Shown: positions 1 through 37,406 of the stretch, piece by piece | Numbering within the stretch: the stretch's first letter is position 1 | Layout: each line of letters opens with the position of its first letter | Virus record (IMG/VR): IMGVR_UViG_2778261667_000012 | Coordinates: 1 to 37,406 of that record | Source of the DNA: a virus | Taxonomy: Duplodnaviria > Heunggongvirae > Uroviricota > Caudoviricetes | DNA length: 37,406 nucleotides | Direction: 5' to 3' (one strand) | Position numbers and translations under genes: made by a program | Notes under the pieces: generated by a model | What the model saw: only the letters and a program-made list of their open reading frames with translations | What the model was told of the DNA's origin: nothing | The model's database searches: none

Positions 1-933
1 TCAGCCCTTAAACACGTTATAGCCGAGTTGTTTAGCGACCGATGCCACCATTTTTTGTCCGCGAACACTGTTGCCTTCTTCATCCAGCGGTGGCGAGAAC
101 GCGGCAATACCCATCACGCCAGGTACGACCGCCAGAATACCGCCGCCAACGCCGCTTTTTCCGGGCAACCCCACGCGATACGCCCAGTCACCGGAGCGAC
201 CATACAGTCCTTCCATCATCATTTCGGCCAGGATGTACGGTACATTATCGGCCTGAAGAATACGTTTTTGGCTTAGCGGATTAACACCGCCCGCCGCCAG
301 CGTCGCGCCAAGCGTCGCCAGTTCAACGGTATTGATAAGCGTGGAGCACTGACGGGTGTACACGTCGCAGGCTTCCATCGCATCGCAATAGAGGTATCCG
401 GAGGAATACAGTAGCCAGGCAATTGCGCGATTGTGGAAGTTGGTGGTCTGCTCTGACTGATTCACTTCATCAGAGAGCGCCACCTGCTCCCCAGCCAGTT
501 GTTGTTGGATGTGTAAAATCCGCTGCCAGCGTTGCTCGGCATTGTCGGCTTTGATCAGACTGGTAGTGGCGATAGCACCTGCATTCACCAGTGGCGACAA
601 CGGTTTGCCGCCATGAAGTTCTAAGGCGATGACTGAATTAAAAGGCAATCCGGTCGGGTCAGCGCCAATTTTGTCCTGAACCGCCTGCGAGCCGACATCT
701 TCCAGCGCGAGGGCTAACGTACAGACTTTCGAGATGGATTCCAGCGCAAAGCGGTAATCACTGTCACCCGCGCGATAGACGCTACCATCGCAAGTCACAA
801 TAGCCACTGCCGCCAGTTGGCTGGGGACATTCGCCAGAAAGGGAATGTAATCGGCATTTTGTCCGCCGCTCAGTGAATGATATTGGGTATATGCCTGGTC
901 CACTGCCTGCTGTAAATTTTTTGCATCTGACAT
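1..933 (-). CDS. glsA: Glutaminase (YbaS/GlsA1-type), complete gene; chromosomal flank
   Basis: 310-aa minus-strand ORF with stop at 1..3 and start at 931..933. Full-length similarity to enterobacterial glutaminase 1 as recalled (e.g. ...SKVCTLALALED..., C-terminus ...QLGYNVFKG). Confidence 0.9.
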   Translation of the reverse strand: MSDAKNLQQAVDQAYTQYHSLSGGQNADYIPFLANVPSQLAAVAIVTCDGSVYRAGDSDYRFALESISKVCTLALALEDVGSQAVQDKIGADPTGLPFNSVIALELHGGKPLSPLVNAGAIATTSLIKADNAEQRWQRILHIQQQLAGEQVALSDEVNQSEQTTNFHNRAIAWLLYSSGYLYCDAMEACDVYTRQCSTLINTVELATLGATLAAGGVNPLSQKRILQADNVPYILAEMMMEGLYGRSGDWAYRVGLPGKSGVGGGILAVVPGVMGIAAFSPPLDEEGNSVRGQKMVASVAKQLGYNVFKG

Positions 934-1156
934 CTTTTGTTAACTCCTTTTTATAGATGCGGGAGGTTATTCCTCACCCCGATGCCAATTTTCAGGCATC
1001 CTGATTTAACTTAGCACCCGCAAATTAACTACAGGAAAACAAAGAGATAATTGTCTGATTCTGATGGAAATTGAGCCAATTTTTTAATCTTCACTGACTT
1101 TTATCCTGGTGATTAATTAATTTCTTGACCTTCCCCTTGCTGGGAGGATCTCAATA

Positions 1157-1182
1157 GGCGCAGTACCGTAACATACTGCGCC
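1157..1182. repeat. Inverted repeat downstream of int (9-bp arms, 8-bp spacer); candidate att-region or recombinase/IHF site
   Basis: ggcgcagta-N8-tactgcgcc read directly, 20-45 bp beyond the int stop, not followed by a T-tract. Confidence 0.3.
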
Positions 1183-1201
1183 AATTCAACATTTTACAGA
1201 C

Positions 1202-2239
1202 TTAACTACCCTCTAAAATCCCCACTTTGCCTCCAAAGTGTGGACACAATGTGGACATTCCTACAAGAGGATTATAATTCACTGCATCCAATAAATAATC
1301 AGGTGCAAAATGAGCATATGTCATTGTTTGTGAAATATCTGCGTGACCAAGAATTCTTTGTAACGCAATTATATTCCCGCCCTTCATCATAAAATGAGTA
1401 GCAAACGTATGACGCAATGCATGAGCTGCCTGACCATCAGGTAAATTAGGTTTTGCCTCTTTCATTTTTAAACGAAAAGTTTTGTAACTCACACGAAAAA
1501 GTCGACCAGATTCTCGATGCCTTACAATATTTACAACCTCCTCTGAAATGGGAACAACTCGTCGGTCGCCATTTTTTGTAAGCGTAAATATCACCCTATT
1601 ACCCACAATATTTTCCGCTTTGAGCTGATAAGCCTCACCCCACCTCGCACCAGTTGCAAGCAAGAGAACAGCAATCCGGAAATAATCACCAGTACATAAG
1701 GATAATAACCGCTTAACCTCAGACTCGGTAAAGTAAGACATCTCAGTTTTTGGCTCTTTTAAAGCAGATATTGCCTCTACAGGATTATCCCCATGAAACT
1801 CATCGATCTCAGCCATCGCCTTAAACATACCGCTCAGAGCAAAAAGATCATGGTTAATCGTTGAAGCCTTTATACCTTGCCCCAATCTATATGCCCGGTA
1901 TTCGATAAGGCATCGACCATCAATCTGGTAAATCATGGGATCCCCCATATCCTGGCAAATACAGCTTAACGCACTAAGCCTACGATTAGCGTAGTTCTTA
2001 TTACGTCCAATGAGCTGCCACCACAAAGCGATAAACTCACTCAGTCGCCGCTTGTCTGCAGGACGACTCAGGTAGTCATGGTTCTGATACTTTGCAATGA
2101 TGCTTCGTTCAAAAGCATGCGCCTCCGCTTTTCTCTCAAACTTCCGCCGGATACGCTTTCCGTCGCGCCCGCGCGGCCTTACATCCACTTCATAGCGACC
2201 ATCTTCGAGCTTCTTAACAGACACAAGAAGCCCCTCCAA
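1202..2239 (-). CDS. int: Phage tyrosine integrase
   Basis: 345-aa ORF with tyrosine-recombinase C-terminal motifs (ATGARWGEA, HALRHTFATH, LGHADISQTMTYAH). Lies next to the repressor as in the P2 C-int arrangement. Confidence 0.9.
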   Translation of the reverse strand: MEGLLVSVKKLEDGRYEVDVRPRGRDGKRIRRKFERKAEAHAFERSIIAKYQNHDYLSRPADKRRLSEFIALWWQLIGRNKNYANRRLSALSCICQDMGDPMIYQIDGRCLIEYRAYRLGQGIKASTINHDLFALSGMFKAMAEIDEFHGDNPVEAISALKEPKTEMSYFTESEVKRLLSLCTGDYFRIAVLLLATGARWGEAYQLKAENIVGNRVIFTLTKNGDRRVVPISEEVVNIVRHRESGRLFRVSYKTFRLKMKEAKPNLPDGQAAHALRHTFATHFMMKGGNIIALQRILGHADISQTMTYAHFAPDYLLDAVNYNPLVGMSTLCPHFGGKVGILEGS

Positions 2240-2293
2240 CAGTCAGTTCGCCATCCTGAAAACAAATGGTGAAAATGTAATGTTTATAAAGCG

Positions 2294-2593
2294 TTAACCA
2301 ATCTGTTTCCCGGAGGGGCCAGATTGTGTTGTCTCTGGCCCAGTGTGTGCAAGAGCCGGGGCGATCTGACCTCGGCTAGGGTCTATACGGTCATACATGA
2401 ACCAATCTTGATACTTATGGAAACGGGGATGACCAAAGAGTTTGATCGCAGCCTCCAATGACATTTTCGCCTTGCCTAGCTCATAACCGTTGTACGTACC
2501 ATAATTTACACCAATCAAATCAGCAACTTGCTTAGATTTAAGGCGTTCTGAATCTCGGATTAACTGTAGTTTTTCATGTTGTGGTATTGACAT
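2294..2593 (-). CDS. Immunity repressor, P2 C-like
   Basis: 99-aa ORF with an N-terminal HTH (SKQVADLIGVNYGTYNGYE) and a C-terminal ...SGQIAPALAH... segment resembling P2 C as recalled. Divergent from the early operon. Confidence 0.75.
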   Translation of the reverse strand: MSIPQHEKLQLIRDSERLKSKQVADLIGVNYGTYNGYELGKAKMSLEAAIKLFGHPRFHKYQDWFMYDRIDPSRGQIAPALAHTGPETTQSGPSGKQIG

Positions 2594-2716
2594 AATATAT
2601 CAGATCTCTCATTGTATACATCAATTGACACTCGCAAGCGGCGTTGACCGCTCACAACACCAAGGGCTTGCTGAGCTAAACATGCCTCAACAAGCCTCAA
2701 GCAGTGGAGTTTATCA
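2594..2716. promoter_or_regulatory. Immunity switch region (early and repressor promoters/operators), inferred
   Basis: Intergenic region between divergent C-like and Cox-like genes; contains a TTGACA hexamer (about 2624). Placed by synteny with P2, individual promoter elements not resolved. Confidence 0.35.
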
Positions 2717-3179
2717 AATGAAAGAAATGCGAGAAAACGAATTAAATATGGAAACTCATTTTTTACGTCAGTTCCCGCTAGACAACGGACGAGCTCTGCG
2801 TACCTGCAAAATGACAGAAACACAAGCTGCGCGTATCAGAGACATCAGCCTAGAAGAGCTACAAAAACAAATCTTCGCCACTCCGGAAGAGTTTGCTTAT
2901 CTAACTGGTCGCACCCTCAAATCGGTGCGCAACCTGATGGATCGTGCGCAGGTGCCAGTTCATAGAGAAGGCATGCCCGGGTCAAAGCGCCCTAAACGCT
3001 TCATCATGTTGCAAGAATACTGGAAAGCTGTTGCTCATTGCCGCGCTCTCATCACTCCAGAAGAAAAACACTACATTGATCGTCTGATGCGTGACAAGAA
3101 GACTTATCGCCGCACAACCGGTAAAGAGCATCGGGTTCTAAAACGCAATAGCATCAGTGCACTGCAGGCAGGACTATAA
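2717..3179 (+). CDS. Cox-like early regulator/excisionase-type protein (start ambiguous: 2625, 2681 or 2717)
   Basis: GGAG-type RBS about 10 nt before the ATG at 2717. Internal segment EEFAYLTGRTLKSVRNLMDRAQVPV resembles the P2 Cox DNA-binding region as recalled. First gene of the rightward early operon. Confidence 0.45.
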
Positions 3180-3181
3180 AC

Positions 3182-3595
3182 ATGAATACTGATAGCACAG
3201 ATAAAGAGCTACTGGAACGACTGGAAACCCTGAAAAACGAAAAACCACACCAGAAGCTTTTGCTGGTTTTTCCGGGCAAACCACAGGTTGAAGTCAGCAT
3301 TGACTACCACGAATTACACAGAACGTTCGCTGACCTGATGGCATTTAAATCAAAGCTTCAGAATGGCGAAGATTTGAAAGATGTCACCCTACGTCCCGAC
3401 GATGAATACGGTCATTTTTGTCGAGATGACGTCAAAGAGACGATTGGAATGATTTTAGAACCAATATACGGCGTTGCGCTCCGTTTTCCCGCCAAAGAAG
3501 TCTTTGAGCTTTATCGACAAATTTTAAGCAGTGACAACATGGTTATTGAGGTCGGAAATGTGCCAGAGAAAATCTCCGGCACTGGAGTTAAATAA
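3182..3595 (+). CDS. Hypothetical early protein
   Basis: 137-aa ORF starting immediately after the previous gene; no family recognised. Confidence 0.5.
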   Translation: MNTDSTDKELLERLETLKNEKPHQKLLLVFPGKPQVEVSIDYHELHRTFADLMAFKSKLQNGEDLKDVTLRPDDEYGHFCRDDVKETIGMILEPIYGVALRFPAKEVFELYRQILSSDNMVIEVGNVPEKISGTGVK

Positions 3596-3778
3596 TCACT
3601 CAGGAAGAATCCATGTACTTGCCTGAGGATATTTCCTTAACGCAAGAGTACGCAAGTCATTCGCGAGCTGACGAATGGTTTTTGATGGCTCCCCTTTATT
3701 CGGAGGATTGATCGGCGCTTCCCCTAACACAGAAATTGCCGCATTTAGCGCATCAATAACCTTTTTATCATAGGACAT
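3596..3778 (-). CDS. Small hypothetical protein (60 aa) on the opposite strand inside the early region
   Basis: ATG at 3776-3778 (minus) with an AAGGA RBS 5-6 nt upstream; convergent, tail-to-tail with 3182..3595. The longer 3596..4012 ORF in the track is probably an over-extension. Confidence 0.35.
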   Translation of the reverse strand: MSYDKKVIDALNAAISVLGEAPINPPNKGEPSKTIRQLANDLRTLALRKYPQASTWILPE

Positions 3779-3860
3779 ATTTATTCCTTTGTGGTTGGTT
3801 GAACACGCGCCCTTTACAGCCCCTTCAAGACTGCGGGCGGTGGAAAAATACCACAAAACC

Positions 3861-4271
3861 ATGCGCCGGGCATGGCTAAAACCCGGCACAAATTCGCAAC
3901 AGCAGCAGGATATTTTTTGTATGAAGCAACGACGTAATTCTTCACGGCAGCGATTCCGCAACGGTGCGGAACGCCATGCTAACCGTTTCGCTACCAGTGC
4001 ATCACGTAGCAACTCTCGCTACAGCCTGAGCGAAACACACGCAACGCCGGATGGCTACCCAGTAAAACAAATCGGCGAGCACGCCTGGTTGATTGAGAAA
4101 GCTGGAATCGTGGTCCACAAATGCCCACGCAATCCGTTTACTGGAAACCGCATTTTTGCACTGAGCAGCGGCGACAATCAGTTCGGGCAGGATTTCACAT
4201 TATACGAAGCACTTCGCACGGTTGATCGTCTGCTTCGCGGACAAAGTTTTATTAAACAGGTTGATTTATAA
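3861..4271 (+). CDS. Hypothetical protein with basic Arg/Ser-rich N-terminus (start uncertain: 3861 or 3921)
   Basis: Open frame with a structured-looking C-terminal half (…KQIGEHAWLIEKAGIVVHKCPRNPF…); no strong RBS, so the start is not resolved. Confidence 0.35.
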   Translation: MRRAWLKPGTNSQQQQDIFCMKQRRNSSRQRFRNGAERHANRFATSASRSNSRYSLSETHATPDGYPVKQIGEHAWLIEKAGIVVHKCPRNPFTGNRIFALSSGDNQFGQDFTLYEALRTVDRLLRGQSFIKQVDL

Positions 4272-4281
4272 CAGGTGATTT

Positions 4282-4560
4282 ATGACCAAAGAGTATGCAC
4301 AAGGTGTATTTATCCGTTTTATTGATTTTCGCGGTGAACTGTTATTACGTGCATCAGCTATTGATGCTGTAGCCCAGGCAGAAAAAAAAGCAGTTACTCA
4401 CGTTTATGCGAACAACGCGCAACTGATCGTGGAGCTTCCGTACCAGACCGTTCGCAAAGCCATTAACGAAGCTGAAAAAGCGCGCCAGGCTAATAGCGAT
4501 GAACCCTATATCGAAATTATTTGTATGGATTCAGAAGCTGAAATTAAGAAAGCAGATTAA
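4282..4560 (+). CDS. Hypothetical early protein
   Basis: 92-aa ORF in the early operon; no family recognised. Confidence 0.5.
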   Translation: MTKEYAQGVFIRFIDFRGELLLRASAIDAVAQAEKKAVTHVYANNAQLIVELPYQTVRKAINEAEKARQANSDEPYIEIICMDSEAEIKKAD

Positions 4561-4568
4561 AGGGCGTT

Positions 4569-4814
4569 GTGATGGGCAAAGAATATAAAACTCTCATTAA
4601 CAAAGCACTTGAGCGTTTTTATTTTCGCTTAAGCGCATCAGGCGCTCATGCTGAACGTGCAGCCCGTGACTCATTGACCAGGGCAATCCGGAGTCTGTAT
4701 GACGTGGCTTTTTACGCTGATGATCTGGATGCACTTAACGAACTTTCCGAGCTGATCTGTGCCGCAGAATGCGGGGAACATATTGAACCGTATAAGCTGG
4801 GGAATATTGCATGA
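4569..4814 (+). CDS. Hypothetical early protein
   Basis: 81-aa ORF, tightly packed after the previous gene. Confidence 0.5.
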   Translation: MMGKEYKTLINKALERFYFRLSASGAHAERAARDSLTRAIRSLYDVAFYADDLDALNELSELICAAECGEHIEPYKLGNIA

Positions 4815-4924
4815 GTATATTTATCTCATGGCTTGTTCTGATTATTTCGGTGGCCTGCGCCATTGGGATTATGCGAATTATTCATTCAGTAAAAAAGATT
4901 GAACGCTTTTTCACTGGTGAATAA
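4811..4924 (+). CDS. Small single-TM membrane peptide (37 aa), not in the ORF track
   Basis: ATGA start/stop overlap with the upstream gene. Translation MSIFISWLVLIISVACAIGIMRIIHSVKKIERFFTGE has a hydrophobic helix and a basic tail. Confidence 0.3.
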   Translation: MSIFISWLVLIISVACAIGIMRIIHSVKKIERFFTGE

Positions 4925-5017
4925 CGATACAAATAAAACATCAAATTAAATAAGAAAACGTGAAAACCATCCGTATTAACGGAGGTATTCGCACACGCAA
5001 ATAACGGAGATACAAAA

Positions 5018-5428
5018 ATGCACGCAAAAGAAGAAGGTATCATCAGAGCACTGAAAGAAATTTCAAAGACAGAAAACGAAGTAGCGAAAAAAGCCGTGGC
5101 AAATGCACATATGGACGTCGCAACCCACACACTGATAGTCGCAAGAGTCACGGCAGAAGCAGCCAAAATTATCGCAAAACAGGATGCTGAACTAACGGTT
5201 CTCAGAACACAACCAGTCACCGGACTGGATTTGTCTAACACCGGACGCCTTATTTACACAATTGGCTCGGAGCCACAGCAATACACCATTATCGCCGGAT
5301 TGCAGGACAAATACCTGATTACCCCTTACCCCATAAGAGAGTCAGAAATTCTGACAAATCTCCGCCTGATAGAGCGCTCTCAAGTTGCATTCATTGATGA
5401 CGCCCAACACACCGTATTTAACGCATAG
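5018..5428 (+). CDS. Hypothetical early protein
   Basis: 136-aa ORF with a GGAG RBS upstream. Confidence 0.5.
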   Translation: MHAKEEGIIRALKEISKTENEVAKKAVANAHMDVATHTLIVARVTAEAAKIIAKQDAELTVLRTQPVTGLDLSNTGRLIYTIGSEPQQYTIIAGLQDKYLITPYPIRESEILTNLRLIERSQVAFIDDAQHTVFNA

Positions 5429-5451
5429 GGTTACTGGACAAAGGGGGCGCA

Positions 5452-5655
5452 ATGGCAATTAAGCGTTTTTCCGTCATTCGTTTCACCTCCAGAGGGCGTG
5501 AATACGAAGTTGACGAACGGCTGATTAAAACGATCGACCGTCACCGTTCGCAACCTGACGCGCATCACATTTATCTCACTGACGACACTTACTTCTGCGC
5601 CACCAACGTGGTGCAGGTGAATCTTATCCGACAGGTACAAGAGTCACGCAGATGA
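5452..5655 (+). CDS. Hypothetical small protein
   Basis: 67-aa ORF, translationally coupled (ATGA) to the next gene. Confidence 0.45.
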   Translation: MAIKRFSVIRFTSRGREYEVDERLIKTIDRHRSQPDAHHIYLTDDTYFCATNVVQVNLIRQVQESRR

Positions 5656-5918
5656 CCATTCTGGACTATATCGCTACTCATCCGGGTTGTAGCGGCGGAG
5701 AAATCGCCGCAGCACTGAATACTCCAACCACAGCCATTAATGCTGAGTTACGCCGACTTTGGCGCAGCGGCTTAGTCATCAGAACAAACCGCAGCACAGG
5801 TGGTCACGCTCGCAAAACAGGAGGCCGGGCTTCTTACCACGTAAACCCGATGCCGTTCGGGTGTGGCAACCCACTAACCCACATGTTTAACCAGCTACTG
5901 AAGGAAGCCAGAGCATGA
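5652..5918 (+). CDS. Putative winged-helix DNA-binding protein
   Basis: 88-aa ORF; the N-terminal segment (YIATHPGCSGGEIAAALNTPTTAINAELRRLWRSGLV) looks like a winged-helix HTH. Confidence 0.4.
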   Translation: MTILDYIATHPGCSGGEIAAALNTPTTAINAELRRLWRSGLVIRTNRSTGGHARKTGGRASYHVNPMPFGCGNPLTHMFNQLLKEARA

Positions 5919-6037
5919 GCACCATCAACCACCAGGAACCACGCGAACTGGCGACTGCCGTACAAAGAATGTCTACCCAAAAATCACTGCCATTCCGTGT
6001 GAGCCCTGTCCGACGGGTACAGGAGTCACACGGATGA
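5915..6037 (+). CDS. Small hypothetical protein (40 aa), not in the ORF track
   Basis: ATGA-coupled at both ends; its C-terminus (…RRVQESHG) and 3' junction DNA are paralogous to the end of 5452..5655. Confidence 0.25.
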   Translation: MSTINHQEPRELATAVQRMSTQKSLPFRVSPVRRVQESHG

Positions 6038-6234
6038 ACAGAAGGAGAATTACACGCAGACATCGCCGCACGCGCCTGAGCTCCCCGCCAACACTAAAGG
6101 AACTCATTCAAAGCGAGATCGGTGATTTCTTCGCTGGGTTTGGATCACCTGGCGAACCAGAAACACCAGAAGCGATGCAGCGCGAACTCATGATGCGCAT
6201 CGACAACGTTTTCGATTTTTTCCTTAACCAGTAA
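6034..6234 (+). CDS. Hypothetical small protein
   Basis: 66-aa ORF, coupled start. Confidence 0.4.
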   Translation: MNRRRITRRHRRTRLSSPPTLKELIQSEIGDFFAGFGSPGEPETPEAMQRELMMRIDNVFDFFLNQ

Positions 6235-6248
6235 GAGAGCAAATCACA

Positions 6249-6800
6249 ATGAAACTCAAACCAATGGGTACTCCTGGTGTGGCTCCGGCACATGTAAAGC
6301 CATGGACACAGCAGGAGGATGAACTTTTAGCCACGTTATACCACTCCCACACAGCGCCGGAGCTGACAAAGCACCTTCAGAGAACCGAGTCAGCAATACG
6401 AAGCCGCATTCGTCTTTTGCTCTCTCAGGGGGTTATTCACGCCAAACGCCCCCACCTGAGCACAAAAGAACTTAGCATGCTCATCAGGAATCGCCACACA
6501 AAAACTATCCGGGAACTCGCGAATGAGTTGGGGCGCTCGCCATCCACGGTGGAACTGAACCTGAGAAAAAGAGGGTATCGGTTCAGGAAATACGGGGAAC
6601 TCCACCACAGAACCAGATACAGCGATCACCTGGTGGAGTTGGTAACTGAACTGCGTGATGAGAAGGGGATGACATTCAGCGAAATCAGGAAGCACATCCG
6701 GGACACAGCCGGGATATCCCTTAAAAGATGGGTTCCCGCCCGGCTTTACGCACGATATACCGCCGCTGACACCGTGCTTTGCGAACTGCTACCGGACTGA
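6249..6800 (+). CDS. Putative DNA-binding protein (Myb/SANT-like or HTH repeats)
   Basis: 183-aa ORF with PWTQQEDELL-type and …TIRELANELGRSPSTV… helix-turn-helix-like segments; the function is inferred. Confidence 0.4.
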   Translation: MKLKPMGTPGVAPAHVKPWTQQEDELLATLYHSHTAPELTKHLQRTESAIRSRIRLLLSQGVIHAKRPHLSTKELSMLIRNRHTKTIRELANELGRSPSTVELNLRKRGYRFRKYGELHHRTRYSDHLVELVTELRDEKGMTFSEIRKHIRDTAGISLKRWVPARLYARYTAADTVLCELLPD

Positions 6801-6816
6801 GTAACCACTATGCACA

Positions 6817-7051
6817 CACAAAAAAACCGCTTGCCATGCCGCAATCAGTCAGGTTACATTTCCGCTGCGCCTCATAAAACGGGTGCCGGGATTGGAACCC
6901 CGCAGACTAACAGAGCGCACAACCGCGCCAGCGGTTTTTTTGTGCGTGCCGTATCGCCACGTCTTTTTCGCGTCAGAATTATGGTGGGGCGTACAGGGCC
7001 AGCATCAGCTGGGCCGGGTCCTCTGTTAGCCGGTAGTTCCAACCCTGTACG
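6817..7051. ncRNA. Structured non-coding region; candidate sRNA or regulatory/ori-like element
   Basis: 15-nt perfect inverted repeat (6817-6831 / 6930-6944) ending in a T7 run, plus a second 9-nt inverted repeat (6990-6998 / 7043-7051). The overlapping ORF 6810..7427 is low-complexity. Confidence 0.25.
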
Positions 7052-7120
7052 TCTCACCACCCCGAGCTTGGAACCTCTGGATGGTGAGTTTTCAAAACTG
7101 ACTAACAGAGAGGCCACATC

Positions 7121-7351
7121 ATGGCAAACCGCAAACAGCACCGCGCTATCGCGGAGCGTCGTCACATCCAGACTGAAATCGACCGCAGACTCACCCGCGC
7201 TGCACACATCGCCTTTATCATGCAATCCAACACATTGCACAGACTCAACAGCACTATTTCAGCCGACTACTGCGCCGCTGTATTCAGCTATCTGGCGGAA
7301 GACCTCCTGTCTCTTCAGGATCTCATCCAGCAGCAAAACAAACTCCATTAA
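7121..7351 (+). CDS. Hypothetical small protein
   Basis: 76-aa ORF with a GAGAGG RBS about 8 nt upstream. Confidence 0.3.
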   Translation: MANRKQHRAIAERRHIQTEIDRRLTRAAHIAFIMQSNTLHRLNSTISADYCAAVFSYLAEDLLSLQDLIQQQNKLH

Positions 7352-7423
7352 TTCCTGTTCCGGGCCTTTCCTGCACCTTGCGGCGGGAGGCCTTCGCACA
7401 TCTGTAACAAGAGGATTGCCGCA

Positions 7424-7789
7424 ATGATTCTCGCCAACGACTTTCTTGAATACCTGCTCAACACAGAGCGTGATCTTGCCGTTCGCGTGCGTGAACGTTA
7501 TGACATGTACCTGAAATCCCTGCCTGTACCGCAGCTCGCTGACGGAAAGATTGTTATTGATGGTCGCTACATGATTGACAGCCACGAGGGAAATTACAGG
7601 CTTTACCGCATTGAAGGTGGCACCCCGTCCGTTATTGGCATTTACCAGCGCCCATCCTCTGCAATCGTCGATGTGATTGCCGACAGCATCCGCATCACAC
7701 ACCACCATGCCGACACAGAAGACACTGTGCTGGAGATTCAGCGGCTGGCTGCCGTTTGTCGTGACACTCTGAACGGAATGACGAAGTAA
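7424..7789 (+). CDS. Hypothetical protein immediately upstream of replication gene A
   Basis: 121-aa ORF; position is analogous to the small ORFs preceding A in P2. Confidence 0.5.
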   Translation: MILANDFLEYLLNTERDLAVRVRERYDMYLKSLPVPQLADGKIVIDGRYMIDSHEGNYRLYRIEGGTPSVIGIYQRPSSAIVDVIADSIRITHHHADTEDTVLEIQRLAAVCRDTLNGMTK

Positions 7790-7795
7790 ATCAGT

Positions 7796-10618
7796 ATGAC
7801 GACAGAGTACATCAGGGACTGGCAACAACCGCGCCACGCAGTAGGACGTGAAGGAACGGAGATCCCCGCACCTGAATCCGCACTTTCCTCCTGGCTGGAT
7901 GCCTACCGGGCAGAGAACGAACGCCGCCAGGAAATGGCTGATGCGGCGTTCTCCGCCACACCGCTGGGCAACCTGATTAATAAAAGCCTGGACGCACAGG
8001 AAAAACAGGACAAAACCATCACACTGGCAGGAGACACCAGAAAGCAGGCACGCGGCGCGGTGGATGAAGCCATGGCCTCGCTGCGCCTGCTGCCGTCCTA
8101 TCTGCGCGATCCGCTTATTCGCCACCTCTCCTTCCTGCGCAAAAAACAGGAAGCTGATCGCCGGAAAGGCAAAAAGAGCTGGCAGGCTGAACGCTACGCG
8201 CGCGGAACCCTGCGCAAAATATTCGAACGCCTGGACCGCACCGACCACCGCTGGCTGACACCGGGTTATCGCTCCCTTGCCGGACACGAACGCCTGGATG
8301 ATTTGCTTTACCTCCCGCAGCTCAACAAACACCAGATACAGACGCTGGCCACCATGACGGCGGCGATGTTCAGCAGCACCTTCGAAAAACTCTGCGATGG
8401 CTTTGGCGCGACTGATGGCGAGCTGACCATGGATGTAACGCTGAAGGCGTATCAGATGCTGGCCCGCATGGCGTTACACCTGCACGCCATGCCTCCGCAT
8501 TATGACGCACTGACAACAGACAAAGACCGGAGGAACGAACCGGACACAGAACTGCTGCCGGGTGCAATCCTTCGCCTGACCTGTGCGGAATGGTGGAAAC
8601 GCAAACTGTGGCTGTTACGTTGCGAGTGGAGAGAAGAACAACTCCGCGCCGCCTGTCTGGTTTCCAGAAAAACATCGCCTTATCTGAGCCAGGACGCGTT
8701 AAGTGAGTTTCGCGCACAGCGCGAGAAAACACGCGATTTCCTGAAAAGTTTCATGCTGGAAAACGAAGACGGGTTCACGATTGATCTCGAGACAGTGTAT
8801 TACGCAGGAGTAAGTAACCCGGTTCACCGTAAGGCAGAAATGATGGCCACCATGAAGGGGCTGGAACTTCTGGCCGAAGCCCGTGGCGACAAAGCGGTGT
8901 TTCTGACTGTCACCTGCCCGTCAAAATACCACGCCACAACAGAGAACGGTCATCCGAATCCCAAATGGAACGGGGCCACCATGCGCGACTCCAGCGATTA
9001 CCTGGTTAACACGTTTTTTGCGGCGGTCCGCAAAAAACTGAACCGCGACGGCCTGCGCTGGTATGGCATCCGCACGGTGGAGCCTCACCATGACGGCACC
9101 GTGCACTGGCATATGATGGTCTTTGCTCATCCGGAAGAAATCGACGGCATCGTGGCCATCACCCGCGATATTGCCATTCAGGAAGACCGCCACGAGCTGG
9201 GTGATGACATAACTCCGCGTTTTAAGGCGGAGTACGTCGACGGCTCAAAAGGCACGCCAACCAGCTACATCGCCACCTACATCGGAAAGAACCTGGACAG
9301 CCGCGCCGTGGATGGCATCGACCCGAAAACGGGCAAGCCACGCGTTGACCACGAAACTGGAAAATCAATGACCGAGAGCGTGGAGCGCGCCATCGGCTGG
9401 GCGCGCCTTCACCGTGTCCGCCAGTTCCAGTTCTTTGGTATCCCCTCCCGTCAGGTGTGGCGTGAACTGCGCCGCCTTGCCAGCCAGATGGCACGCAACC
9501 CGGAAGGCCCACAACGGCTGAAGGATGATGCAATGGATGCGGTACTCGCTGCCGCTGATGCCGGGTGTTTTGCCACCTACATTGAAAAACAGGGCGGCGT
9601 ACTTGTTCCACGCAAGGACTACCTGATTCGCACCGCCTACGACCTCGCAGATGAGCTGAACGATTACGGCGAACAGAGCGTACAGATTTACGGGATCTGG
9701 TCGCCGCTCATCGGGGAATCCTCCCGCGTGTGCACGCACCCGGATAACTGGAAACTGGTAAGACGTAAACCTGAAGCAGAAGACAGCGTCCGCGAAAATG
9801 GTTTTGACCTTCAGGGCGGCCCTGCCGCCCCTTGGACTCGTGGCAATAACTGTCCCCGTGTACAGGAAACGGACAACAACGGGACAGAACAGCCGGAAGA
9901 ACGGCCAGCACCGTGGCCGCAGCTTCCTGACGGCGTTGATGTGGATGAATGGATGCGCTCACTGAAACGGCACAAACGCCGGGCGCTGATGCGTTCGCTG
10001 CGTGACAAACAGGCAAAAAACAGCAGTGATGAAATGCAGAACTGGTCACAGAGCCGCAAACAGCCACAGCCTTTGCCTGATAACCACGAGTTACTCGCTA
10101 AAGAATGGCGGGAATCTGCCGAATCTCTCGGCCTGCATATCGGTGAACAGCAGATGCAGCACCTGTTACGGGGCGGCAGCCTGTACGTTGACGGCAGCAT
10201 CATTGCACCGCAGGGATATGAAATTGTACGTAAACCGGATACCCGCCAGGACAGCCGAATCACGCAGCTCTGGCAACGCCTGAGCCGTAACCACGGCGTA
10301 AGCAGCACGGAGATCCGCCATAACCCGGTCGCCAGCTATCTGGAACAACTAGGGGCATCAGACCCTGAAGCCGCCGCACGCCTGGCATCCACACTTCAGC
10401 AAGACCAGAACACCATGAAAACCCCCGTTACCGTGCTTTCTGACATGCTGCGCGCCATCCGCGACGCAGAGCACGCACAGAGAATCAGTGAAACCACTGA
10501 ACGCGCCCACCGCAAAGCAGACCTGCTGCGGGGTAGCCTGACCAGTGGAAACAAAAAACAGACAGAAACGGGATTCACAAATCCCGTAAATGAGCAAAAA
10601 ACGTGCCGCGATATATGA
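7796..10618 (+). CDS. Replication initiation endonuclease (P2 gpA-like, rolling-circle)
   Basis: 940-aa ORF at the end of the early operon. Contains a VHWHMMVF HUH-type motif, and overall it matches the P2/186 A family as recalled; it has a C-terminal extension relative to P2 A. Confidence 0.8.
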   Translation: MTTEYIRDWQQPRHAVGREGTEIPAPESALSSWLDAYRAENERRQEMADAAFSATPLGNLINKSLDAQEKQDKTITLAGDTRKQARGAVDEAMASLRLLPSYLRDPLIRHLSFLRKKQEADRRKGKKSWQAERYARGTLRKIFERLDRTDHRWLTPGYRSLAGHERLDDLLYLPQLNKHQIQTLATMTAAMFSSTFEKLCDGFGATDGELTMDVTLKAYQMLARMALHLHAMPPHYDALTTDKDRRNEPDTELLPGAILRLTCAEWWKRKLWLLRCEWREEQLRAACLVSRKTSPYLSQDALSEFRAQREKTRDFLKSFMLENEDGFTIDLETVYYAGVSNPVHRKAEMMATMKGLELLAEARGDKAVFLTVTCPSKYHATTENGHPNPKWNGATMRDSSDYLVNTFFAAVRKKLNRDGLRWYGIRTVEPHHDGTVHWHMMVFAHPEEIDGIVAITRDIAIQEDRHELGDDITPRFKAEYVDGSKGTPTSYIATYIGKNLDSRAVDGIDPKTGKPRVDHETGKSMTESVERAIGWARLHRVRQFQFFGIPSRQVWRELRRLASQMARNPEGPQRLKDDAMDAVLAAADAGCFATYIEKQGGVLVPRKDYLIRTAYDLADELNDYGEQSVQIYGIWSPLIGESSRVCTHPDNWKLVRRKPEAEDSVRENGFDLQGGPAAPWTRGNNCPRVQETDNNGTEQPEERPAPWPQLPDGVDVDEWMRSLKRHKRRALMRSLRDKQAKNSSDEMQNWSQSRKQPQPLPDNHELLAKEWRESAESLGLHIGEQQMQHLLRGGSLYVDGSIIAPQGYEIVRKPDTRQDSRITQLWQRLSRNHGVSSTEIRHNPVASYLEQLGASDPEAAARLASTLQQDQNTMKTPVTVLSDMLRAIRDAEHAQRISETTERAHRKADLLRGSLTSGNKKQTETGFTNPVNEQKTCRDI

Positions 10619-10663
10619 AGCGCGCACAAAACAGGCAAAAGCGGGATTTAAAAATCCTGTAAA
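10566..10663. promoter_or_regulatory. Two palindromic about 25-bp repeats upstream of parM; candidate parC-like centromere/operator
   Basis: aaacgggattcacaaatcccgtaaa (10566-10590) and aaagcgggatttaaaaatcctgtaaa (10638-10663), each with a gggatt/aatccc dyad; read directly. Confidence 0.35.
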
Positions 10664-10694
10664 CAATTAATTAATCAACATAAGGAAAAGCGAC

Positions 10695-11654
10695 ATGAAA
10701 ATTTGTATCGACGACGGCTCCACCAACATCAAGCTGGCATGGACTGAGAACGGCGAACGCCGCAACGCCATCAGCCCGAACAGCTTCAAGTCGGAATGGT
10801 CTGCGCCGTTCGGTGGCACGCAGCCCGCGAACTACATGCTTGATGGCGTGCGCTATGGTTTTGATCCGGTCAGCGACCGCTTTGTCCAGACGACCGACAC
10901 GCAATACCAGTACAGCGATGTGAATGTCATTGCCATTCATCATGCGCTGGTCAAATCAGGCATCACGCCACAGGAGGTGGATGTGGTTGTCACCCTGCCA
11001 CTGAGCGAGTATTTCGACACAAACGCACAGCCGGACATGGCCAACATCAACCGCAAAAAAGCGAACGTTATGCGCCCGGTGGAGTACCAGAACGGCGAGG
11101 CATTCACTATCCGTAACGTGCGGGTTATGCCTGAATCCATTCCGGCTGGCTTTAAAGCACTGGCTGACATGAGTCCGTTTGAATCCCTGCTGATTGTGGA
11201 TTTAGGCGGAACCACGCTGGATGTGGCAAAGGTTCAGGGACAACTGGCAGGTATCAGCCAGGTGTTTTGCGATCCACACGTAGGCGTTTCCCTGATGGCC
11301 GATGCCGTGCTGTCGGTGATGGGCACTAACGGTATGCGCACCAGTCACCACATCGCCAATACCATTATCGAACATCGCCATGATGAAGCCTGGCTGCGCC
11401 AGCACATCCACAATGACGCGCATTACGACAGCCTGATGGCGGTTATTCGTGAAAAGGAAGAAACACTGAAACAACGTGTGATCCGTGCGCTGGCTGGTTT
11501 TTCCGGTTACGGGCGGGTGATGGTTGTCGGTGGAGGGGCGGAGATTGTGGCACCCGCTATCCGCGAAGCCTGCGGAGTTAATGCGACTTTCATCGCGGAC
11601 GGGGTGCCACAGTTTGCTCTGGTTAATGGGCTGTACGCAATGGATAAGGAGTAA
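10695..11654 (+). CDS. parM: Actin-like plasmid segregation ATPase ParM/StbA
   Basis: 319-aa ORF. N-terminus MKICIDDGSTNIKLAW… and motifs …QYSDVNV…, …VMPESIPAG…, …LIVDLGGTTLD…, …VMVVGGGAE… match R1 ParM closely as recalled. Confidence 0.9.
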   Translation: MKICIDDGSTNIKLAWTENGERRNAISPNSFKSEWSAPFGGTQPANYMLDGVRYGFDPVSDRFVQTTDTQYQYSDVNVIAIHHALVKSGITPQEVDVVVTLPLSEYFDTNAQPDMANINRKKANVMRPVEYQNGEAFTIRNVRVMPESIPAGFKALADMSPFESLLIVDLGGTTLDVAKVQGQLAGISQVFCDPHVGVSLMADAVLSVMGTNGMRTSHHIANTIIEHRHDEAWLRQHIHNDAHYDSLMAVIREKEETLKQRVIRALAGFSGYGRVMVVGGGAEIVAPAIREACGVNATFIADGVPQFALVNGLYAMDKE

Positions 11655-11658
11655 ATCA

Positions 11659-11973
11659 ATGACGACACCAACCAGACGAATAAGTTTCTATCTGAAGCCC
11701 GCCGTCGTCAAGAGCGAACGGGAGGCGTGCAGTTACCTCGACAGCCTGCCAGCCTCCGAACGCAGCCGTGCACAACGCGCGGCCTTTCTGGCGGGACTGG
11801 CACTCATAAAACGCGCCCCCGCACTGGCGTACTCGCTGGCAGAATGGTCGAGCGATGAAATCCGGTTACCCCCACAGCTGGCGCTCCCGGAGAAACCGGC
11901 ACAACCAGCAACGAAGAACGACAACGCTGCACAGCAGATGAAAAAGAACATTCAGGCTTTTTTTCCTGAGTAG
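11659..11973 (+). CDS. parR: ParR-like centromere-binding protein (start revised from the track's 11524)
   Basis: ATG at 11659 with an AAGGA RBS, 4 nt after the parM stop. …SLPASERSRAQRAAFLAGLAL… resembles the R1 ParR ribbon-helix-helix region as recalled. Confidence 0.7.
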   Translation: MTTPTRRISFYLKPAVVKSEREACSYLDSLPASERSRAQRAAFLAGLALIKRAPALAYSLAEWSSDEIRLPPQLALPEKPAQPATKNDNAAQQMKKNIQAFFPE

Positions 11974-11982
11974 CAAAAAGAT

Positions 11983-12021
11983 AAACTCAACGAGGCGACA
12001 CGGAATCGCCTTGTTGAGTTT
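11983..12021. other. Strong hairpin (16-bp stem) between parR and the ClpX-ZBD gene
   Basis: aaactcaacgaggcga-cacggaa-tcgccttgttgagttt read directly; no T-tract after it, so terminator function is uncertain. Confidence 0.3.
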
Positions 12022-12044
12022 ATACACTGAAAGGGCTGTTGATA

Positions 12045-12416
12045 ATGAAAGAACTGAATAAAAGCAAAATTATATCCATCATTTCTGAAATGGAAGACAT
12101 TATTAATCGTGAAAACATGACATCAGAACAATTACTGAGTTGTGCAATTATTATTGATGAGCGCAATAAAAAAATTCAAAGACTGGCATCAGGGCGATCC
12201 CTGCGCCTGAAAGAGCAACACTTAACTTCATGCAATTCGCAATATCGGGACGGTAAAAAACTATATTGTTCATTTTGCGGAAAATACCAGACTGAAGTGG
12301 AGAGGCTCATTGCAGGGCCTTCTGTTTATATATGCGATGAATGTGTTGATTTGTGTGTGGATATTATTAATGAGGGCAAATCAGACGCCGGAGATAAAAA
12401 CAACAATACAAATTAA
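12045..12416 (+). CDS. Stand-alone ClpX N-terminal zinc-binding-domain protein with an unknown about 70-aa N-terminal domain
   Basis: C-terminal …[39 protein letters not shown]… is near-identical to the ClpX ZBD (Cys4 ligands present), but there is no AAA+ domain. The gene is markedly AT-rich. Start taken at the ATG at 12045 (the track's 12039 is a TTG). Confidence 0.7.
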
Positions 12417-12421
12417 GAAAA

Positions 12422-12462
12422 CCCGGAACGGGTGCGCAAATTCTTTGCGCGCCCGTTCCGGG
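12422..12462. terminator. Intrinsic terminator hairpin, mainly for the minus-strand late transcript
   Basis: About 18-bp GC-rich stem (cccggaacgggtgcgcaaa / ttgcgcgcccgttccggg) with an A-tract on the plus side, giving a U-tract on the minus strand. Confidence 0.5.
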
Positions 12463-12699
12463 TTGGACAAGCGAAGCGCGTCAGTCGCCGTAGCAGGGTG
12501 AATCCACATCGCAAATACGTTTATCGCTGAATTTAAGTTCATCAAACATTGCTTCTCGCTTGCAGACTGTATTTAATATTTTGGGGGTTCAGAGGCGGCT
12601 CCCCAAAAAAGTTGATACCGCCTAGTTGGTCACTTCGTCGTCAGACTGGGACTCCAACCACGCCAACTGAGAGGTTGGCACAATCTTCTCCCAAAAAAG

Positions 12700-12960
12700 C
12701 TACGACCCCGTCTGCAACAATTCCAGCGCCATCTGTTTTTCTTCCGGACGCATCCGCTCAATCAACAGCTTTAACACACCATTCTCCAGCCCGCTGGGCA
12801 CCAGTGTGTGCGAGTAGGTCAGATTCATCACCCAGGTATGTCCGCACTCGAGACGGGTGCAACGGTAATACACATCAGCAAACTGATCGGTTTTCCAGGC
12901 TGTTTTCTCAATCACTGCATGTGCACCGCAGCAATGACACCGCGCCTTCTGTCTGCGCAT
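12700..12960 (-). CDS. ogr: Ogr/Delta-family zinc-finger late-gene activator (start taken at the internal Met)
   Basis: …CHCCGAHAV…YRCTRLECGHTW… has the Cys4 pattern and size (about 86 aa) of P2 Ogr-type activators. Here it lies downstream of the portal gene rather than near int. Confidence 0.65.
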   Translation of the reverse strand: MRRQKARCHCCGAHAVIEKTAWKTDQFADVYYRCTRLECGHTWVMNLTYSHTLVPSGLENGVLKLLIERMRPEEKQMALELLQTGS

Positions 12961-13025
12961 TTTCCACCTCCCGGAACAGCGTTTTACTGCCGCCGATTTT
13001 ACCCGCTCTTTCCCCATACCGCACA

Positions 13026-14060
13026 TCACTCCATGGGTTCATCAAAATCAAGAATAAATTTCACCTCCCCCAGTCGTCTGATATCCGGGTCGCTGTTGAT
13101 CCCCTCCATAATCAGGCGACGCATCGGGATAACCTCATCCCTGTAATATGCCTCGCGGGATTTCAGCGGATCACCAAGCCCGGCCGTATTTGCGGGGATG
13201 ATGCCGGCAAGTCCGGGTGGGAAACGGTGCGCAACGAGCTGATCCTGGGCACTGATGGTTTTTATATTCAGAAACTCATCTTTTGTACCTGAATCCCCGA
13301 TAGGGATCACCTTAACGCCTTCTTTGTCTCCGCCCGGTATATTGATAAACATGGATTTAAAATTGCCCGCCCCTTTTGACGCCTCTATCTTTTTACGGAA
13401 TTCCGCCTCGAGCTCGGGATCCATGTCCGGGTCAGTGGAATACAGGATATAACCAAGATGTGCGCCGTTCTTGTAATACTTGCGGCGAAAGCGGGTGGCA
13501 TCCACATTCAGCATGGCGGATTCCATCCCGTGAATATAATCCGGGACACCGTAAACCTGCTGTTGCGGGTCATAAATGGCCACGAACACCACTTCGCCTG
13601 GCTGATAAACGAGATCTTCCAGTGCTGCCTGCACAATCACCGTGCCACCCTCGTTGTTACGCCGCAGGTACAGAGAAGGTAACGTATGCAGGCGCACCAC
13701 TCGACCGAAGCCATTGCGCACTTTAAGCAACCCCATATCCCCGAATATCAGCAGATTGGTTACTGCTGCCGCCATGGCGGCGTGTGTCATACCACCACCA
13801 CCCCGAAAACCCTGCATGATCATATTGACGCGCGCACGCAATACCGCGCCGTGATACGGTGCGATATTGGACAACATGGCGAGATCCATGCGCTCAATTG
13901 GCGGCGTGTACCAGCCGTTATAGCCATCCCAGAGCGAGCCGTAATAACAGCCCCATGCAGCGACCGGTTCCGGGTCACCAAATTCAATAAACGTCATTTT
14001 GCTGGCTGTTTTTTTTGCCACGCCATCGTGTAACACGGGGTATTTTTTCTTTTTACTCAT
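13026..14060 (-). CDS. Portal protein (P2 gpQ-like)
   Basis: 344-aa ORF, the same length as P2 Q, adjacent to and overlapping the large terminase gene. Confidence 0.85.
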   Translation of the reverse strand: MSKKKKYPVLHDGVAKKTASKMTFIEFGDPEPVAAWGCYYGSLWDGYNGWYTPPIERMDLAMLSNIAPYHGAVLRARVNMIMQGFRGGGGMTHAAMAAAVTNLLIFGDMGLLKVRNGFGRVVRLHTLPSLYLRRNNEGGTVIVQAALEDLVYQPGEVVFVAIYDPQQQVYGVPDYIHGMESAMLNVDATRFRRKYYKNGAHLGYILYSTDPDMDPELEAEFRKKIEASKGAGNFKSMFINIPGGDKEGVKVIPIGDSGTKDEFLNIKTISAQDQLVAHRFPPGLAGIIPANTAGLGDPLKSREAYYRDEVIPMRRLIMEGINSDPDIRRLGEVKFILDFDEPME

Positions 14061-15840
14061 CTGACAGGATCCATGTTGATTTGCGCTTGTGCTTATAGTT
14101 CAGGGGTTCATTACTTGCGGCATGAGCGATGGCAAAGAAGATGTCAGCGTGCCCGGTTTCTTCGCTACGTTCGGCGGTGAAAGTGACTTTATTGCCACTG
14201 TTGGTGGATTCCTGACGAATGGCCAGGAACGATGCCGGAATGTCCGTGGCTTCCTCATCCCACTCAATACGGTTGGCGTAAATCAGATCCAGCATCTTCA
14301 TCACCAGGCGGTTTTTGGATTCCACGCTGTAATGAATGGCCACTGTTTCACGGCGGGCAAATCCCTGAACCAGCTCAAAGACACCGTAGCCAAGACCGGT
14401 GACATCAATGCCGATAAACGTCATGTTATAGCGTGCCTTAATGCTGCGGATACGCTCTGCCATAAACTGGAATGACATGCTGCGCCAGTGGTGTTTTTCC
14501 AGCACGCGGAATCGTTCTGCCGCAACCAGCGGCGGTGCCAGCACAACAAATGTGGCGTTATCGCCGGAGCGCGCAGGGTCAAAGCCGCCCCACACCTCAC
14601 GGTTACCAAACGGCATGGGCTCTTCCGGGTGAAAATCCTCCCACGTACTGACATCAACACCACAACGCACAAGATCATCGAATTTAAAGACGCTCTCTTT
14701 GTCATCCACAAACACACACATAAACAGCATATTGAACGCTGTTTCGTTGTATCGCTCGCGCAGCTCGTTGATATCAGCAAGGTTAAAGCCGCCGGCAATG
14801 GCATCTTCCAGCGTAACCACATAGCGCCACTGACCATCCGGACATTCACGCCCGCCATCGCGCAGCTCATCAAAGGATGGAAACTCAACCCCTTTTCGTT
14901 TCGGATCGCCTTTGCGCCATTCATCGCCAGACCAGAACGGGTAACCCTGGTGTGTTTTGGATGACGGCGTGGAGAAATAGGTAATGCGCCAGTGTTTATG
15001 GGTGGCCATCCCTGATGCCACTTCATTGAGACGGCGAAAACCGGGGATCCACAGGTATTCATCAATATACAGGTGGCCGCTGTTTGACTGCGCTGTGTTA
15101 CTGTTGGTCGCCAGAAAATACAGTTCAGCCAGGTTGCTTAACTTAACCGGATTGCCTTTAATAGGAATGCCAAACTCTGTTTGTGCAATTTTTACAATAT
15201 AAGTACGGAACACTTCGGCCTGACGTTTTGATGCCGATAAAAATATCTGTGTGTCGCCGGTTAATACCGCATCTTCAAACGCCTCAAACGCGAAGTAATA
15301 CGTCGCCCCAATCTGGCGGGATTTAAGCAGATTGCGTACACGGCGGAATTTGTTTTCACGCAGGCGCAACTGATAAGCAAACAGTTTCTTCGTAAACGGC
15401 TCAAAACTTTCAGCAGTCAGTCCGGAAACGTCATTAGCTTTACGGGGGCGCTCTTTCTTGCCTGCACCTTTTTCTCCGCGTTCTTCTTTTCCATAACGGC
15501 CAGGCTGGGGAATGTCCACTCCCATTCGCGCAATCTCAGCCATTCGTTCCGTGTGCTTGTTTCTGACCGACATCAGTTTGACGTGATGACCAATCAGGCG
15601 ATCGAGCTCATCGTGTTCTTCCTGGGTCTTATGGTCACGTTCCGCCAGTACAGCGAGACGCCGGGCGATAACATCTTCCACGCCTTCCGTATTGAGCTGC
15701 GTGTACCACTCAAACTTTGTCGCCCAGTAATAAACAATTCGCGGGCTGTTCAGTCCGAGTTTCTTTTGTATTTCTTTTGGTGTGTGCCTTTTCAGATAGA
15801 GCGATTTTGCAGCAGCAATTACCTCATCAGAATACGCCAT
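14053..15840 (-). CDS. Terminase ATPase/large subunit (P2 gpP-like)
   Basis: 595-aa ORF, divergent from the scaffold gene as in P2; size and order match P2 P. Confidence 0.85.
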   Translation of the reverse strand: MAYSDEVIAAAKSLYLKRHTPKEIQKKLGLNSPRIVYYWATKFEWYTQLNTEGVEDVIARRLAVLAERDHKTQEEHDELDRLIGHHVKLMSVRNKHTERMAEIARMGVDIPQPGRYGKEERGEKGAGKKERPRKANDVSGLTAESFEPFTKKLFAYQLRLRENKFRRVRNLLKSRQIGATYYFAFEAFEDAVLTGDTQIFLSASKRQAEVFRTYIVKIAQTEFGIPIKGNPVKLSNLAELYFLATNSNTAQSNSGHLYIDEYLWIPGFRRLNEVASGMATHKHWRITYFSTPSSKTHQGYPFWSGDEWRKGDPKRKGVEFPSFDELRDGGRECPDGQWRYVVTLEDAIAGGFNLADINELRERYNETAFNMLFMCVFVDDKESVFKFDDLVRCGVDVSTWEDFHPEEPMPFGNREVWGGFDPARSGDNATFVVLAPPLVAAERFRVLEKHHWRSMSFQFMAERIRSIKARYNMTFIGIDVTGLGYGVFELVQGFARRETVAIHYSVESKNRLVMKMLDLIYANRIEWDEEATDIPASFLAIRQESTNSGNKVTFTAERSEETGHADIFFAIAHAASNEPLNYKHKRKSTWILSDE

Positions 15841-16060
15841 AAAATACCTGTGATATTTGTTTCAACCTGTTTTCATCTTTTCTGGATTTTTCCCATAACG
15901 CCCCATTATTTGCCGCAGGATTTTTTTTAACGATTATCTGTTTTCGGTATTTTTCGGATATATGTGCATATCCGAAAGTACCGGAAATTAATCAGATGAC
16001 GACATTTTTATTTCTCCGTTAAATAACGCCAGTTTAATTTTTATCAGCGGGTTAATTCAG
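15841..16060. promoter_or_regulatory. Divergent late promoter region with a 10-bp-arm dyad (15952-15977)
   Basis: AT-rich intergenic region between the minus-strand terminase operon and the plus-strand head operon. Dyad tttcggatat-N6-atatccgaaa read directly; a candidate activator (Ogr-type) site. Confidence 0.4.
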
Positions 16061-16951
16061 ATGTCGAAACTGAAAACAGACTGGGTGGTCGTAGCCACTT
16101 CAGGCCCCACCATCGACGGTCGGGAAATTGATCCAAAGTGGCTTACGGATGCCGCCGAGGTTTATAACCCGGACGAACACACCGCCATGCTCTGGCCGTT
16201 TCATGCCAGCGCCGGCTGGCGTGCTTTCACCAATAACTATGGTCTTGTTGATGCACTGAAGGCGGAAAAAGTCGGTGATAAAGTGCAGCTGAAAGCCCGC
16301 CTGATACCCAACCGCTTTCTGACCGAAGCCAACGAGGCTGGACAAAAACTTTTCACCTCCATAGAGGTAAAGGAAAACTACCTGGGAACAGGCAAATTCT
16401 TTGTATCCGGTATCGCCGTGACTGACACACCGGCCAGCATCAACACCACCCGCCTGCAGTTTTCCCAGGGCGAAACCATTCGCATGGGAAGTATGGAAGA
16501 GCTTTGCTTCACATTACAGTCAGATGACGAGATAGCAAAAAAGGGGTGGTTCTCACGATTATTCTCATCCGAACCCTGCAAACAGGAAAACGATATGAAC
16601 GAAAAACAGTTCGGTCAGTTGATGGACGCCATCAACAAAACCGGCGAACGCCTGGAAAAACTGGAAGAAAACGTCGCGCAGTTCAGCGCGAAGAATGCCC
16701 CGAAAGATACCGGTGATAACAAGCCGGAAGGCAGCACCGGCGATCAGGGACAGGACAACGCAGAACAGAACAACAAGGACGACAAAACCTTCACGCTGAC
16801 CACCGGGCAGGGCGAAAAGCTGTTCTCCACAGTGAACGCCATCGCGGAGAAGGTTACCAGTATGGAAACCGCATTTGCTGAACTCAGCAAGGACGCCACG
16901 AAGCTGCCGGGCAACAATCCGGCCGGTGGCGAAACTTTTAACCTGGTGTAA
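16061..16951 (+). CDS. Capsid scaffolding protein (P2 gpO-like)
   Basis: 296-aa ORF, first gene of the rightward head operon, with an acidic/Gly-rich C-terminal half typical of scaffolds. Confidence 0.8.
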   Translation: MSKLKTDWVVVATSGPTIDGREIDPKWLTDAAEVYNPDEHTAMLWPFHASAGWRAFTNNYGLVDALKAEKVGDKVQLKARLIPNRFLTEANEAGQKLFTSIEVKENYLGTGKFFVSGIAVTDTPASINTTRLQFSQGETIRMGSMEELCFTLQSDDEIAKKGWFSRLFSSEPCKQENDMNEKQFGQLMDAINKTGERLEKLEENVAQFSAKNAPKDTGDNKPEGSTGDQGQDNAEQNNKDDKTFTLTTGQGEKLFSTVNAIAEKVTSMETAFAELSKDATKLPGNNPAGGETFNLV

Positions 16952-16965
16952 CCGGAGAGAACGCA

Positions 16966-17979
16966 ATGAACATGACACCAGAAGCACAAAAGCTGGTTAA
17001 TCAGTACATCAGCGAACTGCAAAAAACATTCAGTGACTGCGGGAAATCAAGCGATCGTTTCTTTTCGCTGACCGAGCCACGCAGTATTGCCCTGCGTAAA
17101 GCCCTGCTGGAAAGCACAGAGTTTCTGAGTTTCATCACCTGCATGGACGTTCCGCACCCGCAGGGGCAGGTCGTCACCGTGGGCGAATCCACGCTGCGCA
17201 CCGGTCGCGTGAAAAGCGGTCGTTTCGCTAAAGGTTCGGGCATCAAAGGCAACGAATTTAAACTCGTTGAAACTGATTCCTGCTGCGTGATCACCTGGGA
17301 ACAACTCGCCATCTGGGCGAATGCCGGCAGCCCGCAGGAATTTTTCAACCTGATGAACTCCGCCGCCGTCACCAACTTTGCGCTGGACATGCTGCGCATT
17401 GGCTTTAACGGTAAAGAGGCTGCTGAAAACTCTGACCCGGAAAGTCACCCGAACGGCGAAGACGTCAACATCGGCTGGCATGAAATCGCCAAAAAGTGGG
17501 GAGAACAGCCCGGCAATACCTCCCGTATTCTGACGGACGCCGTTACCCTGGGCGAAGGCGGTGATTATGTCGGCCTTGATGCCATGGCCTCAGACCTGAT
17601 CCGCACTTATATCCCGGCGCAATATCACAACGATCCTCGCCTTACTGTGCTGGTTGGCGCAGACCTTGTGGCTGCTGAAGAACTACGCCTCTACAACAAA
17701 GAGGACAAGCCCACCGAAAAAGTGGCCGCACAGTTGCTGACGAAGAACATCGCAGGCCGCAAGGCCATCATTCCGCCGTTTATGCCGGGTAAGCGTATGG
17801 TGGTGACCATGCTGCCAAACCTGCAGATCCTGACGCTGAAGGATTCCCGCCGTCGTAAAGCGGAAGATGTGGGCGATCGCAAACAGTTCGAAAACTCATA
17901 CTGGCGTTACGAGGGGTACGCCCTGGGCGATCCGGATTTATATGCTGCCGTGGATGAGTCTGCGGTCACTATCGCCTGA
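16966..17979 (+). CDS. Major capsid protein (P2 gpN-like)
   Basis: 337-aa ORF following the scaffold gene. Confidence 0.8.
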   Translation: MNMTPEAQKLVNQYISELQKTFSDCGKSSDRFFSLTEPRSIALRKALLESTEFLSFITCMDVPHPQGQVVTVGESTLRTGRVKSGRFAKGSGIKGNEFKLVETDSCCVITWEQLAIWANAGSPQEFFNLMNSAAVTNFALDMLRIGFNGKEAAENSDPESHPNGEDVNIGWHEIAKKWGEQPGNTSRILTDAVTLGEGGDYVGLDAMASDLIRTYIPAQYHNDPRLTVLVGADLVAAEELRLYNKEDKPTEKVAAQLLTKNIAGRKAIIPPFMPGKRMVVTMLPNLQILTLKDSRRRKAEDVGDRKQFENSYWRYEGYALGDPDLYAAVDESAVTIA

Positions 17980-17996
17980 TAAACGGAGCGCACGGT

Positions 17997-18707
17997 ATGC
18001 CAACGCCAATGCAGCGACAACGTGCCCGACAGATGGATGAGCGCCGTGCGGCGCTCATGACCACAACGGACGGACGCGCCATCAGCACAGAGAGTCAGCA
18101 CATTAAACTGCTGGCACTGGATAACGACATCAGACAACTGCACAACATGGAGCTGCTGTCTGACAAGCTGGAATTCAAGCGGAGCACGCTGCTGCCCCGC
18201 TGGCTGCCACACGCACAGGCTTATCTGGAGGGGGAACGCGTCTATCAGAATCCCATTCTGGTGTACTGCATCATCTGGCTGTTCGATACCGGGCAGTTTG
18301 AGATGGCGCTGCGGTGGACTGACATTGCCATTGAGCAGGGGCAAAAGACGCCGGAGAACTTCAAAAGCGAGCTGCCAACGTTTGTGGCCCATTTCATTCT
18401 TGAATGGGCAGAAACCGAAGCTGAACGCGGGAACAGTATCGCGCCATATTTTCAGCAGGTGTTTGAAAAAATCCGTGACAAATGGCGCGTGAATGAACGC
18501 CTTGCTGCCCGCTACTGGCGCTTTGCAGGCGTCCTGCTGCTGCGCGGCGATGACGGTAAACCGCTGGCCAGTGCAATTAACGATCCGGAGAGACTGCAAC
18601 AGGCCGACCAGTGTCTGGAACGGGCTGCCTGGCTGCATCCCAAAATTCAGGTGAAAACCCTGCGCCAGCGCATTGCCGCAAGACTGCGCGCGTTGCAGGG
18701 CACGTAA
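17997..18707 (+). CDS. Terminase small/endonuclease subunit (P2 gpM-like)
   Basis: 236-aa ORF following the capsid gene; position and size match P2 M. Confidence 0.75.
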   Translation: MPTPMQRQRARQMDERRAALMTTTDGRAISTESQHIKLLALDNDIRQLHNMELLSDKLEFKRSTLLPRWLPHAQAYLEGERVYQNPILVYCIIWLFDTGQFEMALRWTDIAIEQGQKTPENFKSELPTFVAHFILEWAETEAERGNSIAPYFQQVFEKIRDKWRVNERLAARYWRFAGVLLLRGDDGKPLASAINDPERLQQADQCLERAAWLHPKIQVKTLRQRIAARLRALQGT

Positions 18708-18805
18708 ACGACTCCCAACAACCGGGCGGGCGCGGTGGAGGTGTGCCGGCAAAAGCCATCAGCACACTGCGGAAACCGGTCAGCCCGCCTTTCCCCGGAG
18801 TGAGC

Positions 18806-19300
18806 ATGTTTGACGGGAAAAGCATTCACTATCAGCAGGCCATTATTCAGAACGATGGATTCTGGCCGGATATTGATGCCGGCGATTTTGAAAAGAGCCG
18901 CAGCATCCCCGCCGTCACGTCACACGAAACGGTGCTGACGGCGCTGCTTTGCGCGGTAACAGAGATTAACACTGAACTGGCTGCACGCCGTGAATACTGG
19001 CAGGAACAGGGCTACATCCGGGCCGCTGATATTCCGGGTTACACCGTGTTGCAACCAGAGCCGCGCAATACAGGCGCACAACCTGAACGGATGCAGAATC
19101 ACATTACAGCACTGTACACCAAGGCCGTGTATGCACGCGCAAAGGCCGATCTTTTGCCGGAATCTGCCAGCGTGGGGCGGCGCGAGGCGCAACCCTCATC
19201 AGAAGCCAGCGAGAGTCGCCGGACGTTGCTGGCTGAAGCGGCCATGGCGGTGCGGGCGCTGCTGGGCCGACCACGTGCATCCATCGCGCTGATTGATTAA
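18806..19300 (+). CDS. Head completion/stabilisation protein (P2 gpL-like); start at internal ATG
   Basis: About 165-aa product from the ATG at 18806; the track ORF 18611..19300 begins upstream in the same frame. Confidence 0.7.
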   Translation: MFDGKSIHYQQAIIQNDGFWPDIDAGDFEKSRSIPAVTSHETVLTALLCAVTEINTELAARREYWQEQGYIRAADIPGYTVLQPEPRNTGAQPERMQNHITALYTKAVYARAKADLLPESASVGRREAQPSSEASESRRTLLAEAAMAVRALLGRPRASIALID

Positions 19301-19309
19301 GGAAATGGT

Positions 19310-19783
19310 ATGACGCAACTCGCCAGCCTGACGGCATTCATTGAAAACAATCTGCCGGCACGCGCACGCATTCCGTTCACCAGTGACATGGATGACATCA
19401 CGCTCGTTCCGTTTACGAAGTCGCTGGGGCACGGGCAGTTATGTACGCAGGTTCGAAAATATACGGCTTTTCTGCGATGGGACGCATGGCCCTACCGCAA
19501 ACTGAATCCGGATTTGGTGTTTTCTCTGGTTGAAGCCTGGCTGGCAGACAACGGCGGCGACCTGCGCCAGCGCCTGGCACCGGATGCGCCAGCCGTTGAC
19601 GTCGAAGTGGATGATGAAAATGAAGTGGCATGGCTGGAAATCAGTCTGCCGCTGGTTGATCCCATCACCCTGGTTGAGGACGAAAACGGCCCCATCCCCA
19701 GAGGCGGGAAACGTTACCAGCTGGAAAAGCCTGAAATCTGGGTGGCTCAGGCGCATCAGCTTCACTGTCAGGTGATGCCATGA
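19310..19783 (+). CDS. Tail completion protein (P2 gpR-like)
   Basis: 157 aa; segments …LVFSLVEAWLADNGG… and …ISLPLVDPITLVEDENG… resemble P2 R as recalled. Confidence 0.6.
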   Translation: MTQLASLTAFIENNLPARARIPFTSDMDDITLVPFTKSLGHGQLCTQVRKYTAFLRWDAWPYRKLNPDLVFSLVEAWLADNGGDLRQRLAPDAPAVDVEVDDENEVAWLEISLPLVDPITLVEDENGPIPRGGKRYQLEKPEIWVAQAHQLHCQVMP

Positions 19784-20493
19784 CGCGCCCCGTGATTAAC
19801 GAGTCACAACTCCGGCAGGTTCGTCGCGCCATCAGAGAGGCAGAACTTCCGCCGGCAAAGGCCAGAAAGCTGTTGGTTCGCATTGCGAAATACGGCCTGA
19901 TACCGGCTGCACGACGCAATGTGAAAGCACAGCGAACACCGGAGGGGGCAGCCTGGGCACCACGAAAAAGACCGGATAAAGCCAGCGGCAGGTATAAAAA
20001 CAAAATGCTGCTGGGACTGCCGAAACTGCTGGCCATCAGGGTTGATGGCAGCGGGAAAAGTGTCCGCCTTTTCTTCAAAAAAGGGGATTACAACACCGGC
20101 TCTCATGGTGGGGCGGTTGCGTGGGTGCAACAGCACGGCGCAACCATCAAAGGCCGCGCCACAAAACGCCGGGACAGCGAAGCCATGCGCACCCGTCCCG
20201 CCACACGACGGCAGGCAGAACGCCTTCTTTCTCTGGGCTTTCGCGCCCCCGTCGGCGCGGTCAGCAAAAAAACCGGACGCAGGGGATACAGAAAACCTTC
20301 CCTGAAATGGATTATGGAAAACATGAGTATGGCGCAGGCCGGGCTGGTGATCAGCATTCTGAAAGGCGAGCAGAAAAAACGTGTATGGGAAATCAAAATT
20401 CCCTCCCGCGCATTTCTGGGAGCCAGTAACGCTGAATTTGCCCGCATTCTGGAGGCGCAATTGCGCAGCCTGCATTACGGCGGCACGAGATAA
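19780..20493 (+). CDS. Virion morphogenesis/tail completion protein (P2 gpS-like)
   Basis: …TPEGAAWAPRKR… resembles the gpS motif (…APDGTPYAPRK…) as recalled; ATGA-coupled to R. Confidence 0.6.
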   Translation: MTRPVINESQLRQVRRAIREAELPPAKARKLLVRIAKYGLIPAARRNVKAQRTPEGAAWAPRKRPDKASGRYKNKMLLGLPKLLAIRVDGSGKSVRLFFKKGDYNTGSHGGAVAWVQQHGATIKGRATKRRDSEAMRTRPATRRQAERLLSLGFRAPVGAVSKKTGRRGYRKPSLKWIMENMSMAQAGLVISILKGEQKKRVWEIKIPSRAFLGASNAEFARILEAQLRSLHYGGTR

Positions 20494-20512
20494 CAAAATC
20501 AGGAGACAAATC

Positions 20513-21661
20513 ATGACCTGGCCATCTGTCACGATCGAACAGTACAACACATTCAGCAGTTCACCGGACGGCGTGGAAAATACACTGCTGTTTGTGGGCA
20601 ATGCACAAAACAACAAAGGTAAGGTTCTGCCGGTTAACGCTAACAGCGATCTGGATGAACTGCTGGGAACGAACGCCAGCCCGCTGAAGAATTTCCTTCA
20701 GTCCGCACTGACCAATGCCGGGCAGAACGCCTTTTTCTATGTTGCCGTTCTGCCGGAAGCAGGCAGGGGCAAAGAAGCGACGCCAGCCTGCCAGGCATGG
20801 CAGAACGCCATACTGGCGGCTCAGGAAACTGTTTCAGTTGAAGGCGTGGTGATCACCGAACCGGTCAGCACGAAGGATGACATCAACGCCATACAGGCGT
20901 TACGTCAGACCATCATCAATAAATATCAGCGCCGCATCTGGTTCATTCTGACCATTGCCGCCAATAACTGCAGCAAAACCTGGGCAGATTACGTTGCTGA
21001 ACTGACCACGCTACAGGAAGGCATCGCCGCCCCGCAAATCATGCTGGTTCCGGAAATTTTTGGCTTTGAACCGGGCGTTCTTGCCGGCCGTCTGTGTAAC
21101 AGCGCCGTCACCATTGCTGACAGTCCGGCGCGTGTGGCAACCGGGGGCCTGTCCGCACTGAAAACCACTGAACGCCCGAAGGACAGCGCAGGGCAGGCAA
21201 TTGATCTCGCCACCCTGCAGGCACTGGCAACCGCCCGCTACAGCGTGCCCATGTGGTATGCCGACTATGACGGCCTTTACTGGGCTGACGGTGTAACACT
21301 TGAAGTGGAAGGTGGGGACTACAACGTCATTGAGCATGTCCGCATTGCTGATAAGGTGGCGCGCCGCGTGCGGCTGATAGCCATCCCCAAGATTGCAGAT
21401 CGCTCGCTGAACAGCACGCCGGGTAGCATTGCCGCACATGAAACGCTGTTTGCCCGCCCACTGCGTGCCATGGCGAAATCCACGCAAATTAACGGCATCA
21501 CATTTCCGGGAGAAGTGAAATCGCCCCGGAAAGGCGACGTGGTTATCACCTGGCAGGACGAAAAGACGGTCAGCATCAGCATTGTCGTCCGCCCTTACGC
21601 CTGCCCTAAAACCATCAAAGTGGGCATTCAGCTGGATAAATCTCTGGAGGAAAACGCATGA
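20513..21661 (+). CDS. Putative tail sheath protein (start at 20513, not the track's 20381)
   Basis: 382-aa product with an AGGAG RBS; sits between the tail-completion and tube genes. Assignment is mainly positional. Confidence 0.55.
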   Translation: MTWPSVTIEQYNTFSSSPDGVENTLLFVGNAQNNKGKVLPVNANSDLDELLGTNASPLKNFLQSALTNAGQNAFFYVAVLPEAGRGKEATPACQAWQNAILAAQETVSVEGVVITEPVSTKDDINAIQALRQTIINKYQRRIWFILTIAANNCSKTWADYVAELTTLQEGIAAPQIMLVPEIFGFEPGVLAGRLCNSAVTIADSPARVATGGLSALKTTERPKDSAGQAIDLATLQALATARYSVPMWYADYDGLYWADGVTLEVEGGDYNVIEHVRIADKVARRVRLIAIPKIADRSLNSTPGSIAAHETLFARPLRAMAKSTQINGITFPGEVKSPRKGDVVITWQDEKTVSISIVVRPYACPKTIKVGIQLDKSLEENA

Positions 21662-22113
21662 CGACCCGCATTAACGGCATGGCGTTTGACACTTTTATCG
21701 GTGGAACGGATATCCATGTGAAAAGCATCTCACTGGACATCAGCGATGAAAGCGCCGTTGCCAAAACCCGTGGCATCCCTGACGGCAAACTGCGCGGCCC
21801 TGTCAGTGCCGAAGGTGAAATCGAAATGAGTACCCGCAGCTTTAACCAGCTCGGGGAAGTGGCTGCTCAGGCGGGATCGTGGCGTGACCTGCCGCCAATG
21901 GATTTTGTGTTTTACGCCAATACGGGAACCGAAGAAATCCGCGTTGAAGCCTTCGGTTGTGAGCTGATGCTTTCCGGCCTGTTAAGCATTGACACCGAGA
22001 GCGCAGATCTGACCACGCACAAAATCAAGTACGTGGTGGCAAGCCCTGACTTTGTGCGTATCAACGGCGTGCCCGTTCTCTCAGAGAACGACGTGCGCGG
22101 ACTGATGGGGTGA
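21658..22113 (+). CDS. Putative tail tube protein
   Basis: 151 aa, ATGA-coupled to the sheath candidate; positional assignment. Confidence 0.5.
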   Translation: MTTRINGMAFDTFIGGTDIHVKSISLDISDESAVAKTRGIPDGKLRGPVSAEGEIEMSTRSFNQLGEVAAQAGSWRDLPPMDFVFYANTGTEEIRVEAFGCELMLSGLLSIDTESADLTTHKIKYVVASPDFVRINGVPVLSENDVRGLMG

Positions 22114-22116
22114 ACC

Positions 22117-22413
22117 ATGCAGGAGCATGAGCGCACCATTATCACTCTGGGCATTCTGGGCGGAATCGCTGCCGCAAGTCGGGTGCTGGCTGGCGCAGAG
22201 CCGATTACGTTGCGGTTGTTTGTGGGCCGAACCCTGCTGGGGAGCGCGCTGGGTGTTTCTGCCGCTGCCCTGCTGGTTCGCTACCCGAATCTTGACCCAC
22301 TGGCCATTGCCGGCGCAGGCACCGCAATGGGCGTTGCCGGTTACCAGATTGTTGAAATCTTCCTGCGTCATATGCGCCGGAAGCTGGACGAGAAAGAGAA
22401 CAAAGAGGAGTAA
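22117..22413 (+). CDS. Putative holin
   Basis: 98 aa with 2-3 hydrophobic helices and a highly charged C-terminus (…RRKLDEKENKEE), immediately upstream of the endolysin. Confidence 0.5.
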   Translation: MQEHERTIITLGILGGIAAASRVLAGAEPITLRLFVGRTLLGSALGVSAAALLVRYPNLDPLAIAGAGTAMGVAGYQIVEIFLRHMRRKLDEKENKEE

Positions 22414-22418
22414 CCGCA

Positions 22419-22526
22419 ATGTTGTCCCGCAGGGAACAAAAAGCCGCTGCCATTGCCTGGAAAATTATCCGGGCACTGTGGTACTGGCTGCGCAAACCTC
22501 AGCAACCTCATAAGGAGCAAAAATGA
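22419..22526 (+). CDS. Small basic amphipathic ORF (35 aa) between holin and endolysin; not in the ORF track
   Basis: GAGGAG RBS 8 nt upstream; ATGA-overlaps the endolysin start. Translation MLSRREQKAAAIAWKIIRALWYWLRKPQQPHKEQK. Confidence 0.25.
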   Translation: MLSRREQKAAAIAWKIIRALWYWLRKPQQPHKEQK

Positions 22527-22864
22527 AACTCTCCGATAAGCAACAACAATTTACCGTCATGATCGGAAAACTCATCCAGTTTGCCCATCAGCGCGGTTAT
22601 GGCCTGACGTTCGGTGAGGCGTACCGCACGCCAGAACAGGCAAAACTCAACGCACAAAAGGGATCCGGCATTGCCAACAGCCTGCACTGCCAGCGGCTGG
22701 CCGTGGATTTTAATCTGTTTATTAACGGTGAATATCAGACCCGCACAGAGGCCTACCGCGAGCTGGGCGAGTACTGGGAATCCCTTGGTGGCGCATGGGG
22801 CGGTCGTTTTAAAAACCGCCCGGATGGCAATCATTTCAGCCTTGAGCACGACGGCGTGCGCTGA
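22523..22864 (+). CDS. Endolysin, peptidase M15 family (L-alanyl-D-glutamate peptidase-type)
   Basis: 113 aa with zinc-ligand motifs SLHCQRLAVD and …GNHFSLEHD characteristic of M15 peptidases. Confidence 0.75.
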   Translation: MKLSDKQQQFTVMIGKLIQFAHQRGYGLTFGEAYRTPEQAKLNAQKGSGIANSLHCQRLAVDFNLFINGEYQTRTEAYRELGEYWESLGGAWGGRFKNRPDGNHFSLEHDGVR

Positions 22865-22870
22865 TTTTAC

Positions 22871-22902
22871 GCTTAATAAGCCTTCCTGCAGGCTTATTAA
22901 GC
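22871..22902 (+). terminator. Hairpin after the lysis cassette (12-bp perfect stem, 8-nt loop)
   Basis: gcttaataagcc-ttcctgca-ggcttattaagc followed by a pyrimidine/T-rich tail; read directly. Confidence 0.4.
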
Positions 22903-22928
22903 CCTCTTATTCTTGACTTTAAAAGGAA

Positions 22929-23222
22929 ATGATGATGAACGATAAAAACACCCAGACTACCGCAGAGAACACCATCACTTTACAGGTCGGCGAGCATGAA
23001 CTGACGTTTATCCCGACCGTAAAAGCCTACAACGACCTGCAGAACGACTTCATGCCGGATAACAAAATCGCGCCGCTGAAAAACTACCTGCGCCGTATCG
23101 TGATTAAAGAGCACCGCGATCTGCTGAACCAGCTGCTGGAAAAACCAGGAATGCCGGCCAGCCTGGCAACAGCCGTGAATAACGAGTTTGTGCCGGAAGT
23201 GGAAATCACCGTAAAAAAATAA
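22929..23222 (+). CDS. Tail assembly chaperone (P2 gpE-like), zero-frame product
   Basis: 97-aa ORF immediately upstream of the tape measure gene, ending in an A7 slippery site. Confidence 0.6.
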   Translation: MMMNDKNTQTTAENTITLQVGEHELTFIPTVKAYNDLQNDFMPDNKIAPLKNYLRRIVIKEHRDLLNQLLEKPGMPASLATAVNNEFVPEVEITVKK

Positions 23223-23410
23223 AAAGCCATCTGGGAGCCATTGATCGCAATGACCTTACCCGGATGCTGATTCTGCGCCGCCACTGGCTGCCCGGCGAGG
23301 ATGACTCGCCGCAGTCACTGGCTGCCGCCGTCTGGCTGGATAACCACTACTGGGAAAATATGAGCATCGCCGTCAATAACGGCATTATCCGTGCTTTTAA
23401 GGGATCGTAA
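22929..23410 (+). CDS. Frameshift-extended tail chaperone (E+E'-like) via -1 slip at A_AAA_AAA (23213-23219)
   Basis: The -1 frame is open from the slip site to TAA at 23408-23410 (I traced it codon by codon); its stop overlaps the tape measure ATG by 1 nt. Confidence 0.5.
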
Positions 23411-25584
23411 TGTCACAACAGCGCCTTGAATTACTTCTTGAACTGACAGACCGCCTGACAAGGCCGTTGCGTGCAGCCGGGCGACAGGTTCAGGGATTTG
23501 CTGCAACAAGTCGGGGAGCCTTTCGGGACATTGCTACCGGAGGCGCTGCGCTCTGGGGAGTGGGTGCAGCCATTCAGGGGGCACTGATGCCAGCCATTGA
23601 AATGGACAGGGCGCTCGGTGAGGTGAAATCACTGGGCGTCGCAGAGTCCGGATTGCGTAAACTCAGCCGCGCCGCCGTTGATTTCACTATGGAATACGGC
23701 GGGGCTGCGCAGGATTTTGTGCGTGCGTCATACGACATCCAGTCAGCCATTGCCGGGTTAACTGACGATGAGCTGTCCCGCTTCACCACCGCATCAGCAA
23801 CGGTGGCAGCAGCAACCAAATCCAGCAGCCAGACCATTACCGCCTACATGGGCACCATGTACGGCATCTTTAAAGACCAGGCTGATGCCATGGGAAAAAG
23901 CAAATGGGTGGAGCAGGTCGCCGGGCAAACCGCCACCGCCGTGCAAATGTTTAAAACAACCGGCGATAACATGTCAGCGGCGTTCACCACGCTGGGTGCC
24001 AGTGCAAAAGCGGCCGGTATTGATGCGGCTGAACAGTTCGCCGTGCTGGGACAACTACAGGCCACCATGAGTGGCAGCGAGGCAGGGACGAAATACAAAG
24101 CATTTCTTGCCGCAGTAGGCAGCGCCCAGAAAAAGCTGGGGCTTAATTTCGTGAATAAAGACGGCACGATGAAAAGTGTTGTCGAGATCATGAAACTTAT
24201 CAGGGGCAAATTTGGTGATCTGTCAAAAGTGGCTGATTCCGATTTGCTGAAAAGCGCCTTTGGCTCCGATGAAGCTGTGGCCATGATTAAATTACTCAAT
24301 GCGGACATTGGCGGACTTGAAAAGAATATCGCCACGCTGGGCAATATCAAAGGTATGGATAAGGCTGTCGAAATGGCACAAGCCATGGCCGATCCATGGG
24401 AACAGGCCGCTGCAATTATTAACGGCATTCGCATCGAAATTGGCACGCAGTTGTTGCCTGTTCTGTACCCGTTTATCCAGAAAAGCAACGAAGGCGGCAA
24501 ATCCTTTGTTGCCTGGTTACGTCTGTATCCAAACATCACGCGCGCAATTGGTTTACTGGCGGGGACTTTTCTTAGCCTCGCAACCGTTGGCGCTCTCAGC
24601 AATATCATCATGGGACTGTTCAGCTTTGTAACAAAAGGGCTGATTGCCCCCGTAACAGGCTTAATAAAGCTTCTCAGGTTAAGCGCATTGCGAAATACAC
24701 TGGCCGCTGCTGCAACAGGGGCTTATGCCGCTGCACAACAATATCTGAACAGGGTCATGCTGGTTTCAATGCTGACAGGACGCGGCTTTCTTACCACCAT
24801 GCTGATGATGAGCGGGCCCATTCTGCTTATTGGTGCAGCCATTGCAGCAGTTGTTGCTCTTGTCTGGAAATTCTGGGAACCCATCAAAGCGTTTTTCAGC
24901 GGATTCATTCAGGGGTTCAGCGATGCATGGAAGACTATTTCACTTGGCTCTCCCATTCTGGCCGATATCGGCGCTGTTTTTGGTTTTGTATGGGATGCCA
25001 TCAAAACAGCATTTAACTGGCTGATGAATTTACTCACACCGGTAGAACTGACGGGCGAAGCGTTCGGACGCGCCAGCGATGCCGGTGCGTCTTTTGGCCG
25101 TATCGTTGCCACAGCAATCAACTGGATCCTGACGCCCACTGAAATCATGCTCGGACTGTTATCAAAAGTGTGGCAGGCCCTGCTCATTATTCTGCAGGGG
25201 TATAAGGATATCTGGAACAGCCTGGATATTACTCACCCCCTAGATTCACTGAAAAATCTGGCTTCCGGGATCCTGGCTATTTTCAGCAACCTCTGGGAAC
25301 TGGTGAAACAGTCCTTCAGTGATTCATGGGGCTGGATTGTGGACAAACTCAACATGATCCCCGGCGTTAACATCGGCACATCAGAAAGCACAGGAAGTGG
25401 CGAAGGCTCCGTATTAACCGGCGGTAAAGCCATCAGCGCGGGGCCGGGTGGCATTGCGGCAGAAATGCAGAACAACAGCGAAAACCAGACCACCATCGAC
25501 AACTCCCGTCGTGTGGTCAACGTCAATGTGCAGGATCCATCCCCTGCCCGTCTTAACGAGTGGATGGAGCTGCATGCATACTGA
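23410..25584 (+). CDS. Tail tape measure protein
   Basis: 724 aa, Ala/Gly-rich and helical, with a C-terminal hydrophobic region; follows the chaperone frameshift pair. Confidence 0.85.
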   Translation: MSQQRLELLLELTDRLTRPLRAAGRQVQGFAATSRGAFRDIATGGAALWGVGAAIQGALMPAIEMDRALGEVKSLGVAESGLRKLSRAAVDFTMEYGGAAQDFVRASYDIQSAIAGLTDDELSRFTTASATVAAATKSSSQTITAYMGTMYGIFKDQADAMGKSKWVEQVAGQTATAVQMFKTTGDNMSAAFTTLGASAKAAGIDAAEQFAVLGQLQATMSGSEAGTKYKAFLAAVGSAQKKLGLNFVNKDGTMKSVVEIMKLIRGKFGDLSKVADSDLLKSAFGSDEAVAMIKLLNADIGGLEKNIATLGNIKGMDKAVEMAQAMADPWEQAAAIINGIRIEIGTQLLPVLYPFIQKSNEGGKSFVAWLRLYPNITRAIGLLAGTFLSLATVGALSNIIMGLFSFVTKGLIAPVTGLIKLLRLSALRNTLAAAATGAYAAAQQYLNRVMLVSMLTGRGFLTTMLMMSGPILLIGAAIAAVVALVWKFWEPIKAFFSGFIQGFSDAWKTISLGSPILADIGAVFGFVWDAIKTAFNWLMNLLTPVELTGEAFGRASDAGASFGRIVATAINWILTPTEIMLGLLSKVWQALLIILQGYKDIWNSLDITHPLDSLKNLASGILAIFSNLWELVKQSFSDSWGWIVDKLNMIPGVNIGTSESTGSGEGSVLTGGKAISAGPGGIAAEMQNNSENQTTIDNSRRVVNVNVQDPSPARLNEWMELHAY

Positions 25585-25924
25585 TAAAACGCTTTACATT
25601 GATTTGCTCATCACCGGCCGCAATCTCACGCTGAACAGCGCCAGTGAGCCGGTGTTATGCAACAACAGGGAAAGTATTGCCCAGGACTGCCAGCACGCCA
25701 TCATTGAGAGCGGACTGGCAACGCGCCTGCTGGCTGAAAAAAGCCCGACGCTTCGTGCCGACATCATGATGCAGATGACACTGCTGATTGAAGATGATGA
25801 GCGTATTACGCCTGGCACGGTCAGTGTGACAGAAGAAACCCCGCTTTCTGGTCGCCTGCTGATTAGCGCCCACACCGAAGATTTTTTTGAACCCCTGACT
25901 TTTACGGTATCTCTTGATGATTAA
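25574..25924 (+). CDS. Small baseplate protein (gpW/gp25-like?); start at internal ATG
   Basis: 116-aa product with a GGAG RBS; located between the tape measure and the J-like gene. Family assignment is tentative. Confidence 0.4.
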   Translation: MHTDKTLYIDLLITGRNLTLNSASEPVLCNNRESIAQDCQHAIIESGLATRLLAEKSPTLRADIMMQMTLLIEDDERITPGTVSVTEETPLSGRLLISAHTEDFFEPLTFTVSLDD

Positions 25925-27101
25925 CGGCAAACCTACTGCAGATTACGAGCGCATTCTGGCTGATAATGGCATGCCGGTAACCGAAGAACAGGCTCGCGCT
26001 GAATTTGAAGCCATTGTCAAAGACGAAGGGCTTATCACCAACACTTCCCGCATGTCGCCGTTCTGGCGACTGATTACAGCTATCACCACAAAACCCGTGA
26101 TGTGGCTGAAAGATGCGCTGGTTAATGTGGTGATGAAAAACCTGTTTCTGGCTGATGCCAGCGGTGTATTCGTTGATGTTTTTGCCTGGGCGGTAAACCT
26201 GCAACGCAAGGCCGCCACGCACGCAGCCGGCGAGATTCGTTTCACCAAAAACGACATTGATCGCGCAGTTACCGTGTCGGCCGGTACGCAGATTCAGACA
26301 GAACGCATTAACGGCGTGATTTATACGCTGACCGTTGTCAGGGATACCGTTATTCCGGCAGGAACACTCAGCATGAACATCGATGTTTCTGCGGAACAGG
26401 CCGGAGCCGGCTTTAACCTTGCGCCGGGATATTACCGCATCCTTCCGGTGGCGATTGATGGTATTGCCGGCGTTGAGAACGATGAAAACTGGCTGACCAC
26501 ACCGGGTGCCAACGAAGAAAGCGATGACGAGTTGCGTGATCGTGTTCGCAATCAGTTTAATCTTGCCGGCGCTTATCACACCGATGCAGTTTACCGGGGA
26601 TTAATTGCCGGCGTTGCCGGCATCAGTGCCGACCGCATCTATTTTCTGCATGACGCACCACGCGGCCCCGGCACAGCAAATGCTTACATTCTGCTGGATA
26701 CCGGCATCGCATCCGAACCGTTCGTTGATGCAGTAAACGCATTCATTAACGATGAAGGTCATCACGGACACGGTGATGATCTGCGCTGTTTTTCCATGCC
26801 TGAAACACGCCACACCCTGACCGTGACACTCTGGTTATATGCAACGCTGAACCTCAGCGATGAGGAAATTCAGACGTTATTGCGCAATGTGGAAAATCTG
26901 GTTCGCTGTGCATTTCGAGAAAACAGCGATTATGACGTTCAGAAAACATGGCCGTATAGCCGTTTCAGCATGTCCAGACTGGGCGAAGAGATCCACCAGG
27001 TATTTCCACAGGTGGAGTCGGTTACATTTTCTCTTCCGGATATTCTCAGTGATCTGGCTGTTCCTCGTCTGGAATCCCTTACTGTGGAGGTGAGCGCGTG
27101 A
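25914..27101 (+). CDS. Baseplate J-like protein
   Basis: 395 aa immediately upstream of the gpI-like gene; fits the baseplate J family by size and context. Confidence 0.7.
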   Translation: MMINGKPTADYERILADNGMPVTEEQARAEFEAIVKDEGLITNTSRMSPFWRLITAITTKPVMWLKDALVNVVMKNLFLADASGVFVDVFAWAVNLQRKAATHAAGEIRFTKNDIDRAVTVSAGTQIQTERINGVIYTLTVVRDTVIPAGTLSMNIDVSAEQAGAGFNLAPGYYRILPVAIDGIAGVENDENWLTTPGANEESDDELRDRVRNQFNLAGAYHTDAVYRGLIAGVAGISADRIYFLHDAPRGPGTANAYILLDTGIASEPFVDAVNAFINDEGHHGHGDDLRCFSMPETRHTLTVTLWLYATLNLSDEEIQTLLRNVENLVRCAFRENSDYDVQKTWPYSRFSMSRLGEEIHQVFPQVESVTFSLPDILSDLAVPRLESLTVEVSA

Positions 27102-27733
27102 AACTTCCGGAGATCCCTGAATTCCCGCTCCCCACCTGGATGAATAAAGGCGAGCCGTTAACGCTGGCACATTCATCGCATCGCTACTGGGAAAAGGTAT
27201 ACAGCTGGCTGACGTGGCCACTACAGCAGATTGATGTCGACACCTGCGCAGAACCTTTACTTAACCTGCTGGCTTATCAGCGCAATATCACCCGATTTAA
27301 AGGAGAGCCGGTTTCGTTATTTCGCTTAAGGGTGAAACACGCGTTTATTAACGCTCAGGACTCTGGCGAACGCGCCGGCTTCGAACGCATCTTTAAGCGT
27401 CTTGGCGTGGGAGACGTTAAAACACTGGAACGGCAACTGCAGCATGACTGGGACGTTATTTTACTGCGCATTAATGACACCCAGTTAAGTGAAAACAACG
27501 CGCTGATGATGCAGCTCGTGCGCCAGTATGGTCGTACCTGCAGGCGCTATTTCTTTCAGGTAATCAATACAACCACTGCCCGGCTGACAGCCGGCACATT
27601 TGATGGCCATTACAGGTATCACACAGCAGAAGCAACGGTGAGAAAGGACACCATCTGGTTAACCGCTTCGCTACAGGCAGGACATTACGGCCTGTCCGTG
27701 GAGCATTACACATTACAGGCAGACGAAGCATGA
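27098..27733 (+). CDS. Tail protein I-like (baseplate wedge)
   Basis: …VDTCAEPLLNLLAYQRNITRF… resembles the conserved gpI N-terminal motif as recalled. Confidence 0.65.
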   Translation: MKLPEIPEFPLPTWMNKGEPLTLAHSSHRYWEKVYSWLTWPLQQIDVDTCAEPLLNLLAYQRNITRFKGEPVSLFRLRVKHAFINAQDSGERAGFERIFKRLGVGDVKTLERQLQHDWDVILLRINDTQLSENNALMMQLVRQYGRTCRRYFFQVINTTTARLTAGTFDGHYRYHTAEATVRKDTIWLTASLQAGHYGLSVEHYTLQADEA

Positions 27734-29556
27734 GCACGATTATTACTGAACAGTACGAACACTGGTGTGCGAATCAGCTCATCAGTGGAAAACCTGCGCG
27801 CCCGGATACATTTGTTTTTGCATATATTCCGGGACAGGATGAATCCGCAGAGATCCCCCGCGATGAGATACTCCCTGATGAATCCATGATTCAGTATCGT
27901 GCGCCGGTCACCCAGTACGGCCTCCTGTCGCCGAACGCGACCGCGTTTTCCATCATTCTGGACACGACAGTCGGCGACTTCGAATACAACTGGATCGGTC
28001 TGCTGAACGAAGAAAGCGGCGTGCTCTGCATGATTGCGCACACACCTCGTCAGCAAAAAATTAAAACAGCGAACGGCGTGCAGGGAAACAACCTGATCCG
28101 CACATTTTCCATGGAGTTTGACGGCGCAGCCGCAGCAATGCATATCGATGTCAGTGCTGATGTCTGGCAGATTGATTTCACTGCACGCCTTGCAGGAATG
28201 GATGAGGCCCGCCGGCTGCTGGCGTTTGATCACTACGGTGAAGCCGCTTTTCTGGGGGATGGTTTTCAGGTCAGCTATCAGGATGGTACCGCTACTGTTG
28301 CCGCCGGCGTGGGTTATGTGGGAGGTCTGCGCGTCAGTCTGCGCGAACCTTACAGCCTGCCGGCTGCGGTCGGGGATACCATTTGGATTGATGCAAGCTG
28401 GCAGGGATTTGTTACCGGCGAATGGAATACCGTTTTTACGTTCTGCGCCCGCCAGGAACATGCGTCCTATACAGACGGTAACGGCTTCCGACACTTTGTC
28501 GCGCCACTTGCGAAACTGACATCAGAAGGCTTACAGGATTTACGTCCACAGACGCCCGATGAAGAACAAAGCAATGCACTGGCAGAGCACGAAAAATCCC
28601 GCCGTCATCCGGACGCAACACTGAAGGAGAAAGGCTTTGCGCAGTACAGCAACTCCACCGACAGCGACGCAGAAGACCGCGCCGCCACATCAAAGGCAGT
28701 AAAAGCCGCAATGGATAAGGCAAAAGGCGCTGTTGAGCGTGGCGGCGACACCATGACCGGGGAACTGAAAATCCGTGGTGTTAATGCGCTGAGGATTTTC
28801 AACGAAGCCTTTGGTCTGATTTTTCGTCGTTCGGAAGAGTGCCTGCACCTTATCCCTACCAGTGAAGGTCAGGGCGAGAATGGCGATATTGGTCCACTTC
28901 GGCCGTTCACTATTAATCTGCGGACGGGTGAAATATCCATGTCGCATAAAGTGTCTGTTGGCGGCGGTTCTCAGGTCAATGGTGCGCTGGGTATCGGCGT
29001 TCAGAACGCGCTGGGCGGAAACTCAATTGCTTTCGGGGATAACGATACAGGTATAAAACAAAACGGCGACGGCATTCTGGATGTTTATGCGAATGGACAG
29101 CATGTATTTCGTTTCCAGAATGGTGTGGCGATAGCGTTAAAAAATATTCAGGCCGGAAATGCTAAAAAATTCACGTTATCCAGCGCCAACAACTCCACGA
29201 AAAACGCAACGTTTAATTTATGGGGTAATTCATCCCGACCTGTAGTTGCAGAGCTTGGTGATGATTCCGGCTGGCATTTTTACAGTCAGAGGAATACGGA
29301 TAACAGTATAACGTTCGCTGTAAACGGGCAGATGGTTCCATCAAACTACGGAAACTTTGATGCCCGCTATCAGACCAAAACAGGCGGTGTGCAGGATGTG
29401 CGTCTGGGAAGCGCCATTGGTATTGGGCGTGGCGGGAATGCACCATCAGGTCACCTTATCAGCGGTCTTGATGGTGGTGAAAGTATGGACTGGGCCAATG
29501 CCCGCCCGGTGCAGGTTCTGATTAATGGCGTCTGGCGGAATGTAGCGAGTTTGTAA
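27730..29556 (+). CDS. Tail fibre protein 1
   Basis: 608 aa; the central …EHEKSRRHPDATLKEKGFAQYSNSTDS…TSKAVKAAMD… matches the conserved P2 gpH-type fibre segment as recalled. Confidence 0.8.
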   Translation: MSTIITEQYEHWCANQLISGKPARPDTFVFAYIPGQDESAEIPRDEILPDESMIQYRAPVTQYGLLSPNATAFSIILDTTVGDFEYNWIGLLNEESGVLCMIAHTPRQQKIKTANGVQGNNLIRTFSMEFDGAAAAMHIDVSADVWQIDFTARLAGMDEARRLLAFDHYGEAAFLGDGFQVSYQDGTATVAAGVGYVGGLRVSLREPYSLPAAVGDTIWIDASWQGFVTGEWNTVFTFCARQEHASYTDGNGFRHFVAPLAKLTSEGLQDLRPQTPDEEQSNALAEHEKSRRHPDATLKEKGFAQYSNSTDSDAEDRAATSKAVKAAMDKAKGAVERGGDTMTGELKIRGVNALRIFNEAFGLIFRRSEECLHLIPTSEGQGENGDIGPLRPFTINLRTGEISMSHKVSVGGGSQVNGALGIGVQNALGGNSIAFGDNDTGIKQNGDGILDVYANGQHVFRFQNGVAIALKNIQAGNAKKFTLSSANNSTKNATFNLWGNSSRPVVAELGDDSGWHFYSQRNTDNSITFAVNGQMVPSNYGNFDARYQTKTGGVQDVRLGSAIGIGRGGNAPSGHLISGLDGGESMDWANARPVQVLINGVWRNVASL

Positions 29557-29558
29557 TC

Positions 29559-30113
29559 ATGATGCACTTAAAGAATCTTACGGTACAAAACCCTAAAACA
29601 ATTGAGCAATACCAGCTGGCGCGGCAGCATAAATTTTTATTGTGGCTGTTCTCAGATGATGGCCAGGAATGGCACGAAGCCCAGGAAAAATTTCAACCAG
29701 ACACTCTGAAAGTTATTTATGTCGAAACTGGCGAAGTGGTCTGGGTCGGAAAAGACATCACCTCAATCTGCCCGGAAAATAAAAGTGTGATTGAGTTGCC
29801 GGATATTACCGCTAATCGTCGCATTGAGGCGTCGGGATACTGGTTTTACCGCGACGATAAATTTGTCTTCGACTACAAACTTAAAGCGGAAGATGAACGC
29901 GATGCCCTGTTACAACGGGTCAGCATCATGACCAGCGAATGGGAAAAGGACCTGCTGCTGGGATTAATCAGCGACGAAGACAGGGAGAAATTGAAAGCCT
30001 GCCGTATTTATACAAAAACGTTACGGGAGATGACATTCAGCCAGGTTACAGATAAAGCATCGTATGCCGCGATTGTATGGCCAGAATTACCGCAGAACAT
30101 TAGCGAGAATTAA
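29559..30113 (+). CDS. Tail fibre assembly chaperone 1
   Basis: 184 aa immediately after fibre 1, with a C-terminal …AIVWPELP… Tfa-type motif. Confidence 0.7.
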   Translation: MMHLKNLTVQNPKTIEQYQLARQHKFLLWLFSDDGQEWHEAQEKFQPDTLKVIYVETGEVVWVGKDITSICPENKSVIELPDITANRRIEASGYWFYRDDKFVFDYKLKAEDERDALLQRVSIMTSEWEKDLLLGLISDEDREKLKACRIYTKTLREMTFSQVTDKASYAAIVWPELPQNISEN

Positions 30114-30119
30114 GAAGTA

Positions 30120-32057
30120 ATGAGCGCACTGTTGACGAAAGCATTTGAAAAGTGGGTTGCTGAATGCACAGCCAGTAATTTACCTGCGCGCCCTGACGCT
30201 ATTATTTTTGCCCTGATGGAGCGGGAACCAACGCGCGAAGATAATACCGTTCCGGAAGAAAAAATCACATATGCTGTGAATGAACTGACCTACGGCCAGT
30301 TAAGCCCGAACAATATTGTGTGTAGCGCGGTTGTTCCTGATGACTGTGCATTCAGTTATGACTGGATTTGTCTCATCCATCAGGCCAGCGGAACACTATG
30401 CGGCGTAATAAAAACGCCTGTTCGACAAAAAGTGACAGGCGAGTCACTTATTCGTAATTTCACGATTATATACAGTGGCATTGCTCAGGCTGCGCAAATT
30501 ACCGTTCCTCCACAGAGCTGGCAGGTAGATCTTTTCCCTGAAATAAACAAAAAAGCGCCACTGGACAGCCCGGCGTTCACCGGCACGCCAACCACACCAA
30601 CTCCGCCAGACGATGCGGTCGGGCTGGAGATGGCGAACGCAGCGTTTGTTCGCAAACTGCTCGCCGCACTGGTTGACTCATCACCGGAAGCCCTGGACAC
30701 ACTGAACGAACTGGCAGCGGCGCTGGGCAATGACCCGAACTTTTCGACGACGGTCATTAACGCGCTGGCGGGTAAACAACCGCTGAACGATTTGCTGACG
30801 GCAATCAGTGAACTGACGAAACGGGCAGATAATCTTCTGTACTTTAATCAGGACGGGAATGTTTCTCTCTCTCCGCTGTCAGAAAAAGCCCGCGCATTAC
30901 TGGCACTGGACACACCTGAAGCCATGCGCACGGAACTTGAACTGAAAGCGGCTGCAACGATGGAGTCCCAGAGCAATATCCGCGACCGCACACCAGGCAG
31001 GCTGGCGCTGCCGGGGGCATTTGGATACGGAATGACAGAGCACGAGGGGATGGTGCTCGGCATTACAAATCTTGATGAGCTTGCGTTGATATGCATGAAC
31101 ACAGAACCAGGTCGATATTACACATCATCAATGTCATCAGGTGATTTAACTGGTGTAGTCGAATTTATCTGGCTGGACAACTGGCAGAATGACAAAACCA
31201 GCCAGACAGCAACAAAACTTATTCTGTTTTACGGAAGAGACGGACGTATTCTTTCCAGCGTTCGCGGCTCTGACTACGGAGCCCCTGTTGTATGGAGAGA
31301 TCTTACCCCATTAACTGGCAACACAACTGTAAAAGACGCGCAATCGGATATCCGGGATCGTACACCTGGCAGGCTGGCGCTGTCCGGCATGTATGGATTC
31401 GGCCAGGCATTTACCAGCACCGAAGCCCTGGCATTTAACGGGCAGGCCGATTTTGCTGAATGGCTGAAAGAGGCCACCCCGGGGCGTTATGCGGTCAGTA
31501 TTGCGGACTCTTCCACACTACTGGCGGGCACCACGAAATTTAACGGCATCATTGATGTGATGTGGTCACCCTTTGATAACGACGAGTCAGACACAACGCG
31601 CAAATTCAAAACGCTGCTGTGTTTTAACCAGTATTACGAAGGTGAGCACAGTATTCATCGCCTGACTTACCGCTGGAGTGGAAACAACTGGAATGCAACA
31701 GTAAGCCCCATTATTTACGACGGCGATTCGCTGGCGTTCCTGCTGTCCAGGACAGCTGGCTCAGGCTCATATTTCAAATACCCGGCAGTGGGTGTTCCGG
31801 TGCTGGCTGTTTATCGCGGAACAACTTCCGGGGATAAAGAAATCAAAATTGGCCTGGGTGATGTGGTGCAGGGGTCACTACTGGGCGGAGTTAATCTTTC
31901 GTGCACAATATCTTCTGCGGGGGCTGGCTCCTACGGTTCCACACCGAGTGCAGGAGCTACAGGGTACACTTTTCCGGGGCGTTATATGGCGTTATCCGGG
32001 GTCAGGGACTCTTACGGAACAAGCGGTCGTATCTGCCTGTTTGTGCGCATCGAGTAA
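30120..32057 (+). CDS. Tail fibre protein 2 (paralogous N-terminus, different distal part)
   Basis: 645 aa; the N-terminal about 150 aa is homologous to fibre 1 (…LPARPD…, …L(I/C)RNF(T/S)…). Contains an internal repeat …IRDRTPGRLAL… twice. Confidence 0.7.
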   Translation: MSALLTKAFEKWVAECTASNLPARPDAIIFALMEREPTREDNTVPEEKITYAVNELTYGQLSPNNIVCSAVVPDDCAFSYDWICLIHQASGTLCGVIKTPVRQKVTGESLIRNFTIIYSGIAQAAQITVPPQSWQVDLFPEINKKAPLDSPAFTGTPTTPTPPDDAVGLEMANAAFVRKLLAALVDSSPEALDTLNELAAALGNDPNFSTTVINALAGKQPLNDLLTAISELTKRADNLLYFNQDGNVSLSPLSEKARALLALDTPEAMRTELELKAAATMESQSNIRDRTPGRLALPGAFGYGMTEHEGMVLGITNLDELALICMNTEPGRYYTSSMSSGDLTGVVEFIWLDNWQNDKTSQTATKLILFYGRDGRILSSVRGSDYGAPVVWRDLTPLTGNTTVKDAQSDIRDRTPGRLALSGMYGFGQAFTSTEALAFNGQADFAEWLKEATPGRYAVSIADSSTLLAGTTKFNGIIDVMWSPFDNDESDTTRKFKTLLCFNQYYEGEHSIHRLTYRWSGNNWNATVSPIIYDGDSLAFLLSRTAGSGSYFKYPAVGVPVLAVYRGTTSGDKEIKIGLGDVVQGSLLGGVNLSCTISSAGAGSYGSTPSAGATGYTFPGRYMALSGVRDSYGTSGRICLFVRIE

Positions 32058-32070
32058 CGGGGAATAAAAC

Positions 32071-32652
32071 ATGAAAATCAGAGCAGTAAAAGGCATCAGA
32101 AACGCCCATTATCTCGAAAATGGTGCGGTTGACTGCGAGGTGTTATTTGAAGGTGAAACGGAATTCGTCCCGTATACCGCCATGCAGGACGATAGCGCCC
32201 CGACAGGCCAGCGCATCTGGGAAGAGTTACAGAGCGGCAAATGGGGAGAAATAACCCCGTTCACCGTCACGCCGGAACTTATCGCCGCGGCGAAGGATGC
32301 CAAAAAGCGGGAAATAGAGGTGTGGCGCACAGAACAGGAGGCGCAGCCGTTCACGTTCGAATGGAACGGTCGTAGCTGGAATGCTGGCCCCAGCTCACTG
32401 GCCCGTATCTATCCGGTGGTAATGGCATCAAAATCCGACACAGCGCGGGACGTTATGACATGGGGTGATGCCGATAATCAGCAAGTGAAGATGTCGATGA
32501 CAGAGCTTGAGGAGCTGGCTACAGCTATGGCGCAGGCGCAGGTTAACCGCAATGATGAAATTTATCGACGTCAGCGACAGATGAAGGACGTGCTGGATGG
32601 CCTGAATAATCTTGCCGACATCCGCGCTTTTCAGAGTGGAGAGTCAGAATGA
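32071..32652 (+). CDS. Putative tail fibre assembly/chaperone protein 2
   Basis: 193 aa immediately after fibre 2; weak family resemblance, so the call is mainly positional. Confidence 0.35.
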   Translation: MKIRAVKGIRNAHYLENGAVDCEVLFEGETEFVPYTAMQDDSAPTGQRIWEELQSGKWGEITPFTVTPELIAAAKDAKKREIEVWRTEQEAQPFTFEWNGRSWNAGPSSLARIYPVVMASKSDTARDVMTWGDADNQQVKMSMTELEELATAMAQAQVNRNDEIYRRQRQMKDVLDGLNNLADIRAFQSGESE

Positions 32653-33362
32653 AATGGGAAAAGGCAATTCTGCGTCCGTCAGCCATGCACATTAAATGCT
32701 CTGTGGTTTGCCTTCATCCATGGTCAGAAAATACCGGAAACATCAAACCATCGGGGCGTTATCTCAGCCCCGAAAATGCTGTATCTGCACTTTTACCCTA
32801 TCTGAAAGAAAGCACAGAAAAAGACATTGTGGCGCTGTTATTTTGCGCCCCTTCTGCTGGCGAGTTTTTATCACTCGCCAGGCAATTTTCAGGCGCATTT
32901 CCGTTGCCGGAGGTGGGACGAATGTCCCGCATGATCTCCAGCCAGCTTTCACTGGCCATCAGCAGAATGCAAATCCCCGCCAGACCGGCAACATCACTTC
33001 CGGAACCGATAATGCTGTCGACACAGACCACTCGCAGCATGTCGCTGGCAGCAACCATTGCACAGGCAGCCACTCCTGCCGCCACATCACCGGAAACATT
33101 GTCATCATCGCTGCATCAGTTCATGAATGCGAGAGATAAAGCCTTACAGGAAATCGCTGATCAGCAGGCCGCACTCCGGCAAAAATTTTGCCCGGTGTGG
33201 CGCTTTTGCTACAAGGGAGCTCTTAGCCAGGCTGCAGTGCTGATACAAAAAAACATCCCACACCCAGAGTGGGTTTTTACAGCTGTGATGCTGTTCGTCG
33301 GCGATAATCTCTCATCACTAAGGGAAGCACTACATGACCCAGATGATTGTCCTTGCGCTTGA
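32649..33362 (+). CDS. Hypothetical protein (possible tail/baseplate component)
   Basis: 237 aa, ATGA-coupled to the upstream gene; no family recognised. Confidence 0.4.
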   Translation: MKWEKAILRPSAMHIKCSVVCLHPWSENTGNIKPSGRYLSPENAVSALLPYLKESTEKDIVALLFCAPSAGEFLSLARQFSGAFPLPEVGRMSRMISSQLSLAISRMQIPARPATSLPEPIMLSTQTTRSMSLAATIAQAATPAATSPETLSSSLHQFMNARDKALQEIADQQAALRQKFCPVWRFCYKGALSQAAVLIQKNIPHPEWVFTAVMLFVGDNLSSLREALHDPDDCPCA

Positions 33363-33909
33363 CGGGGAAGCCATTCTGCTGCGCAACATCACCGTCAGCG
33401 CCACCATGCAACTACCGGACAAAGATATGTCCGGACAGTCAACCAGCACCACGAGCGCCCAGCAGGGAAACAAGGCTAAAGAGCTGCGCGTGTCGGGGGT
33501 TATTGATTTTAACGATGAAGCTATTCTGACCCGTATTTTTCAGCTTGCGGAGGCAACAGAAAGCAACGGTGCTAAAAAAACATATCGCATTGCTAACGCT
33601 ACCGCGAAGGCAATCAATATGCGACAGGGGGTATTTTCTGGTGGCATTGATGCCACGGAACAACAGGGAAAAATGCACTGGCAGGTCACCTTTACTCTCA
33701 GGGAAAAATTAAGCGTGCCAGAGAAAGCATCAGCACGTAGCGGTTCACAAAAAACCATCGCCAGACAGCAGACCCAGAATGGCAGCGAACAGGCACCAGA
33801 CAAAGGCATGAATACGCAAAGTTCGTTCTGGAAAAAAATCAATGATGCCGTTGGCTCTGGTCTGGATGCTGTTGGCATTGGGAGCGTGAAAGAGGAAGGG
33901 AAAACATGA
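33334..33909 (+). CDS. Hypothetical protein (possible tail/baseplate component)
   Basis: 191 aa with an AAGGGAAG RBS; overlaps the upstream gene by 29 nt. Confidence 0.4.
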   Translation: MTQMIVLALDGEAILLRNITVSATMQLPDKDMSGQSTSTTSAQQGNKAKELRVSGVIDFNDEAILTRIFQLAEATESNGAKKTYRIANATAKAINMRQGVFSGGIDATEQQGKMHWQVTFTLREKLSVPEKASARSGSQKTIARQQTQNGSEQAPDKGMNTQSSFWKKINDAVGSGLDAVGIGSVKEEGKT

Positions 33910-35603
33910 AATTGATACAACGCTGCATGATTAATGGCGAACGGGTGGAAATTGCCGATATAAACCTTGTTCTTACCCTGAATGCTGCCGGTCGTGGCTT
34001 CATTTCTGTTAACAATCTGTCACCCGAACACAGCCTTGCCGGCGCAATGGTACAAATTGATCTCGGCCGTGACGGTGAAGCATGGCGCTATTTCTCCGGC
34101 TACATTGAGCGCGATCAACCTGCTGAAAATGGCTCACGTCGCCTTTTTATCCGTGAAGCAGCTGCTGTGCTGGATTTTGATTTCCCTTGCTCCATGCAAC
34201 ACCCGACGTTGCGGGGGGTACTCGATAATCTGGGGCGACAAAGCGGTATCGTTTTTATCACTCCGGATGCGGATTATGCCAGTATACCAACTCCCTACAT
34301 CACCCACAGCGGCAGCGGAGCACAACTGCTCAGCCAACTGGGGCGAGCATTCAGTATCAACGATTACGTCTGGCACCCTATGCCGGACGGTTCTGTATTT
34401 GTGGGAAGCGCAGCTGATTCACGATTTGCCAGTATTACAATGCCGGATATTCCGCAACAGTACACACTCGGGCAAAGCGGCGGAAACAGCATCGACATCA
34501 TGTTTATGGAAACTGTGCGACCGGGCGTGAACCTACCGGCCGGGCGCATTACCCGTGTAGCCCTCAACAACGAGAAAATGACCCTGACATGGGAGCGCCT
34601 TACCGCCACGGGTAGCCCTGTTTCCAAATCACCATTACGCAGACAAATGGAAACACAGTTCCCGGAACTGGTCAGCGGTACGCTACATACCCGGCTGGCG
34701 CGCGTCATTGCACCAACGGAGCCCGCCACCCTGGGCGATGTGGCCGACAGTTTCCGCCCACGCTACGCCGTCGATGTGCAGTTGCTTGATGAGAACGGCA
34801 ACGATAAAAGCGATACGCCCGTTTACCCGGCAGTACCGCTCCCCGTCCCCATGGCTGGCAGTGAGGCGGGATGTTTTGCCTACCCGCCGGCAGGCACCAT
34901 CGTGGAAATATCCAACATTGAAGGACGACCGGATAAACCTGTCATCAGGCAAATCTTACCCGCTGGTCATAACCTGCCTGATGTAAAGCCCGGCGAACAA
35001 TTGCAACAACAGCGCGCAGAAGTGTTTCAGCGTGTCACGACTGACGGAAGCTGGCACAGAGAAACCGACCAGCAAATCAGGGAGCATTCAGCCAGGCGAA
35101 CCATTAACAGCGATCAGGAAGAACGCACAACAACAACCAGAACAACAACAGTACAGGCAAACGACATAACCAGCGTTCTGGGAACCAGCAAGCTGATGAC
35201 AGGTCAGACAGAACACATTACTACTGGCCATTATGCGATCGCAGCCGGTGAGCATATCCAGATGGTAGCGCAGGATTTGCTGACTAAACTCAAAGGGGCG
35301 ACATCCACCATCGAGCATAACCTCACCGAAAACGTGGGAGGCCGCAGAACATGCCGGGCGGACGGCGGCCTGGAATTTACCGCCCCGACTGTATTTATTG
35401 GGCGCGGTGGCTCACGGGAAAAATCCGGACTTAATCTGCTGACGTTGTTGATTGATATTCTGGATCTGGTTCAGTTGCTGGCCACACACACTGCAAACCA
35501 CACCCACAGCAACACTGGCGCACCAACAAACAGCAGCGAACTTGCCGCAGACGCCCAACAGGCTACGAGCCTGCGCGAAAAATACGGCGACCTTATCGCC
35601 TAA
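33906..35603 (+). CDS. Putative baseplate hub/central spike protein (gpD/gpV-like fusion?)
   Basis: 565 aa with a beta-helix-like repetitive C-terminal region and a His-rich apex (…THTANHTHSNTGAP…) reminiscent of P2 gpV-type spike tips. Confidence 0.45.
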   Translation: MKLIQRCMINGERVEIADINLVLTLNAAGRGFISVNNLSPEHSLAGAMVQIDLGRDGEAWRYFSGYIERDQPAENGSRRLFIREAAAVLDFDFPCSMQHPTLRGVLDNLGRQSGIVFITPDADYASIPTPYITHSGSGAQLLSQLGRAFSINDYVWHPMPDGSVFVGSAADSRFASITMPDIPQQYTLGQSGGNSIDIMFMETVRPGVNLPAGRITRVALNNEKMTLTWERLTATGSPVSKSPLRRQMETQFPELVSGTLHTRLARVIAPTEPATLGDVADSFRPRYAVDVQLLDENGNDKSDTPVYPAVPLPVPMAGSEAGCFAYPPAGTIVEISNIEGRPDKPVIRQILPAGHNLPDVKPGEQLQQQRAEVFQRVTTDGSWHRETDQQIREHSARRTINSDQEERTTTTRTTTVQANDITSVLGTSKLMTGQTEHITTGHYAIAAGEHIQMVAQDLLTKLKGATSTIEHNLTENVGGRRTCRADGGLEFTAPTVFIGRGGSREKSGLNLLTLLIDILDLVQLLATHTANHTHSNTGAPTNSSELAADAQQATSLREKYGDLIA

Positions 35604-35945
35604 TCACCGGGCATAAAATCCACATAAACGCCCCATCACGCAACGCACGGTTCAGGCCGTGCGTTTTCATATCTGCCACCTGATTAATGCGTTCTGCGTG
35701 CCATTCCGGCGCTGTATGCGCACACCACGTAAACGGTGTGACGTAAAGCGTGAGGTGACGTAAACCGCGCTACCCCCTCCAACCCGCGGGTTTTGTGTCG
35801 AAACACTTTTTCAGTTTTCTGCCGTGCAAAAATGACCGTCAGCCCGCGCTGCGACTGAGGGAAAGGCGAGGATCTGAAATTTCACGTTTTGAAATTTTTT
35901 GCAGTTTTCAGAGAGGTTTTTACGATCGCACAAATGGTAGGAGCA

Positions 35946-36083
35946 ATGAAACCGCATGATATTAAAAGAGTTTTCATACTTTACGCGAGACGAGAAACGA
36001 TCACGAAAGGATCGCATCAAAAAATCGTCAAACAACGAAGCCTGACGCAGCACGGCCTGCGTAAAATTAAGAGTCAAAATTAA
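35946..36083 (+). CDS. Small basic hypothetical ORF (45 aa)
   Basis: AGGAG 4-5 nt upstream of the ATG at 35946; translation MKPHDIKRVFILYARRETITKGSHQKIV…; low support. Confidence 0.2.
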   Translation: MKPHDIKRVFILYARRETITKGSHQKIVKQRSLTQHGLRKIKSQN

Positions 36084-36433
36084 ACTGAAAAAAGGATCAA
36101 TACCGCGCCTCGATCACGCATGACGATCTACACAGCAACAGGGCGAAAAAAAACCGGCGCGAACGCCGGCGGAAGCATGTATCAAATGCGTGACTGAATA
36201 ATGTCTACGGTCGGGAATTTTACATCAGAAGGCTGATAAGTCTCAACGGATTGAAACAAGGGAAAAAACCAGGCTAGAATTCGCGCGGGTGCCTTTCGGC
36301 TGATGGCTGGAGGGAATACCTGAAGGCCGGATGTGGAAAGGCCCCGGAAAACATTTTCTGTTTAACCGAGGCCCTAACCGCATTACCTTCGCAAGTGATA
36401 GGTTAGCGCCTCTCCAATAAAGGAGCAAGCGCT

Positions 36434-36574
36434 ATGTCGCAAAAATCGCTTATGGCCATCACGTTCTGCGTGACGGCAATCCTCATCATCTGGATGCTGC
36501 ACGGTTCGCTGTGTGAAATACGGATGAGCTTCTGGGGAGCGGAGTTTGCGGCGTTCTTACAGTGTAAACAGTAA
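36434..36574 (+). CDS. Hok/Gef-family type I toxin (46 aa), not in the ORF track
   Basis: AAGGAG RBS. Translation MSQKSLMAITFCVTAILIIWMLHGSLCEIRMSFWGAEFAAFLQCKQ has an N-terminal TM helix, the LCEIR motif and an E(V/F)AAF C-terminal motif typical of Hok proteins. A 9-bp-stem hairpin follows at about 36586-36607. Confidence 0.55.
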   Translation: MSQKSLMAITFCVTAILIIWMLHGSLCEIRMSFWGAEFAAFLQCKQ

Positions 36575-36714
36575 GGAAACCGCGACGGGGGAGCAATCCC
36601 CCGTCAATCGGTTGCTAAGGCAAGGTCGTAAAGGCACCCTATCTCACAGGCATGTCCCCACGGCGCAAATTTTGTCTCCCTTATGAATAGGGACGACATC
36701 TGCAGTTCGTCTAC

Positions 36715-37230
36715 TTACTTAGGTTTTGCAGAAAACCACAATCCTGCCACTTGAGTAGCAATCATTGTATAACGCACTCGCTGGGTATCAAAGCGGGCCC
36801 CATTTTCATCATGATCAGCGGCAGCTTTAATCATCTTAGAAAGATGTTCGCCACGACTTTCTGCTGGAATTTCCGGTGAAAATATTTTCATCAAAACAGC
36901 CTGCAATAACAACGCCCCTAAAGCCCCGTCACCATTAGGCGATGCAAAAATAGCCGTCACATCTTTTATTTTCTTACTACCCTTATCCACAGCAACAACC
37001 AAGGCGGTCGTTTCACTTAAATTAATTTGTGCAACATCATTAACCTCACCATGTGAAATACTTACCTTTTTACTCAATTTAAACCCAAGAGCCTTAGAGG
37101 TGCTTTTTAATTCACTGTTAAGTTTTTTATTAAATTGTTCTGCTGTTAGATCAAATGTTGAAGAGGCTAAAGATAAACCTGACCAACAAATTAGAAAGAA
37201 CAAAACCACATATTTAATAACTCTACTCAT
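36715..37230 (-). CDS. Secreted/periplasmic hypothetical protein (Sec signal peptide)
   Basis: 171 aa; N-terminus [24 protein letters not shown]… is signal-peptide-like. The gene is AT-rich. Confidence 0.5.
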
Positions 37231-37406
37231 TCACTACACACCTTTTTAGAGCGGCTGATTGAGCCATCATTACAAACAAATTTTCCATCCTTAGTACAAT
37301 GTGACACCCCACCTTTACTACCAGAACATGGCTTCCGCCCACGCCCAGCATCAGCGTTCATTGACAAAACGAAACCGATACAAGCAATCACTAAAAATTT
37401 GTACAT
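37227..37406 (-). CDS. Small secreted Cys-rich peptide (59 aa); start codon at the window edge
   Basis: Translation [59 protein letters not shown]: signal peptide plus a mature region with 4 Cys. ATGA-coupled to the downstream gene. Confidence 0.35.

Follow-up and report, generated by a model that had tools for sequence, protein, structure and literature searches.

A putatively prophage-expressed, reverse-oriented accessory cassette in the early operon of a P88-like prophage

The window analysed here (the whole 37,406-nt stretch of DNA) is a P88-like prophage (Peduoviridae, P2-family) that adjoins glsA, and its early operon is interrupted by a small gene on the opposite strand, gene B. We interpret positions 3560–3889 on the minus strand as a self-contained, reverse-oriented accessory cassette (moron) that is expressed from the prophage and silenced by convergent early transcription, a reading to which we give a probability of roughly 55%. 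Read leftwards, the cassette would consist of a bistable hairpin with a U-tract, an extended -10, a structured leader that is rich in CA and carries a Shine-Dalgarno sequence, ORF B and a strong 3' hairpin. The initial annotation had likened the region to a second small regulatory switch, or a toxin-antitoxin or anti-defence module, formed by three genes. What survives of that description is a genuine minus-strand gene and an accessory insertion into the early region, whereas the toxin-antitoxin pair, the switch and the three-gene unit do not. The features of the locus are as follows.

2294..2593: HTH repressor (Pfam HTH_3), divergent from the cox-like gene at 2718..3179
2718..3179, plus strand: cox-like first early gene, alternative start at 2682; context, outside the cassette
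3182..3595, plus strand: gene A, accessory early protein of 137 aa (ATG at 3182, TAA at 3593-3595)
3560..3582, minus strand: 3' hairpin of B, 10-bp stem and 3-nt loop, 13 nt past the B stop and inside the tail codons of A
3596..3778, minus strand: gene B, the cassette cargo, 60 aa (ATG at 3778, stop at 3598-3596)
3785..3788, minus strand: Shine-Dalgarno AGGA of B, within the CA-rich leader, read from the sequence
3804..3842, minus strand: leader hairpin ('hairpin1'), between the -10-like element and the ribosome-binding site
3845..3853, minus strand: TGnTAnnnT, extended -10-like putative B promoter (TG at 3853-3852, TATTTT at 3850-3845)
3859..3889, minus strand: conserved element with two mutually exclusive GC-rich helices, then UUUUGUGG (3858-3851)
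Helix b of that element, minus strand: GUGCCGGG (3889-3882) pairs with CCCGGCGC (3870-3863), -15.6 kcal/mol
Helix a of that element, minus strand: CCAUGC (3875-3870) pairs with GCAUGG (3864-3859), -8.5 kcal/mol
3921..4271, plus strand: DUF4761 early protein of 116 aa with an Arg/Ser-rich (basic) N-terminus; backbone gene

In a lysogen, in which the early promoter Pe is repressed, the cassette promoter would be unopposed and B would be made from the prophage, possibly to bind a protein target in a role of the lysogenic-conversion or exclusion type. Once the prophage is induced, early transcripts would cross B in antisense on their way to the genes from DUF4761 through gpA, and collision and antisense pairing would together shut B off. 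The 5' element and the flanking phage genes could act as homology arms that allow cargo swapping.

The early genes follow one another on the plus strand in the order cox-like, A, DUF4761, a 92-aa ORF, DUF4754 and on to gpA at 7796, with B opposed to all of them, and A, B and DUF4761 are real genes with the coordinates and layout originally proposed. The first early gene has only weak Cox similarity (PF10743, E=0.14; phrog_575, E=0.0047), and an identical protein is annotated as 153 or 165 aa in L018 and L019. The product of 3921..4271 matches the full length of Pfam PF15958 (DUF4761; model 1-105 of 105, E=1.8e-69, 230.9 bits against a cut-off of 27) and is 98% identical to P88 gp04, encoded directly after cox. 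The cox gene is followed directly by DUF4761 in phage P88 and in about 1,400 E. coli genomes, with no module between them. We read approximately 3182-3900 as an insertion because P88 has DUF4761 immediately after cox, and the proposal that an accessory module entered the early region is thereby borne out. The module is lacking in P88 and most P88-like prophages and is present in 1-2 of 5,426 complete E. coli genomes; DUF4761 occurs in 1,403 of these genomes and B in one. Homology to P88 starts only about 20 nt ahead of 3921, and the start at 3861 once suggested for the basic protein falls inside the conserved non-coding element and is abandoned. DUF4761 is a backbone gene found with or without B and is no partner of it; a literature search for DUF4761 gave no result.

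Gene B has the good ribosome-binding site ascribed to it, with AGGA 6 nt upstream of the ATG, and the plus-strand frames across it are closed. Its homologues, a family without a name, form about 15 clusters at 50% identity, are all 55-61 aa long and share the motif hIxxLK..LExxP..(I/V)R(D/E)L..K(Y/F)P. Against the Yersinia orthologue dN/dS is 0.13 at a dS of 0.9-1.4, and 0.06 in the N-terminal half, where dS is saturating. A 60-aa antisense ORF alone could be due to chance, and both strands of the window have numerous ORFs of 30 aa or more; it is the conservation of B that identifies it as a gene rather than the antisense artefact that the initial annotation had allowed for. At the level of codon substitutions, this demonstrates that B is coding and under purifying selection.

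The 5' end of the cassette is formed by the conserved element, in which both helices have compensatory changes (A-U/G-C/C-G and U-A/C-G in helix a; G-C 45 and A-U 9 in helix b) and wobble pairs that are possible in minus-sense RNA only. RNAalifold on a MAFFT alignment recovered stem a alone because the leader hairpins do not align. At 3851-3875 on the minus strand the covarying GC-rich stem a runs directly into the U-tract UUUUGUGG, as in an intrinsic terminator, and we infer that the bistable hairpin and U-tract at 3851-3889 are a candidate terminator- or insulator-like structure. Helix b is the more stable of the two and would block formation of the tighter terminator a. A terminator-like hairpin placed upstream of a promoter has no evident transcript to stop.

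The element, 45 nt in all, hardly changes between genera, Escherichia, Xenorhabdus and Pectobacterium among them; the search patterns used for finding the copies account for part of this apparent invariance. Copies come from 15 species genomes, at least 100 viral contigs and isolated phages that belong to other Peduoviridae genera; P2 and 186 have none. An Rfam scan of 2200-5000 on both strands (E up to 1) assigned it to no family, and a literature search with its sequence gave no result.

The minus-strand site at 3845-3853 has the make-up of an extended -10 of the sigma-70 type, combining TG at -15/-14 with TAnnnT and conserving the critical positions, which points to a putative promoter for B. 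The T, A and last T are invariant in an alignment whose search pattern left them free, and across 18 different hexamers 59 of 60 sequences have T as the sixth base. The site is the top promoter-like site in 41 of 75 sequences and is present in 51 of the 68 that were found with no downstream constraint. A generic promoter and terminator scan reported no promoter at the cassette, but it is uninformative here because it also missed Pe and Pc.

Between this site and the start codon, the minus-sense leader folds better than expected (z=-3.05, compared with -0.6 in plus sense), and in the P88-type copy the leader hairpin reaches -20.9 kcal/mol in minus sense versus -13.3 in plus sense. Most classes have a hairpin of different sequence at this position, the TAGGAT class has none, and the strand preference is mixed across classes. 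The outer leader stem is conserved in several classes, and if transcription starts about 7 nt past the -10, the outer part would be untranscribed. All cargo types are preceded by a CA-rich stretch with AAGGA. In the window, UUUGUGG is predicted to pair over a long range with CCACAAA, but other classes do not keep this pairing and it was dropped; a by-eye check for a LexA box, an Ogr-type TGT-N12-ACA dyad and a CsrA site found none that was consistent.

Cassettes of this kind occur in P2-like prophages of many Enterobacterales genera, where at least 14 families of unrelated small ORFs, all provided with a Shine-Dalgarno sequence, follow the 5' element at a near-constant spacing. The orientation is invariant: 84 of 84 loci have the same sense as int and 65 of 65 are opposite to gpA, so that the cassette always points towards C/int. 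Cargo proteins are 39-160 aa and matched no PADLOC model; four alternative cargos searched against Pfam, NCBIfam and PADLOC gave nothing usable, with only weak, non-significant PADLOC hits. The scans of A, B and the cargos yielded DUF4761 and one uninformative name, the 'ECs1072 family', and ECs1072 appears in the literature in a single paper, as a microarray listing from a different prophage context. The int-to-gpA interval is a minor accessory and defence hotspot of P2-like phages and holds 8% of P2 defence systems (PMC13586616). Published transcriptomics of BTP5, a P2-like prophage of Salmonella D23580, covers no such cassette. A role for the element as a junction between cassettes in arrays was rejected, with only one clear tandem (L051) and the two copies in L081 split by an early-sense gene.

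A broader reading, which we put forward only tentatively and think doubtful, is that the 45-nt element and the usual -10 are an undescribed portable control module of Peduoviridae. A bistable RNA and a convergent promoter, locked in antisense within the early operon, would then gate early-operon and lysogeny transcription and serve as a shared expression-and-recombination platform through which phages from different enterobacterial genera exchange dozens of unrelated small 'dark' proteins, the B family included.

The cassette could instead be mainly regulatory with an incidental cargo, either by holding back leaky early transcription (DUF4761 through gpA) in antisense or by feeding C/int as pE does in 186; we regard this as unlikely, although it is the best placed of the alternatives. 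It would account for the fixed orientation towards C/int and against the early operon, for an element that stays near-identical across genera while cargo is freely exchanged, and for copies with no obvious cargo (L020 and the first element of L081). The covarying, mutually exclusive helices also suggest a switch, and with no strong terminator after B, transcription might conceivably run on into antisense A and cox. However, most P88-like prophages, P2 and 186 lack the element, so the switch does not depend on it, purifying selection acts on the cargo ORFs, whose ribosome-binding sites are good, and the conserved 3' hairpin right after B argues that the transcript ends or is stabilised there. 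In phage 186, pR and pL interfere convergently and the leftward pE is activated by CII. Like that system, the cassette has a leftward (putative) promoter inside and against a rightward early operon, directed towards repressor and int. Unlike it, the putative promoter is followed by its own ORF and 3' hairpin, no CII-like activator site was identified at the cassette, and neither 186 nor P2 has the element. Convergent interference has been described (PMC5001618).

Returning to the accessory cassette, profile searches and structure prediction, which the initial annotation had proposed, named DUF4761 and gave AF2 folds for A and B but no family for either. The AF2 model of B (pLDDT 68) has helices at residues 3-20 and 33-49 joined by a 12-residue Pro-rich loop, and B is predicted to be a cytoplasmic helix-loop-helix protein, not a helix-turn-helix one. 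It matches no HTH family and the model lacks three helices with a tight turn, which speaks against B as an HTH regulator or second regulatory switch. Pfam, NCBIfam, PHROG, PADLOC, PDB sequence profiles and a fold search gave no match for B, and no known defence, exclusion, anti-defence or inhibitor family was matched in the database and fold searches. Over 130 bp that span the C-terminal two thirds of B, identity falls to 73-88% in a prophage that is otherwise at least 98% identical, and dN/dS in codons 33-60, the C-terminal half, is about 0.6 between E. coli alleles.

Such a divergent patch resembles an arms-race interface, and B might be an anti-defence or host-takeover protein that is made from its own constitutive promoter right after DNA entry, before or alongside early transcription. 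A small, soluble protein with two predicted helices and no enzymatic features would suit that role, as would the autonomous promoter-like signal. We nevertheless consider it improbable, given that known temperate-phage anti-defence genes normally lie in early operons in sense orientation, that early transcription would oppose B and that B has no similarity to any known inhibitor.

Gene A encodes a conserved N-terminal domain of about 115 aa followed by a variable tail that is predicted to be disordered; AF2 gives an alpha/beta fold (pLDDT 70, pTM 0.66) with residues 127-137 below 50. Its homologues form 33 clusters from E. coli, Salmonella, Citrobacter and Yersinia, their C-terminal tails vary with the downstream cargo, and A is found beside at least four cargos other than B. 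The same sources that were searched with B (Pfam, NCBIfam, PHROG, PADLOC, PDB sequence profiles and fold search) gave no match for A. The cassette occurs without A in most lineages, and relatives of B are likewise present in other phage lineages that lack A. A and B are tail-to-tail as first described, with abutting stop codons and zero intergenic bases, and they are adjacent in 14 of 14 B-carrying P88-like loci because the 3' hairpin of the cassette sits inside the A tail. In minus sense this hairpin reads GUGCCGGAGA-UUU-UCUCUGGCAC (-17 kcal/mol) and is followed by a weak U-tract (AUUUCC). In Yersinia its stem is kept via wobble changes, at -23.3 kcal/mol in minus sense versus -14.9 in plus sense. 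A is a separate accessory early gene whose final codons merely run into the cassette 3' hairpin.

The constant adjacency and abutting stop codons are what a toxin-antitoxin or toxin-antidote pair of B with A, or of B with DUF4761, would have in its favour, and like a type II system A and B are two small adjacent genes on a mobile element. We judge such a pair very improbable. Unlike in type II systems, A and B are convergent and are not co-inherited outside one lineage, and B and DUF4761 are divergent, neither being a layout for co-transcription. No toxin, antitoxin or DNA-binding family matched A or B, and a PADLOC-DB 2.0 scan of A, B and DUF4761 gave zero defence-model matches. The pairing is further opposed by the other partners of A, by the B relatives without A and by DUF4761 being in 1,403 genomes versus one for B, the same distributions that break up the proposed three-gene unit, and the adjacency is accounted for by the hairpin. 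That B is a chance antisense ORF beside a non-coding element that alone matters would fit the number of ORFs of its size that arise by chance in the window, but is effectively refuted by the substitution ratios, fixed length, conserved motifs and conserved Shine-Dalgarno sequence of its homologues.

In HK97 and lambda-like phages, Hendrix and colleagues reportedly defined morons as autonomous accessory transcription units. Like morons, the cassette is present or absent at one position among relatives (P88 being without it), is flanked by its own promoter-like and hairpin signals, and is placed for possible expression from a repressed prophage. Unlike them, it lies antisense inside an early lytic operon and not between late genes, its 5' control is a near-invariant 45-nt module shared by many unrelated cargos across genera, and its 3' hairpin overlaps the coding tail of a convergent gene. 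Earlier work describes old, tin and Z/fun, which are lysogenic-conversion genes of P2, and the variable hotspots that P2-like phages have (PMC9122126, PMC13586616). Like those genes, the cassette is accessory and exchanged between otherwise similar P2-family prophages; unlike them, it is outside the main gpA-gpQ and tail hotspots and has cargo without a PADLOC match.

Framed as a toxin-antitoxin pair or second switch, the locus is nothing unusual, since variable prophage regions commonly hold uncharacterised accessory genes of this sort. The part worth keeping is the architecture, in which one short element is shared by at least 14 small, mutually unrelated proteins, all carried in one and the same antisense position. 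The element is a sequence handle for candidate lysogenic-conversion, exclusion and anti-defence proteins that domain-based defence finders miss, and the cassette may offer a compact natural case of convergent transcription in a lysis-lysogeny operon that is testable with reporters.

The 5' element also resembles attenuators, with mutually exclusive helices upstream of an ORF, a 3' helix followed by a U-tract and compensatory changes in both helices; unlike in attenuators, neither a promoter upstream of it nor a leader peptide, a ligand or a partner protein was identified. The helices precede the -10-like element and so may lie outside the cargo mRNA altogether.

The prophage in this window, a relative of phage P88, has glsA (1..933, minus strand) as its neighbour, and the main genes of its early region are as follows.

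1202..2239, minus strand: integrase
2294..2593, minus strand: HTH repressor
ending at 3179, plus strand: cox-like gene, heading the early operon
7796..10618, plus strand: gpA-type replication endonuclease, early operon

On the plus strand the cox-like gene is followed by a 137-aa ORF (3182..3595, gene A), a gap that holds a minus-strand 60-aa ORF (3778..3596, gene B), 3921..4271, a 92-aa ORF, DUF4754 and further genes as far as gpA. The three small ORFs are present as the initial annotation described, with AGGA 6 nt ahead of the ATG of B and abutting stop codons of A and B, and the product of 3921..4271 does have an Arg/Ser-rich N-terminus. The alternative start proposed at 3861 is not credible, because it lies inside a conserved non-coding element and homology to P88 starts only about 20 nt before 3921; from about 3915 onward the DNA is 98.8% identical to that of Escherichia phage P88 (Xuanwuvirus, Peduoviridae). 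The three genes had also been read as one module, which does not hold, given that 3921..4271 encodes a DUF4761 protein (PF15958, E=1.8e-69) of the backbone that is far commoner than A or B. In P88 the DUF4761 gene directly follows cox, and DUF4761 DNA occurs in 1,403 of 5,426 complete E. coli genomes, compared with two for A and one for B. Judged by this gene order and these counts, approximately 3182-3900 represents inserted DNA in a variable slot, and DUF4761 belongs to the backbone. Accessory hotspots have been described in P2-like phages, and in a 2026 survey 8% of P2 defence systems lay between integrase and primase (PMC13586616).

The inserted cassette (3560-3889, minus strand) is an orientation-locked unit that combines conserved 5' and 3' structures best read minus-sense with a constrained small ORF and exchangeable cargo. 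The 140 bp separating B from DUF4761 are conserved irrespective of cargo, and their core (plus-sense AAATACCACAAAACCATGCGCCGGGCATGGCTAAAACCCGGCAC, 3845-3895) is also found in other Peduoviridae genera, namely in Salmonella phages SEN4/5 and Yersinia phages vB_YpM_115/117 and vB_YenM_42.18; in the annotations of SEN5 and vB_YpM_115 a small gene on the minus strand has the element immediately upstream. Successive pattern scans, with overlapping results, recovered it from 48, 109 and 73 IMG/VR contigs, and it is present in representative genomes of 15 species. The genera with the element are Escherichia, Xenorhabdus, Pectobacterium, Pantoea, Trabulsiella, Brenneria, Erwinia, Izhakiella, Kosakonia and Symbiopectobacterium. 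Nearly invariant and about 45 nt long (minus-sense 3889-3845 in the window), the element recurs in P2-like prophages of many Enterobacterales, and further sites among the comparison loci are L021 2501-2552, L023 2501-2539, L022 3501-3545 and others within L024-L176. Read minus-sense, an ORF with a Shine-Dalgarno sequence follows at a near-fixed distance; these reverse-oriented cargo ORFs (39-160 aa) fall into at least 14 unrelated families, and the B-like ones include SEN5_34, a 59-aa protein in L054 and a 58-aa TTG-start protein in Pantoea and Izhakiella. Gene A is absent from most element-bearing loci. In 84 of 84 loci the cargo shares the sense of int, which lies downstream; in 65 of 65 it is opposed to gpA, which is located behind the element. 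Two cassettes with separate cargos stand in tandem in L051 (~2848-3440), an arrangement in which the second cassette's element could act as a terminator for the first, and L081 (10735-11662) has two element copies with an early-sense 241-aa ORF between them, the first copy being without obvious cargo. The element has no match in Rfam, and in the literature, for which coverage was incomplete, we found no paper containing its sequence, none mentioning DUF4761 and no description of the element or of the A and B families.

The predicted structures of the cassette are given here, each read minus-sense.

3889-3882 with 3870-3863, minus-sense: helix b, GUGCCGGG pairing with CCCGGCGC
3875-3870 with 3864-3859, minus-sense: helix a, CCAUGC pairing with GCAUGG
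3560-3582 (plus coordinates), minus-sense: 3' hairpin, 10 bp, 13 nt past the B stop, -17 kcal/mol

Helices a and b share nucleotides and are thus mutually exclusive; their calculated energies are -8.5 kcal/mol for a and -15.6 kcal/mol for b (MFE -19.0), and a U-tract, UUUUGUGG, lies directly 3' of helix a. Covariation was assessed in 60 unique family sequences obtained with a search pattern that placed no constraint on the arms of helix a, invariance within the pattern regions being by construction. One pair of helix a is A-U (50 sequences), G-C (8) or C-G (1), another is U-A (35) or C-G (21), and the closing pair is C-G (45) or U.G (15), a wobble possible only minus-sense; in helix b the unconstrained pair is G-C (45), A-U (9), G.U (2) or U.U (4). 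The paired fractions of both helices were not reached in 1000 column shuffles, which is not a probability because the sequences are related and shuffle controls overstate significance. The hairpin plus U-tract ahead of the putative promoter resembles a leftward terminator or insulator.

Immediately past the helices lies TGTGGTAnnnT. In the first alignment its T, A and last T are invariant though outside the search pattern; the last T is found in 59 of 60 sequences and across 18 different hexamers, TATAGT among them, and one contig (L072) has TATAAT. With nothing constrained downstream of helix a, the motif is present in 51 of 68 unique sequences, and several of those lacking it have TGnTAnnnT elsewhere (for example, CATGGTATTCT or TGATAATCT), so that hairpin and -10 look like separable modules. 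A fixed TG and three critical -10 positions, with the rest free, are as expected of a working extended -10 promoter, here putative. In one class (L150, L155, L165 and L172) two direct repeats, TTCCACAGTCAA, which could be operator-like, lie between the a/b hairpin and a TGATAATCT -10-like site. A leader hairpin, located in the window at 3842-3804 (-20.9 kcal/mol minus-sense vs -13.3 plus-sense), occurs in most classes but is missing from the TAGGAT class, and its strand preference is mixed overall; the whole window leader folds with z=-3.05 minus-sense vs z=-0.6 plus-sense.

We infer that the cassette would be transcribed from its own putative promoter while the early promoter Pe is repressed, that is, in the lysogen, and that early transcription would oppose it after induction, given that an early transcript has to run through B in antisense before it arrives at the replication genes. 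Such a pattern would make B a moron-type gene, probably with a protein-binding product. A less probable alternative is that the convergent promoter is chiefly regulatory, acting as a brake on the early operon or as a pE-like feed into the repressor gene C and int. This reading fits the element's unvarying orientation and very high conservation but not its absence from most relatives.

B is a real gene, and conservation excludes a chance ORF. Every member of five close clusters is exactly 60 aa long, and comparison with the Yersinia orthologue gives a dS of 0.9-1.4 and a dN/dS of 0.13 (N-terminal half ~0.06, C-terminal half ~0.2). A profile search of 1.84 billion representatives added about a dozen B-like clusters of 55-61 aa, plus one 79-aa call, none of them named or with a Pfam domain; the common motif is hIxxLK..LExxP..(I/V)R(D/E)L..K(Y/F)P. 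The AlphaFold model, of moderate confidence (pLDDT 68), has helices at 3-20 and 33-49 joined by a Pro-rich loop and no meaningful structural neighbours. Between the window and L015, both at glsA, identity is at least 98% over 2231-3550 and 3731-3909 and 73-88% over 3611-3730, a ~130-bp patch spanning the C-terminal two thirds of B that resembles the outcome of allelic replacement or of diversifying selection acting on the second helix. This localised divergence is all that suggests an anti-defence protein, which we consider unlikely.

The 3' hairpin is kept in Yersinia through changes that pair only minus-sense (-23.3 vs -14.9 kcal/mol), and its weak U-tract suggests that it may be a partial terminator or a stabiliser. 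It lies within the last codons of A, which explains the abutment of A and B as well as the cargo-dependent sequence and predicted disorder of A's tail. Gene A is intact and adjoins B in all 14 B-carrying loci (window, L001 and L004-L015). Its family comprises 33 clusters with a conserved ~115-aa N-terminal domain and variable tails, and its model, again of moderate confidence (AlphaFold, pLDDT 70, pTM 0.66), is an alpha/beta fold with a disordered tail, for which no structural neighbour was found. Other members are followed by a 78-aa minus-strand gene, a 155-aa 'ECs1072 family' minus-strand gene, 162-aa plus 41-aa minus-strand genes or a 117-aa plus-strand gene, and no match to a functionally characterised family was obtained for any of their products. 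The toxin-antitoxin pair initially suggested is very improbable, being contradicted by gene orientation, co-occurrence and the absence of any relevant domain. The NCBIfam 'ECs1072 family phage-associated protein' (151-160 aa) is an alternative cargo of the same cassette type (L002 4047-4514, also L024, L043, L045, L048 and L134), and in L002 its gene shares 50 bp at the 3' end with the extended tail of the A homologue.

Further along the early operon, a 76-aa ORF (7121-7351) directly 5' of the 121-aa ORF preceding gpA, as in P88 gp14, has a weak match to the Derepression family (PF25738, E=1.3e-4, under the cut-off). The gpA-to-portal hotspot carries a plasmid-type partition pair (10695-11973), here within an integrated P2-like prophage and with no PADLOC match. 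Its products are an actin-like segregation ATPase of the ParM/StbA type (PF06406, E=1.8e-82, plus PF21523) and a StbB-like plasmid stability protein (PF10784, E=1.9e-24). A ClpX-type C4 zinc finger (PF06689, E=2e-19) is encoded by a 125-aa ORF (12039-12416) in the same hotspot.

What the first reader, a model, noticed from the sequence alone, without database searches (positions are those of the whole stretch)
6801..7120. About 320-bp highly structured non-coding stretch in the early region
Between 6249..6800 and the small ORFs before gene A there is no convincing coding frame. Instead there is a 15-nt perfect inverted repeat (6817-6831 with 6930-6944) whose distal arm ends in a T7 run (terminator-like), and a second inverted repeat (6990-6998 with 7043-7051) plus smaller nested dyads. 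This is a candidate phage sRNA, attenuator or protein-binding/ori-like element.
Basis: seen in the sequence. Interest (0 to 1): 0.45.

Follow-up and report, generated by a model that had tools for sequence, protein, structure and literature searches.

The report
Phage IsrK/C4 antisense RNA switch
The structured 320-bp stretch is a known kind of phage RNA switch: a small leader RNA followed by an antisense RNA of the type used by phages P1 and P4, placed here in a P2-like prophage in front of a small P4-epsilon-like gene and the replication gene, so it is real but not new in kind.

Summary
The inverted repeats are real. The stretch holds two Rfam families above their curated thresholds: isrK (6867..6941, 69.5 bits) and C4 antisense RNA (6977..7064, 78.5 bits). 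The layout matches P1 immI, the P4 immunity region and Gifsy-1 isrK. It runs: promoter-like site, leader RNA with sites a1/b1 and an intrinsic terminator, then C4 with single-stranded a'/b', then targets a2/b2. Site b2 abuts the ribosome-binding site of a 76-aa homologue of P4 epsilon, which lies upstream of gene A.

In 143 related cassettes the three copies of each site covary (20 a types, 44 b types). Cognate pairing is nearly perfect; non-cognate pairing is not. C4 helices show compensatory changes.

"No coding frame" is wrong. ORF 6810..7427 matches Pfam Phage_ASH. Its frame is kept free of stop codons across the family, as in P4 eta and Gifsy-1 orf45.

The 15-nt repeat pairs a segment upstream of the internal promoter with the 3' half of the IsrK terminator. 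It occurs only in cassettes followed by a gene-A homologue (44/44 against 0/69). Its role, whether read-through or processing, is inferred only.

Verdict: a new member of a known kind, of modest interest.

The parts
6810..7427 (+). Ash/eta-like ORF (205 codons). It starts 9 nt after the stop of the upstream gene and upstream of the internal promoter, spans both RNAs, and ends at TGA 7425-7427, which overlaps ATG 7424 of the next gene (ATGA).
   Evidence: PF10554, 28 bits, cut-off 26. Frame open in 63/66 close variants and 125/143 cassettes, against 11 and 7 for the other frames. Stop codons at the hypervariable sites: 2 in this frame, 87 and 116 in the others. Same frame as P4 eta and the Stx2a ORF.
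6817..6831 (+). Proximal arm of the 15-nt perfect inverted repeat (CACAAAAAAACCGCT; extended arm 6812-6834). It is complementary to the 3' half of the IsrK terminator plus its U tract. It lies upstream of the -35 box, so only transcripts coming from the early operon contain it.
   Evidence: Invariant in 59 variants. Present only in cassettes followed by a gene-A homologue.
6831..6860 (+). Sigma-70-like promoter TTGCCA-18-TACATT. The predicted start near 6867 coincides with position 1 of the isrK model. Positional equivalent of P4 PLE and Gifsy-1 PisrK.
   Evidence: 9/12 match, the only + strand site between 4625 and 8200. Nearly invariant in variants. Aligned with the P4 region upstream of seqA. 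Promoter activity is inferred.
6867..6941 (+). IsrK/seqA-type leader RNA. Hairpin 1 is 6867-6886. Hairpin 2 is 6887-6902, with site a1 (TTGGAAC, 6892-6898) in its loop. Site b1 (CTAACAGAG, 6907-6915) sits in the single-stranded linker. The intrinsic terminator is 6921-6936 plus U7 (6935-6941).
   Evidence: Rfam RF01394, 69.5 bits, GA 50. Terminator scan. Fold. Site covariation.
6930..6944 (+). Distal arm of the 15-nt inverted repeat: the descending strand of the IsrK terminator, U7 and GUG.
6977..7064 (+). C4/CI-type antisense RNA. The outer stem is 6982-6998 / 7043-7059. Hairpin 1 is 6999-7012. Hairpin 2 is 7013-7034, with b' (CUCUGUUAG, 7021-7029) in its loop. Site a' (GUUCCAA, 7036-7042) lies in the single-stranded junction.
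   Evidence: Rfam RF01695, 78.5 bits, GA 45. MFE equals the Rfam structure, z -5.18. 99.8% of cells paired and 12 of 27 pairs with changes on both sides in 47 diverse sequences.
7068..7074 (+). Target site a2 (TTGGAAC). It sits in the loop of a conserved alternative hairpin formed by 7052-7059 and 7082-7088.
7102..7113 (+). Target site b2 (CTAACAGAG, 7102-7110), running into the Shine-Dalgarno sequence GAGG (7110-7113) of the gene that starts at 7121.
7121..7351 (+). First regulated gene: a 76-aa homologue of the P4 epsilon (helper derepression) protein.
   Evidence: BLASTP against P4 epsilon: 29% identity over 66 aa, E 2e-8. PF25738: 22.1 bits, below GA 27, but a BLAST-linked relative scores 50.2 bits and P4 epsilon scores 170. 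phrog_3688. Annotated 'derepression protein' in phage P88.
7424..10618 (+). Downstream genes with no promoter-like site of their own: orf121 (7424..7789) and replication gene A (7796..10618, Phage_GPA).

Best explanation
The stretch is an RNA immunity cassette of the P1 c4 / P4 cI / Gifsy-1 isrK kind, sitting inside the early operon of a P88-like (Xuanwuvirus, P2-like) prophage.

Proposed mechanism. An internal promoter (6831-6860) starts transcription near 6867. Most transcripts stop at the intrinsic terminator and yield a ~75-nt IsrK/seqA-like leader RNA carrying sites a1 and b1. Read-through transcripts contain the C4/CI-like RNA (about 6982-7060), which is cut out as a stable ~80-nt antisense RNA. 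Its two single-stranded segments a' and b' pair with a2 (7068-7074) and b2 (7102-7110). Because b2 abuts the Shine-Dalgarno sequence of the epsilon-like gene, pairing blocks ribosome entry. By polarity it should also reduce expression of orf121 and replication gene A. The leader carries the same sites (a1/b1), so it can compete for C4, or pair with it in cis, and so tune the switch.

An overlapping ORF (Ash/eta-like, 6810..7427) starts upstream of the internal promoter. It can therefore be translated only on transcripts from the early promoter. This would let lytic-phase transcripts pass the cassette and reach gene A.

Shown here: the two RNA families, their structures, the site complementarity and its covariation, the protected reading frame, and the gene context. 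Inferred: promoter activity, processing, translational block, polarity, and the bypass.
For: - **Rfam matches.** isrK scores 69.5 bits (GA 50) and C4 scores 78.5 bits (GA 45) in the window. The same pair is found in P88, phiSM, an Stx2a phage and P4, where it coincides with seqA and CI. A paper states that these two Rfam profiles detect seqA and CI relatives (PMC10111431).
- **C4 structure.** 99.8% of cells are paired. 12 of 27 pairs change on both sides. Slid controls pair at 32-47%.
- **Site arrangement.** a1 = rc(a') = a2 and b1 = rc(b') = b2 in the window.
- **Covariation in close variants.** In 59 close variants the variation is concentrated in these six sites, which change together (5 a types, at least 13 b types).
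- **Covariation across the family.** In 143 unique cassettes there are 20 a types and 44 b types. Own C4 against own targets gives a mean of 31.0 of 32 pairs, and 78 cassettes are perfect at all four sites. Non-cognate combinations give 25.9, and 0 of 1430 are perfect.
- **Ribosome-binding site.** b2 ends at the first base of GAGG, 7 nt before ATG 7121.
- **Downstream gene classes.** Among 134 cassettes: epsilon-like 51, Rha antirepressor 40, P4 kil-like 39, Bro-N 1. This fits a family that gates derepression functions.
- **Dependence of gene A.** No promoter-like site lies between 6860 and 8200.
- **Experimental precedent in homologues.** In Gifsy-1 the isrK promoter drives the downstream operon, which is transcribed but not translated. 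A ~80-nt RNA (STnc1160) is processed from the read-through transcript (PMC4825925). IsrK and STnc1160 are highly expressed in lysogens (PMC7067206).
- **From established knowledge, not re-read here.** P1/P7 C4 blocks icd translation and causes Rho-dependent termination before ant. P4 CI pairs with seqA and seqC and terminates the left operon. Translation of P4 eta from PLL transcripts bypasses this.
Against: - There are no expression data for this phage or its close relatives. The promoter is only a 9/12 consensus match, and such matches are no more frequent here than in shuffles.
- The antisense contacts are short (7 + 9 bp).
- In Gifsy-1, the only member of the isrK family studied in detail, the demonstrated logic is activation by short IsrK acting in trans. 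Constitutive STnc1160 did not prevent the IsrK effect (PMC4825925). The balance between C4 repression and IsrK activation may therefore differ from the P1/P4 model.
- The 76-aa gene is only weakly epsilon-like (below the Pfam threshold). It shows little third-position bias, so its function is uncertain.
- The effect on gene A is inferred from operon layout alone.
Confidence: 0.82

Rival explanations
1. The Gifsy-1 logic dominates. The read-through mRNA folds into a translationally closed form. The short IsrK-like RNA acts in trans as an activator that opens it. Translation of the internal ORF that starts at AUG 6981 (the orf45 equivalent) is then coupled to the next gene. The C4-like piece is mainly a processing product, not the repressor.
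For: - This was demonstrated experimentally for the homologous Gifsy-1 locus (PMC4825925).
- The window keeps the AUGGUG at the 5' end of C4 (6981) in the protected frame.
- That frame ends in an ATGA overlap with orf121.
- A conserved alternative helix (7052-7059 with 7082-7088) exists.
Against: - The three-way covariation includes a2/b2 next to the ribosome-binding site of the epsilon-like gene. That gene is in another frame and has its own Shine-Dalgarno sequence. This is the P1/P4 target arrangement.
- The two models are not mutually exclusive.
Confidence: 0.25
2. The stretch is simply a protein-coding gene of the Ash family, as genome annotation pipelines call it. The RNA structure is incidental.
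For: - Pfam PF10554 matches above its cut-off.
- PGAP annotates an 'ash family protein' pseudogene here in E. coli genomes.
- PHROG families labelled as transcriptional regulators match.
- The frame is protected from stop codons.
Against: - Variation obeys RNA pairing, not protein conservation. Stems change by compensatory double substitutions, and six short sites covary by complementarity.
- The encoded peptide changes radically between types.
- The Pfam score is marginal (28 against 26 bits).
- In P4 the immunity factor was shown genetically to be the RNA (established knowledge).
- The protected frame is better explained by a need for ribosomes to pass through, as with P4 eta and Gifsy-1 orf45.
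Confidence: 0.05
3. The 15-nt inverted repeat is a DNA-level feature. Examples would be an UP element (the A7 tract) that happens to mirror the terminator's T tract, a protein-binding palindrome, or an origin-like element. It would have no RNA role.
For: - The A7 tract lies about 41-47 nt upstream of the predicted start, where proximal UP elements lie (own knowledge).
- Both arms are invariant, so no covariation can be shown.
- P4 also has an A5 tract at the same place.
Against: - Eight further bases beyond the A/T tracts are also perfectly complementary.
- Complementarity on both sides of the tracts is retained in two diverged lineages (L175, L103) despite changes in length and sequence.
- The repeat is strictly tied to cassettes followed by a gene-A homologue (44/44 against 0/69).
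- No iterons are present.
- The P2 origin lies inside gene A (established knowledge).
Confidence: 0.15

Closest known systems
Satellite phage P4 immunity region (PLE - seqA - CI RNA - seqC - eta/kil - epsilon - orf151 - cnr - alpha)
   Same: - Same two Rfam families in the same order.
- The whole module aligns, from the eta start codon through the promoter region, seqA, terminator, CI and seqC to the start codon of the next gene.
- A long ORF spans the RNAs in the same frame and matches Pfam Phage_ASH.
- An epsilon homologue and a replication gene lie downstream.
   Different: - The host element is a helper-type P2-like phage, not a satellite.
- The replication gene is P2-type gene A, not the alpha primase.
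- The epsilon-like gene directly follows seqC/a2b2, where P4 has kil.
- The spanning ORF is out of frame with that gene and is coupled to orf121 instead.
- P4 lacks the long-range repeat around the leader.
Phage P1/P7 immI operon (a1 b1 - c4 - a2 b2 - icd - ant)
   Same: - Antisense RNA with two single-stranded recognition segments.
- Copies of the targets both upstream and downstream.
- The downstream target overlaps the ribosome-binding site of a small first gene.
- Specificity polymorphism in the a/b sites gives heteroimmunity.
   Different: - The regulated genes differ: icd/ant in P1, epsilon-like/orf121/A here.
- The upstream a1b1 part of the window matches the isrK model, not the c4-a1b1 model (RF03163, 16 bits, GA 46.7).
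- I did not retrieve P1 sequences, so this comparison rests on published knowledge.
Salmonella Gifsy-1 isrK - orf45 (STnc1160) - anrP locus
   Same: - isrK family leader with its own promoter and a leaky terminator.
- A C4-like RNA processed from the read-through transcript.
- An ORF starting at the AUGGUG of C4 whose stop overlaps the next start codon.
- A derepression-type gene downstream (PMC4825925).
   Different: - Gifsy-1 is a lambdoid prophage.
- Its regulated gene is a Rha/Bro-type antirepressor that turns on antQ.
- Here the ORF is 149-205 codons, not 45, and runs across the epsilon-like gene.

Membership tests
C4 antisense RNA (Rfam RF01695; P1 C4, P4 CI) | Covariance-model score at or above the curated gathering score | tested here: met
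   78.5 bits against GA 45, full-length match 1-87/87 at 6977..7064
C4 antisense RNA (Rfam RF01695; P1 C4, P4 CI) | Long closing stem enclosing two hairpins, supported by compensatory changes | tested here: met
   MFE equals the Rfam structure. 99.8% of cells paired; 12 of 27 pairs change on both sides in 47 sequences. Helix 3 was fixed by my search pattern, so it is uninformative.
C4 antisense RNA (Rfam RF01695; P1 C4, P4 CI) | Two single-stranded segments (a', b') complementary to sites just upstream of the first regulated gene (a2, b2 / seqC) | tested here: met
   7 + 9 bp in the window, with b2 abutting the Shine-Dalgarno sequence. Covaries across 143 cassettes.
C4 antisense RNA (Rfam RF01695; P1 C4, P4 CI) | A second copy of the target sites upstream of the RNA (a1, b1 / seqA) | tested here: met
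   6892-6898 and 6907-6915
C4 antisense RNA (Rfam RF01695; P1 C4, P4 CI) | Stable ~77-nt RNA processed from a longer transcript (RNase P) that represses in trans | not testable with these tools
   Needs Northern blots or RNA-seq, and genetics.
isrK Hfq-binding RNA (Rfam RF01394; relatives of P4 seqA) | Covariance-model score at or above the gathering score | tested here: met
   69.5 bits against GA 50, positions 1-77/77 at 6867..6941
isrK Hfq-binding RNA (Rfam RF01394; relatives of P4 seqA) | Own promoter directly upstream | tested here: inconclusive
   TTGCCA-18-TACATT ends 7 nt before model position 1 and is conserved. It is only a consensus match, and there are no transcript data.
isrK Hfq-binding RNA (Rfam RF01394; relatives of P4 seqA) | Rho-independent terminator at the 3' end | tested here: met
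   Hairpin 6921-6936 plus T7
isrK Hfq-binding RNA (Rfam RF01394; relatives of P4 seqA) | Hfq binding | not testable with these tools
   Needs co-immunoprecipitation.
c4-a1b1 motif (Rfam RF03163) | Covariance-model score at or above the gathering score | tested here: not met
   16 bits against GA 46.7, E 0.49, at 6854..6906. The a1/b1 part belongs to the isrK-type leader instead.
Ash protein family (Pfam PF10554; P4 eta / old 'cI' ORF) | HMM score at or above the gathering score | tested here: met
   28 bits against 26 for ORF 6810..7427. P4 eta scores 82.4.
Ash protein family (Pfam PF10554; P4 eta / old 'cI' ORF) | Reading frame kept open across relatives | tested here: met
   125/143 against 11 and 7 for the other frames. 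Stop codons at variable sites: 2 against 87 and 116.
Ash protein family (Pfam PF10554; P4 eta / old 'cI' ORF) | Translated in vivo | not testable with these tools
   Needs ribosome profiling or fusions.
P4 epsilon / Derepression protein family (Pfam PF25738), for gene 7121..7351 | HMM score at or above the gathering score | tested here: not met
   22.1 bits against 27. A BLAST-linked relative scores 50.2 and P4 epsilon scores 170.
P4 epsilon / Derepression protein family (Pfam PF25738), for gene 7121..7351 | Direct sequence similarity to P4 epsilon | tested here: met
   29% identity over 66 aa, E 2e-8 in a pairwise search
P4 epsilon / Derepression protein family (Pfam PF25738), for gene 7121..7351 | Binds and inactivates a P2-type C repressor | not testable with these tools
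   Needs an interaction or induction assay.

The most novel reading that the evidence does not exclude
In P2-like phages the P4/P1-type RNA cassette has been rebuilt as a gate on the replication gene that senses which promoter a transcript came from. Transcripts from the cassette's own promoter end at the IsrK terminator or are silenced by C4. Transcripts from the early promoter carry both the start of the Ash-frame ORF and a 15-23-nt segment that pairs with the terminator's 3' half. They are therefore read through, or processed, to express the epsilon-like gene and gene A. The hypervariable a/b code would then define dozens of RNA-based immunity types among the P2-like prophages found in about a fifth of E. 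coli genomes.
Probability: 0.3. Interest if true: 0.55.

Novelty: new member of a known kind. Interest (0 to 1): 0.3.

Why it matters
**Annotation.** Deposited phage records leave this stretch blank (phiSM) or place a minus-strand hypothetical gene on it (P88). RefSeq calls it an 'ash family protein' pseudogene. It should be annotated as isrK plus C4 RNA genes.

**Helper and satellite share a cassette.** A helper-type P2-like phage carries the same immunity/derepression cassette as its satellite P4: RNA switch, spanning ORF and epsilon homologue. This bears on how the satellite and helper exchanged regulatory parts.

**Effect on satellite detection.** Pfam PF10554, which has been used as the 'epsilon' marker for P4-like satellites, is in effect the translated RNA cassette. 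It also occurs in helper and lambdoid phages.

**Natural orthogonal RNA regulators.** The many covarying a/b types form a natural set of orthogonal antisense-target pairs.

None of this changes what is known about how such cassettes work.

Tried and rejected
- **tRNA/tmRNA:** none in the window.
- **Origin or iteron element:** no tandem or iterated direct repeats. The only direct repeats are the a and b sites.
- **Minus-strand gene** (ORF 6872..7240, and the P88 minus-strand CDS): no Pfam match. Minus-strand frames are open less often (68/139 at best) and carry 13-125 stop codons at the variable sites, against 2 for the protected plus-strand frame.
- **Universality of the 15-nt repeat:** rejected. 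It is absent from P4, Stx2 and 69 other cassettes.
- **Cross-immunity between helper-type and satellite-type cassettes:** no (a,b) combination is shared between element classes in this sample.
- **orf121 as a homologue of P4 orf151:** no similarity.
- **BLASTP of ORF205 against P4 eta:** found nothing. The shared frame shows only in the DNA alignment and the Pfam matches.
- **Literature:**
  - One search, for the P4 eta/kil papers, returned only irrelevant hits.
  - One look-up by a guessed PMC id for the P4 eta/kil paper failed, so the P4 and P1 mechanisms are cited from my own knowledge.
- **Covariation test of the 15-nt repeat:** not possible, because both arms are invariant in the close relatives.
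Full report
**What is in the sequence.** The window is a P2-like prophage of the P88 group (genus Xuanwuvirus). Positions 6700-7450 are 95.9% identical to Citrobacter phage Shae_phiSM and about 86% identical to Escherichia phage P88. The gene order around the finding is C repressor / cox / small early genes / an HTH protein (6249..6800) / the finding / a 76-aa gene (7121..7351) / a 121-aa gene (7424..7789) / replication gene A (7796..10618, Pfam Phage_GPA, E 9e-131).

- The 15-nt perfect repeat 6817-6831 / 6930-6944 extends to 23 nt at 91% complementarity.
- Its distal arm runs into T7 (6935-6941).
- The repeat 6990-6998 / 7043-7051 lies inside a 17-bp stem.

The stretch folds far better than shuffled sequence (z -4.57 for 6801-7125 and z -5.18 for 6977-7064).

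**Identification.** A scan of the whole window against Rfam gives two matches, both inside the finding and both well above the curated thresholds. They are isrK (RF01394) at 6867..6941, 69.5 bits (GA 50), and C4 antisense RNA (RF01695) at 6977..7064, 78.5 bits (GA 45). A permissive scan of 6500-7900 adds only a sub-threshold c4-a1b1 match (16 bits, GA 46.7).

The same pair of matches, in the same order, occurs in P88, phiSM, four IMG/VR relatives, an Stx2a phage and satellite phage P4. In P4 the C4 match is the CI immunity RNA and the isrK match is the seqA region. A published paper says the same, that the Rfam C4 and isrK profiles detect CI and seqA relatives (PMC10111431). A DNA alignment of the window with P88, Stx2a_1447 and P4 lines up the whole module. 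It runs from an upstream ATG, through the promoter region, leader, terminator, antisense RNA and downstream target, to the start codon of the next gene.

**Anatomy.**
- A sigma-70-like site, TTGCCA-18-TACATT (6831-6860), ends 7 nt before position 1 of the isrK model. It is the only + strand promoter-like site between 4625 and 8200.
- The leader has two hairpins, a single-stranded linker and an intrinsic terminator (6921-6936 plus U7).
- C4 has a 17-bp closing stem and two hairpins.
- The loop of its second hairpin (b', CUCUGUUAG, 7021-7029) is complementary to CTAACAGAG in two places. One is in the leader linker (b1, 6907-6915). The other is at 7102-7110 (b2).
- The single-stranded junction (a', GUUCCAA, 7036-7042) is complementary to TTGGAAC in the loop of leader hairpin 2 (a1, 6892-6898) and at 7068-7074 (a2).
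- Site b2 ends on the first base of the Shine-Dalgarno sequence GAGG (7110-7113), 7 nt before ATG 7121.

This is the a1 b1 - c4(a' b') - a2 b2 layout known from P1/P7 immI and the seqA - CI(seqB) - seqC layout of P4 (established knowledge).

**Evidence from relatives.**
- *Close variants.* The 76-aa gene retrieved 80 IMG/VR loci. All of them keep the ~324-nt upstream module, and homology starts at window 6810-6817.
- *Where the variation lies.* Among 59 unique versions the variation is concentrated in the six a/b sites, and these change together. There are 5 a types and at least 13 b types, with a1 = rc(a') = a2 and b1 = rc(b') = b2 in nearly every sequence. Several of the departures are G-U compatible.
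- *Broader sample.* A pattern scan for the C4 core added loci from other phage types, giving 143 unique cassettes with 20 a types and 44 b types.
- *Cognate against non-cognate.* Cognate pairing averages 31.0 of 32 possible pairs, and 78 cassettes are perfect at all four sites. Non-cognate combinations average 25.9, and none of 1430 is perfect.
- *C4 structure.* It holds in 99.8% of cells in 47 diverse sequences, with 12 of 27 pairs changed on both sides. Structures slid by 1-3 columns pair at 32-47%. Helix 3 was fixed by my search pattern and says nothing.
- *Alternative helix.* A helix between the 3' strand of the C4 stem (7052-7059) and 7082-7088 puts a2 in a loop. It is kept in 134 of 139 cassettes.

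**What is regulated.** The 76-aa protein is a distant homologue of P4 epsilon, the protein with which P4 inactivates the P2 repressor:
- 29% identity over 66 residues, E 2e-8 pairwise.
- Below threshold on Pfam PF25738 (22.1 against 27 bits), but linked by BLAST to relatives that score 50 bits. P4 epsilon itself scores 170.

Across 134 cassettes the first gene downstream is epsilon-like in 51, a Rha antirepressor in 40, a P4 kil-like small protein in 39 and Bro-N in 1. The family therefore gates derepression and killing functions in general. In this window orf121 and gene A follow without any promoter-like site. They should therefore depend on transcripts that cross the cassette. That dependence is an inference.

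ORF 6810..7427 (205 codons) starts 9 nt after the stop of the upstream gene and upstream of the internal promoter. It spans both RNAs and ends in an ATGA overlap with orf121.
- It matches Pfam Phage_ASH (28 bits, cut-off 26). P4 eta (197 codons, confirmed open) scores 82 bits. The 5' part of the Stx2a 'antirepressor' CDS scores 47 bits.
- All three use the same frame through the RNAs ('..IMVGR..' from the AUGGUG at the 5' end of C4). This AUG is the start of orf45 in Gifsy-1 (PMC4825925).
- The frame is open in 63 of 66 close variants. Over IsrK plus C4 it is open in 125 of 143 cassettes, against 11 and 7 for the other frames.
- At the hypervariable sites a1, b1, a' and b', stop codons occur 2 times in this frame. 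They occur 87 and 116 times in the other plus-strand frames and 13-125 times in the minus-strand frames.
- In a distant P2-like relative (L103, gene A 30% identical) the same ORF ends overlapping the start codon of gene A itself.

I read this as selection for ribosome passage, not for a protein product. The peptide changes radically between types, while the nucleotides obey RNA pairing. It matches what is published for P4 eta: translation from PLL transcripts bypasses immunity-dependent termination (own knowledge, paper not retrievable). It also matches Gifsy-1 orf45, which is translationally coupled to anrP (PMC4825925).

**The 15-nt repeat itself.** Its distal arm is the descending strand of the IsrK terminator plus the U tract. 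Its proximal arm lies upstream of the -35 box, so it is present only in transcripts arriving from the early operon.
- With the proximal arm included, the predicted structure replaces the terminator hairpin with the long helix (-58.0 kcal/mol, z -4.74, against -31.5 for the promoter-proximal transcript).
- Both arms are invariant in the 59 close variants, so covariation cannot be tested.
- The repeat is absent from P4, Stx2 and most cassettes.
- It tracks context exactly. All 44 cassettes with at least 10 nt of such complementarity are followed by a gene-A homologue within 3.5 kb, and none of the 69 without it are.
- This includes two lineages whose gene A is only 30-34% identical. In these the arms differ (A5 instead of A7, four extra bases after the T tract), yet complementarity remains on both sides of the tracts.
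- These represent perhaps three independent lineages, so the association is suggestive, not proof.

A plausible rationale is that P2-like phages lack N/Q-type antitermination and must get early transcripts past this terminator to reach gene A. Kinetically, a competitor for the 3' half of a terminator is a weak antiterminator. A 23-bp stalk that serves as an RNase III processing site is an equally good reading. An UP-element role for the A tract cannot be excluded. I leave this unresolved.

**Mechanism proposed.**
- *Shown:* family membership of both RNAs, their structures, the complementarity and its covariation, the position of b2 at the ribosome-binding site, the protected frame, and the gene context.
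- *Inferred from homologues:* the internal promoter makes mostly short leader RNA. Read-through yields C4. C4 pairs with a2/b2, blocks translation of the epsilon-like gene and, by polarity, lowers orf121 and A expression. The leader's a1/b1 sites compete for C4 or pair with it in cis. Early-promoter transcripts escape through translation of the Ash-frame ORF and/or the long-range helix.
- *Precedent:* in Gifsy-1 the homologous promoter drives an operon that is transcribed but not translated, and an ~80-nt RNA is processed from it (PMC4825925). IsrK and STnc1160 are abundant in lysogens (PMC7067206).
- *Caveat:* the Gifsy-1 work shows activation by IsrK in trans, not repression by the C4-like RNA. 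The relative weight of the two modes here is open.

**How common, and how annotated.** The 325-bp stretch has megablast matches in 1168 of 5426 complete E. coli genomes. In 1145 genomes one place covers at least 80% of it, mostly at 80-90% identity. RefSeq labels it an 'ash family protein' pseudogene. phiSM leaves it blank and P88 places a minus-strand hypothetical CDS on it. P88 was obtained by mitomycin C treatment (PMC5285337). I found no paper on P88-like phages that mentions this cassette, in a search limited to the held library.

**Verdict.** The element belongs to two curated RNA families with well-studied homologues in P1, P4 and Gifsy-1. It is a new member of a known kind. The points that go beyond the textbook are:
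- its place in a helper-type P2-like phage, in front of an epsilon homologue and gene A;
- the family-wide protection of the overlapping reading frame;
- the gene-A-specific long-range repeat.

Interest 0.3.

Noticed in passing
window 6810..7427; L083 1669-2262 (-); L084 2146-2760: Pfam PF10554 (Phage_ASH) is in effect the translation of the isrK + C4 RNA cassette. A survey of P4-like satellites used PF10554 as its 'epsilon' marker (PMC8628076). True P4 epsilon is PF25738 (170 bits). Helper-type P2-like phages and Stx/lambdoid phages also carry ORFs that match PF10554.
   Followed up: partly
L003-L082, region equivalent to window 6810-7351: Identity of the RNA cassette is uncoupled from identity of the adjacent 76-aa gene. 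L044 has 70% protein identity but 99.4% RNA identity. L003 has 100% protein identity but 84.8% RNA identity. The gene upstream of the cassette also differs between variants. Recombination breakpoints therefore flank and cut the cassette.
   Followed up: partly
L013 and L025 (equivalents of window 6884-7112): Two apparent recombinants inside the cassette. In L013 the C4 loop b' (CAACTACAG type) does not match its own b1/b2 (CAACCAAAG). In L025 site a1 differs from its a'/a2. Such phages might be partly derepressed.
   Followed up: no
134 cassettes from L003-L204: The b-site types are disjoint between the three main element classes (epsilon-like 14 types, P4 kil-like 13, Rha antirepressor 11); the only b type shared at all is CCTTATTGG, between kil-like and a single unclassified cassette. 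No (a,b) combination is shared between any classes. This is consistent with selection for orthogonality between co-resident elements, but the sample is small.
   Followed up: partly
window 7052-7059 with 7082-7088: The 3' strand of the C4 closing stem can also pair with a segment downstream, which places a2 in a hairpin loop. This alternative helix is kept in 134 of 139 cassettes, with changed sequences in P4. It resembles the alternative structures described for Gifsy-1.
   Followed up: partly
L103 7687..8298 and 8295..10244: In a distant P2-like relative the Ash-frame ORF (203 codons, PF10554 26.3 bits) ends overlapping the start codon of gene A itself. A 75-aa ORF is nested in another frame. 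L103 and L146 each carry two C4 pattern matches.
   Followed up: partly
window 7121..7351: The epsilon-like gene shows almost no excess of third-codon-position changes among 38 alleles (411/383/544 substitutions; 55/56/65 polymorphic columns). It lies entirely inside the Ash-frame ORF in another frame. The cause could be fast evolution or a double coding constraint.
   Followed up: no
window 6249..6800: The gene just upstream of the cassette encodes a 183-aa multi-HTH protein (phrog_323 'transcriptional regulator, D5-like', E 3e-33). Other cassette-bearing relatives have unrelated genes in its place: a serine protease/lipoprotein in P88 and an SPFH-domain protein in an E. coli strain.
   Followed up: no

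Follow-up and report, generated by a model that had tools for sequence, protein, structure and literature searches.

An actin-type partition cassette, consisting of parM, parR and two palindromic repeats, was identified directly behind the replication gene A of an integrated P88-like prophage of the P2 family, in the 37,406-nt stretch of DNA analysed here (hereafter, the window). Its sequence features suggest that it is probably a functional type II (ParMRC-type) module for segregating the extrachromosomal circular phage genome, and not a device for stably keeping a plasmid prophage. The cassette is a conserved, fixed part of the backbone of one branch of the P2 family, comprising P88-like Xuanwuvirus phages and relatives from four genera, and is not peculiar to this one element. 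The idea of a partition system is not new: reference phage genomes already annotate the two genes as ParM and a partition protein, and Rousset et al. 2022 mentioned in passing a putative partition system in about a quarter of P2-like phages (PMC9122126). The paper describing P88 does not mention the cassette, and the phiSM paper lists it as a 'fitness' gene only. The puzzle is what selects so strongly for a plasmid partition motor in a phage that integrates; solving it would show whether a free-circle phase has been missed in P2-family phages, one with consequences for lysogen formation, prophage stability or replication.

The first-pass annotation had described a complete ParM/ParR pair inside an integrated P2-family prophage, and both parts of this description were borne out. 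Host flank was found at the left end of the prophage only, where it is followed by an integrase and a repressor, and parMR closes the early block of replication genes (cox ... A-parM-parR) at its distal end. The features defining this setting were as follows:

1-933, host glsA, adjoining the left end of the prophage
1202-2239, minus strand, tyrosine integrase
2294-2593, minus strand, repressor
7796-10618, plus strand, gene A, replication endonuclease of 940 aa (Pfam Phage_GPA, 8.9e-131)

The gene A product was 30% identical to P2 A, and an ori-like nick region was located at ~9826-9850, where the P2 nick-site segment aligns to gene A residues ~671-688; the P2 ori 20-mer itself, with up to three mismatches allowed, had no match in a direct search. 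Among the scanned ORFs, which covered part of the window, this rolling-circle gpA was the only replication protein recognised, and no plasmid-type replicon was seen. Also encoded in the prophage is a toxin of the Hok/Gef type, a further plasmid-style stability function.

Both partition ORFs were intact and had R1/R100 homologues by Pfam, structure and sequence matches:

10682-10687, ribosome-binding site of parM (AAGGAA)
10695-11654, plus strand, parM, actin-fold ATPase of 319 aa
11646-11651, ribosome-binding site of parR (AAGGAG)
11659-11973, plus strand, parR, ribbon-helix-helix adaptor of 104 aa

ParM matched the Pfam families StbA_N (1.8e-82) and ParM C-terminal domain (3.2e-68), and aligned over its full length with the R1 ParM structures 1mwk/4a62 (E ~2e-92) and with R100 ParM (47% identity). 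As befits the actin-fold ATPase of a type II (ParMRC) system, its nucleotide-binding motifs (phosphate-1, connect-1, phosphate-2 and adenosine) were all intact: residues D6, D7, G8, S9, T10, K13, E147, D169, G171, G172, T173, T174, D176, G279, G280, G281 and A282 were invariant across five phage lineages and matched R100, with none of the inactivating changes that, according to the first-pass annotation, would have refuted its reading. Strong purifying selection acts on parM, with a dN/dS of 0.056 across 71 alleles, 143 of 197 polymorphic sites at third codon positions and an intact ORF in 86 of 87 loci.

The true ATG of parR lies at 11659, 4 nt past the parM stop, which places a ribbon-helix-helix adaptor directly 3' of parM, the arrangement of type II (ParMRC) systems. 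ParR matched Pfam Plasmid_stab_B (7.4e-25), the pB171 ParR structure 2jd3 (E = 0.004) and, with 44% identity over residues 6-67 (the DNA-binding domain), R100 StbB/ParR. A close resemblance to the R1 pair, as originally claimed, is a fair description of ParM, whereas that of ParR is moderate only. The protein is laid out as a conserved N-terminal DNA-binding domain, a hypervariable linker and a conserved C-terminal tail (KKNIQAFFPE), the pattern of which, KKN[A/I]xx[L/F], is kept from P88-type phages to R100 (N97 invariant, F102 nearly so); a segment of ~25 aa found in other ParRs is absent from the P88 type. Several ParR alleles exist, with an identical DNA-reading strand, and the window carries a rarer one whose nearest relative is an E. 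albertii copy. Judged by these features, the ParM/ParR pair is apparently functional.

The palindromic repeats reported upstream of parM proved real, in the form of two 39-nt direct copies (82% identical, 73 bp apart), each with one 18-bp palindrome:

10552-10590, repeat 1 of the candidate centromere, palindrome CGGGATTCACAAATCCCG at 10569-10586, within the 3' end of gene A
10625-10663, repeat 2 of the candidate centromere, palindrome CGGGATTTAAAAATCCTG at 10642-10659, 36 nt 5' of the parM ATG

Within the 37.4-kb window, the palindrome motif was confined to these two positions, versus none expected from shuffled sequences. Across 85 related loci, the palindrome arms were conserved and the centre was variable, and the arms were the same across ParR alleles. 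In P88, Plesiomonas and Hafnia, a first GGG-N10-CCC element was located at -125 to -131 from the parM ATG and a second one at -52 to -59, with a spacing of 72-73 bp, and the spacer sequences between the paired elements differed among these three lineages. By analogy, we regard the paired palindromes as a candidate parC-like centromere. Palindrome centres did not covary with ParR alleles (type-b ParR pairs with both centre variants), so that binding of ParR to the palindromes is assigned by position and analogy only. Folded as RNA, the palindromes gave modest hairpins (-11 and -8.8 kcal/mol), and changes in the arms were single-sided, hence compatible with either a protein site or an RNA hairpin. 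Two further roles were rejected, namely that of gene A terminators (no T-run follows the palindromes on the plus strand, and only a weak minus-strand site was flagged) and that of the gpA origin (the counterpart of the P2 nick site is ~720 bp upstream). The presence of only two palindromes, compared to ten direct 11-bp iterons in R1, counts against a ParMRC reading, as does the ~25-aa segment missing from the P88-type ParR.

Plus-strand terminator-like sites within 10300-12700 were detected at 11244 and 12302, with none between gene A and parM. No consensus sigma-70 promoter was found 5' of parM, where only weak AT-rich boxes could be seen by eye; parMR may be transcribed by read-through from the early promoter or from a weak promoter of its own overlapping repeat 2. 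The other side of the cassette is marked by a strong hairpin:

11981-12023, plus strand, hairpin with an 18-bp stem directly 3' of parR (-27.1 kcal/mol, z = -9.2)

This hairpin is likely to be the end of the transcription unit, and it forms the left edge of a variable cargo hotspot between gpA and gpQ; at least 20 different versions of the sequence past the parR stop were found in 80 loci. The ClpX zinc-finger gene located there had been combined with parM and parR into a three-gene accessory island, a grouping that did not hold. The GC content of parMR is 54-59%, like that of the phage backbone, as opposed to 37% for the ClpX zinc-finger gene, which follows the hairpin, has its own promoter-like site and has a counterpart (~40% identity) behind parR in just 19 of the other 86 P88-like loci. 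Variable presence, foreign composition and own transcription signals, the marks of hotspot cargo, all apply to the zinc-finger gene and not to the conserved parMR. The former is a separate AT-rich cargo of the gpA-Q hotspot, unrelated to parMR.

ParM of the window shares 98-99% identity with its counterparts in P88 and further Xuanwuvirus phages; across P88, Xuanwuvirus P884B11, 520873 and 503458 and Citrobacter phiSM the range was 95-99%, with only 503458 below 98%. These five phages and ~1,300 E. coli genomes have the gpA-parM-parR layout and both palindromes in common; the genomes represent ~24% of 5,426 complete ones, with O157:H7 strains and an ST131 (O25b:H4) host among them. Of 1323 E. 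coli genomes carrying this type of gpA, 1279 (~97%) had a near-full-length parM. The scan of genome contigs yielded near-identical copies only, and the scan of viral contigs kept only 99% identical loci, which served for population statistics and not for distant comparison. More diverged ParM homologues (54-62% identity) occupied the same gpA-parM-parR-cargo-portal position in Hafnia, Plesiomonas, Serratia and Enterobacter; in a neighbour-joining tree they grouped with the P88 type, and a sampled plasmid (P0060) fell into the next larger grouping. The whole 10500-12500 stretch was found in no complete E. coli genome, and the window differs from its P88-like relatives in the rarer ParR allele and the divergent ClpX zinc-finger cargo gene.

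From the observed homology, intact motifs, purifying selection, synteny and cis-element layout we infer ParR-palindrome binding, filament activity, expression timing and a benefit to the phage along the following lines. ParR dimers would bind the two CGGG-N10-CCCG palindromes on either side of the gene A stop codon, and these palindromes, spaced by seven helical turns, would make up a bipartite parC-like centromere. ParM filament ends would be captured by the conserved tail at the C-terminus of ParR, and ATP-driven polymerisation of ParM would push extrachromosomal circular phage genomes apart. The substrate would be the free circle present after infection or excision and copied by gpA rolling-circle synthesis. 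Segregating or positioning this circle is the most likely role of the module on the sequence evidence, with stable plasmid lysogeny less likely. One possible payoff is a copy for each daughter cell until integration or after transient excision, as with srpMRC, and another is the spatial organisation of replicating circles, as with AlpAC of CGP3. The lytic pathway combines high copy number with cell death, and classical partition would therefore bring no obvious benefit there.

A wider and more tentative proposal, which we hold to be somewhat doubtful, is that a reduced form of ParMRC (two palindromic sites, shortened ParR) operates in roughly one in four E. coli P2-family prophages, and in relatives from four or more other genera, during a hidden extrachromosomal phase, be it a facultative carrier or plasmid state or one in which the system acts as an actin-like organiser of rolling-circle-derived circles. 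If true, such a system would have been shown for the first time in an integrating phage of Gram-negative hosts, and the compact two-palindrome centromere could become a minimal ParMRC model.

It is rather unlikely that ParMR acts purely as a lytic-cycle cytoskeleton, placing or dispersing the monomeric circles made by gpA for replication or packaging, and contributes nothing to inheritance. Packaging in P2 starts from circular monomers and parMR ends the replication block with no plus-strand terminator-like or promoter-like site before parM, both of which would suit such a role; most P2-family phages, however, replicate well lacking any such system. The precedent of AlpAC (PMC4446434) also points this way, although AlpC is a member of another, distant family of actin-like proteins.

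The first-pass annotation and Rousset et al. 2022 both raised the idea of a facultative phage-plasmid, in which the cassette would keep P88-like phages as low-copy plasmids for many generations. A complete partition cassette and a Hok/Gef-type toxin in the same prophage fit this idea, as do the ParM of the phage-plasmid D6 (47.5% identical) and the existence of KS14, a P2-like Burkholderia phage with a plasmid prophage (PMC3091744). Moreover, one complete P88-like genome (NZ_CP148288.1) was deposited as a 'plasmid', a circle of 34,461 bp. However, this record carries an integrase, as does the window beside its host flank, and its 7.1-kb gpA-parMR-portal segment is 100% identical to a chromosomally integrated copy in another strain (NZ_CP148378.1), so the circle may be an excised replicative form captured in the assembly; the same phage seen in both states fits the preferred segregation of a free circle. 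KS14 encodes a plasmid-type RepB; here, the rolling-circle gpA was the only replication protein seen among the scanned ORFs. In complete E. coli genomes, 1441 of 1443 places were chromosomal, and the prophage studied here lies beside glsA, a picture at odds with the extrachromosomal upkeep that defines phage-plasmids. Stable episomal lysogeny as the main lifestyle thus appears improbable.

We consider it highly unlikely that the cassette serves exclusion, incompatibility or defence by titrating or mis-pairing the centromeres of related phages, P4-type satellites or ParMRC plasmids. Its location between gpA and gpQ, adjoining the hotspot that carries tin/old in P2, and the several ParR alleles with their hypervariable linker could be taken in its favour. 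Against it, a PADLOC defence search with ParM, ParR and the zinc-finger protein gave no match, parMR is conserved with the variable part starting only past it, and neither the DNA-reading strand of ParR nor the palindrome arms change between alleles. Incompatibility with R1-type plasmids, suggested earlier, is likewise unlikely given that R100 parC has another repeat motif and another layout, and Rousset et al. placed the partition system among those 'likely involved in other functions' (PMC9122126). A decaying, functionless relic of an old phage-plasmid recombination, attractive insofar as an integrating phage has no obvious use for partition, is scarcely credible and already conflicts with the evidence on selection and synteny, namely the low dN/dS, the 86 of 87 intact ORFs, the ~97% linkage to this gpA type, a synteny held across five genera down to 54% ParM identity, and the backbone-like GC.

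The preferred segregation module shares with R1/R100 parMRC the order cis site, parM, parR, the CCC-containing, A-rich cis elements, a ParM with the same ATPase motifs (47%), the ParR DNA-binding domain (44%) and a KKNAxxL-type tail. It differs in its host element (an integrating P2-family phage, compared to a low-copy plasmid), in its centromere (two 18-bp palindromes 73 bp apart, compared to direct 11-bp iterons in two blocks of five that flank a promoter), in the position of the first palindrome inside gene A, in a ParR ~25 aa shorter and in a GC content of 55%, like that of the phage backbone. D6, whose ParM was compared above, is a P1-like phage that lysogenises as a plasmid with plasmid-type replication. 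KS14 shares P2-like structural genes and has a ParA-type partition system, and P88-like phages integrate instead. AlpAC is required for efficient replication of CGP3, a Corynebacterium glutamicum prophage, and is induced early (PMC4446434); it too pairs an actin-like filament with an adaptor binding 5' of its own operon in an integrated prophage, but it comes from a Gram-positive host and a different actin-like family. The srpMRC system was shown by experiment to stabilise the excised form of SXT/R391 integrative and conjugative elements and to cut element loss (PMC4489591). It is likewise a ParMRC-type system on a normally integrated element whose excised circle is replicated by a rolling-circle enzyme, although SrpM is, according to its authors, only distantly related to R1 ParM, and the element being conjugative and not a phage, its excision proceeds without lysis.

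The prophage in this window, an integrated member of the P2 family, runs from the flanking host gene glsA through integrase, repressor and an early block ending in gene A, downstream of which lie the partition genes parM and parR (together parMR). The features on which the analysis rests are as follows.

1-933, host glsA, left flank of the prophage
1202-2239, - strand, tyrosine integrase
2294-2593, - strand, repressor
7796-10618, gene A, end of the early block (Pfam Phage_GPA, 8.9e-131)
10552-10590, 39-nt direct repeat, copy 1, inside the 3' end of gene A, holding an 18-bp palindrome
10625-10663, 39-nt direct repeat, copy 2, 73 bp from copy 1, holding an 18-bp palindrome
10695-11654, + strand, parM, directly 3' of gene A (Pfam StbA_N, 1.8e-82; ParM C-terminal domain, 3.2e-68)
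11659-11973, + strand, parR, following parM (Pfam Plasmid_stab_B, 7.4e-25)
12019-12046, promoter-like site, after a hairpin and ahead of the ClpX-like gene
12045-12416, + strand, ClpX-like gene, 123 aa, with a C-terminal ClpX-type C4 zinc finger (Pfam 2e-19)

Pfam, structural and plasmid matches confirmed the first-pass annotation of a complete ParM/ParR pair. Solved structures of R1 ParM matched the window's ParM across the whole protein (E ~2e-92), and R100 ParM was 47% identical to it; R100 StbB shared 44% identity with ParR over residues 6-67, and the pB171 ParR structure 2jd3 gave a weak match. When checked for inactivating changes, the actin-fold nucleotide-binding (ATPase) motifs of ParM proved intact, and were invariant in an alignment of five diverged phage lineages.

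Starting at the 3' end of gene A, spanning parM and reaching into the 5' portion of parR, the DNA was 95-97% identical to P88-like phages (Escherichia phage P88, Xuanwuvirus P884B11, 520873, 503458, Citrobacter phage phiSM and others), whose records already annotate ParM and a partition protein; PHROGs families exist for both. Among 5,426 complete E. coli genomes parM was present in 1,303, with 1,441 of its 1,443 locations chromosomal. The gene was near full length in 1,279 of the 1,323 E. coli genomes with this gpA type, and full length in 86 of 87 related loci. Mean pairwise dN/dS across 71 distinct parM alleles was 0.056, and 143 of the 197 polymorphic sites fell at third codon positions. 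A P88-like parM (97% identity) was also present on a 226-kb contig labelled Vagococcus sp. (NZ_JBQPOM010000071.1), most likely reflecting enterobacterial contamination of that assembly.

The pair is backbone of this phage lineage rather than cargo, and the earlier proposal of a three-gene accessory island including the ClpX-like gene did not hold: parMR has the GC content of gene A (54-59%), and the ClpX-like gene (GC 37%) is a separate, recurrent cargo outside the partition module. Versions of it (~40% identity) were found 3' of parR in 19 of 86 other P88-like loci, P88 included; the protein has no AAA+ domain and could disturb the recognition of substrates or adaptors by ClpX. Within parR the P88-like phages cease to resemble one another at the DNA level, and at least 20 unrelated sequences occur immediately 3' of its stop codon in these loci. 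These sequences occupy the gpA-gpQ hotspot known from P2-like phages; in P2 itself it holds tin and old (PMC9122126). The window has a hairpin with an 18-bp stem (-27.1 kcal/mol, z = -9.2) directly after parR. The hotspot also contains an Ogr/Delta zinc-finger ORF (12700-13029, - strand, Pfam 1.3e-12), directly upstream of portal gene Q, and the Hafnia and Plesiomonas relatives carry such an ORF at the same place.

Two further observations concern the prophage and its host. Rfam matches to the Hfq-binding RNA isrK (6867-6941, 69.5 bits) and to C4 antisense RNA (6977-7064, 78.5 bits), both on the + strand and both within an Ash-like ORF (6810-7427), suggest that this P2-family prophage carries an antisense immunity element of the P1/P7 type. 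The host glsA flank (1-1250) was only 80-90% identical to nearly all of 5,423 matching E. coli genomes, and the host is probably not a typical E. coli.

Outside the P88 group, the nearest ParMs in the alignment came from Hafnia (62% identity), Plesiomonas (61%), Serratia (58%) and Enterobacter (54%). All four genes belong to P2-like prophages that share one gene order: gene A and parM come first and a Plasmid_stab_B gene next, followed by variable cargo (HicAB, KAP NTPase and others) and, beyond it, portal and terminase. In a neighbour-joining tree without support values, sampled with non-phage homologues of 48-51% identity, these four ParMs clustered with the P88 type; the ParM of a 60-kb plasmid-like contig joined the next larger grouping, and those of an integrated plasmid-like element and an ICE fell outside it. 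The association of parMR with P2-like phages is, as judged from these sequence comparisons, old.

Among P88-like loci ParM hardly varies (98-99% identity), whereas several ParR alleles exist and their linker is hypervariable. The 87 loci contained fifty distinct ParR sequences, which shared the N-terminal strand MTTPTRRISFYLKP, a helical domain with a few allelic forms and a conserved C-terminal tail, (K/A)(K/G)NI(Q/R)x(F/L)FPE; the allele closest to that of the window was on an E. albertii contig. In distant phage lineages the tail aligned with RQNASNLFP, MRKNAASLFP and similar sequences, and its R100 counterpart was KKNAMKLIN. R1 ParR is known to bind ParM through its C-terminal peptide, and conservation of the tail next to a linker that varies freely is consistent with a functional ParR-ParM contact. 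R100 StbB and the ParRs of Hafnia, Plesiomonas, Serratia and Enterobacter all contain a segment of ~25 aa (TTxxxIxxxxxxVxP...) that the P88 type lacks.

The two palindromic repeats described upstream of parM were borne out, the sole correction being the position of the first within gene A. Their motif is absent elsewhere in the window and would not be expected by chance. The palindromes lie about seven helical turns apart, directly upstream of parM, and across 85 P88-like loci their arms (CGGGA...TCCCG) were conserved and their centres variable. In P88, Plesiomonas and Hafnia a GGG-N10-CCC pair precedes the parM start, one element at -125 to -131 and the other at -52 to -59, 72-73 bp apart with unrelated spacer sequences; the window has both sites, the second ending in CCT. 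Serratia and Enterobacter have an inverted-repeat arrangement of another kind. Across related loci, palindrome variants and ParR alleles showed no covariation, and as RNA the palindromes would also fold into modest hairpins; for these reasons ParR binding is something we infer, and the palindromes are a candidate centromere. A role as gpA origin was rejected, the origin being placed by homology to the P2 nick site (annotated at P2 position 29892) at about 9826-9850 within gene A, where the probable nick site reads GCCGCCCCTTGGACTCGTGGCAATAACTGT.

Rousset et al. 2022 (PMC9122126) already mention a putative partition system in about a quarter of P2-like phages, so that the cassette and the main speculation about it are known; no functional study of a P2-family parMR cassette was found in the literature searched. 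Added here are the distinction between parMR as backbone and its neighbours as cargo, the age and phage-specific grouping of ParM, the conserved bipartite palindrome layout and a case against stable plasmid lysogeny. A partition cassette is ordinary for the P88-like lineage.

Stable plasmid lysogeny by means of parMR, raised both by Rousset et al. and by the first-pass annotation, is much less likely than a role in the transiently free phage genome. One complete P88-like genome of 34,461 bp, from an E. coli isolated from a cat, was submitted as a circular plasmid (NZ_CP148288.1, 1-34461). Over the 7.1-kb gpA-parMR-portal segment, however, this record shows 100% identity to a copy integrated in the chromosome of a human isolate of similar strain name from the same study series (NZ_CP148378.1), and the circle may therefore be an excised form. 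P88-like prophages sit in the chromosome in nearly all cases and retain their integrase, and no plasmid-type replicon was seen among the prophage proteins scanned. The P2-like plasmid prophage KS14, in contrast, has RepB and ParA (PMC3091744). Some concern with loss of the element is weakly suggested by a second plasmid-style stability function, a Hok/Gef family toxin of 46 aa near the right end of the prophage (36434-36574, + strand, Pfam 3.5e-07); hok/sok and parMRC occur together on R1. In ~1,680 E. coli genomes the surrounding 1 kb had matches to prophage DNA bearing a Hok/Gef annotation, and no Sok RNA passed the Rfam gathering threshold.

Between gene A and parM the + strand showed no terminator-like site, and upstream of parM no consensus promoter was found, so the simplest reading is that parMR forms the tail of the early replication operon. 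Expression would then coincide with the free, circular state of the phage genome; bound to the two palindromes, ParR would capture ParM filaments with its tails, and these filaments would push circles apart. The payoff could be that each daughter cell retains a copy, either up to the point of integration or following transient excision; alternatively, it could be the organisation of replicating circles. Both are plausible, and the present data do not separate them.

The candidate centromere occupies the same position, directly upstream of parM, as parC of R1 and R100, and its CCC-containing, A-rich motif resembles the R100 iterons, although R100 parC comprises two blocks of five direct 11-bp iterons and the window two palindromic sites. 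Inheritance by daughter cells would parallel SrpMRC, which keeps a copy of SXT/R391 ICEs in daughters, the excised element, like the phage circle, replicating by a rolling-circle enzyme (PMC4489591). Organisation of circles would parallel AlpAC, which serves the replicating circles of prophage CGP3 in this way (PMC4446434).

Follow-up and report, generated by a model that had tools for sequence, protein, structure and literature searches.

A small phage gene joining a conserved helical domain to a ClpX-type zinc-binding domain without the AAA+ motor: a possible decoy of host ClpX

The window, i.e. the whole stretch of 37,406 nucleotides of the Caudoviricetes record IMGVR_UViG_2778261667_000012 analysed here, belongs to a P2-like prophage and contains a small, well-conserved gene in which a ClpX-type zinc-binding domain (ZBD) stands behind a helical N-terminal domain. 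The gene order is gpA (7796-10618), parM, a parR-like gene and the ZBD gene, followed on the minus strand by an ogr-like gene and the portal gene. The integrase and repressor genes point leftward and the gpA-parMR genes rightward; the ZBD gene is co-oriented with the latter and is the last gene of the early rightward block. The features of the region are the following.

10695-11973, plus strand: upstream neighbours, ParM (10695-11654) and a ParR-like Plasmid_stab_B protein (11659-11973)
11981-12023, plus strand: hairpin with an 18-bp stem, 3' of the parR stop codon and 5' of the ZBD gene (-27.3 kcal/mol, z=-6.0)
12030-12035, plus strand: Shine-Dalgarno-like AAAGGG, 9 nt 5' of the ATG, read from the sequence
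12045-12416, plus strand: coding sequence of the ZBD protein, 123 amino acids plus stop, member of phrog_6797 (open reading frame, conserved ATG, Pfam, PHROG and NCBIfam matches)
12045-12200, plus strand: N-terminal domain, residues 1-52, predicted two-helix hairpin (helices 6-22 and 27-48, AF2)
12201-12257, plus strand: flexible linker, residues 53-71 (pLDDT, dN/dS)
12258-12380, plus strand: ClpX-type zinc-binding domain, residues 72-112 (Pfam PF06689, identity to ClpX, predicted fold)
12267-12269, 12276-12278, 12333-12335 and 12342-12344, plus strand: cysteine ligands C75, C78, C97 and C100
12381-12413, plus strand: polar, acidic C-terminal tail, predicted to be disordered
12420-12464, both strands: 21-bp GC-rich hairpin directly 3' of the stop codon (RNA fold)
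12700-14060, minus strand: downstream neighbours, Ogr/Delta zinc-finger activator (12700-13029) and portal (13026-14060)

The neighbouring genes place the ZBD gene in a known variable locus. ParM was identified by its match to Pfam StbA_N/ParM_N (E=1e-82), the ParR-like protein by Plasmid_stab_B (E=7e-25) and phrog_2515, partition protein, and the Ogr-like protein by Pfam Ogr_Delta; portal and terminase were called in a near-identical locus (L002). The gpA-gpQ hotspot of P2-like phages has its far boundary at the Ogr-like and portal genes; it adjoins cos, houses old and tin in P2, and carries mostly anti-phage defence genes (PMC9122126). The original prediction had placed the gene between gpA and the ogr-portal block, at the old/tin site of P2, and both the gene order and the published description of the hotspot agree with this. 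Loci with zf-C4_ClpX are listed in the hotspot Table S5 of Rousset et al. 2022, where the combination 'StbA + Plasmid_stab_B + zf-C4_ClpX' is recurrent and many StbA + Plasmid_stab_B loci occur without zf-C4_ClpX; in the supplement of that study ClpX appears in Table S5 only and not among the evaluated systems of Table S2 (PMC9122126). A 2026 preprint on P2/P4 hotspots, with its supplements, does not mention ClpX.

Within the window the gene is set apart by a hairpin on either side; parR precedes it, and ogr is encoded on the opposite strand. The upstream hairpin is conserved in L002 and L007 and degenerate in L006 and L010; it is a candidate attenuator or terminator, not an established one. 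The downstream hairpin, probably a bidirectional terminator, is very stable on either strand (-43.4 kcal/mol on the plus and -39.4 kcal/mol on the minus strand, z about -7), is followed on the minus strand by UUUUCUUAAUUU, and is kept 3' of the homologue in L006. A consensus scan for promoters yielded no more sites than shuffled sequence does, and the single one, at 12019-12046, is weak. This site was judged non-functional because it overlaps the start codon and would cut off the conserved N-terminus. An Rfam search for RNA elements in and around the gene gave sub-threshold noise only. A conserved, co-oriented adjacent partner gene, as in type II toxin-antitoxin or other two-gene systems, was found neither in the window nor across the lineages.

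The open reading frame on the plus strand spans 12039-12416, and these had been the bounds of the gene in the original prediction. Frame and stop codon are retained here, and the start is moved to the ATG at 12045. The homologues have TTA or TAA in place of the TTG at 12039, which was therefore rejected as the start, and they keep both the ATG and a Shine-Dalgarno sequence (GAAAGGG, GAAAAGG or GAAGAGG). For the E. coli homologue P0004, the start that PGAP places at Met25 was likewise rejected: the full 123-codon frame is intact in P0004, and the subfamilies share conserved protein sequence over residues 1-24. The gene had also been described as AT-rich, and so it is, with a GC content of 0.36 and a GC3 of 0.33 against 0.52 for the whole window.

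The identity of the C-terminal half is clear. Residues 74-110 match positions 2-39 of the 39 positions of Pfam PF06689 zf-C4_ClpX (E=2e-19, 69.7 bits, gathering cutoff 27 bits). Among PDB entries, those of the E. coli ClpX ZBD match best (1OVX and 2DS5-8, E=7e-19), and Listeria and Neisseria ClpX score lower. The statement in the original prediction that the last 45 or so residues are nearly identical to ClpX was slightly generous, as 32 of 40 residues (80%) are identical to E. coli ClpX; it also ran the domain to the end of the protein, which in fact lies 11 residues past the ZBD, at the end of the polar tail. The four cysteine ligands that it had claimed are all present: C75, C78, C97 and C100 align with C14, C17, C36 and C39 of ClpX and are invariant in the family. 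The equivalent of ClpX F16 is also invariant and that of I46 is I or V across phrog_6797. The residues of the hydrophobic core and of the patch are all retained, and the differences from ClpX lie at polar positions (S20Y, H22T, R25E, K26R, N44V, R48N). In the AF2 model the ZBD has a pLDDT of 84-88 and superposes on 2DS5, 2DS6, 2DS7 and 2DS8 in Foldseek with TM scores of 0.88-0.92 and an rmsd of 0.5-0.9 A, i.e. it is predicted to adopt the solved fold of the ClpX ZBD. The conserved F16, I46 and hydrophobic core suggest that the phage ZBD may bind zinc, dimerise constitutively and bind XB-type peptides. The absence of an AAA+ unfoldase, claimed earlier, holds as well: the ClpX models TIGR00382 and NF003745 of NCBIfam reach 50.6-50.9 bits against cutoffs of 359-371, and the match is confined to profile positions 4-51 of about 416.

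The N-terminal half is unrelated to ClpX, and its earlier description as an unknown domain fused to a ZBD is still apt. No credible Pfam family was found for residues 1-70, and Foldseek searches against PDB and BFVD gave matches via the ZBD only. AF2 predicts a two-helix hairpin (pLDDT 94-97) with broad hydrophobic faces; E17, E23, R40 and G50 are invariant in the family alignment. A profile of the N-domain alone, searched against 1.84 billion proteins, retrieved 12 representatives, which are ZBD fusions or copies truncated before the ZBD, the sole exception being P0131, a 467-aa low-complexity repeat protein. Conspicuously low pLDDT values, i.e. below 50, are seen in the linker (residues 55-69), whose length differs among subfamilies, and at the end of the tail (residues 117-123), which is variable across the family. 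An SspB-like XB motif (LRVVK-like) was sought at the C-terminus and is absent. The nearest XB-like string, LRLK, is found at residues 53-56 in the linker and is missing from the P88 and D6 subtypes. An auto-inhibitory XB-like motif in the linker is thus unsupported, since LRLK is not conserved and the linker evolves neutrally.

The protein matches phrog_6797 over its full length (E=8.1e-23, residues 1-114 against profile positions 5-105 of 107) and is, by this alignment, a divergent member of that catalogued, uncharacterised phage family. The original prediction knew of no characterised phage protein of this architecture; our literature search likewise returned no study characterising any phage stand-alone ZBD, but the protein is not an orphan. 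Homologues aligned over both domains include P88 gp19 (YP_009113062) and D6 orf93 (YP_009914770), both mis-annotated as 'carboxylate-amine ligase'; members in E. coli prophages and phage-plasmids bear the RefSeq name 'ClpX C4-type zinc finger protein'. The family resides in P2-like prophages and in P1/D6-like and SSU5-like phage-plasmids, and across these three phage lineages the two-domain architecture is kept at 25-40% identity. These catalogued proteins share this architecture with the window protein but only 36-41% of their residues, and the linker of the window protein is about 10-15 residues longer. Of 5426 complete E. coli genomes, 707 match the DNA of the P88 gp19-gp20 pair, 72 of them carrying at least 80% of it. 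The subtype of the window is rare: a megablast search found no match in 5426 complete E. coli genomes, only 4 close clusters were found among 5.8 billion proteins, and a scan of IMG/VR with the single protein gave only two close loci.

The gene contexts of the relatives are diverse. The ZBD gene follows parR directly here, in P88 (i.e. in the same slot) and in L007. In P88 gp19 overlaps the downstream Ea22-like gp20, whereas the window gene stands alone between its hairpins. In L008 and L009 the ZBD gene comes after gpA and an unrelated 140-aa open reading frame, without ParMR. In L006 and L010 a Fic pair takes the place of parM and of the 5' part of parR, and the ZBD gene is intact and under selection. 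In D6 and pECOH89 the gene does not adjoin partition genes, and D6-like and SSU5-like phage-plasmids carry it within arrays of small early accessory genes. Because the contexts differ in this way, the idea that the gene must go with ParMR or with an Ea22-like gene was rejected as a rule.

Selection was estimated separately for the parts of the gene. At a dS of about 0.8-1.2, dN/dS is 0.08 for the N-domain and 0.06 for the ZBD; for the linker it is about 1.0-1.2. The value for the whole gene is 0.16, against homologues of 76-78% identity. In other words, strong purifying selection acts on both domains and not on the neutrally evolving linker, as is typical of two functional modules joined by a tether. 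A DNA alignment with host clpX, called for along with the original prediction, excludes a recent clpX fragment or truncated pseudogene. Over the ZBD, only 72% of the nucleotides agree with E. coli clpX; 19 of 40 third codon positions match, as do 16 of the 32 codons of identical residues, i.e. third positions are saturated. The upstream sequence has no similarity to the region upstream of clpX. The missing megablast match in the 5426 E. coli genomes and the low dN/dS of both domains also speak against such a fragment. Unlike the ZBD of ClpX, the phage ZBD is not joined to an AAA+ ring but forms the C-terminal half of a small protein, and it is encoded by an AT-rich gene whose synonymous divergence from clpX is saturated.

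It is conspicuous that identity to E. coli ClpX is 53-87%, and mostly 76-87%, for the ZBDs of the family, which are on average only 65% identical among themselves, and that the N-domains are only 24-38% identical between subfamilies. This pattern indicates that the ZBD is held near the host sequence, as would be expected of a mimic. Proteins with two tandem ZBDs in one chain and no AAA+ module also exist, so the free ZBD dimer seems to recur as a unit. Without a motor domain, the phage protein would most likely be a decoy that interferes with selective ClpXP proteolysis. Our preferred reading, to which we give a rough probability of 0.45, is that the gene encodes an oligomeric mimic of the ClpX N-domain that acts in trans and competes for ZBD-binding adaptors and substrates.

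According to this decoy model, the phage ZBD would dimerise as it does in ClpX, and the hydrophobic faces of the hairpin, which appear too broad to be buried in a monomer, would provide a second self-association interface. The resulting assembly would display two or more ZBD dimers, like the ClpX hexamer, and could compete with ClpX for peptides docking on the F16/I46 hydrophobic patch: the XB tail of SspB, RssB, lambda-O-type and MuA-type signals, UmuD and trigger factor. The outcome would be a selective damping of ZBD-dependent ClpXP proteolysis and remodelling, and pore-recognised substrates, e.g. those with ssrA-type tags, would be spared. In a variant of the model, the protein would form heterodimers with the ZBDs of newly made ClpX. 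The phage might benefit through stabilised phage or host proteins (sigmaS, labile antitoxins, replication or regulatory proteins) or through the exclusion of ClpX-requiring phages, e.g. Mu-like ones. We note that the function given here to the conserved N-domain is one that we infer entirely, and that the ZBD might be merely a generic zinc-dependent dimerisation module.

The decoy model has a precedent in vitro. The recombinant isolated ClpX ZBD was reportedly used as a competitor by Wojtyra et al. in 2003. When isolated E. coli ZBD is supplied in trans, it titrates the docking partner and thereby inhibits adaptor-dependent degradation, namely that of sigmaS mediated by RssB; SspB is a competitor for the ZBD site that RssB uses, and the XB consensus is LKxh (Micevski et al. 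2020, PMC7226468). Lambda-O, SspB, RssB and trigger factor all dock on the F16/I46 patch (PMC7804408). Like the isolated ZBD, the phage protein is free of the motor; the former is a laboratory construct, whereas the latter is a natural gene under selection with an extra conserved domain. The proposed logic would be analogous to that of the phage inhibitors of host AAA+ proteases, in which a small phage protein blunts a host ATP-dependent protease: T4 PinA and T7 gp4.5 act on Lon and lambda RexB on Clp, with the aim of protecting phage proteins or labile antitoxins (PMC10286901). The mechanism would differ in that a recognition domain is mimicked rather than the enzyme bound, and no sequence relationship is claimed. 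The predicted outcome would also overlap with that of IraP, IraM and IraD, i.e. RssB would be kept from delivering sigmaS to ClpXP; the Ira proteins, however, bind RssB via unrelated folds, and the phage protein would fill the ClpX-docking site of RssB by imitating ClpX. An anti-defence version of the decoy is limited by the fact that the CmdA antitoxin is recognised at the ClpX pore via a C-terminal AA degron (10.1101/2024.02.24.581848), because a ZBD decoy would not block such pore-recognised substrates.

The location in the hotspot invites a different reading, since the mostly anti-phage cargo favours a defence role over a decoy. The gene would then be an exclusion gene that acts not via host ClpXP: the ZBD would serve as a zinc-dependent dimerisation or sensor module for a protein of an invading phage, and the helical N-domain as effector or recruiter. 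The gene shares the cos-proximal locus with old, tin and many validated defence systems (PMC9122126), is an AT-rich, moron-like cassette flanked by hairpins, and its relatives adjoin typical hotspot content (the Fic pair or a DUF6338-like protein). We nevertheless consider this explanation unlikely. PADLOC-DB v2 gave no defence family match at E<=1 and no homology to known defence proteins; zf-C4_ClpX figures in the locus table of Rousset et al. and not among their tested systems; a 123-aa helical hairpin with a zinc ribbon has no recognisable effector; the D6-like and SSU5-like homologues lie in early accessory arrays, not in defence islands; and the tight conservation towards host ClpX would be left unexplained. 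A decoy could, moreover, itself exclude ClpX-dependent phages. The conserved, selected N-domain could instead bind a target that the ZBD attaches to ClpX, either as heterodimer partner of a ClpX ZBD or docked on the AAA+ ring, so that the target is degraded or remodelled. Two modules on a flexible leash do recall SspB, with its substrate-binding domain, linker and ClpX-binding module, and the different N-domains of other ZBD fusions (P0030, P0049, P0111) suggest swappable specificity modules. Such an adaptor or hijacker seems quite improbable to us, however, as known adaptors dock on the ZBD via short XB-type peptides and not via a ZBD of their own, a C-terminal XB motif is absent here and the linker LRLK is not conserved, the ClpX ZBDs are already paired as stable dimers and leave little room for a foreign one, and no target is identifiable.

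Two further explanations fare worse. The protein might be an accessory factor of the replication and partition module (gpA-ParM-ParR), e.g. a zinc-ribbon protein working with ParR/ParM or gpA, and its similarity to ClpX would then tell of the origin of the domain only. The position directly 3' of parR in the window, P88 and L007, the recurrent triplet in Table S5 and the presence of the family in phage-plasmids, which must partition, are compatible with this, but the loci without ParMR (L008, L009), those that keep an intact, selected ZBD gene after loss of parM and the 5' part of parR (L006, L010), the separate location in D6 and pECOH89, and the many StbA + Plasmid_stab_B loci of the hotspot that have no zf-C4_ClpX make it very unlikely. 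That the gene is a functionless, decaying remnant, i.e. a 5' fragment of clpX fused by chance to an open frame, is hardly credible. Truncated or frameshifted family copies do occur (P0121, P0122, P0127-P0129 and P0134), but the low dN/dS of both domains effectively refutes this explanation for the window gene, and the saturation of synonymous sites relative to clpX, the architecture kept in three lineages and the conserved start codon and Shine-Dalgarno sequence also speak against it.

Extending the decoy model from the gene to the family is a more tentative step. It is possible, if doubtful, that phrog_6797 is a new class of selective ClpXP modulators, i.e. self-assembling decoys of the ClpX N-domain by which three temperate lineages (P2-like, P1/D6-like and SSU5-like) would turn off adaptor- and N-domain-dependent proteolysis and leave bulk ssrA quality control intact. 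If so, sigmaS, labile antitoxins or phage regulators would be stabilised, or ClpX-dependent competitors such as Mu-like phages excluded.

The selectivity of enterobacterial ClpXP lies largely with the ZBD, on which SspB, RssB, UmuD, lambda-O and MuA dock. Were the phage ZBD only the dimerisation module of an unrelated effector, the interest of the gene would be modest. If the decoy model is true, this natural, transferable protein would be the first known viral mimic of the recognition domain of an AAA+ protease, and it would explain a gene of many E. coli prophages and phage-plasmids that is now mis-annotated. It would also provide a genetic tool for separating ZBD-dependent from pore-dependent functions of ClpXP in vivo, and would show whether the cargo of the P2 hotspot includes modulators of host physiology or counter-defence besides defence systems.

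The open reading frame claimed for positions 12039-12416 of the plus strand is present in the window. With the ATG at 12045 as its functional start, it encodes a protein of 123 amino acids with a ClpX-type zinc-binding domain (ZBD). This start is chosen because the ATG and a GAAAGGG-type Shine-Dalgarno sequence upstream of it are kept across homologous loci, whereas the TTG at 12039 is not; the TTG was rejected, as TTA or an in-frame TAA is found in its place. The gene is indeed AT-rich, as the original prediction had stated (GC 0.36 and GC3 0.33 versus a GC of 0.52 for the window). We note that P0004, a homologue from E. coli (AASDKV010000115.1, locus L007, 4489-4860), is annotated from Met25 and that its whole 123-codon frame is intact.

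Inserted beside glsA, the prophage in the window is P2-like and of the P88/Xuanwuvirus type. The left flank (1-1250) is glsA; against nearly all of 5423 E. coli genomes its identity is no higher than 80-90%, so the host is probably an enterobacterium other than typical E. coli. The last ~750 bases at the right end show only weak YdcA-like similarity, with no close E. coli match, and a Hok/Gef-family locus is seen near the prophage right end (about 35600-36650). The relevant features are as follows.

1202-2239, minus strand: integrase
2294-2593, minus strand: HTH repressor
7796-10618, plus strand: gpA, within the rightward early block
10695-11654, plus strand: ParM (StbA_N/ParM_N)
11659-11973, plus strand: ParR-like (Plasmid_stab_B), closing the rightward early block directly before the ZBD gene
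11981-12023: upstream hairpin, 18-bp stem, -27 kcal/mol, z=-6
12420-12464: downstream hairpin, 21-bp stem, -43 kcal/mol, z=-7
12700-13029, minus strand: Ogr-like, on the strand opposite to the ZBD gene
13026-14060, minus strand: portal
14053-15840, minus strand: terminase

The ZBD gene is located in the cos-proximal gpA-gpQ locus, which Rousset et al. 2022 defined as a hotspot whose cargo varies and is often anti-phage, and where P2 carries old and tin (PMC9122126). Table S5 of that work includes 'StbA + Plasmid_stab_B + zf-C4_ClpX' among the hotspot loci, and ClpX is absent from its table of tested systems (PMC9122126). The gene is flanked on both sides by strong hairpins; on the minus strand the downstream one is followed by a U-run, so that it is probably also the terminator of the ogr/late transcript. 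Between this hairpin and ogr lie ~235 bp of non-coding DNA (12465-12700) that are conserved in other P88-like phages, as seen from the match in phage Chuche, which has no ZBD gene; this stretch probably contains the cos region adjoining the hotspot. ParM and the ParR-like gene (10695-11973) form a complete type II partition cassette in an integrated P2-like prophage, directly behind replication gene A as in phage P88. The gpA homologue itself has 940 residues (761, 787 and 836 in related loci); its Phage_GPA domain spans residues 179-503 only, and the C-terminal ~440 residues are an extension without a Pfam match.

The zf-C4_ClpX domain occupies residues 74-110 (Pfam, E=2e-19), with C75, C78, C97 and C100 as zinc ligands by alignment, and 32 out of 40 aligned residues are identical to E. 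coli ClpX. The closest solved structures are the E. coli ClpX ZBDs 1OVX and 2DS5-8 (E=7e-19), and the Listeria and Neisseria ClpX entries score well below these. The AAA+ module is absent, i.e. the NCBIfam ClpX equivalogs reach 51 bits against cutoffs of 359-371 and match at profile positions 4-51 only. An AlphaFold2 model built on an 11-sequence family alignment starts with a hairpin of two helices, residues 6-22 and 27-48, predicted at pLDDT 94-97. Residues 55-69 form a linker predicted to be disordered, with a pLDDT under 50, and the ZBD that follows (pLDDT 84-88) superposes on 2DS5-2DS8 at 0.5-0.9 A. The hairpin fold has no match in PDB or BFVD. Both of its helices carry broad hydrophobic faces (stretches of 10 and 11 residues, respectively), from which we infer that the hairpin self-associates, e.g. 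as a four-helix bundle. The linker contains LRLKEQ (residues 53-58, window 12201-12218), whose LRLK loosely resembles both the XB tail of SspB (LRVVK) and LKxh, the consensus of ZBD-binding peptides. The string might be a peptide that docks on the protein itself or inhibits it; against this stand the neutral evolution of the linker and the lack of the motif in the P88 and D6 subtypes.

Is the gene a displaced piece of the host gene? A codon alignment of the ZBD region with E. coli clpX gives 72% identity; third positions agree in 19 of 40 cases, and the same codon is used for only 16 of the 32 identical residues. When the sequence 5' of the ZBD is compared with that upstream of clpX, its score does not exceed that of shuffled sequence. 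In comparison with the homologous loci L006 and L010 (76-78% identity, dS 0.8-1.2), the N-domain (residues 1-52) has a dN/dS of 0.08 and the ZBD one of 0.06, and in the linker the ratio is about 1. In other words, these ratios describe two domains kept by selection and joined via an unconstrained tether. The proposed alignment with the clpX 5' end thus speaks against a clpX fragment, and together with the low dN/dS it rules out a truncated clpX pseudogene; selection likewise refutes a decaying remnant, a reading we practically discount. Six family members (P0121, P0122, P0127, P0128, P0129 and P0134; 50-98 aa) are truncated or frameshifted behind the N-domain, reflecting either gene decay in some prophages or N-domain-only products.

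The architecture had been taken as unknown. The layout of N-domain and ZBD without AAA+ stands, but it is already catalogued, uncharacterised, as phrog_6797 ('unknown function'), which the protein matches over its full length (E=8e-23). P88 gp19 (NC_026014.1, 10195-10527), in the same slot behind parR, and D6 orf93 (NC_050154.1, 78777-79097) align over both domains at 36-41% identity, and both are misannotated as 'carboxylate--amine ligase'. The family also occurs on non-mobilizable E. coli plasmids of roughly 90-115 kb; those inspected are D6-like and SSU5-like phage-plasmids, on which RefSeq names it 'ClpX C4-type zinc finger protein'. Among 5426 complete E. coli genomes, 707 have DNA matching the P88 gp19-gp20 pair, and 72 of these carry at least 80% of it; megablast found the ZBD gene of the window in 0 of the 5426. 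The window subtype is rare: four close clusters (98%, 98%, 86% and 76% identity) among 5.8 billion proteins and two close loci in IMG/VR. A profile of the N-domain only returned 12 proteins among 1.84 billion representatives, 11 being ZBD fusions or truncated copies thereof and one a low-complexity match. The gene is a new, divergent variant, and the phage family it belongs to, catalogued but uncharacterised, is based on a well-known domain. A stand-alone ZBD as such would not startle a specialist, since AAA+-less ZBD proteins are common in metagenomes. In many of them two ClpX-type ZBDs stand in tandem on one chain (P0005-P0022, P0044, P0088 and P0120; metagenomic, bacterial), i.e. single-chain 'dimers', often with helical spacers, and in others a single ZBD is joined to unrelated N-domains (P0030, P0049 and P0111). 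Free ZBD proteins look like a large unexplored set.

Lambda-O, SspB, RssB and trigger factor all dock at one hydrophobic patch of the ZBD, F16/I46 in E. coli ClpX numbering (PMC7804408); an LKxh or XB-like motif is common to ZBD-binding peptides, and isolated ZBD in trans inhibits RssB-mediated sigmaS degradation (PMC7226468). Members of phrog_6797 all keep F16, have I or V at position 46 and retain the hydrophobic core; where they differ from ClpX, the positions are polar. It is conspicuous that most ZBDs of the family share 76-87% identity with E. coli ClpX versus a mean of 65% among themselves, and that the N-domains are only 24-38% identical between subfamilies. ZBDs nearer to ClpX than to each other, with drifted N-domains, are the pattern expected if the ZBD must imitate the host domain. 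Our preferred reading, at a probability of about 0.45, is therefore a protein that mimics the ClpX N-domain in trans. Such a protein would titrate the adaptors and substrates that dock on the ZBD or, alternatively, might heterodimerise with ClpX ZBDs; the hairpin, as a second self-association interface, would display several ZBD dimers together, as on the ClpX hexamer. Beyond the conservation of sequence and fold, this mechanism is what we infer. There are precedents: PinA, gp4.5 and RexB are phage proteins that interfere with AAA+ proteases of the host (PMC10286901). The C-terminal AA degron of the CmdA antitoxin is recognised at the ClpX pore (10.1101/2024.02.24.581848), and a ZBD decoy would leave degrons of this kind unblocked, which limits the model.

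The hotspot location would also suit an exclusion gene acting independently of ClpXP. We consider this unlikely, since PADLOC gives no match, the protein has no recognisable effector and its homologues in other elements lie among early genes. Somewhat less probable still is an adaptor or hijacker bringing a target to ClpX. No partner gene is conserved across the loci compared (the window, L002, L006-L010, P88, and D6-like and SSU5-like elements), and an accessory of gpA/ParMR, which we regard as improbable, is contradicted by relatives without ParMR (L008 and L009). P0001, at locus L002, has the layout of the window, and L007 has an extra 209-aa gene on the opposite strand. In L006 (301-1476) and L010 (2825-4000) an oppositely oriented Fic-domain gene and its 132-aa partner replace parM and the 5' half of parR, which shows remodelling of the hotspot by cassette replacement; the ZBD gene is retained there, and about 230 bp from the 3' end of parR remain upstream of it. 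Such survival speaks against a necessary tie to ParMR and suggests that the gene can be expressed alone.

In P88, D6-like and SSU5-like elements the phrog_6797 gene abuts or overlaps Ead/Ea22-like genes (phrog_368, 492, 250 and 660), and none flanks the ZBD gene in the window.

L001, 4264-4602: P88 gp20
L003, 3255-3923: D6 orf92
L016, 2528-3028 and 3743-4273: pECOH89 neighbours

This adjacency may reflect coupled translation with a functional partner, or no more than the abundance of Ea22-like genes in such arrays. The mimicry signature, together with the spread over three temperate-phage lineages, makes the ZBD gene a worthwhile target.

What the first reader, a model, noticed from the sequence alone, without database searches (positions are those of the whole stretch)
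27730..32652. Two co-oriented tail-fibre plus chaperone cassettes with paralogous N-termini
Fibre 1 and fibre 2 share a homologous N-terminal about 150-aa baseplate-attachment region but have unrelated distal parts, each followed by its own chaperone-like gene. Both are on the same strand and no invertase gene or inverted-repeat crossover sites were seen, so this is not a Mu/P1-type invertible host-range switch. Fibre 2 also carries an internal tandem duplication (…IRDRTPGRLAL… at about 30976 and about 31345). This suggests a dual-receptor or modular host-range system.
Basis: seen in the sequence. Interest (0 to 1): 0.42.

Follow-up and report, generated by a model that had tools for sequence, protein, structure and literature searches.

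The report
Prophage with two tail-fibre slots
A P2/HP1-type prophage of E. coli encodes two complete tail fibres side by side, each with a related baseplate anchor and its own helper protein; this layout is fixed across its lineage, has no DNA-inversion switch, and probably lets one virus particle carry two host-recognition proteins.

Summary
Fibre 1 (27730-29556) and fibre 2 (30120-32057) share only a PF12571 (P2 gpH / HP1 orf31-type) N-terminal anchor: 37% identity, E 1e-24. Their distal parts are unrelated.

Fibre 1 has a Mu-S-like tip followed by a Caudo_TAP chaperone. Fibre 2 has a lambdoid-Stf-like tip followed by a DUF4376 chaperone. Fibre 2 contains two diverged copies of a ~125-aa domain (34% identity, E 3e-14).

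The whole prophage has no invertase, no hix/gix-like site and no flanking inverted repeats.

The tandem layout is present in every related Escherichia locus with enough sequence, and in Salmonella and Yersinia relatives. It is absent from HP1, SI7, ESSI-2 and YenM_324, from 61 anchor-bearing sequenced phages, and from 46 more distant IMG/VR loci.

Slot-2 anchors form their own clade with two diagnostic deletions. They are under purifying selection (dN/dS ~0.1) and are exchanged together with their cassette. The two distal modules reassort independently.

Most likely this is a constitutive two-receptor-binding-protein module created by duplication of the fibre's N-terminal half. Where fibre 2 docks on the baseplate, and whether both fibres are in the virion, remain untested. 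I rate it a new variant of a known kind, of moderate interest.

The parts
25914..27101 (+). Baseplate wedge protein, gpJ-like
   Evidence: Pfam Baseplate_J, E 4e-31; PHROG 6, baseplate wedge subunit.
27098..27733 (+). Baseplate/tail protein, gpI-like. Its stop overlaps the fibre 1 start.
   Evidence: Pfam Tail_P2_I, E 7e-5; PHROG 1228. Its C-terminus is about 20 aa longer than in single-fibre Edwardsiella relatives.
27730..28179 (+). Fibre 1 anchor (aa 1-150), the canonical HP1 orf31 / P2 gpH-type baseplate attachment domain
   Evidence: PF12571, E 2e-29. It is 91-100% conserved and has the same dS as J and I, so it travels with the backbone.
28180..28722 (+). Fibre 1 conserved 'mid' domain (aa 151-331), ending at a recurrent recombination breakpoint
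   Evidence: 91-100% identity across Escherichia-type loci. Breakpoints at 28722-28724.
28723..29556 (+). Fibre 1 variable distal part with a Mu gpS-like receptor-binding tip
   Evidence: Phage_fiber_2 repeat at aa 297-334. PDB 5yvq (Mu tail fibre protein S), E 2.5e-18, at aa 520-607. Only 33-100% identity among relatives. About 90% nt identity to the distal part of phiP27 L54.
29559..30113 (+). Tail fibre assembly chaperone 1 (lambda Tfa / P2 gpG / Mu U family)
   Evidence: Pfam Caudo_TAP, E 3e-20; PHROG 136, E 7e-53.
30120..30533 (+). Fibre 2 anchor (aa 1-138), a slot-2 subfamily of PF12571
   Evidence: PF12571, E 2e-11. 37% identical to the fibre 1 anchor. It forms its own clade and has 5-aa and 6-aa deletions shared by all slot-2 anchors. 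dN/dS about 0.1. Breakpoint at about 30523-30552.
30534..30956 (+). Fibre 2 shaft, P2 gpH-like
   Evidence: tblastn 55% identity to P2 gpH at aa 138-276. PDB 9d93 'tail collar fibers gp4', E 2e-11, at aa 127-251.
30957..31334 (+). Fibre 2 repeated domain, copy 1 (aa ~280-405), an extra module absent from one-copy homologues
   Evidence: BLASTP copy 1 vs copy 2: 34% identity, E 3e-14. Absent from lambdoid Stf-type and 519-523-aa PF12571 homologues.
31335..31709 (+). Fibre 2 repeated domain, copy 2 (aa ~406-530)
   Evidence: Shared at 73-97% identity with lambdoid side-tail-fibre proteins. No Pfam or PDB relative was found.
31710..32057 (+). Fibre 2 C-terminal tip (aa ~531-645, ending ...LFVRIE)
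   Evidence: PHROG 2636 at aa 401-645, E 7e-103. This tip type co-occurs with a DUF4376 gene in all loci examined.
32071..32652 (+). DUF4376-type tail fibre chaperone for fibre 2. Its stop overlaps the start of the next gene.
   Evidence: PF14301, E 2e-15; PHROG 1141, E 3e-86; 74% identical to phiP27 L57. The family has experimental chaperone evidence in Alteromonas phage V22 and Campylobacter CJIE1.
32649..33362 (+). HP1 orf33-like protein of unknown role, downstream boundary of the variable module
   Evidence: PHROG 1677 and 31292. Present in single- and dual-fibre relatives alike. Only its N-terminal 30-60 aa vary with the slot-2 cassette.
33334..33909 (+). HP1 ORF34-type baseplate complex protein
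   Evidence: PF25759, E 1e-53.
33906..35603 (+). HP1 orf35-like baseplate protein (possible hub/spike)
   Evidence: PHROG 2258, baseplate protein, E 4e-232. 42% identical to HP1 orf35. Only sub-threshold VgrG hits.

Best explanation
This is the receptor-binding module of a temperate myovirus of the P2 family (Peduoviridae) with an HP1-type tail, resident as a prophage in Escherichia. The ancestral HP1-type order is J, I, fibre, chaperone, orf33, orf34, orf35. Here a second fibre slot has been added between the chaperone and orf33.

Origin (inferred). The second slot arose by duplication of the N-terminal half of a canonical fibre. Its anchor then diverged into a distinct subfamily.

Expression (inferred from gene packing). 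Both fibre genes and both chaperone genes sit in one tightly packed late operon, so both should be made in every lytic cycle.

Assembly (inferred). Each fibre is folded from its C-terminal tip by its own chaperone: Caudo_TAP for the Mu-S-like tip of fibre 1, DUF4376 for the Stf-like tip of fibre 2. Each then plugs into the baseplate through its PF12571 anchor. The particle would therefore carry two receptor-binding specificities at once, with no DNA switch.

Evolution (shown). Each slot is refitted separately by recombination. In slot 1 the anchor and mid domain stay with the backbone and only the tip and chaperone are swapped. In slot 2 the whole cassette, anchor included, is swapped.

Not resolved. 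Whether fibre 2 uses its own socket (giving 6+6 fibres, the sub-model I favour slightly) or shares the six canonical sockets.
For: Identity of the parts.

Operon packing. The I and fibre 1 genes overlap by 4 nt. Gaps of 2, 6 and 13 nt separate the next genes. The DUF4376 gene overlaps orf33. No internal promoter or convincing terminator was found.

No switch.

Ancestral single cassette. HP1, SI7, ESSI-2 and YenM_324 all have J-I-H-G-orf33-34-35. Edwardsiella relatives and L033 also have one cassette. All 61 sequenced phages with this anchor have exactly one copy. 46 more distant IMG/VR loci with enough flank have one anchor.

Dual layout fixed in the lineage.
- Every Escherichia-type locus with enough sequence has it.
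- So do 15 IMG/VR loci, E. albertii (L004), Salmonella enterica, Yersinia kristensenii and the more distant L029.
- Among complete E. coli genomes, 46 of 5426 carry I plus the fibre-1 anchor and 49 carry a slot-2 anchor.

Single origin and duplication. Slot-2 anchors form one clade with two shared deletions. They share the LPARPD motif with the fibre-1 clade. The L029 slot-2 fibre aligns with fibre 1 over aa 1-275, E 1e-32, that is anchor plus mid domain.

Functional constraint. The slot-2 anchor has dN/dS of 0.09-0.13 with dS of 1.3-2.1, even where J, I and the fibre-1 anchor have dS of about 0.05.

Modularity. Recurrent breakpoints and independent assortment of tip types.

Chaperone-tip pairing. 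A DUF4376 gene is present with every '...F(V/I)RI(E/A)'-type tip and absent with other tips. Experimental precedents are PMC7289586 and PMC7882524.

Precedent for two fibre sets on a simple baseplate: Sf14 (PMC11821841).
Against: There is no direct evidence that either fibre is in a virion, or that this prophage is inducible.

The docking site of the PF12571 anchor in HP1-type baseplates has no solved homologue detectable by sequence. 'Two sockets' versus 'one shared socket' therefore cannot be decided.

Slot-2 anchor alleles 26% apart work with essentially identical J, I, orf34 and orf35. No co-evolving partner was identified. The variation in orf33 is confined to its first 30-60 residues next to the swapped cassette, which looks like hitch-hiking.

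The anchor tree is an unbootstrapped NJ tree, and slot 2 sits on a long branch.

The surveys are biased toward close relatives: the best 80 of 498 IMG/VR hits, and one genome per species.
Confidence: 0.62

Rival explanations
1. Shared-socket model. The two anchors compete for the same six gpI/gpJ sockets, so each virion carries a stochastic mixture of fibre 1 and fibre 2, or the burst is a mixed population. This gives bet-hedging without a genetic switch.
For: Both anchors belong to the same Pfam family. Their first ~30 residues are similar, including the lineage-specific LPARPD motif. Very different slot-2 anchor alleles function with identical J and I, which fits a conserved generic interface. 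No extra baseplate gene accompanies slot 2.
Against: The anchors are only 37% identical. Slot-2 anchors carry two fixed deletions and have stayed a separate clade without homogenisation. A slot-2-type anchor was never seen as the sole fibre of any phage or prophage examined. That is unexpected if it fits the canonical socket. gpI has a longer C-terminus in dual-fibre lineages (weak evidence).
Confidence: 0.22
2. Branched-fibre model. Fibre 2 does not touch the baseplate but docks on fibre 1, for example on its conserved mid domain, as secondary receptor-binding proteins do in KP32-, CBA120- or DT57C-type phages.
For: The mid domain of fibre 1 (aa 151-331) is unusually conserved with the backbone. 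The slot-2 anchor exists as a free-standing 200-285-aa adaptor-like protein in Yersinia and E. albertii.
Against: The same conserved 1-300 region is typical of single-fibre HP1-type fibres (PHROG matches), so its conservation does not need fibre 2 to explain it. The slot-2 anchor is a homologue of a baseplate anchor, not of any known fibre-to-fibre adaptor.
Confidence: 0.08
3. One cassette is not a working virion fibre. It would be a decaying remnant, a spare-parts depot for recombination, or a lysogen-expressed gene.
For: There is no expression or virion data. Slot-2 contents are extremely heterogeneous, including split genes in L004 and L113.
Against: ORFs are intact in every lineage member examined. 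The slot-2 anchor has dN/dS of about 0.1. The cassette sits between essential baseplate genes with overlapping or near-abutting junctions. A cognate chaperone is retained whenever the tip type needs one. No lineage member lacking slot 2 was found.
Confidence: 0.05
4. Alternative expression through a non-invertase mechanism, such as attenuation, translational control or a diversity-generating retroelement, so that only one fibre is made per cycle.
For: None specific. It cannot be excluded from sequence alone.
Against: No terminator or promoter pattern lies between the cassettes. No inverted or long direct DNA repeats were found. No reverse transcriptase or invertase appears in the annotation of the near-identical prophage.
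Confidence: 0.03

Closest known systems
HP1 orf31/orf32 and P2 gpH/gpG fibre-plus-chaperone cassette (Peduoviridae)
   Same: Same operon context (J, I, fibre, chaperone, then orf33-35 in HP1-type phages). Same PF12571 N-terminal anchor and Caudo_TAP chaperone. Same mosaic distal parts.
   Different: Those phages have one cassette. All 61 anchor-bearing phage genomes have a single anchor copy. Here a second, diverged anchor subfamily heads a second cassette.
Mu G segment / P1 C segment (S-U / S'-U' invertible host-range switch)
   Same: Two alternative receptor-binding tips, each with a cognate chaperone. The tip of fibre 1 is homologous to Mu S (PDB 5yvq).
   Different: No invertase, no crossover sites, no opposed orientation, and no shared constant exon. 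Both are complete genes on one strand, so they would be expressed simultaneously rather than alternately.
Stx2e phage phiP27, genes L54-L57
   Same: Syntenic block of Mu-S-like tip, Tfa, Stf-like fibre and DUF4376 protein. Pieces are about 90% identical in DNA to window 28700-32576.
   Different: phiP27 has a Mu-type baseplate. Its two fibres have unrelated N-termini: L56 carries PF08400, L54 has no PF12571. Its anchors are therefore not paralogous.
Shigella phage Sf14 (Mooglevirus), with two long-tail-fibre sets on a simple Mu-like baseplate
   Same: A contractile-tail phage with a simple baseplate that displays two fibre types at once (PMC11821841).
   Different: A different phage family and different fibre proteins. 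No chaperone genes are reported there, and no paralogous PF12571 anchors.
Short 'a-type' DUF3751 (PF12571) proteins of Rp3 tailocins and phages VP882 / PhiHAP-1
   Same: An anchor-only PF12571 protein followed by separate distal genes (PMC4684702). This resembles the split slot 2 of Yersinia kristensenii and E. albertii.
   Different: As described there, the short protein is the locus's fibre anchor. It is not a second anchor added behind a complete canonical fibre.
DUF4376 tail-fibre chaperones (Alteromonas phage V22 gp27; Campylobacter CJIE1 H-fibre partner)
   Same: A small protein with a C-terminal PF14301 domain, encoded immediately after the fibre gene and needed for fibre function in those systems.
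   Different: Only the domain and the gene position are shared. Function was not tested here.

Membership tests
P2 gpH / HP1 orf31-type tail fibre | N-terminal PF12571 (formerly DUF3751) baseplate-anchor domain | tested here: met
   Fibre 1 E 2e-29; fibre 2 E 2e-11. Both are above the gathering score.
P2 gpH / HP1 orf31-type tail fibre | Gene lies directly downstream of the gpJ/gpI wedge genes | tested here: met
   Met for fibre 1, whose start overlaps the gpI stop. Fibre 2 is displaced behind chaperone 1, a position not seen in HP1, SI7, ESSI-2 or YenM_324.
P2 gpH / HP1 orf31-type tail fibre | Trimeric fibre attached to the baseplate in the virion | not testable with these tools
   No virion data. 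No solved homologue of the anchor or its socket is detectable by sequence.
Caudo_TAP tail fibre assembly protein (lambda Tfa / P2 gpG / Mu U) | PF02413 domain; gene immediately downstream of its fibre | tested here: met
   29559-30113: PF02413, E 3e-20; PHROG 136, E 7e-53. It starts 2 nt after the fibre 1 stop.
DUF4376-type tail fibre chaperone | C-terminal PF14301 domain in a small protein encoded directly after a fibre gene | tested here: met
   32071-32652: PF14301 at aa 73-177, E 2e-15. It starts 13 nt after the fibre 2 stop.
DUF4376-type tail fibre chaperone | Required for folding or function of the cognate fibre | not testable with these tools
   Indirect evidence only: its presence or absence follows the fibre-tip type across loci.
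Mu/P1-type invertible host-range switch | Serine invertase (Gin/Cin/Hin family) gene next to the fibre genes | tested here: not met
   tblastn with Hin/Gin against the whole window: best E 0.2. No invertase is annotated in the 97%-identical prophage.
Mu/P1-type invertible host-range switch | Inverted crossover sites flanking the variable segment, with alternative exons in opposite orientation | tested here: not met
   0 matches to the hix/gix-like pattern. No flanking inverted repeat of 20 nt or more. All four genes are on the + strand.
Multi-receptor-binding-protein phages (two or more RBPs displayed together) | Two or more complete RBP genes co-expressed and co-assembled on one particle | tested here: inconclusive
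   Two complete genes in one operon under purifying selection. Co-assembly was not tested.
Lambdoid side tail fibre (Stf) | PF08400 prophage tail fibre N-terminal domain | tested here: not met
   Fibre 2 shares only its distal 64-73% with Stf-type proteins, at 74-97% identity. Its own N-terminus is PF12571.

The most novel reading that the evidence does not exclude
A minimal P2/HP1-type baseplate in this lineage has gained a second, structurally distinct fibre socket and carries 12 fibres (6+6).

The slot-2 anchor subfamily would then be a portable adaptor that accepts very different cargo:
- classical fibres with DUF4376 chaperones;
- chaperone-less fibres;
- collagen-like fibres;
- split two-protein fibres;
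- enzyme-like heads.

That would be a previously undescribed way of building a dual-specificity contractile particle. It could be transplanted into R-type tailocins.
Probability: 0.35. Interest if true: 0.6.

Novelty: new variant of a known kind. Interest (0 to 1): 0.42.

Why it matters
Host range in P2-family phages and R-type tailocins is normally ascribed to one fibre on six sockets, or to inversion switches. Here a whole prophage lineage instead hard-wires two fibres with paralogous anchors. It occurs in about 1% of complete E. coli genomes, many listed from livestock STEC/ETEC strains, and also in Salmonella and Yersinia.

Three consequences would follow if both fibres are mounted:
- One particle recognises two receptors, which affects host-range prediction from prophage sequence.
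- It raises a concrete structural question: where does a second PF12571 anchor dock on a simple baseplate?
- The slot-2 anchor would be a ready-made handle for engineering dual-specificity phages or pyocin-like particles.

The concept of multi-receptor-binding-protein phages is well established, so this extends known biology rather than overturning it.

Tried and rejected
1. Invertible switch. Rejected: no invertase, no crossover sites, no inverted repeats.

2. Recent tandem duplication in fibre 2. Rejected: the copies are 34% identical in protein and undetectable by Tandem Repeats Finder. One-copy homologues exist.

3. My guess from memory that the repeated domain is a pyocin-knob-like domain. 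Not supported: no Pfam hit, and a profile search of PDB sequences found nothing credible.

4. AlphaFold2 of the distal 377 aa of fibre 2 with a 24-sequence alignment. It gave pLDDT 43, too poor for a fold search, so none was run.

5. orf33 as a co-evolving docking partner of the slot-2 anchor. Not supported: the differences cluster in its first 30-60 residues next to the swapped cassette, and the rest is near-identical even when the anchor differs by 26%.

6. PDB sequence searches with gpI, orf33 and orf35, looking for a solved HP1-type baseplate. Nothing usable.

7. NCBIfam gave no names for the four proteins.

8. A protein-database search with the slot-2 anchor alone returned only 11 short or partial proteins. 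One of them, from Yersinia, was informative.

9. Literature searches for a described dual-fibre P2/HP1-like phage found none. The library covers open-access papers only, so absence is not proof.
Full report
WHAT IS THERE

The window holds a complete P2-family prophage. It has an integrase, a replication endonuclease, an ogr/Delta-like late activator, P2-type portal, terminase and capsid genes, and an HP1-type tail. It is 97% identical over the fibre region to a prophage of E. coli A36 that lies between dmsA and serS.

The late tail operon reads as follows:
- tape measure, 23410-25584
- DUF2590 protein
- gpJ-like wedge, 25914-27101
- gpI-like, 27098-27733
- fibre 1, 27730-29556
- Caudo_TAP chaperone, 29559-30113
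- fibre 2, 30120-32057
- DUF4376 protein, 32071-32652
- orf33-like, 32649-33362
- HP1_ORF34 baseplate protein, 33334-33909
- orf35-like baseplate protein, 33906-35603

Junctions are overlaps or gaps of 2-13 nt. A consensus scan shows no promoter or convincing terminator between the cassettes.

CHECK OF THE OBSERVATION

The two fibres align significantly only over aa 1-150 and 1-138 (37% identity, E 1e-24). Both regions are PF12571, the P2 gpH / HP1 orf31 / R-pyocin fibre anchor (anchor role as cited in PMC7882524).

The distal parts differ:
- Fibre 1 has a Phage_fiber_2 repeat and a tip homologous to Mu tail fibre protein S (PDB 5yvq, E 2.5e-18).
- Fibre 2 has a P2-gpH-like shaft (55% identity at aa 138-276).
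- The distal 64-73% of the fibre 2 segment searched (aa 269-645) is 74-97% identical to lambdoid side-tail-fibre proteins that carry a PF08400 N-terminus.

The two downstream genes are unrelated to each other. One is Caudo_TAP. The other is DUF4376, a domain found in proteins shown experimentally to be needed for fibre function in Alteromonas phage V22 and a Campylobacter CJIE1 prophage.

Fibre 2 contains two copies of a ~125-aa domain:
- They are 34% identical, E 3e-14, with a 372-nt period.
- At DNA level the repeat is invisible to Tandem Repeats Finder.
- Copy 1 is missing from Stf-type homologues and from 519-523-aa PF12571 homologues.
- Related copies occur at other positions in other slot-2 fibres.

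It is therefore an old, mobile domain rather than a recent duplication. Its fold is unknown: no Pfam or PDB relative was found, and the AF2 model was unusable at pLDDT 43.

NO SWITCH

tblastn with Hin and Gin (sequences recalled from memory) found nothing better than E 0.2 in the whole window. A hix/gix-like consensus has no match even with three mismatches. No inverted repeat of 20 nt or more brackets either cassette. The PGAP annotation of the near-identical A36 prophage lists no invertase or reverse transcriptase.

COMPARATIVE EVIDENCE: SINGLE VERSUS DUAL CASSETTE

The sequenced HP1-type Peduoviridae all have J-I-fibre-chaperone-orf33-34-35 with a single cassette. This holds for HP1, Salmonella SI7, Cronobacter ESSI-2 and Yersinia YenM_324.

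A tblastn search with the fibre-2 anchor found 61 phage genomes with a related anchor, each with exactly one copy. The best identity was only 32%.

Loci recovered through gpI show three things:
- Every Escherichia-type relative with enough sequence carries both cassettes in the same order.
- So does a more distant relative, L029, whose gpI is 77% identical.
- Edwardsiella relatives and L033 carry one cassette.

A broader IMG/VR scan with an anchor alignment returned 75 new loci. Fifteen have two anchors. All fifteen belong to this lineage or are the L029 contig. Forty-six more distant loci with adequate flanks have one anchor.

The same dual layout is present next to serS in Salmonella enterica and in Yersinia kristensenii.

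In complete E. coli genomes, gpI plus the fibre-1 anchor occurs in 46 of 5426 and a slot-2 anchor in 49 of 5426. I compared only these counts, not the lists of genomes.

ORIGIN OF SLOT 2

Slot-2 anchors form a single clade in an unbootstrapped NJ tree. They share a 5-aa and a 6-aa deletion relative to all canonical anchors. They share the LPARPD motif with the fibre-1 / Edwardsiella / L033 group, but not with the SI7, ESSI-2 or HP1 group.

The slot-2 fibre of L029 aligns with fibre 1 over aa 1-275 (E 1e-32), which is anchor plus the following 'mid' domain.

This argues that slot 2 arose by duplication of the N-terminal half of a canonical fibre. Escherichia versions have since lost the mid domain.

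SELECTION AND MODULARITY

Against the window, slot-2 anchors of otherwise near-identical prophages show dS of 1.3-2.1 with dN/dS of 0.09-0.13. J, I and the fibre-1 anchor show dS of about 0.03-0.07. The slot-2 anchor is therefore constrained, and it is exchanged as part of its cassette.

The fibre-1 anchor and mid domain stay with the backbone. DNA identity profiles show recurrent breakpoints at about 28724 and 29123 (within fibre 1), 29502, 30523-30552 (end of the slot-2 anchor) and 32653-32691 (start of orf33).

Tip types assort independently:
- The commonest fibre-1 tip is found with at least four slot-2 types.
- The window's slot-2 type is found with two fibre-1 tips.

Slot-2 contents are strikingly diverse:
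- fibres of 522-679 aa followed by a DUF4376 gene;
- chaperone-less proteins of 350, 518, 619 and 842 aa, some with enzyme-like sequence (an impression by eye plus one Pfam hit below threshold);
- a collagen-repeat fibre in L029;
- split versions, with an anchor-only protein of 200 or 285 aa followed by a separate protein of 340 or 352 aa, in Y. kristensenii and E. albertii.

A DUF4376 gene is present exactly where the fibre ends in the '...F(V/I)RI(E/A)' tip type, including phiP27 L56/L57.

HOW IT MOST LIKELY WORKS

Shown:
- two intact fibre genes with paralogous anchors and distinct cognate chaperone-type genes in one operon;
- no inversion machinery;
- lineage-wide retention;
- purifying selection on the second anchor;
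- independent recombinational refitting of each slot.

Inferred:
- both fibres are made in each lytic cycle;
- each is folded by its own chaperone;
- both are mounted through their anchors, giving a particle with two receptor specificities.

The docking geometry is unresolved. I slightly favour a separate socket (6+6 fibres), for three reasons:
- The slot-2 anchors are a fixed, structurally distinct subfamily.
- A slot-2-type anchor was never found as the sole fibre in the collections searched.
- gpI has a longer C-terminus in dual-fibre lineages (weak and phylogenetically confounded).

Sf14 shows that a simple baseplate can carry two fibre sets.

Competition for the same six sockets and piggy-backing on fibre 1 remain possible. 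A search for a co-evolving partner failed, because orf33 varies only at its N-terminal edge.

COMPARISON WITH KNOWN SYSTEMS

This module is built from the parts of a P2/HP1 fibre cassette. It achieves what the Mu G segment achieves, two tips with two chaperones, but by tandem co-expression rather than inversion.

It shares a syntenic, partly ~90%-identical distal block with phiP27 L54-L57. The two phiP27 fibres, however, have unrelated N-termini on a Mu-type baseplate.

Split slot-2 versions recall the short 'a-type' DUF3751 proteins described for Rp3 tailocins and VP882.

I found no description of a P2/HP1-family phage with two PF12571-anchored fibres in the searchable literature. That library is limited to open-access papers.

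VERDICT

It is a lineage-specific variant of a known theme, phages with several receptor-binding proteins, so the conceptual surprise is moderate. The distinct slot-2 anchor subfamily and the unanswered docking question give it some structural and engineering interest.

Noticed in passing
window 6867-7064 (+): Rfam gathering-level matches to isrK (6867-6941) and C4 antisense RNA (6977-7064), side by side in the early region. This looks like a P1/P7-type c4/ant-like immunity element inside a P2-family prophage.
   Followed up: no
window 10695-11654 and the downstream small ORF: In the 97%-identical A36 prophage the corresponding genes are annotated as plasmid segregation protein ParM and a partitioning/stability protein. 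That is unusual for an integrated P2-like prophage.
   Followed up: no
L002 (phiP27, NC_003356) 5679-9299: phiP27 also carries two fibres: L54 with Tfa L55, and L56 with DUF4376 protein L57. This block is syntenic with window 28700-32576. The L56 anchor is PF08400 (lambdoid Stf type) although the baseplate is Mu-type.
   Followed up: partly
L020 6809-8668; L022 13061-15589: Slot-2 proteins of 619 and 842 aa have no downstream chaperone gene. Their distal sequence looks enzyme-like rather than fibrous. This rests on inspection by eye plus a sub-threshold MGH1-like glycoside-hydrolase hit for L022. They may be depolymerase-type receptor-binding proteins.
   Followed up: partly
L113 (Yersinia kristensenii) 8001-10288; L004 (E. 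albertii) 12894-14834: Slot 2 is split into an anchor-only PF12571 protein (200 or 285 aa) and a separate protein of 340 or 352 aa with no Pfam match. In Yersinia a DUF4376 gene follows.
   Followed up: partly
L029 11127-12695: The slot-2 fibre of this more distant relative has a collagen triple-helix repeat (PF01391). It also retains the fibre-1-like mid domain after its anchor.
   Followed up: yes
window 32649-32830 (N-terminus of the orf33-like gene): The first 30-60 codons of orf33 are hypervariable among otherwise near-identical prophages, while the rest is conserved. Either recombination tracts end here or the real start codon lies further downstream.
   Followed up: partly
window 27620-27733 (C-terminus of gpI): gpI of the dual-fibre relatives window, L024 and L029, and of L028 (contig truncated before slot 2, so its fibre number is unknown), has a C-terminus about 20 aa longer than in single-fibre Edwardsiella relatives. 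It is a possible but unproven link to the second fibre.
   Followed up: partly
L001 15304-15447; L113 14089-14238; L116 13314-13454: A Hok/Gef-family toxin gene lies just downstream of the last baseplate gene in the related prophages of E. coli A36, Yersinia and Salmonella. I did not check the equivalent position in the window.
   Followed up: no

What the first reader, a model, noticed from the sequence alone, without database searches (positions are those of the whole stretch)
32071..35603. Four translationally coupled genes after the second fibre cassette, ending in a His-rich-apex hub/spike protein
Of the four overlapping genes following the fibre cassettes, the last (565 aa) looks like a central spike/hub, with a beta-helix-like C-terminal region and a …HTANHTHSNTGAP… apex. 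The three upstream genes (193, 237 and 191 aa) have no clear family. In P2-type genomes the position just after the fibre chaperone is a known cargo hotspot, so these could be either missing baseplate parts (gpU/gpD-like) or accessory genes.
Basis: inference. Interest (0 to 1): 0.45.

Follow-up and report, generated by a model that had tools for sequence, protein, structure and literature searches.

The report
HP1-type phage baseplate core genes
These four genes are ordinary parts of an HP1-like prophage tail: a chaperone for the second tail fibre, two conserved small baseplate-associated proteins, and a fused hub-plus-spike protein that punctures the host envelope. They are not cargo genes.

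Summary
The four ORFs exist exactly as described: 193, 237, 191 and 565 aa, with internal junctions overlapping by 4, 29 and 4 nt. The window is an HP1-type (Peduoviridae) prophage, about 98% identical to one in E. coli A36.

- **193-aa gene.** It is a DUF4376 protein and belongs to the second fibre cassette as its predicted chaperone. The unit fibre1–Tfa–fibre2–DUF4376 is shared with phage phiP27.
- **237-, 191- and 565-aa genes.** These are orthologues of HP1 orf33, orf34 and orf35. This block ends the late operon in HP1, K139, phiO18P, ESSI-2 and SI7.
- **191-aa protein.** It is a member of Pfam PF25759. It is the best candidate for the tube initiator, by position and by elimination, but homology to gpU could not be shown.
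- **237-aa protein.** Its model is confident, but it has no structural relative in the PDB or BFVD. Its role is unknown.

There is no evidence for cargo. Interest is low.

The parts
30120..32057 (+). Second tail fibre (645 aa). This is context: it is the partner of the DUF4376 gene that follows.
   Evidence: PF12571 N-terminal collar/attachment domain. Its C-terminal part is about 30% identical to phiP27 L56.
32071..32652 (+). 193-aa DUF4376 protein, the predicted tail-fibre assembly chaperone of fibre 2. It belongs to the fibre cassette.
   Evidence: PF14301 at 57.8 bits (cut-off 25) and phrog_1141 at 3.5e-86. It is 74% identical to phiP27 L57, which follows fibre L56. It is not similar to HP1 orf32 or SI7 gp21, which occupy the same slot. 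DUF4376 proteins encoded downstream of fibre genes are experimentally required chaperones (PMC7289586, PMC7882524).
32649..33362 (+). 237-aa orthologue of HP1 orf33. Conserved but fast-evolving protein of unknown fold family; probably a minor baseplate or assembly component.
33334..33909 (+). 191-aa orthologue of HP1 orf34 ('baseplate complex protein'). Candidate tube initiator, i.e. the positional analogue of P2 gpU.
   Evidence: PF25759 at 182 bits (cut-off 27). HP1 orf34 46% identity (7e-37), SI7 gp23 51%. There are 296 cluster representatives in the large protein library. It lies directly upstream of the hub gene and overlaps it, as gpU does with gpD in P2. Homology to gpU was not demonstrated.
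33906..34601 (+). Hub domain of the 565-aa protein (residues 1-232): gp27 / P2 gpD / Mu gp44-type baseplate hub.
34758..34961 (+). OB-fold domain (residues ~285-352) of the gp5/gpV/VgrG type.
34962..35405 (+). Probable trimeric beta-helix shaft (residues ~353-500). This assignment is inferred.
   Evidence: Gp5_trimer_C hits in 24/41 family members and Gp5_C hits in 12/41. Profile hits to T4 gp5 beta-helix fragments at E 0.05-0.1. The monomer AF2 model has low confidence here, as would be expected for an intertwined trimer.
35421..35603 (+). C-terminal helix - HxH loop - helix (residues 506-565, plus the stop codon). HTH is at nt 35499-35507. Predicted metal-binding tip.
   Evidence: AF2 predicts helices at 511-530 and 543-560 with block pLDDT 78-82. 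H532, H534 and T537 are invariant, and the loop is the best-conserved part of the C-terminal third (0.80 against 0.51-0.57 for the flanks). P2 gpV carries a comparable 'LHTHKHPGDSGG'. The H-T-H motif was already noted as the predicted iron site in the Smhb1 spike (PMC8537503).

Best explanation
The region is the end of the late (tail) operon of an HP1-type P2-like prophage.

(1) The 193-aa DUF4376 protein is the assembly chaperone of the second tail fibre. It travels with that fibre as a cassette.

(2) The 237-, 191- and 565-aa genes are the HP1 orf33-orf34-orf35 block. This block supplies the central parts of the baseplate, which P2 encodes elsewhere as gpU, gpD and gpV.

(3) The 565-aa protein is a single-chain fusion, comparable in architecture to VgrG. 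It has an N-terminal hub domain, then an OB fold, then a probable trimeric beta-helix, and it ends in a helical hairpin. The turn of that hairpin carries an invariant His-x-His motif, presumably a metal site as in gpV.

(4) As a trimer on the tail axis, this protein would seed baseplate assembly. It would bind the tube initiator, most probably a ring of the 191-aa protein, and it would be surrounded by the DUF2590/gpJ/gpI wedges. On sheath contraction it would be driven through the outer membrane.

(5) The 237-aa protein is a conserved, low-copy companion whose role is unknown. It may be a glue or adaptor component, or an assembly factor.

Shown here: orthology, synteny, the hub fold, the OB-fold and spike similarity, and conservation of the HxH motif. 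Inferred: trimer and hexamer stoichiometry, metal binding, the tube-initiator role of the 191-aa protein, and chaperone activity of the 193-aa protein.
For: - **Prophage type.** P2-family capsid module, with gpR, gpS, DUF2586 sheath, HP1-Orf24 tube, tape-measure protein, DUF2590, gpJ and gpI upstream. No other candidate for gpU, gpX, gpD or gpV exists in the operon.
- **Synteny.** The order fibre / chaperone / orf33 / orf34 / orf35 is found in HP1, SI7, K139, phiO18P and ESSI-2, and in phi3 with the last gene split into hub and spike ORFs.
- **Orthology.** Pairwise BLASTP gives 1.6e-17, 7e-37 and 3e-130 to HP1 orf33, orf34 and orf35.
- **Two modules.** Hub and spike are separate ORFs in phi3 and C5a, with the break at residues ~231-244.
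- **Published agreement.** An HHpred table gives ACA1 gp48 = gpD and gp49 = gpV, and states that the two are fused in HP1. Both were detected in ACA1 virions, as was the orf33 homologue (PMC10612066).
- **HxH motif.** Invariant in the family, and gpV has a comparable motif.
- **DUF4376 gene.** PF14301 hit, the phiP27 L54-L57 module, and published chaperone experiments.
- **Against cargo.** No PADLOC hit and uniform GC and GC3 across the operon.
Against: - The window protein itself is below the Pfam cut-off for Phage_base_V (15.7 against 23.8 bits). No family member hits Phage_GPD, Phage_spike or the gpV Apex model at E<=1.
- The beta-helix region has low AF2 confidence in the monomer model. 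The trimeric tip geometry was not modelled.
- Homology of orf34 to gpU is not supported by my tests. None of 71 members hit PF06995, and the hhalign score of 14.3 (P 0.19) is within the range of unrelated controls.
- The ACA1 orf34 homologue was not detected in virions.
- orf33 is absent from C5a, so it may not be an essential structural part.
Confidence: 0.85

Rival explanations
1. The three upstream genes (193, 237 and 191 aa) are accessory or cargo genes (morons, defence or lysogenic-conversion genes) inserted after the fibre cassette, as happens at the Z/fun locus of P2.
For: The position follows a fibre chaperone. RefSeq annotates the genes as hypothetical. orf33 evolves fast (48-90% identity among close relatives) and is missing in C5a.
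Against: orf33 and orf34 are syntenic and overlap their neighbours in HP1-type phages of Haemophilus, Vibrio, Aeromonas, Cronobacter, Salmonella and Pseudomonas. No defence model hits them. GC and GC3 match the rest of the operon. No internal promoter or convincing terminator was found. The ACA1 orf33 homologue is detected in virions. The 193-aa gene has a fibre-chaperone domain and moves together with its fibre.
Confidence: 0.04
2. orf34 (191 aa) is not the tube initiator. Instead, orf33 or an unrecognised domain of another protein fills that role, and orf34 and/or orf33 are non-virion assembly factors or glue-type (gpX-like) peripheral parts.
For: There is no significant profile similarity of orf34 to gpU or to any PDB chain. 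The ACA1 orf34 homologue was not detected by virion mass spectrometry, whereas the orf33 homologue was. The authors of that paper marked the gpU assignment as uncertain.
Against: - orf34 is universally present next to the hub gene, including in C5a where orf33 is absent. It has the same adjacency to the hub gene that gpU has to gpD in P2.
- orf34 has a ~125-residue conserved core plus a variable linker and a short conserved C-terminal motif. This layout resembles gpU, which has a core plus a C-terminal contact helix (bioRxiv 10.64898/2026.09.14.750843).
- One orf34 homologue weakly hits a tail-tube Pfam model (E 0.005).
Confidence: 0.25
3. The 565-aa protein is an orphan T6SS VgrG or a tail-associated lysozyme (T4 gp5-like enzyme), not a phage hub-spike.
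For: Weak hits to VgrG models and structures. One database homologue is named 'Baseplate hub subunit and tail lysozyme'.
Against: VgrG TIGRFAM scores are 16-19 bits against cut-offs of 122-186. No lysozyme or other enzymatic domain is found in this protein or in 41 homologues. The gene is the last one of a complete prophage tail operon, with no T6SS genes nearby. It is full-length orthologous to HP1 orf35.
Confidence: 0.02

Closest known systems
Haemophilus phage HP1 orf33-orf34-orf35 (and the equivalents K139 orf37-39, phiO18P gp44-46, ESSI-2 gp05/03/01, SI7 gp22-24)
   Same: Same order, same position at the end of the late operon, the same habit of overlapping reading frames, and full-length sequence homology (25%, 46% and 38% identity to HP1; 29%, 51% and 48% to SI7).
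   Different: The host is Escherichia. A second fibre cassette lies upstream. The chaperone slot is filled by a DUF4376 protein, not by the Caudo_TAP type of SI7 and ESSI-2 or by HP1 orf32.
Phage P2 gpD (hub) plus gpV (spike); pyocin R2 PA0628 plus PA0616
   Different: Here the two are fused into one chain. The hub part is much shorter (~232 aa against 387 aa). The Pfam models Phage_GPD, Phage_spike and Apex do not hit. The HxH motif sits between two predicted alpha-helices, 31 residues before the end, not at the end of a beta-structured apex. In P2 the genes lie in two separate operons.
T6SS VgrG, Afp8 and Pvc8 (gp27-like hub fused to a gp5-like spike)
   Different: The context is a phage. 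There is no PAAR partner gene. The protein carries its own HxH tip. Its scores are far below the VgrG family cut-offs.
Phage Mu gp44 (hub) and gp45 (spike)
   Different: They are separate genes in Mu, and there is no detectable sequence similarity.
[quoted passage not shown]
   Same: C-terminal DUF4376 domain, similar size (~190 aa), and a gene placed immediately downstream of the fibre. 74% identity to phiP27 L57, which lies in an identical fibre-Tfa-fibre-DUF4376 module.
   Different: Chaperone activity has not been tested for this protein or for phiP27 L57. PHROG annotates the family as 'tail fiber protein'.
P2 gpU (tube initiator, PF06995)
   Same: For the 191-aa protein: similar size, a gene directly upstream of and overlapping the hub gene, and a conserved core plus a C-terminal short motif.
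   Different: There is no significant sequence or profile similarity in my tests, and the fold was not determined here.

Membership tests
HP1 orf35-type hub-spike protein (phrog_2258) | Full-length homology to HP1 orf35 and its relatives | tested here: met
   phrog_2258 at 3.6e-232 over residues 1-565. BLASTP to HP1 orf35: 38% identity over residues 1-564, 3e-130. SI7 gp24: 48% identity.
HP1 orf35-type hub-spike protein (phrog_2258) | Last gene of the late operon, preceded by orf33 and orf34 homologues | tested here: met
   Same order in HP1, SI7, K139, phiO18P and ESSI-2. In the window only a hok-like ORF follows.
Baseplate hub (gp27 / P2 gpD / Mu gp44 fold) | Hub fold in the N-terminal region | tested here: met
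Pfam Phage_GPD (PF05954) | HMM match above the gathering score | tested here: not met
   No hit in this protein or in any of 41 homologues at E<=1. P2 gpD itself hits at 6e-27.
P2 gpV-type spike (Phage_base_V + Phage_spike + Apex) | OB-fold domain (PF04717) | tested here: inconclusive
P2 gpV-type spike (Phage_base_V + Phage_spike + Apex) | Phage_spike trimer (PF18715) and Apex motif (PF18946) HMM matches | tested here: not met
   No hit in 41 homologues at E<=1. gpV itself hits both models.
P2 gpV-type spike (Phage_base_V + Phage_spike + Apex) | Conserved His-x-His near the C-terminus that binds iron in the trimer | tested here: inconclusive
   The motif is present and invariant (H532, H534). 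Metal binding and trimer geometry cannot be tested with these tools.
T6SS VgrG (TIGR01646 / TIGR03361) | HMM match above cut-off and a T6SS gene context | tested here: not met
   19.2 and 16.1 bits against cut-offs of 121.8 and 186.35. The context is a prophage tail operon.
Pfam HP1_ORF34 baseplate complex protein (PF25759) | HMM match above the gathering score (191-aa protein) | tested here: met
   182.2 bits against a cut-off of 27, covering residues 2-175. All 71 aligned homologues hit the model.
P2 gpU tube initiator (PF06995) | Sequence or profile homology to gpU (191-aa protein) | tested here: not met
   None of 71 homologues hit PF06995 at E<=10. hhalign against an 11-sequence gpU alignment scores 14.3 (P 0.19), within the range of unrelated controls at 11-23. 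A published HHpred match was flagged as uncertain by its authors.
P2 gpU tube initiator (PF06995) | Tube-protein fold forming a hexameric ring between hub and tube | not tested
No model of the 191-aa protein was made.
DUF4376 tail-fibre chaperone (PF14301) | C-terminal DUF4376 domain, and a gene immediately downstream of a fibre gene | tested here: met
   57.8 bits against a cut-off of 25, residues 73-177. The start lies 13 nt after the stop of fibre 2. phiP27 has the same arrangement.
DUF4376 tail-fibre chaperone (PF14301) | Required for folding or function of the cognate fibre | not testable with these tools
   Shown experimentally only for V22 gp27 and the CJIE1 gene.
HP1 orf33 family (phrog_1677) | Homology to HP1 orf33 and a position between the fibre chaperone and orf34 | tested here: met
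   phrog_1677 at 3.5e-39. HP1 orf33 1.6e-17 and SI7 gp22 5e-30. Conserved M1, W3 and the 'YLSPxNA' motif.
Anti-phage defence or cargo gene | Match to a known defence protein model, or atypical composition, or its own transcription signals | tested here: not met
   No PADLOC hit. GC is 0.50-0.54, like the neighbouring genes. There are no internal promoter-like sites.

The most novel reading that the evidence does not exclude
Two things remain open and could be new at the structural level. (a) The orf33 family (237 aa) may be a baseplate or virion component with a fold not seen in any solved contractile-tail structure, and specific to HP1-type phages. (b) The spike tip of HP1-type phages may be an alpha-helical hairpin, forming a six-helix bundle in the trimer, that presents an Fe/Zn(His)6 site at its turn. 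That would be a different way of building the membrane-piercing apex from the beta-structured apex of P2 gpV, phi92 gp138 and Mu gp45, or from a PAAR cap.
Probability: 0.3. Interest if true: 0.4.

Novelty: new member of a known kind. Interest (0 to 1): 0.15.

Why it matters
The main value is for annotation. In RefSeq E. coli genomes these genes are mostly labelled 'hypothetical protein'. They can instead be labelled fibre chaperone, HP1 orf33-like protein, baseplate complex protein (candidate tube initiator) and hub-spike fusion. The result also removes a false lead: there is no cargo locus here.

A modest open point remains. No HP1-type baseplate has been solved. The orf33 family has no structural relative, and the helical HxH tip may differ from the gpV apex. 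An HP1-type virion structure would therefore add something to the catalogue of minimal contractile tails.

Tried and rejected
- **PDB sequence searches.** Searches with each protein and with family profiles gave nothing significant for the 193-, 237- and 191-aa proteins. For the 565-aa protein they gave only sub-threshold VgrG and gp5 hits.
- **NDUEG3 hit.** The 237-aa protein hit PDB chain 8iuf_E3 (NDUEG3) at whole-sequence E 1.5e-4. The two matched stretches are repeats that each score only E ~2, and the family profile did not reproduce the hit. I treated it as chance.
- **gpU homology of orf34.** A Pfam scan of 71 homologues and hhalign against a gpU alignment I built from 11 phages gave no signal above unrelated controls.
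- **Vibrio phage XM1 as a structural proxy.** It is not an HP1-type phage. Its gp11 and gp12 match orf33 and orf34 in size and gene order, but no structural match to the orf33 model was found.
- **Other searches.** PADLOC found nothing. NCBIfam gave only weak VgrG hits. Rfam found nothing in 31900-37406.
- **Literature.** The K139 genome paper (PMC135448) is not held. Searches for PF25759 or HP1_ORF34 found no source paper.
- **Tail lysozyme reading.** Rejected, because no enzymatic domain is present.
Full report
**Observation.**
The ORF list gives four + strand ORFs at exactly the stated coordinates: 32071-32652 (193 aa), 32649-33362 (237 aa), 33334-33909 (191 aa) and 33906-35603 (565 aa). 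The junctions read from the sequence are an ATGA overlap, a 29-nt overlap and another ATGA overlap. Each start is preceded by a purine-rich Shine-Dalgarno-like stretch. The first gene starts 13 nt after the stop of the second fibre gene. The motif HTANHTHSNTGAP lies at residues 528-540, and the HTH corresponds to nt 35499-35507. All four ORFs have strong homologues, so they are real genes. Translational coupling is a reasonable inference from the overlaps but was not measured.

**Context.**
The region is 98% identical to a chromosomal segment of E. coli A36. At least 80% of it is present in 48 of 5426 complete E. coli genomes, mostly annotated as hypothetical proteins. The surrounding genes form a complete P2-family prophage with the HP1 gene order:
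- portal, terminase, scaffold, P2-type capsid and gpL;
- gpR, gpS, DUF2586 sheath and HP1-Orf24 tube;
- holin, M15 endolysin, tail chaperone and tape-measure protein;
- DUF2590 (the gpW-like sheath initiator), gpJ and gpI;
- then the fibres.

No gene upstream can be assigned to gpU, gpX, gpD or gpV.

**Synteny.**
A tblastn search with the 565-aa protein finds 75 phage records, all HP1-type Peduoviridae, from Haemophilus, Pasteurella, Vibrio, Aeromonas, Pseudomonas, Pseudoalteromonas, Cronobacter, Salmonella, Yersinia and Escherichia. In HP1, SI7, K139, phiO18P and ESSI-2 the late operon ends with fibre, fibre-assembly gene, a ~240-297-aa gene, a ~157-187-aa gene and a ~533-574-aa gene. BLASTP links the window proteins to these genes:

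| Window protein | HP1 | SI7 |
|---|---|---|
| 237 aa | orf33, 25% identity, 1.6e-17 | gp22, 29%, 5e-30 |
| 191 aa | orf34, 46%, 7e-37 | gp23, 51% |
| 565 aa | orf35, 38% over the full length, 3e-130 | gp24, 48% |

The 29-nt overlap between the second and third genes is the same in SI7 and ESSI-2. The 193-aa protein is not similar to HP1 orf32 or SI7 gp21, which occupy the same slot.

**The 193-aa gene.**
It carries a DUF4376 domain (PF14301, 57.8 bits) and matches phrog_1141. The slot after the fibre is filled by different chaperone types in different HP1-type phages: Caudo_TAP in SI7, ESSI-2 and phiO18P, and a weak DUF4376 match in phi3. The whole four-gene unit of fibre 1, Caudo_TAP chaperone, fibre 2 and the DUF4376 protein is shared with the unrelated myophage phiP27 (L54-L57). 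The identities are 68%, 87%, 30% (C-terminal part) and 74%. DUF4376 proteins encoded downstream of fibre genes have been shown to be required chaperones in Alteromonas phage V22 and in the Campylobacter CJIE1 prophage (PMC7289586, PMC7882524). This gene therefore belongs to the second fibre cassette, not to the block that follows it. Its chaperone function is inferred from the domain and the position.

**The 565-aa gene.**
An AF2 model built from 41 homologues is confident for residues 1-~270 (pLDDT 76-95), moderate for ~285-350, and poor for ~350-500. It ends with two helices (511-530 and 543-560) flanking the HTH loop. The evidence by region is as follows.
- **Sequence level.** The signals are weak but consistent. 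Phage_base_V is hit by all 41 homologues (best 7e-6; the window protein at E 0.019, below cut-off). Gp5_trimer_C is hit by 24 and Gp5_C by 12. None hits Phage_GPD, Phage_spike or Apex. The family profile also touches VgrG OB regions and T4 gp5 beta-helix fragments in the PDB at E 0.01-0.1.
- **Two modules.** In phi3 and C5a the two halves are separate ORFs in different frames, with the break at residues ~231-244. This matches the domain boundary in the model.
- **Published agreement.** The ACA1 genome paper reached the same assignment by HHpred. [quoted passage not shown] Its virion mass spectrometry detected both parts (PMC10612066).

**The tip.**
H532, H534 and T537 are invariant, and the loop is the best-conserved part of the C-terminal third (0.80 mean column identity against 0.51-0.57 in the flanks). 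H528 is not conserved. P2 gpV ends with LHTHKHPGDSGG. The H-T-H motif was already pointed out as the predicted iron site in the spike of the HP1-type phage Smhb1 (PMC8537503). The iron site is visible in the new P2 virion structure (bioRxiv 10.64898/2026.09.14.750843).

Unlike gpV, the motif here is preceded by a helix with a heptad-like hydrophobic pattern. It is followed by 31 residues that form a second amphipathic helix. My inference is a helical hairpin that forms a six-helix bundle in the trimer, with the six histidines at its turn. This was not modelled.

**The 191-aa gene.**
It is a clear member of Pfam PF25759, 'HP1 ORF34 baseplate complex protein' (182 bits). The family has 296 representatives at 50% clustering in the 1.84-billion-protein library.

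It has a conserved ~125-residue core, a variable low-complexity linker and a short conserved C-terminal motif. It sits directly upstream of the hub gene and overlaps it, as gpU does with gpD in P2. In P2, gpU is the hexameric tube initiator on top of the gpD trimer, with a C-terminal contact helix.

By elimination and by position, orf34 is the best candidate for the tube initiator. Homology could not be shown:
- none of 71 homologues hit PF06995;
- there is no PDB relative;
- hhalign against a gpU alignment built from 11 phages scores no better than unrelated controls.

The ACA1 authors also flagged their gpU match as uncertain, and they did not detect the protein in virions.

**The 237-aa gene.**
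The family (phrog_1677) is found in enterobacterial, Yersinia, Serratia, Aeromonas, Vibrio, Haemophilus and Pseudomonas HP1-type phages. It includes an unannotated ORF in phi3. It is absent from C5a.

It seems to diverge faster than the hub-spike. For hits whose longest contig has the same length, and so probably lie on the same contig, the identities are 69% against 86% and 63% against 73%. Conserved positions are mostly Pro, Leu, Gly, Ser and Asn, including a 'YLSPxNA' motif, with no catalytic-looking set.

**Cargo hypothesis.**
It is not supported. There are no PADLOC hits. GC and GC3 are uniform across the operon. There are no internal promoter-like sites. The synteny is deep. The P2 hotspot between G and FI (the fun(Z) locus) has no equivalent here, because the gene order is of the HP1 type.

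**Verdict.**
The region is the ordinary end of an HP1-type tail operon plus the chaperone of an extra fibre cassette. It is a new member of a known kind, and interest is low. The open points are the fold and role of orf33, the fold of orf34, and the possibly helical HxH tip.

Noticed in passing
window 27730-32652: The prophage carries two complete fibre cassettes. Both fibres have the N-terminal baseplate-attachment domain PF12571, and their N-termini are 37% identical to each other. The four-gene unit is homologous as a block to phiP27 L54-L57 (68%, 87%, 30% and 74% identity). Other HP1-type phages examined have a single fibre. This suggests a horizontally acquired dual receptor-binding module.
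   Followed up: partly
window 36434-36574 (+): A 46-aa Hok/Gef-like ORF lies about 830 nt downstream of the spike gene. The first ~1040 nt after the spike gene are conserved (about 93-94%) in many E. coli genomes, where a Hok/Gef gene is annotated. No Rfam family reached its gathering score in this stretch.
   Followed up: partly
window ~36650-37406, including the ORF at 36715-37230 (-): The last ~760 nt of the window were not covered by the best matches in complete E. coli genomes: none of the listed matches extends beyond query position ~1050 of 1803. The stretch encodes a 171-aa protein with a signal-peptide-like N-terminus. The host or integration site may therefore differ from that of E. 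coli A36, where serS follows.
   Followed up: no
L007 (Pseudomonas phage phi3, KT887559) ~4550-5462 and 6001-6693; L008 (phage C5a) 6001-6669: The public annotations miss the orf33 homologue and the gpD-like hub ORF of phi3, and they label its orf34 homologue 'nucleoid DNA-binding protein'. C5a also lacks an annotation for its hub ORF.
   Followed up: partly
protein P0297 (397 aa, from the representative library): A single predicted polypeptide joins an orf33-like region (residues 45-198; hhalign probability 94.7% to the orf33 alignment) to a complete orf34 domain (residues 211-365). Its first ~44 residues look like an out-of-frame translation, so this may be a frameshift artefact and not a natural fusion.
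   Followed up: partly
window 33334-33408 versus 33906-33980 (N-termini of the 191-aa and 565-aa proteins): hhalign of the orf34 family against the hub-spike family aligns the first 25 residues of both (score 23.3, P 0.027). This is the highest of my control comparisons but is not significant. It could reflect a shared N-terminal beta-strand motif of tube-like domains.
   Followed up: no
proteins P0330 and P0347 (orf34 homologues): Some orf34 family members carry an insertion of roughly 30-70 residues inside the conserved core, between the helix and the following 'Y-x-I' strand. The core therefore tolerates an inserted loop or domain at that point.
   Followed up: no

Follow-up and report, generated by a model that had tools for sequence, protein, structure and literature searches.

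Near the right end of the window, by which we mean the whole stretch of 37,406 nucleotides analysed here, lies a short open reading frame (36434-36574, + strand, ATG start), which according to the ORF listing of the window encodes a peptide of 46 residues, MSQKSLMAITFCVTAILIIWMLHGSLCEIRMSFWGAEFAAFLQCKQ. It forms part of a hok cassette which in full extends over approximately 36251-36650. The elements assigned to this cassette, apart from the reading frame itself, are as follows.

36251-36256 and 36275-36280, + strand: predicted sigma-70 promoter of the hok mRNA (TTGAAA, 18-nt spacer, TAGAAT; 10 of 12 positions in a consensus scan)
36287-36301, + strand: 5′ end of the hok mRNA (GGGUGCCUUUCGGCU), the tac equivalent, pairing with 36624-36639
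36287-36433, + strand: hok leader of 147 nt, assigned by its match to RF01794
36331-36420, + strand: upstream ORF of 29 codons in the mok reading frame (ATG at 36331, TAA at 36418-36420)
36423-36428 and 36400-36405, − strand: predicted promoter of a Sok-like RNA (−35 TTGCTC and −10 TAACCT, each the complement of the given positions, 17-nt spacer; position-weight scan)
36392 to about 36335, − strand: predicted Sok-like RNA of about 58 nt, placed by the promoter site, the hairpin and the position of sokC
36374-36392, − strand: variable 5′ recognition tail of the predicted Sok-like RNA, the most variable stretch of the leader
3′ part of the predicted Sok-like RNA, − strand: terminator-like hairpin GGCCUCGG...CCGGGGCC, then UUUCC (fold z = −3.4; stem with two compensatory pairs)
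36405-36433, + strand: hairpin sequestering the hok ribosome-binding site (AAGGAG, 36420-36425) with GCGC/GCGC and CUCC/GGAG arms, seen in the fold and in conserved columns
36584-36605, + strand: GC-rich stem-loop of the 3′ UTR (GACGGGGGAG-CAAU-CCCCCGUC), 9-10 bp, with double changes among homologues at five of nine pairs
36624-36639, + strand: 3′ fold-back element (GGUCG-U-AAAGGCACCC), the fbi equivalent, complementary to the 5′ end

The peptide carries the motifs LCEIR at residues 26-30 and EFAAF at residues 37-41, and a 19-residue hydrophobicity window exceeds 2.0 across residues 4-27, which is consistent with a single N-terminal transmembrane helix. On these features the sequence-only reading had assigned the ORF to the Hok/Gef family, and the assignment is borne out by the Pfam profile PF01848 (HOK_GEF), against which the peptide scores 30.2 bits (E 3.5e-7, profile positions 5-42 of 42). 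As the gathering score is 22 bits, the ORF is not a chance one. With 46 residues, one N-terminal transmembrane helix, an L-C-E motif and a C-terminal Cys, the peptide also fits the size and motif criteria applied for Hok/Gef (about 45-55 residues, one N-terminal transmembrane helix, L-C-E, C-terminal Cys or Tyr). L26-C27-E28 and C44 are kept in 27-28 of 28 subfamily members and correspond to the conserved L30/C31/E32 and the C/Y at position 48 of the family logo (10.1101/2025.08.07.668861). The best NCBIfam match is the HokA equivalog NF007290, with 33.3 bits below the curated cut-off of 89, and HokA is the closest K-12 paralogue (42.5% identity over 40 residues, shared ...LAAFLxCK tail). Judged by these scores, the peptide is a Hok-family, HokA-like toxin, but not HokA itself. 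A median dN/dS of 0.24 among 23 intact hok homologues indicates purifying selection on the ORF, synonymous change being favoured.

In a preprint by Escalera-Maurer et al. (2026), which lists 1264 Hok peptides in 61 clusters and describes hok as enriched in prophages (10.1101/2025.08.07.668861), cluster 72, one of the Hok 60%-identity clusters defined there, holds two relatives of the window peptide: 72_1621 with 97.8% identity and one different residue (T7M, M7 for T7), and 72_1589, the Stx-phage form, with 73.9% identity. Other examples from this cluster, P88 gp52 (YP_009113095, “MokW-like host killing”) and WP_000078916 (“Hok/Gef family protein”), share the 46-residue architecture and the motifs. 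According to Table S2 of the preprint, both 72_1621 and 72_1589 are among the peptides tested for toxicity by arabinose-induced over-expression (10.1101/2025.08.07.668861). Toxicity was found for 42 of 45 tested Hok homologues, the non-toxic ones being 19_179, 60_1482 and 69_1540, none of them from cluster 72 (10.1101/2025.08.07.668861). Toxicity of the window peptide may be presumed from its one-residue variant 72_1621 in the tested set, for which it is reported. The exact protein of the window is indexed in 1297 blocks of a public collection under the names “Hok/Gef family protein”, “protein HokA” and, in Citrobacter, “Prophage host toxic membrane protein” (D2TSG6), and all 67 homologous database clusters which carry any name are called Hok/Gef. 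The earlier description of the locus as unannotated thus holds for the ORF track on which it was based but not for public databases, and the cassette is an already known, routinely annotated kind of element.

The transcript of the hok gene is predicted to start at about G36287, downstream of the sigma-70 promoter. Where the 5′ end of aligned homologues is intact, most of them have a TAGAAT, TAGATT, TAAATT or TAGAGT hexamer about 6-7 nt 5′ of GGGTGCC. Position 1 of the Rfam model RF01794 aligns to 36287, the same base as the predicted start, and the leader matches the model end to end (model 1-157, 44.3 bits, E 2e-8). This score falls below the gathering score of 59 bits; the match was seen only in E-value mode, and a search at Rfam gathering thresholds gave no match in the hok locus. 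Although named “sok”, RF01794 in practice describes the hok leader: K-12 hokC and hokB match it on the sense strand between +1 and the hok AUG, with 118 and 110 bits, respectively. Alignment with homologous copies delimits a conserved DNA block from about 36283 to about 36650, and its conservation stops about 10 nt past the 3′ fold-back element. The sequence-only reading had placed the locus at 36243-36610, which includes the promoter but cuts off this conserved 3′ element. The conservation borders coincide with the predicted mRNA ends, GGGTGCC ... GGCACCC (window 36283-36650 compared with L001, L004 and L011), and both the promoter-proximal DNA and all downstream DNA differ among P2-like, HP1-like and lambdoid hosts of the cassette. 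Damaged copies occur among the homologues, L031 being devoid of the 5′ element and L023 carrying a leader deletion.

The RNA from 36287 to 36648 (362 nt) folds with −160.9 kcal/mol and z = −7.6 relative to shuffled sequences. The leader is accordingly structured as claimed before, its description as GC-rich being overstated at 54% G+C. In the minimum-energy and centroid folds the RNA is closed by a 15-bp helix between the 5′ end and the fold-back element. Native 5′/3′ duplexes of −22 to −31 kcal/mol are found in all 15 homologues, and GGGUGCC/GGCACCC is nearly invariant among them with two G-U variants, so that the consensus fold reveals no covariation in the core of the closing helix. Native pairs are barely more stable than non-native ones (−27.2 versus −25.7 kcal/mol) and add no evidence for co-evolution. 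Compensatory pairs are present in five helices of the consensus structure of the 15 homologues, two such pairs lying in the helix GGCCCCG/CGAGGCC (36340-36346 with 36367-36373). Besides the hairpin which sequesters the ribosome-binding site, a 14-bp helix in the consensus fold pairs the hok AUG region (36434-36449) with 36539-36554 inside the coding region; this helix explains why the nucleotides encoding MSQK and AEFAAF are near-invariant. The stem-loop noticed earlier behind the ORF is confirmed at 36584-36605, where the five double changes are compensatory; it is not the end of the locus, however, and no U-run follows it on the + strand. Probably it serves as a stabiliser or as a 3′-processing stop. 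A standard scan found no canonical + strand terminator at the locus. The tac/ucb pairing expected in a 3′-truncated RNA is absent from the minimum-energy fold, in which the 5′ end pairs locally and not with the ucb-like GGAAAGGCCCC.

Opposite the leader, a Sok-like RNA of about 58 nt is predicted to be encoded. Its putative promoter lies at −34 to −29 from the hok ATG in all 16 homologues scanned with a position-weight matrix (Escherichia, Salmonella, Citrobacter and Klebsiella copies), with a shift of 1 nt in three of them, and ranks first or second in every cassette. The −35 hexamer varies between TTGCTC, TTGCCT, TTGACT and TTTACT. TTGCTC and TAACCT are weak matches; a standard promoter scan detected the sense promoter but missed the antisense one, and the conservation of the latter could partly reflect constraints by the sense-strand structure. 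The annotated K-12 sokC corresponds to RF01794 model positions of about 44-106, in the window about 36331-36392. The predicted antisense promoter site matches the position of the sokC promoter, and the geometry of hairpin and U-tail matches that of annotated SokC. The most variable stretch of the leader coincides with the 5′ tail of the predicted Sok-like RNA, as expected for a paralogue-specific recognition element. On the same strand, just upstream of the cassette, the sequence TTGAGA-18-TAAAAT (36246-36217) resembles a promoter pointing away from the hok promoter; on its 3′ side follows a strong terminator-like hairpin with a T8 run (36170-36153), and a minus-strand transcript of about 60 nt would result. 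This unit (36146-36246) has an unremarkable fold (z = −1.9), and the phage collection contains no match to the intergenic stretch 35604-36250.

The sequence-only reading had expected a hok/sok-type architecture in which an antisense RNA and an overlapping mok-type frame regulate the toxin. The architecture was recovered in the leader match, the closing helix and the position of the antisense promoter, but the mok-type frame was not: no + strand ORF of the window overlaps the hok start, and such a frame is not conserved in the subfamily. RF01794 model positions 97-99, where K-12 mokC has its AUG, read AUU in the window, and no AUG, GUG or UUG follows the conserved GAGG box as a mok start in any homologue examined. 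A long frame overlapping hok is found in only two of 15 homologues. The window contains instead the upstream ORF of 29 codons, whose TAA shares one base with the hok ribosome-binding site and lies 14 nt ahead of the hok ATG. This ORF is not conserved; start, frame and stop vary among the 15 homologues through small indels. Since translation of mok in R1 is required only as far as the hok ribosome-binding site (PMC9841398), the 29-codon ORF of the window could, by analogy, substitute for mok. Mok has also been described as hard to identify (10.1101/2025.08.07.668861). Without a conserved mok frame, the coupling mechanism of R1 is not transferable as it stands, and this is the only departure from the textbook hok/sok system.

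The left end of the window lies within glsA (1-933, − strand), followed by a tyrosine integrase gene (1202-2239), and the body of the prophage encodes a P2-type replication nickase, terminase, portal, capsid, sheath, tape measure, tail fibres and a baseplate of the HP1-ORF34 type. Similarity to prophage-free E. coli ends at about position 1147 of the window, and alignment with this empty site defines one further feature.

1115-1147, strand not applicable: attL core (TAATTTCTTGACCTTCCCCTTGCTGG...), with TAATTTCTTGACCTTCCCCTTGCTGG at 1121-1143

In prophage-free E. coli, the element TAATTTCTTGACCTTCCCCTTGCTGG is present as a single copy before copA, some 50 bp upstream of the start codon of that gene. 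A further copy lies between copA and a ydcA-like gene in longer contigs, the hok cassettes of which share 96-100% identity with that of the window. By aligning the empty E. coli site with such longer contigs of the same lineage, attR was located; its copy is seen in L012 at 4606-4628 and would lie about 180-200 bp beyond the right end (37406) in the prophage of the window. A search for attL/attR direct repeats within the window found none because attR is outside. Integration duplicates the core, the attR copy keeping the native sequence before copA and the attL copy facing the integrase end. The core region resembles a copA promoter with what we take to be a CueR-type dyad. Judged from these alignments, hok, together with the two genes of low GC content on its right, is inside an att-bounded P2/HP1-like prophage. 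As glsA of the host is only about 90% identical to that of E. coli, and the flanking proteins are labelled Escherichia, sequence identity suggests a non-coli or cryptic-clade Escherichia as host.

The same cassette is found with about 93% identity near the right end of P88-like phages (Xuanwuvirus; P88 gp52), where it is preceded by gpD, or by Ogr in related prophages, and with about 82% identity beside lom in Stx phages, annotated as Hok/Gef. Its presence in sequenced P88-like and Stx phages identifies it, on comparative grounds, as mobile phage cargo, an accessory (moron) gene next to attR. The choice between phage cargo and a chromosomal locus, left undecided by the sequence-only reading, thereby falls to phage cargo, with the cassette both inside attL-attR and in phage genomes. 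The window copy and the phages of cluster 72 have in common an att-adjacent position at the right end of P2-like prophages; they differ in the backbone, with the HP1-ORF34-type baseplate module directly upstream in the window instead of gpD/Ogr, and in the promoter-proximal flank. Between hok and attR lies a block of 40% GC with genes at 36715-37230 and 37227-37406 (both − strand), encoding a 171-residue protein with a signal-peptide-like N-terminus (PHROG 23546) and a YdcA-family protein of 59 residues. In K-12, ydcA likewise adjoins a hok locus (ydcA-hokB-sokB). E. coli CP131 has a serine acetyltransferase gene in the slot of this block, which characterizes the hok-attR interval as a variable cargo slot.

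Among the characterized Hok systems, R1 hok/sok shares with the window a Hok-family peptide (39% identity over 31 residues), a closing helix of the tac/fbi type, a buried ribosome-binding site, an antisense RNA gene, predicted in the window, in the corresponding part of the leader, and pairing of a GAGG box with a GGCCCC box upstream of it. It differs in being plasmid-borne instead of phage-borne and in having a mok AUG after the GAGG box and a frame overlapping hok. The leaders of hokC/mokC/sokC and hokB/mokB/sokB from K-12 align to the same Rfam model, with sokC and sokB equivalently placed, but these loci have annotated mok frames, which the window lacks. The best functional precedent for the window cassette is hokW-sokW of the Stx2 prophage Sp5, likewise a Hok-family type I toxin-antitoxin system carried as prophage cargo. 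It depends on RNase III and Hfq (PMC8621323), and after induction the toxin appears and brings lysis and phage release forward (PMC8621323). HokW itself is a HokD-like peptide of 51 residues with 31% identity over 42 residues to the window peptide, and belongs to the 60%-identity cluster 35, in contrast to the window-type peptides of cluster 72 (Table S2). The Stx-phage copies of the cassette were considered as hokW and rejected, given that the primers of the hokW-sokW study and Table S2 show HokW to be this different 51-residue peptide; the label “MokW-like” on 46-residue phage genes was not accepted as evidence of hokW identity either, as it is a PHROG-derived name.

The profile match of the peptide, the RF01794 match of the leader, the closing helix, the position of the antisense promoter and the public Hok/Gef annotation together support a Hok/Gef-family type I toxin locus with an RNA architecture of the hok/sok type. 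It is on this basis highly probable that the stretch of about 36251-36650 constitutes a prophage-borne hok/sok-type type I toxin-antitoxin cassette, for which we propose the following scenario. A constitutive promoter would give rise to an mRNA of about 355-365 nt, which in its full-length form would be translationally inert, as its two ends are paired with each other and neither the ribosome-binding site nor the AUG is accessible. In analogy to R1 hok, whose mechanism is established (PMC9841398), slow 3′ trimming to the stem-loop at 36584-36605 might remove the fold-back element and allow refolding into a translatable form. From TTGCTC-17-TAACCT on the − strand, a short and unstable antisense RNA (about 58 nt) would be transcribed. 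Fully complementary to the leader at 36335-36392, it would block ribosome entry, including that at the 29-codon upstream ORF, and trigger cleavage by RNase III. Once antisense transcription ceases, because the prophage is lost or induced or because an infecting phage shuts transcription off, translation of the stable mRNA pool would set in. The 46-residue peptide would then insert into the inner membrane, with depolarisation or death of the cell as the outcome. Most likely, the cassette serves prophage addiction and/or assists lysis after induction, the latter as shown for hokW-sokW.

The toxin gene might, on the other hand, be intact while the locus as a whole is regulatory debris or silent, with a buried ribosome-binding site that is never opened without mok and a cassette that merely hitch-hikes. 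The missing conserved mok start, the upstream ORFs differing in start, frame and stop, and the damaged copies L031 and L023 agree with such a state, and several chromosomal hok loci of K-12 are annotated as inactivated, e.g. hokA/sokA disrupted by IS150. We nevertheless regard it as unlikely, given that the ORF is intact and under purifying selection, that the exact protein is present in 1297 collection blocks, and that RNA ends, ribosome-binding-site hairpin and antisense promoter are kept across the Escherichia, Salmonella, Citrobacter and Klebsiella copies. Moreover, the point to which mok has to be translated, the hok ribosome-binding site (PMC9841398), is reached by the upstream ORF of the window.

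Considerably less probable still is a Hok toxin devoid of a cis-antisense antitoxin, controlled by mRNA folding only or by a phage factor acting in trans such as the minus-strand unit at 36146-36246. The weak and only predicted hexamers of the antisense promoter speak for it, as do the promoter-like site and the strong terminator just upstream on the minus strand. The position of the antisense promoter is, however, kept in 16 of 16 homologues, including P88-type and Stx-type copies which have no 36146-36246 unit, and hairpin and U-tail are arranged as in annotated SokC; the upstream stretch lacks a counterpart in the phage collection and its fold is inconspicuous. A chance small ORF in an intergenic region, finally, would be compatible with a length of 46 codons, which is under ordinary gene-calling thresholds. 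This explanation is refuted by the Pfam score above the curated threshold, the hundreds of conserved homologues and the dN/dS value, which reflects selection for synonymous change, and in view of the RNA fold as well its probability is practically nil.

Within the favoured reading as a hok/sok-type cassette, the lack of a conserved mok frame bears on the way in which Hok of this subfamily is translated. It is conceivable, if rather doubtful, that the 46-residue cluster 72 cassettes represent a mok-less hok/sok variant, in which Hok translation is uncoupled from a conserved overlapping leader peptide and which also moves as a discrete unit, with the mRNA ends as borders, between P2-like, HP1-like and lambdoid phages. 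If so, expression would be gated directly by mRNA refolding and Sok-triggered cleavage or, alternatively, by heterogeneous short upstream ORFs ending near the ribosome-binding-site hairpin, as the 29-codon ORF of the window does. In practical terms, the prophage carries a type I toxin-antitoxin accessory gene which is overlooked by gene callers with a floor of 60 residues. Its relevance is limited mostly to correct annotation and is of use when the prophage is cloned, deleted or induced: deleting the antisense promoter could prove lethal, and an influence of the cassette on the stability of the prophage or on the timing of lysis is possible.

The diversity of homologues was drawn from contigs encoding related proteins and not from a scan of genome contigs, which yielded seven loci, three of them on likely contaminant contigs. 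These three (L018, L019 and L022, from a Planococcaceae metagenome-assembled genome, Vagococcus sp. and Xanthomonas pisi, respectively) carry hok sequences 72-96% identical to that of the window and are most likely contaminants in those assemblies. Two Salmonella contigs, L032 and L033, contain at 205-1341 three tandem 46-residue hok cassettes with a spacing of 498 bp and diverged leaders, which illustrates the hok “islets” of the preprint (10.1101/2025.08.07.668861). Elsewhere in the window, Rfam matches above gathering were obtained in the early region for isrK (69.5 bits) and C4 antisense RNA (78.5 bits), which adjoin each other at 6867-6941 and 6977-7064 (+ strand). This pair at 6867-7064 presumably resembles an immunity module of the P1/P7 c4 type.
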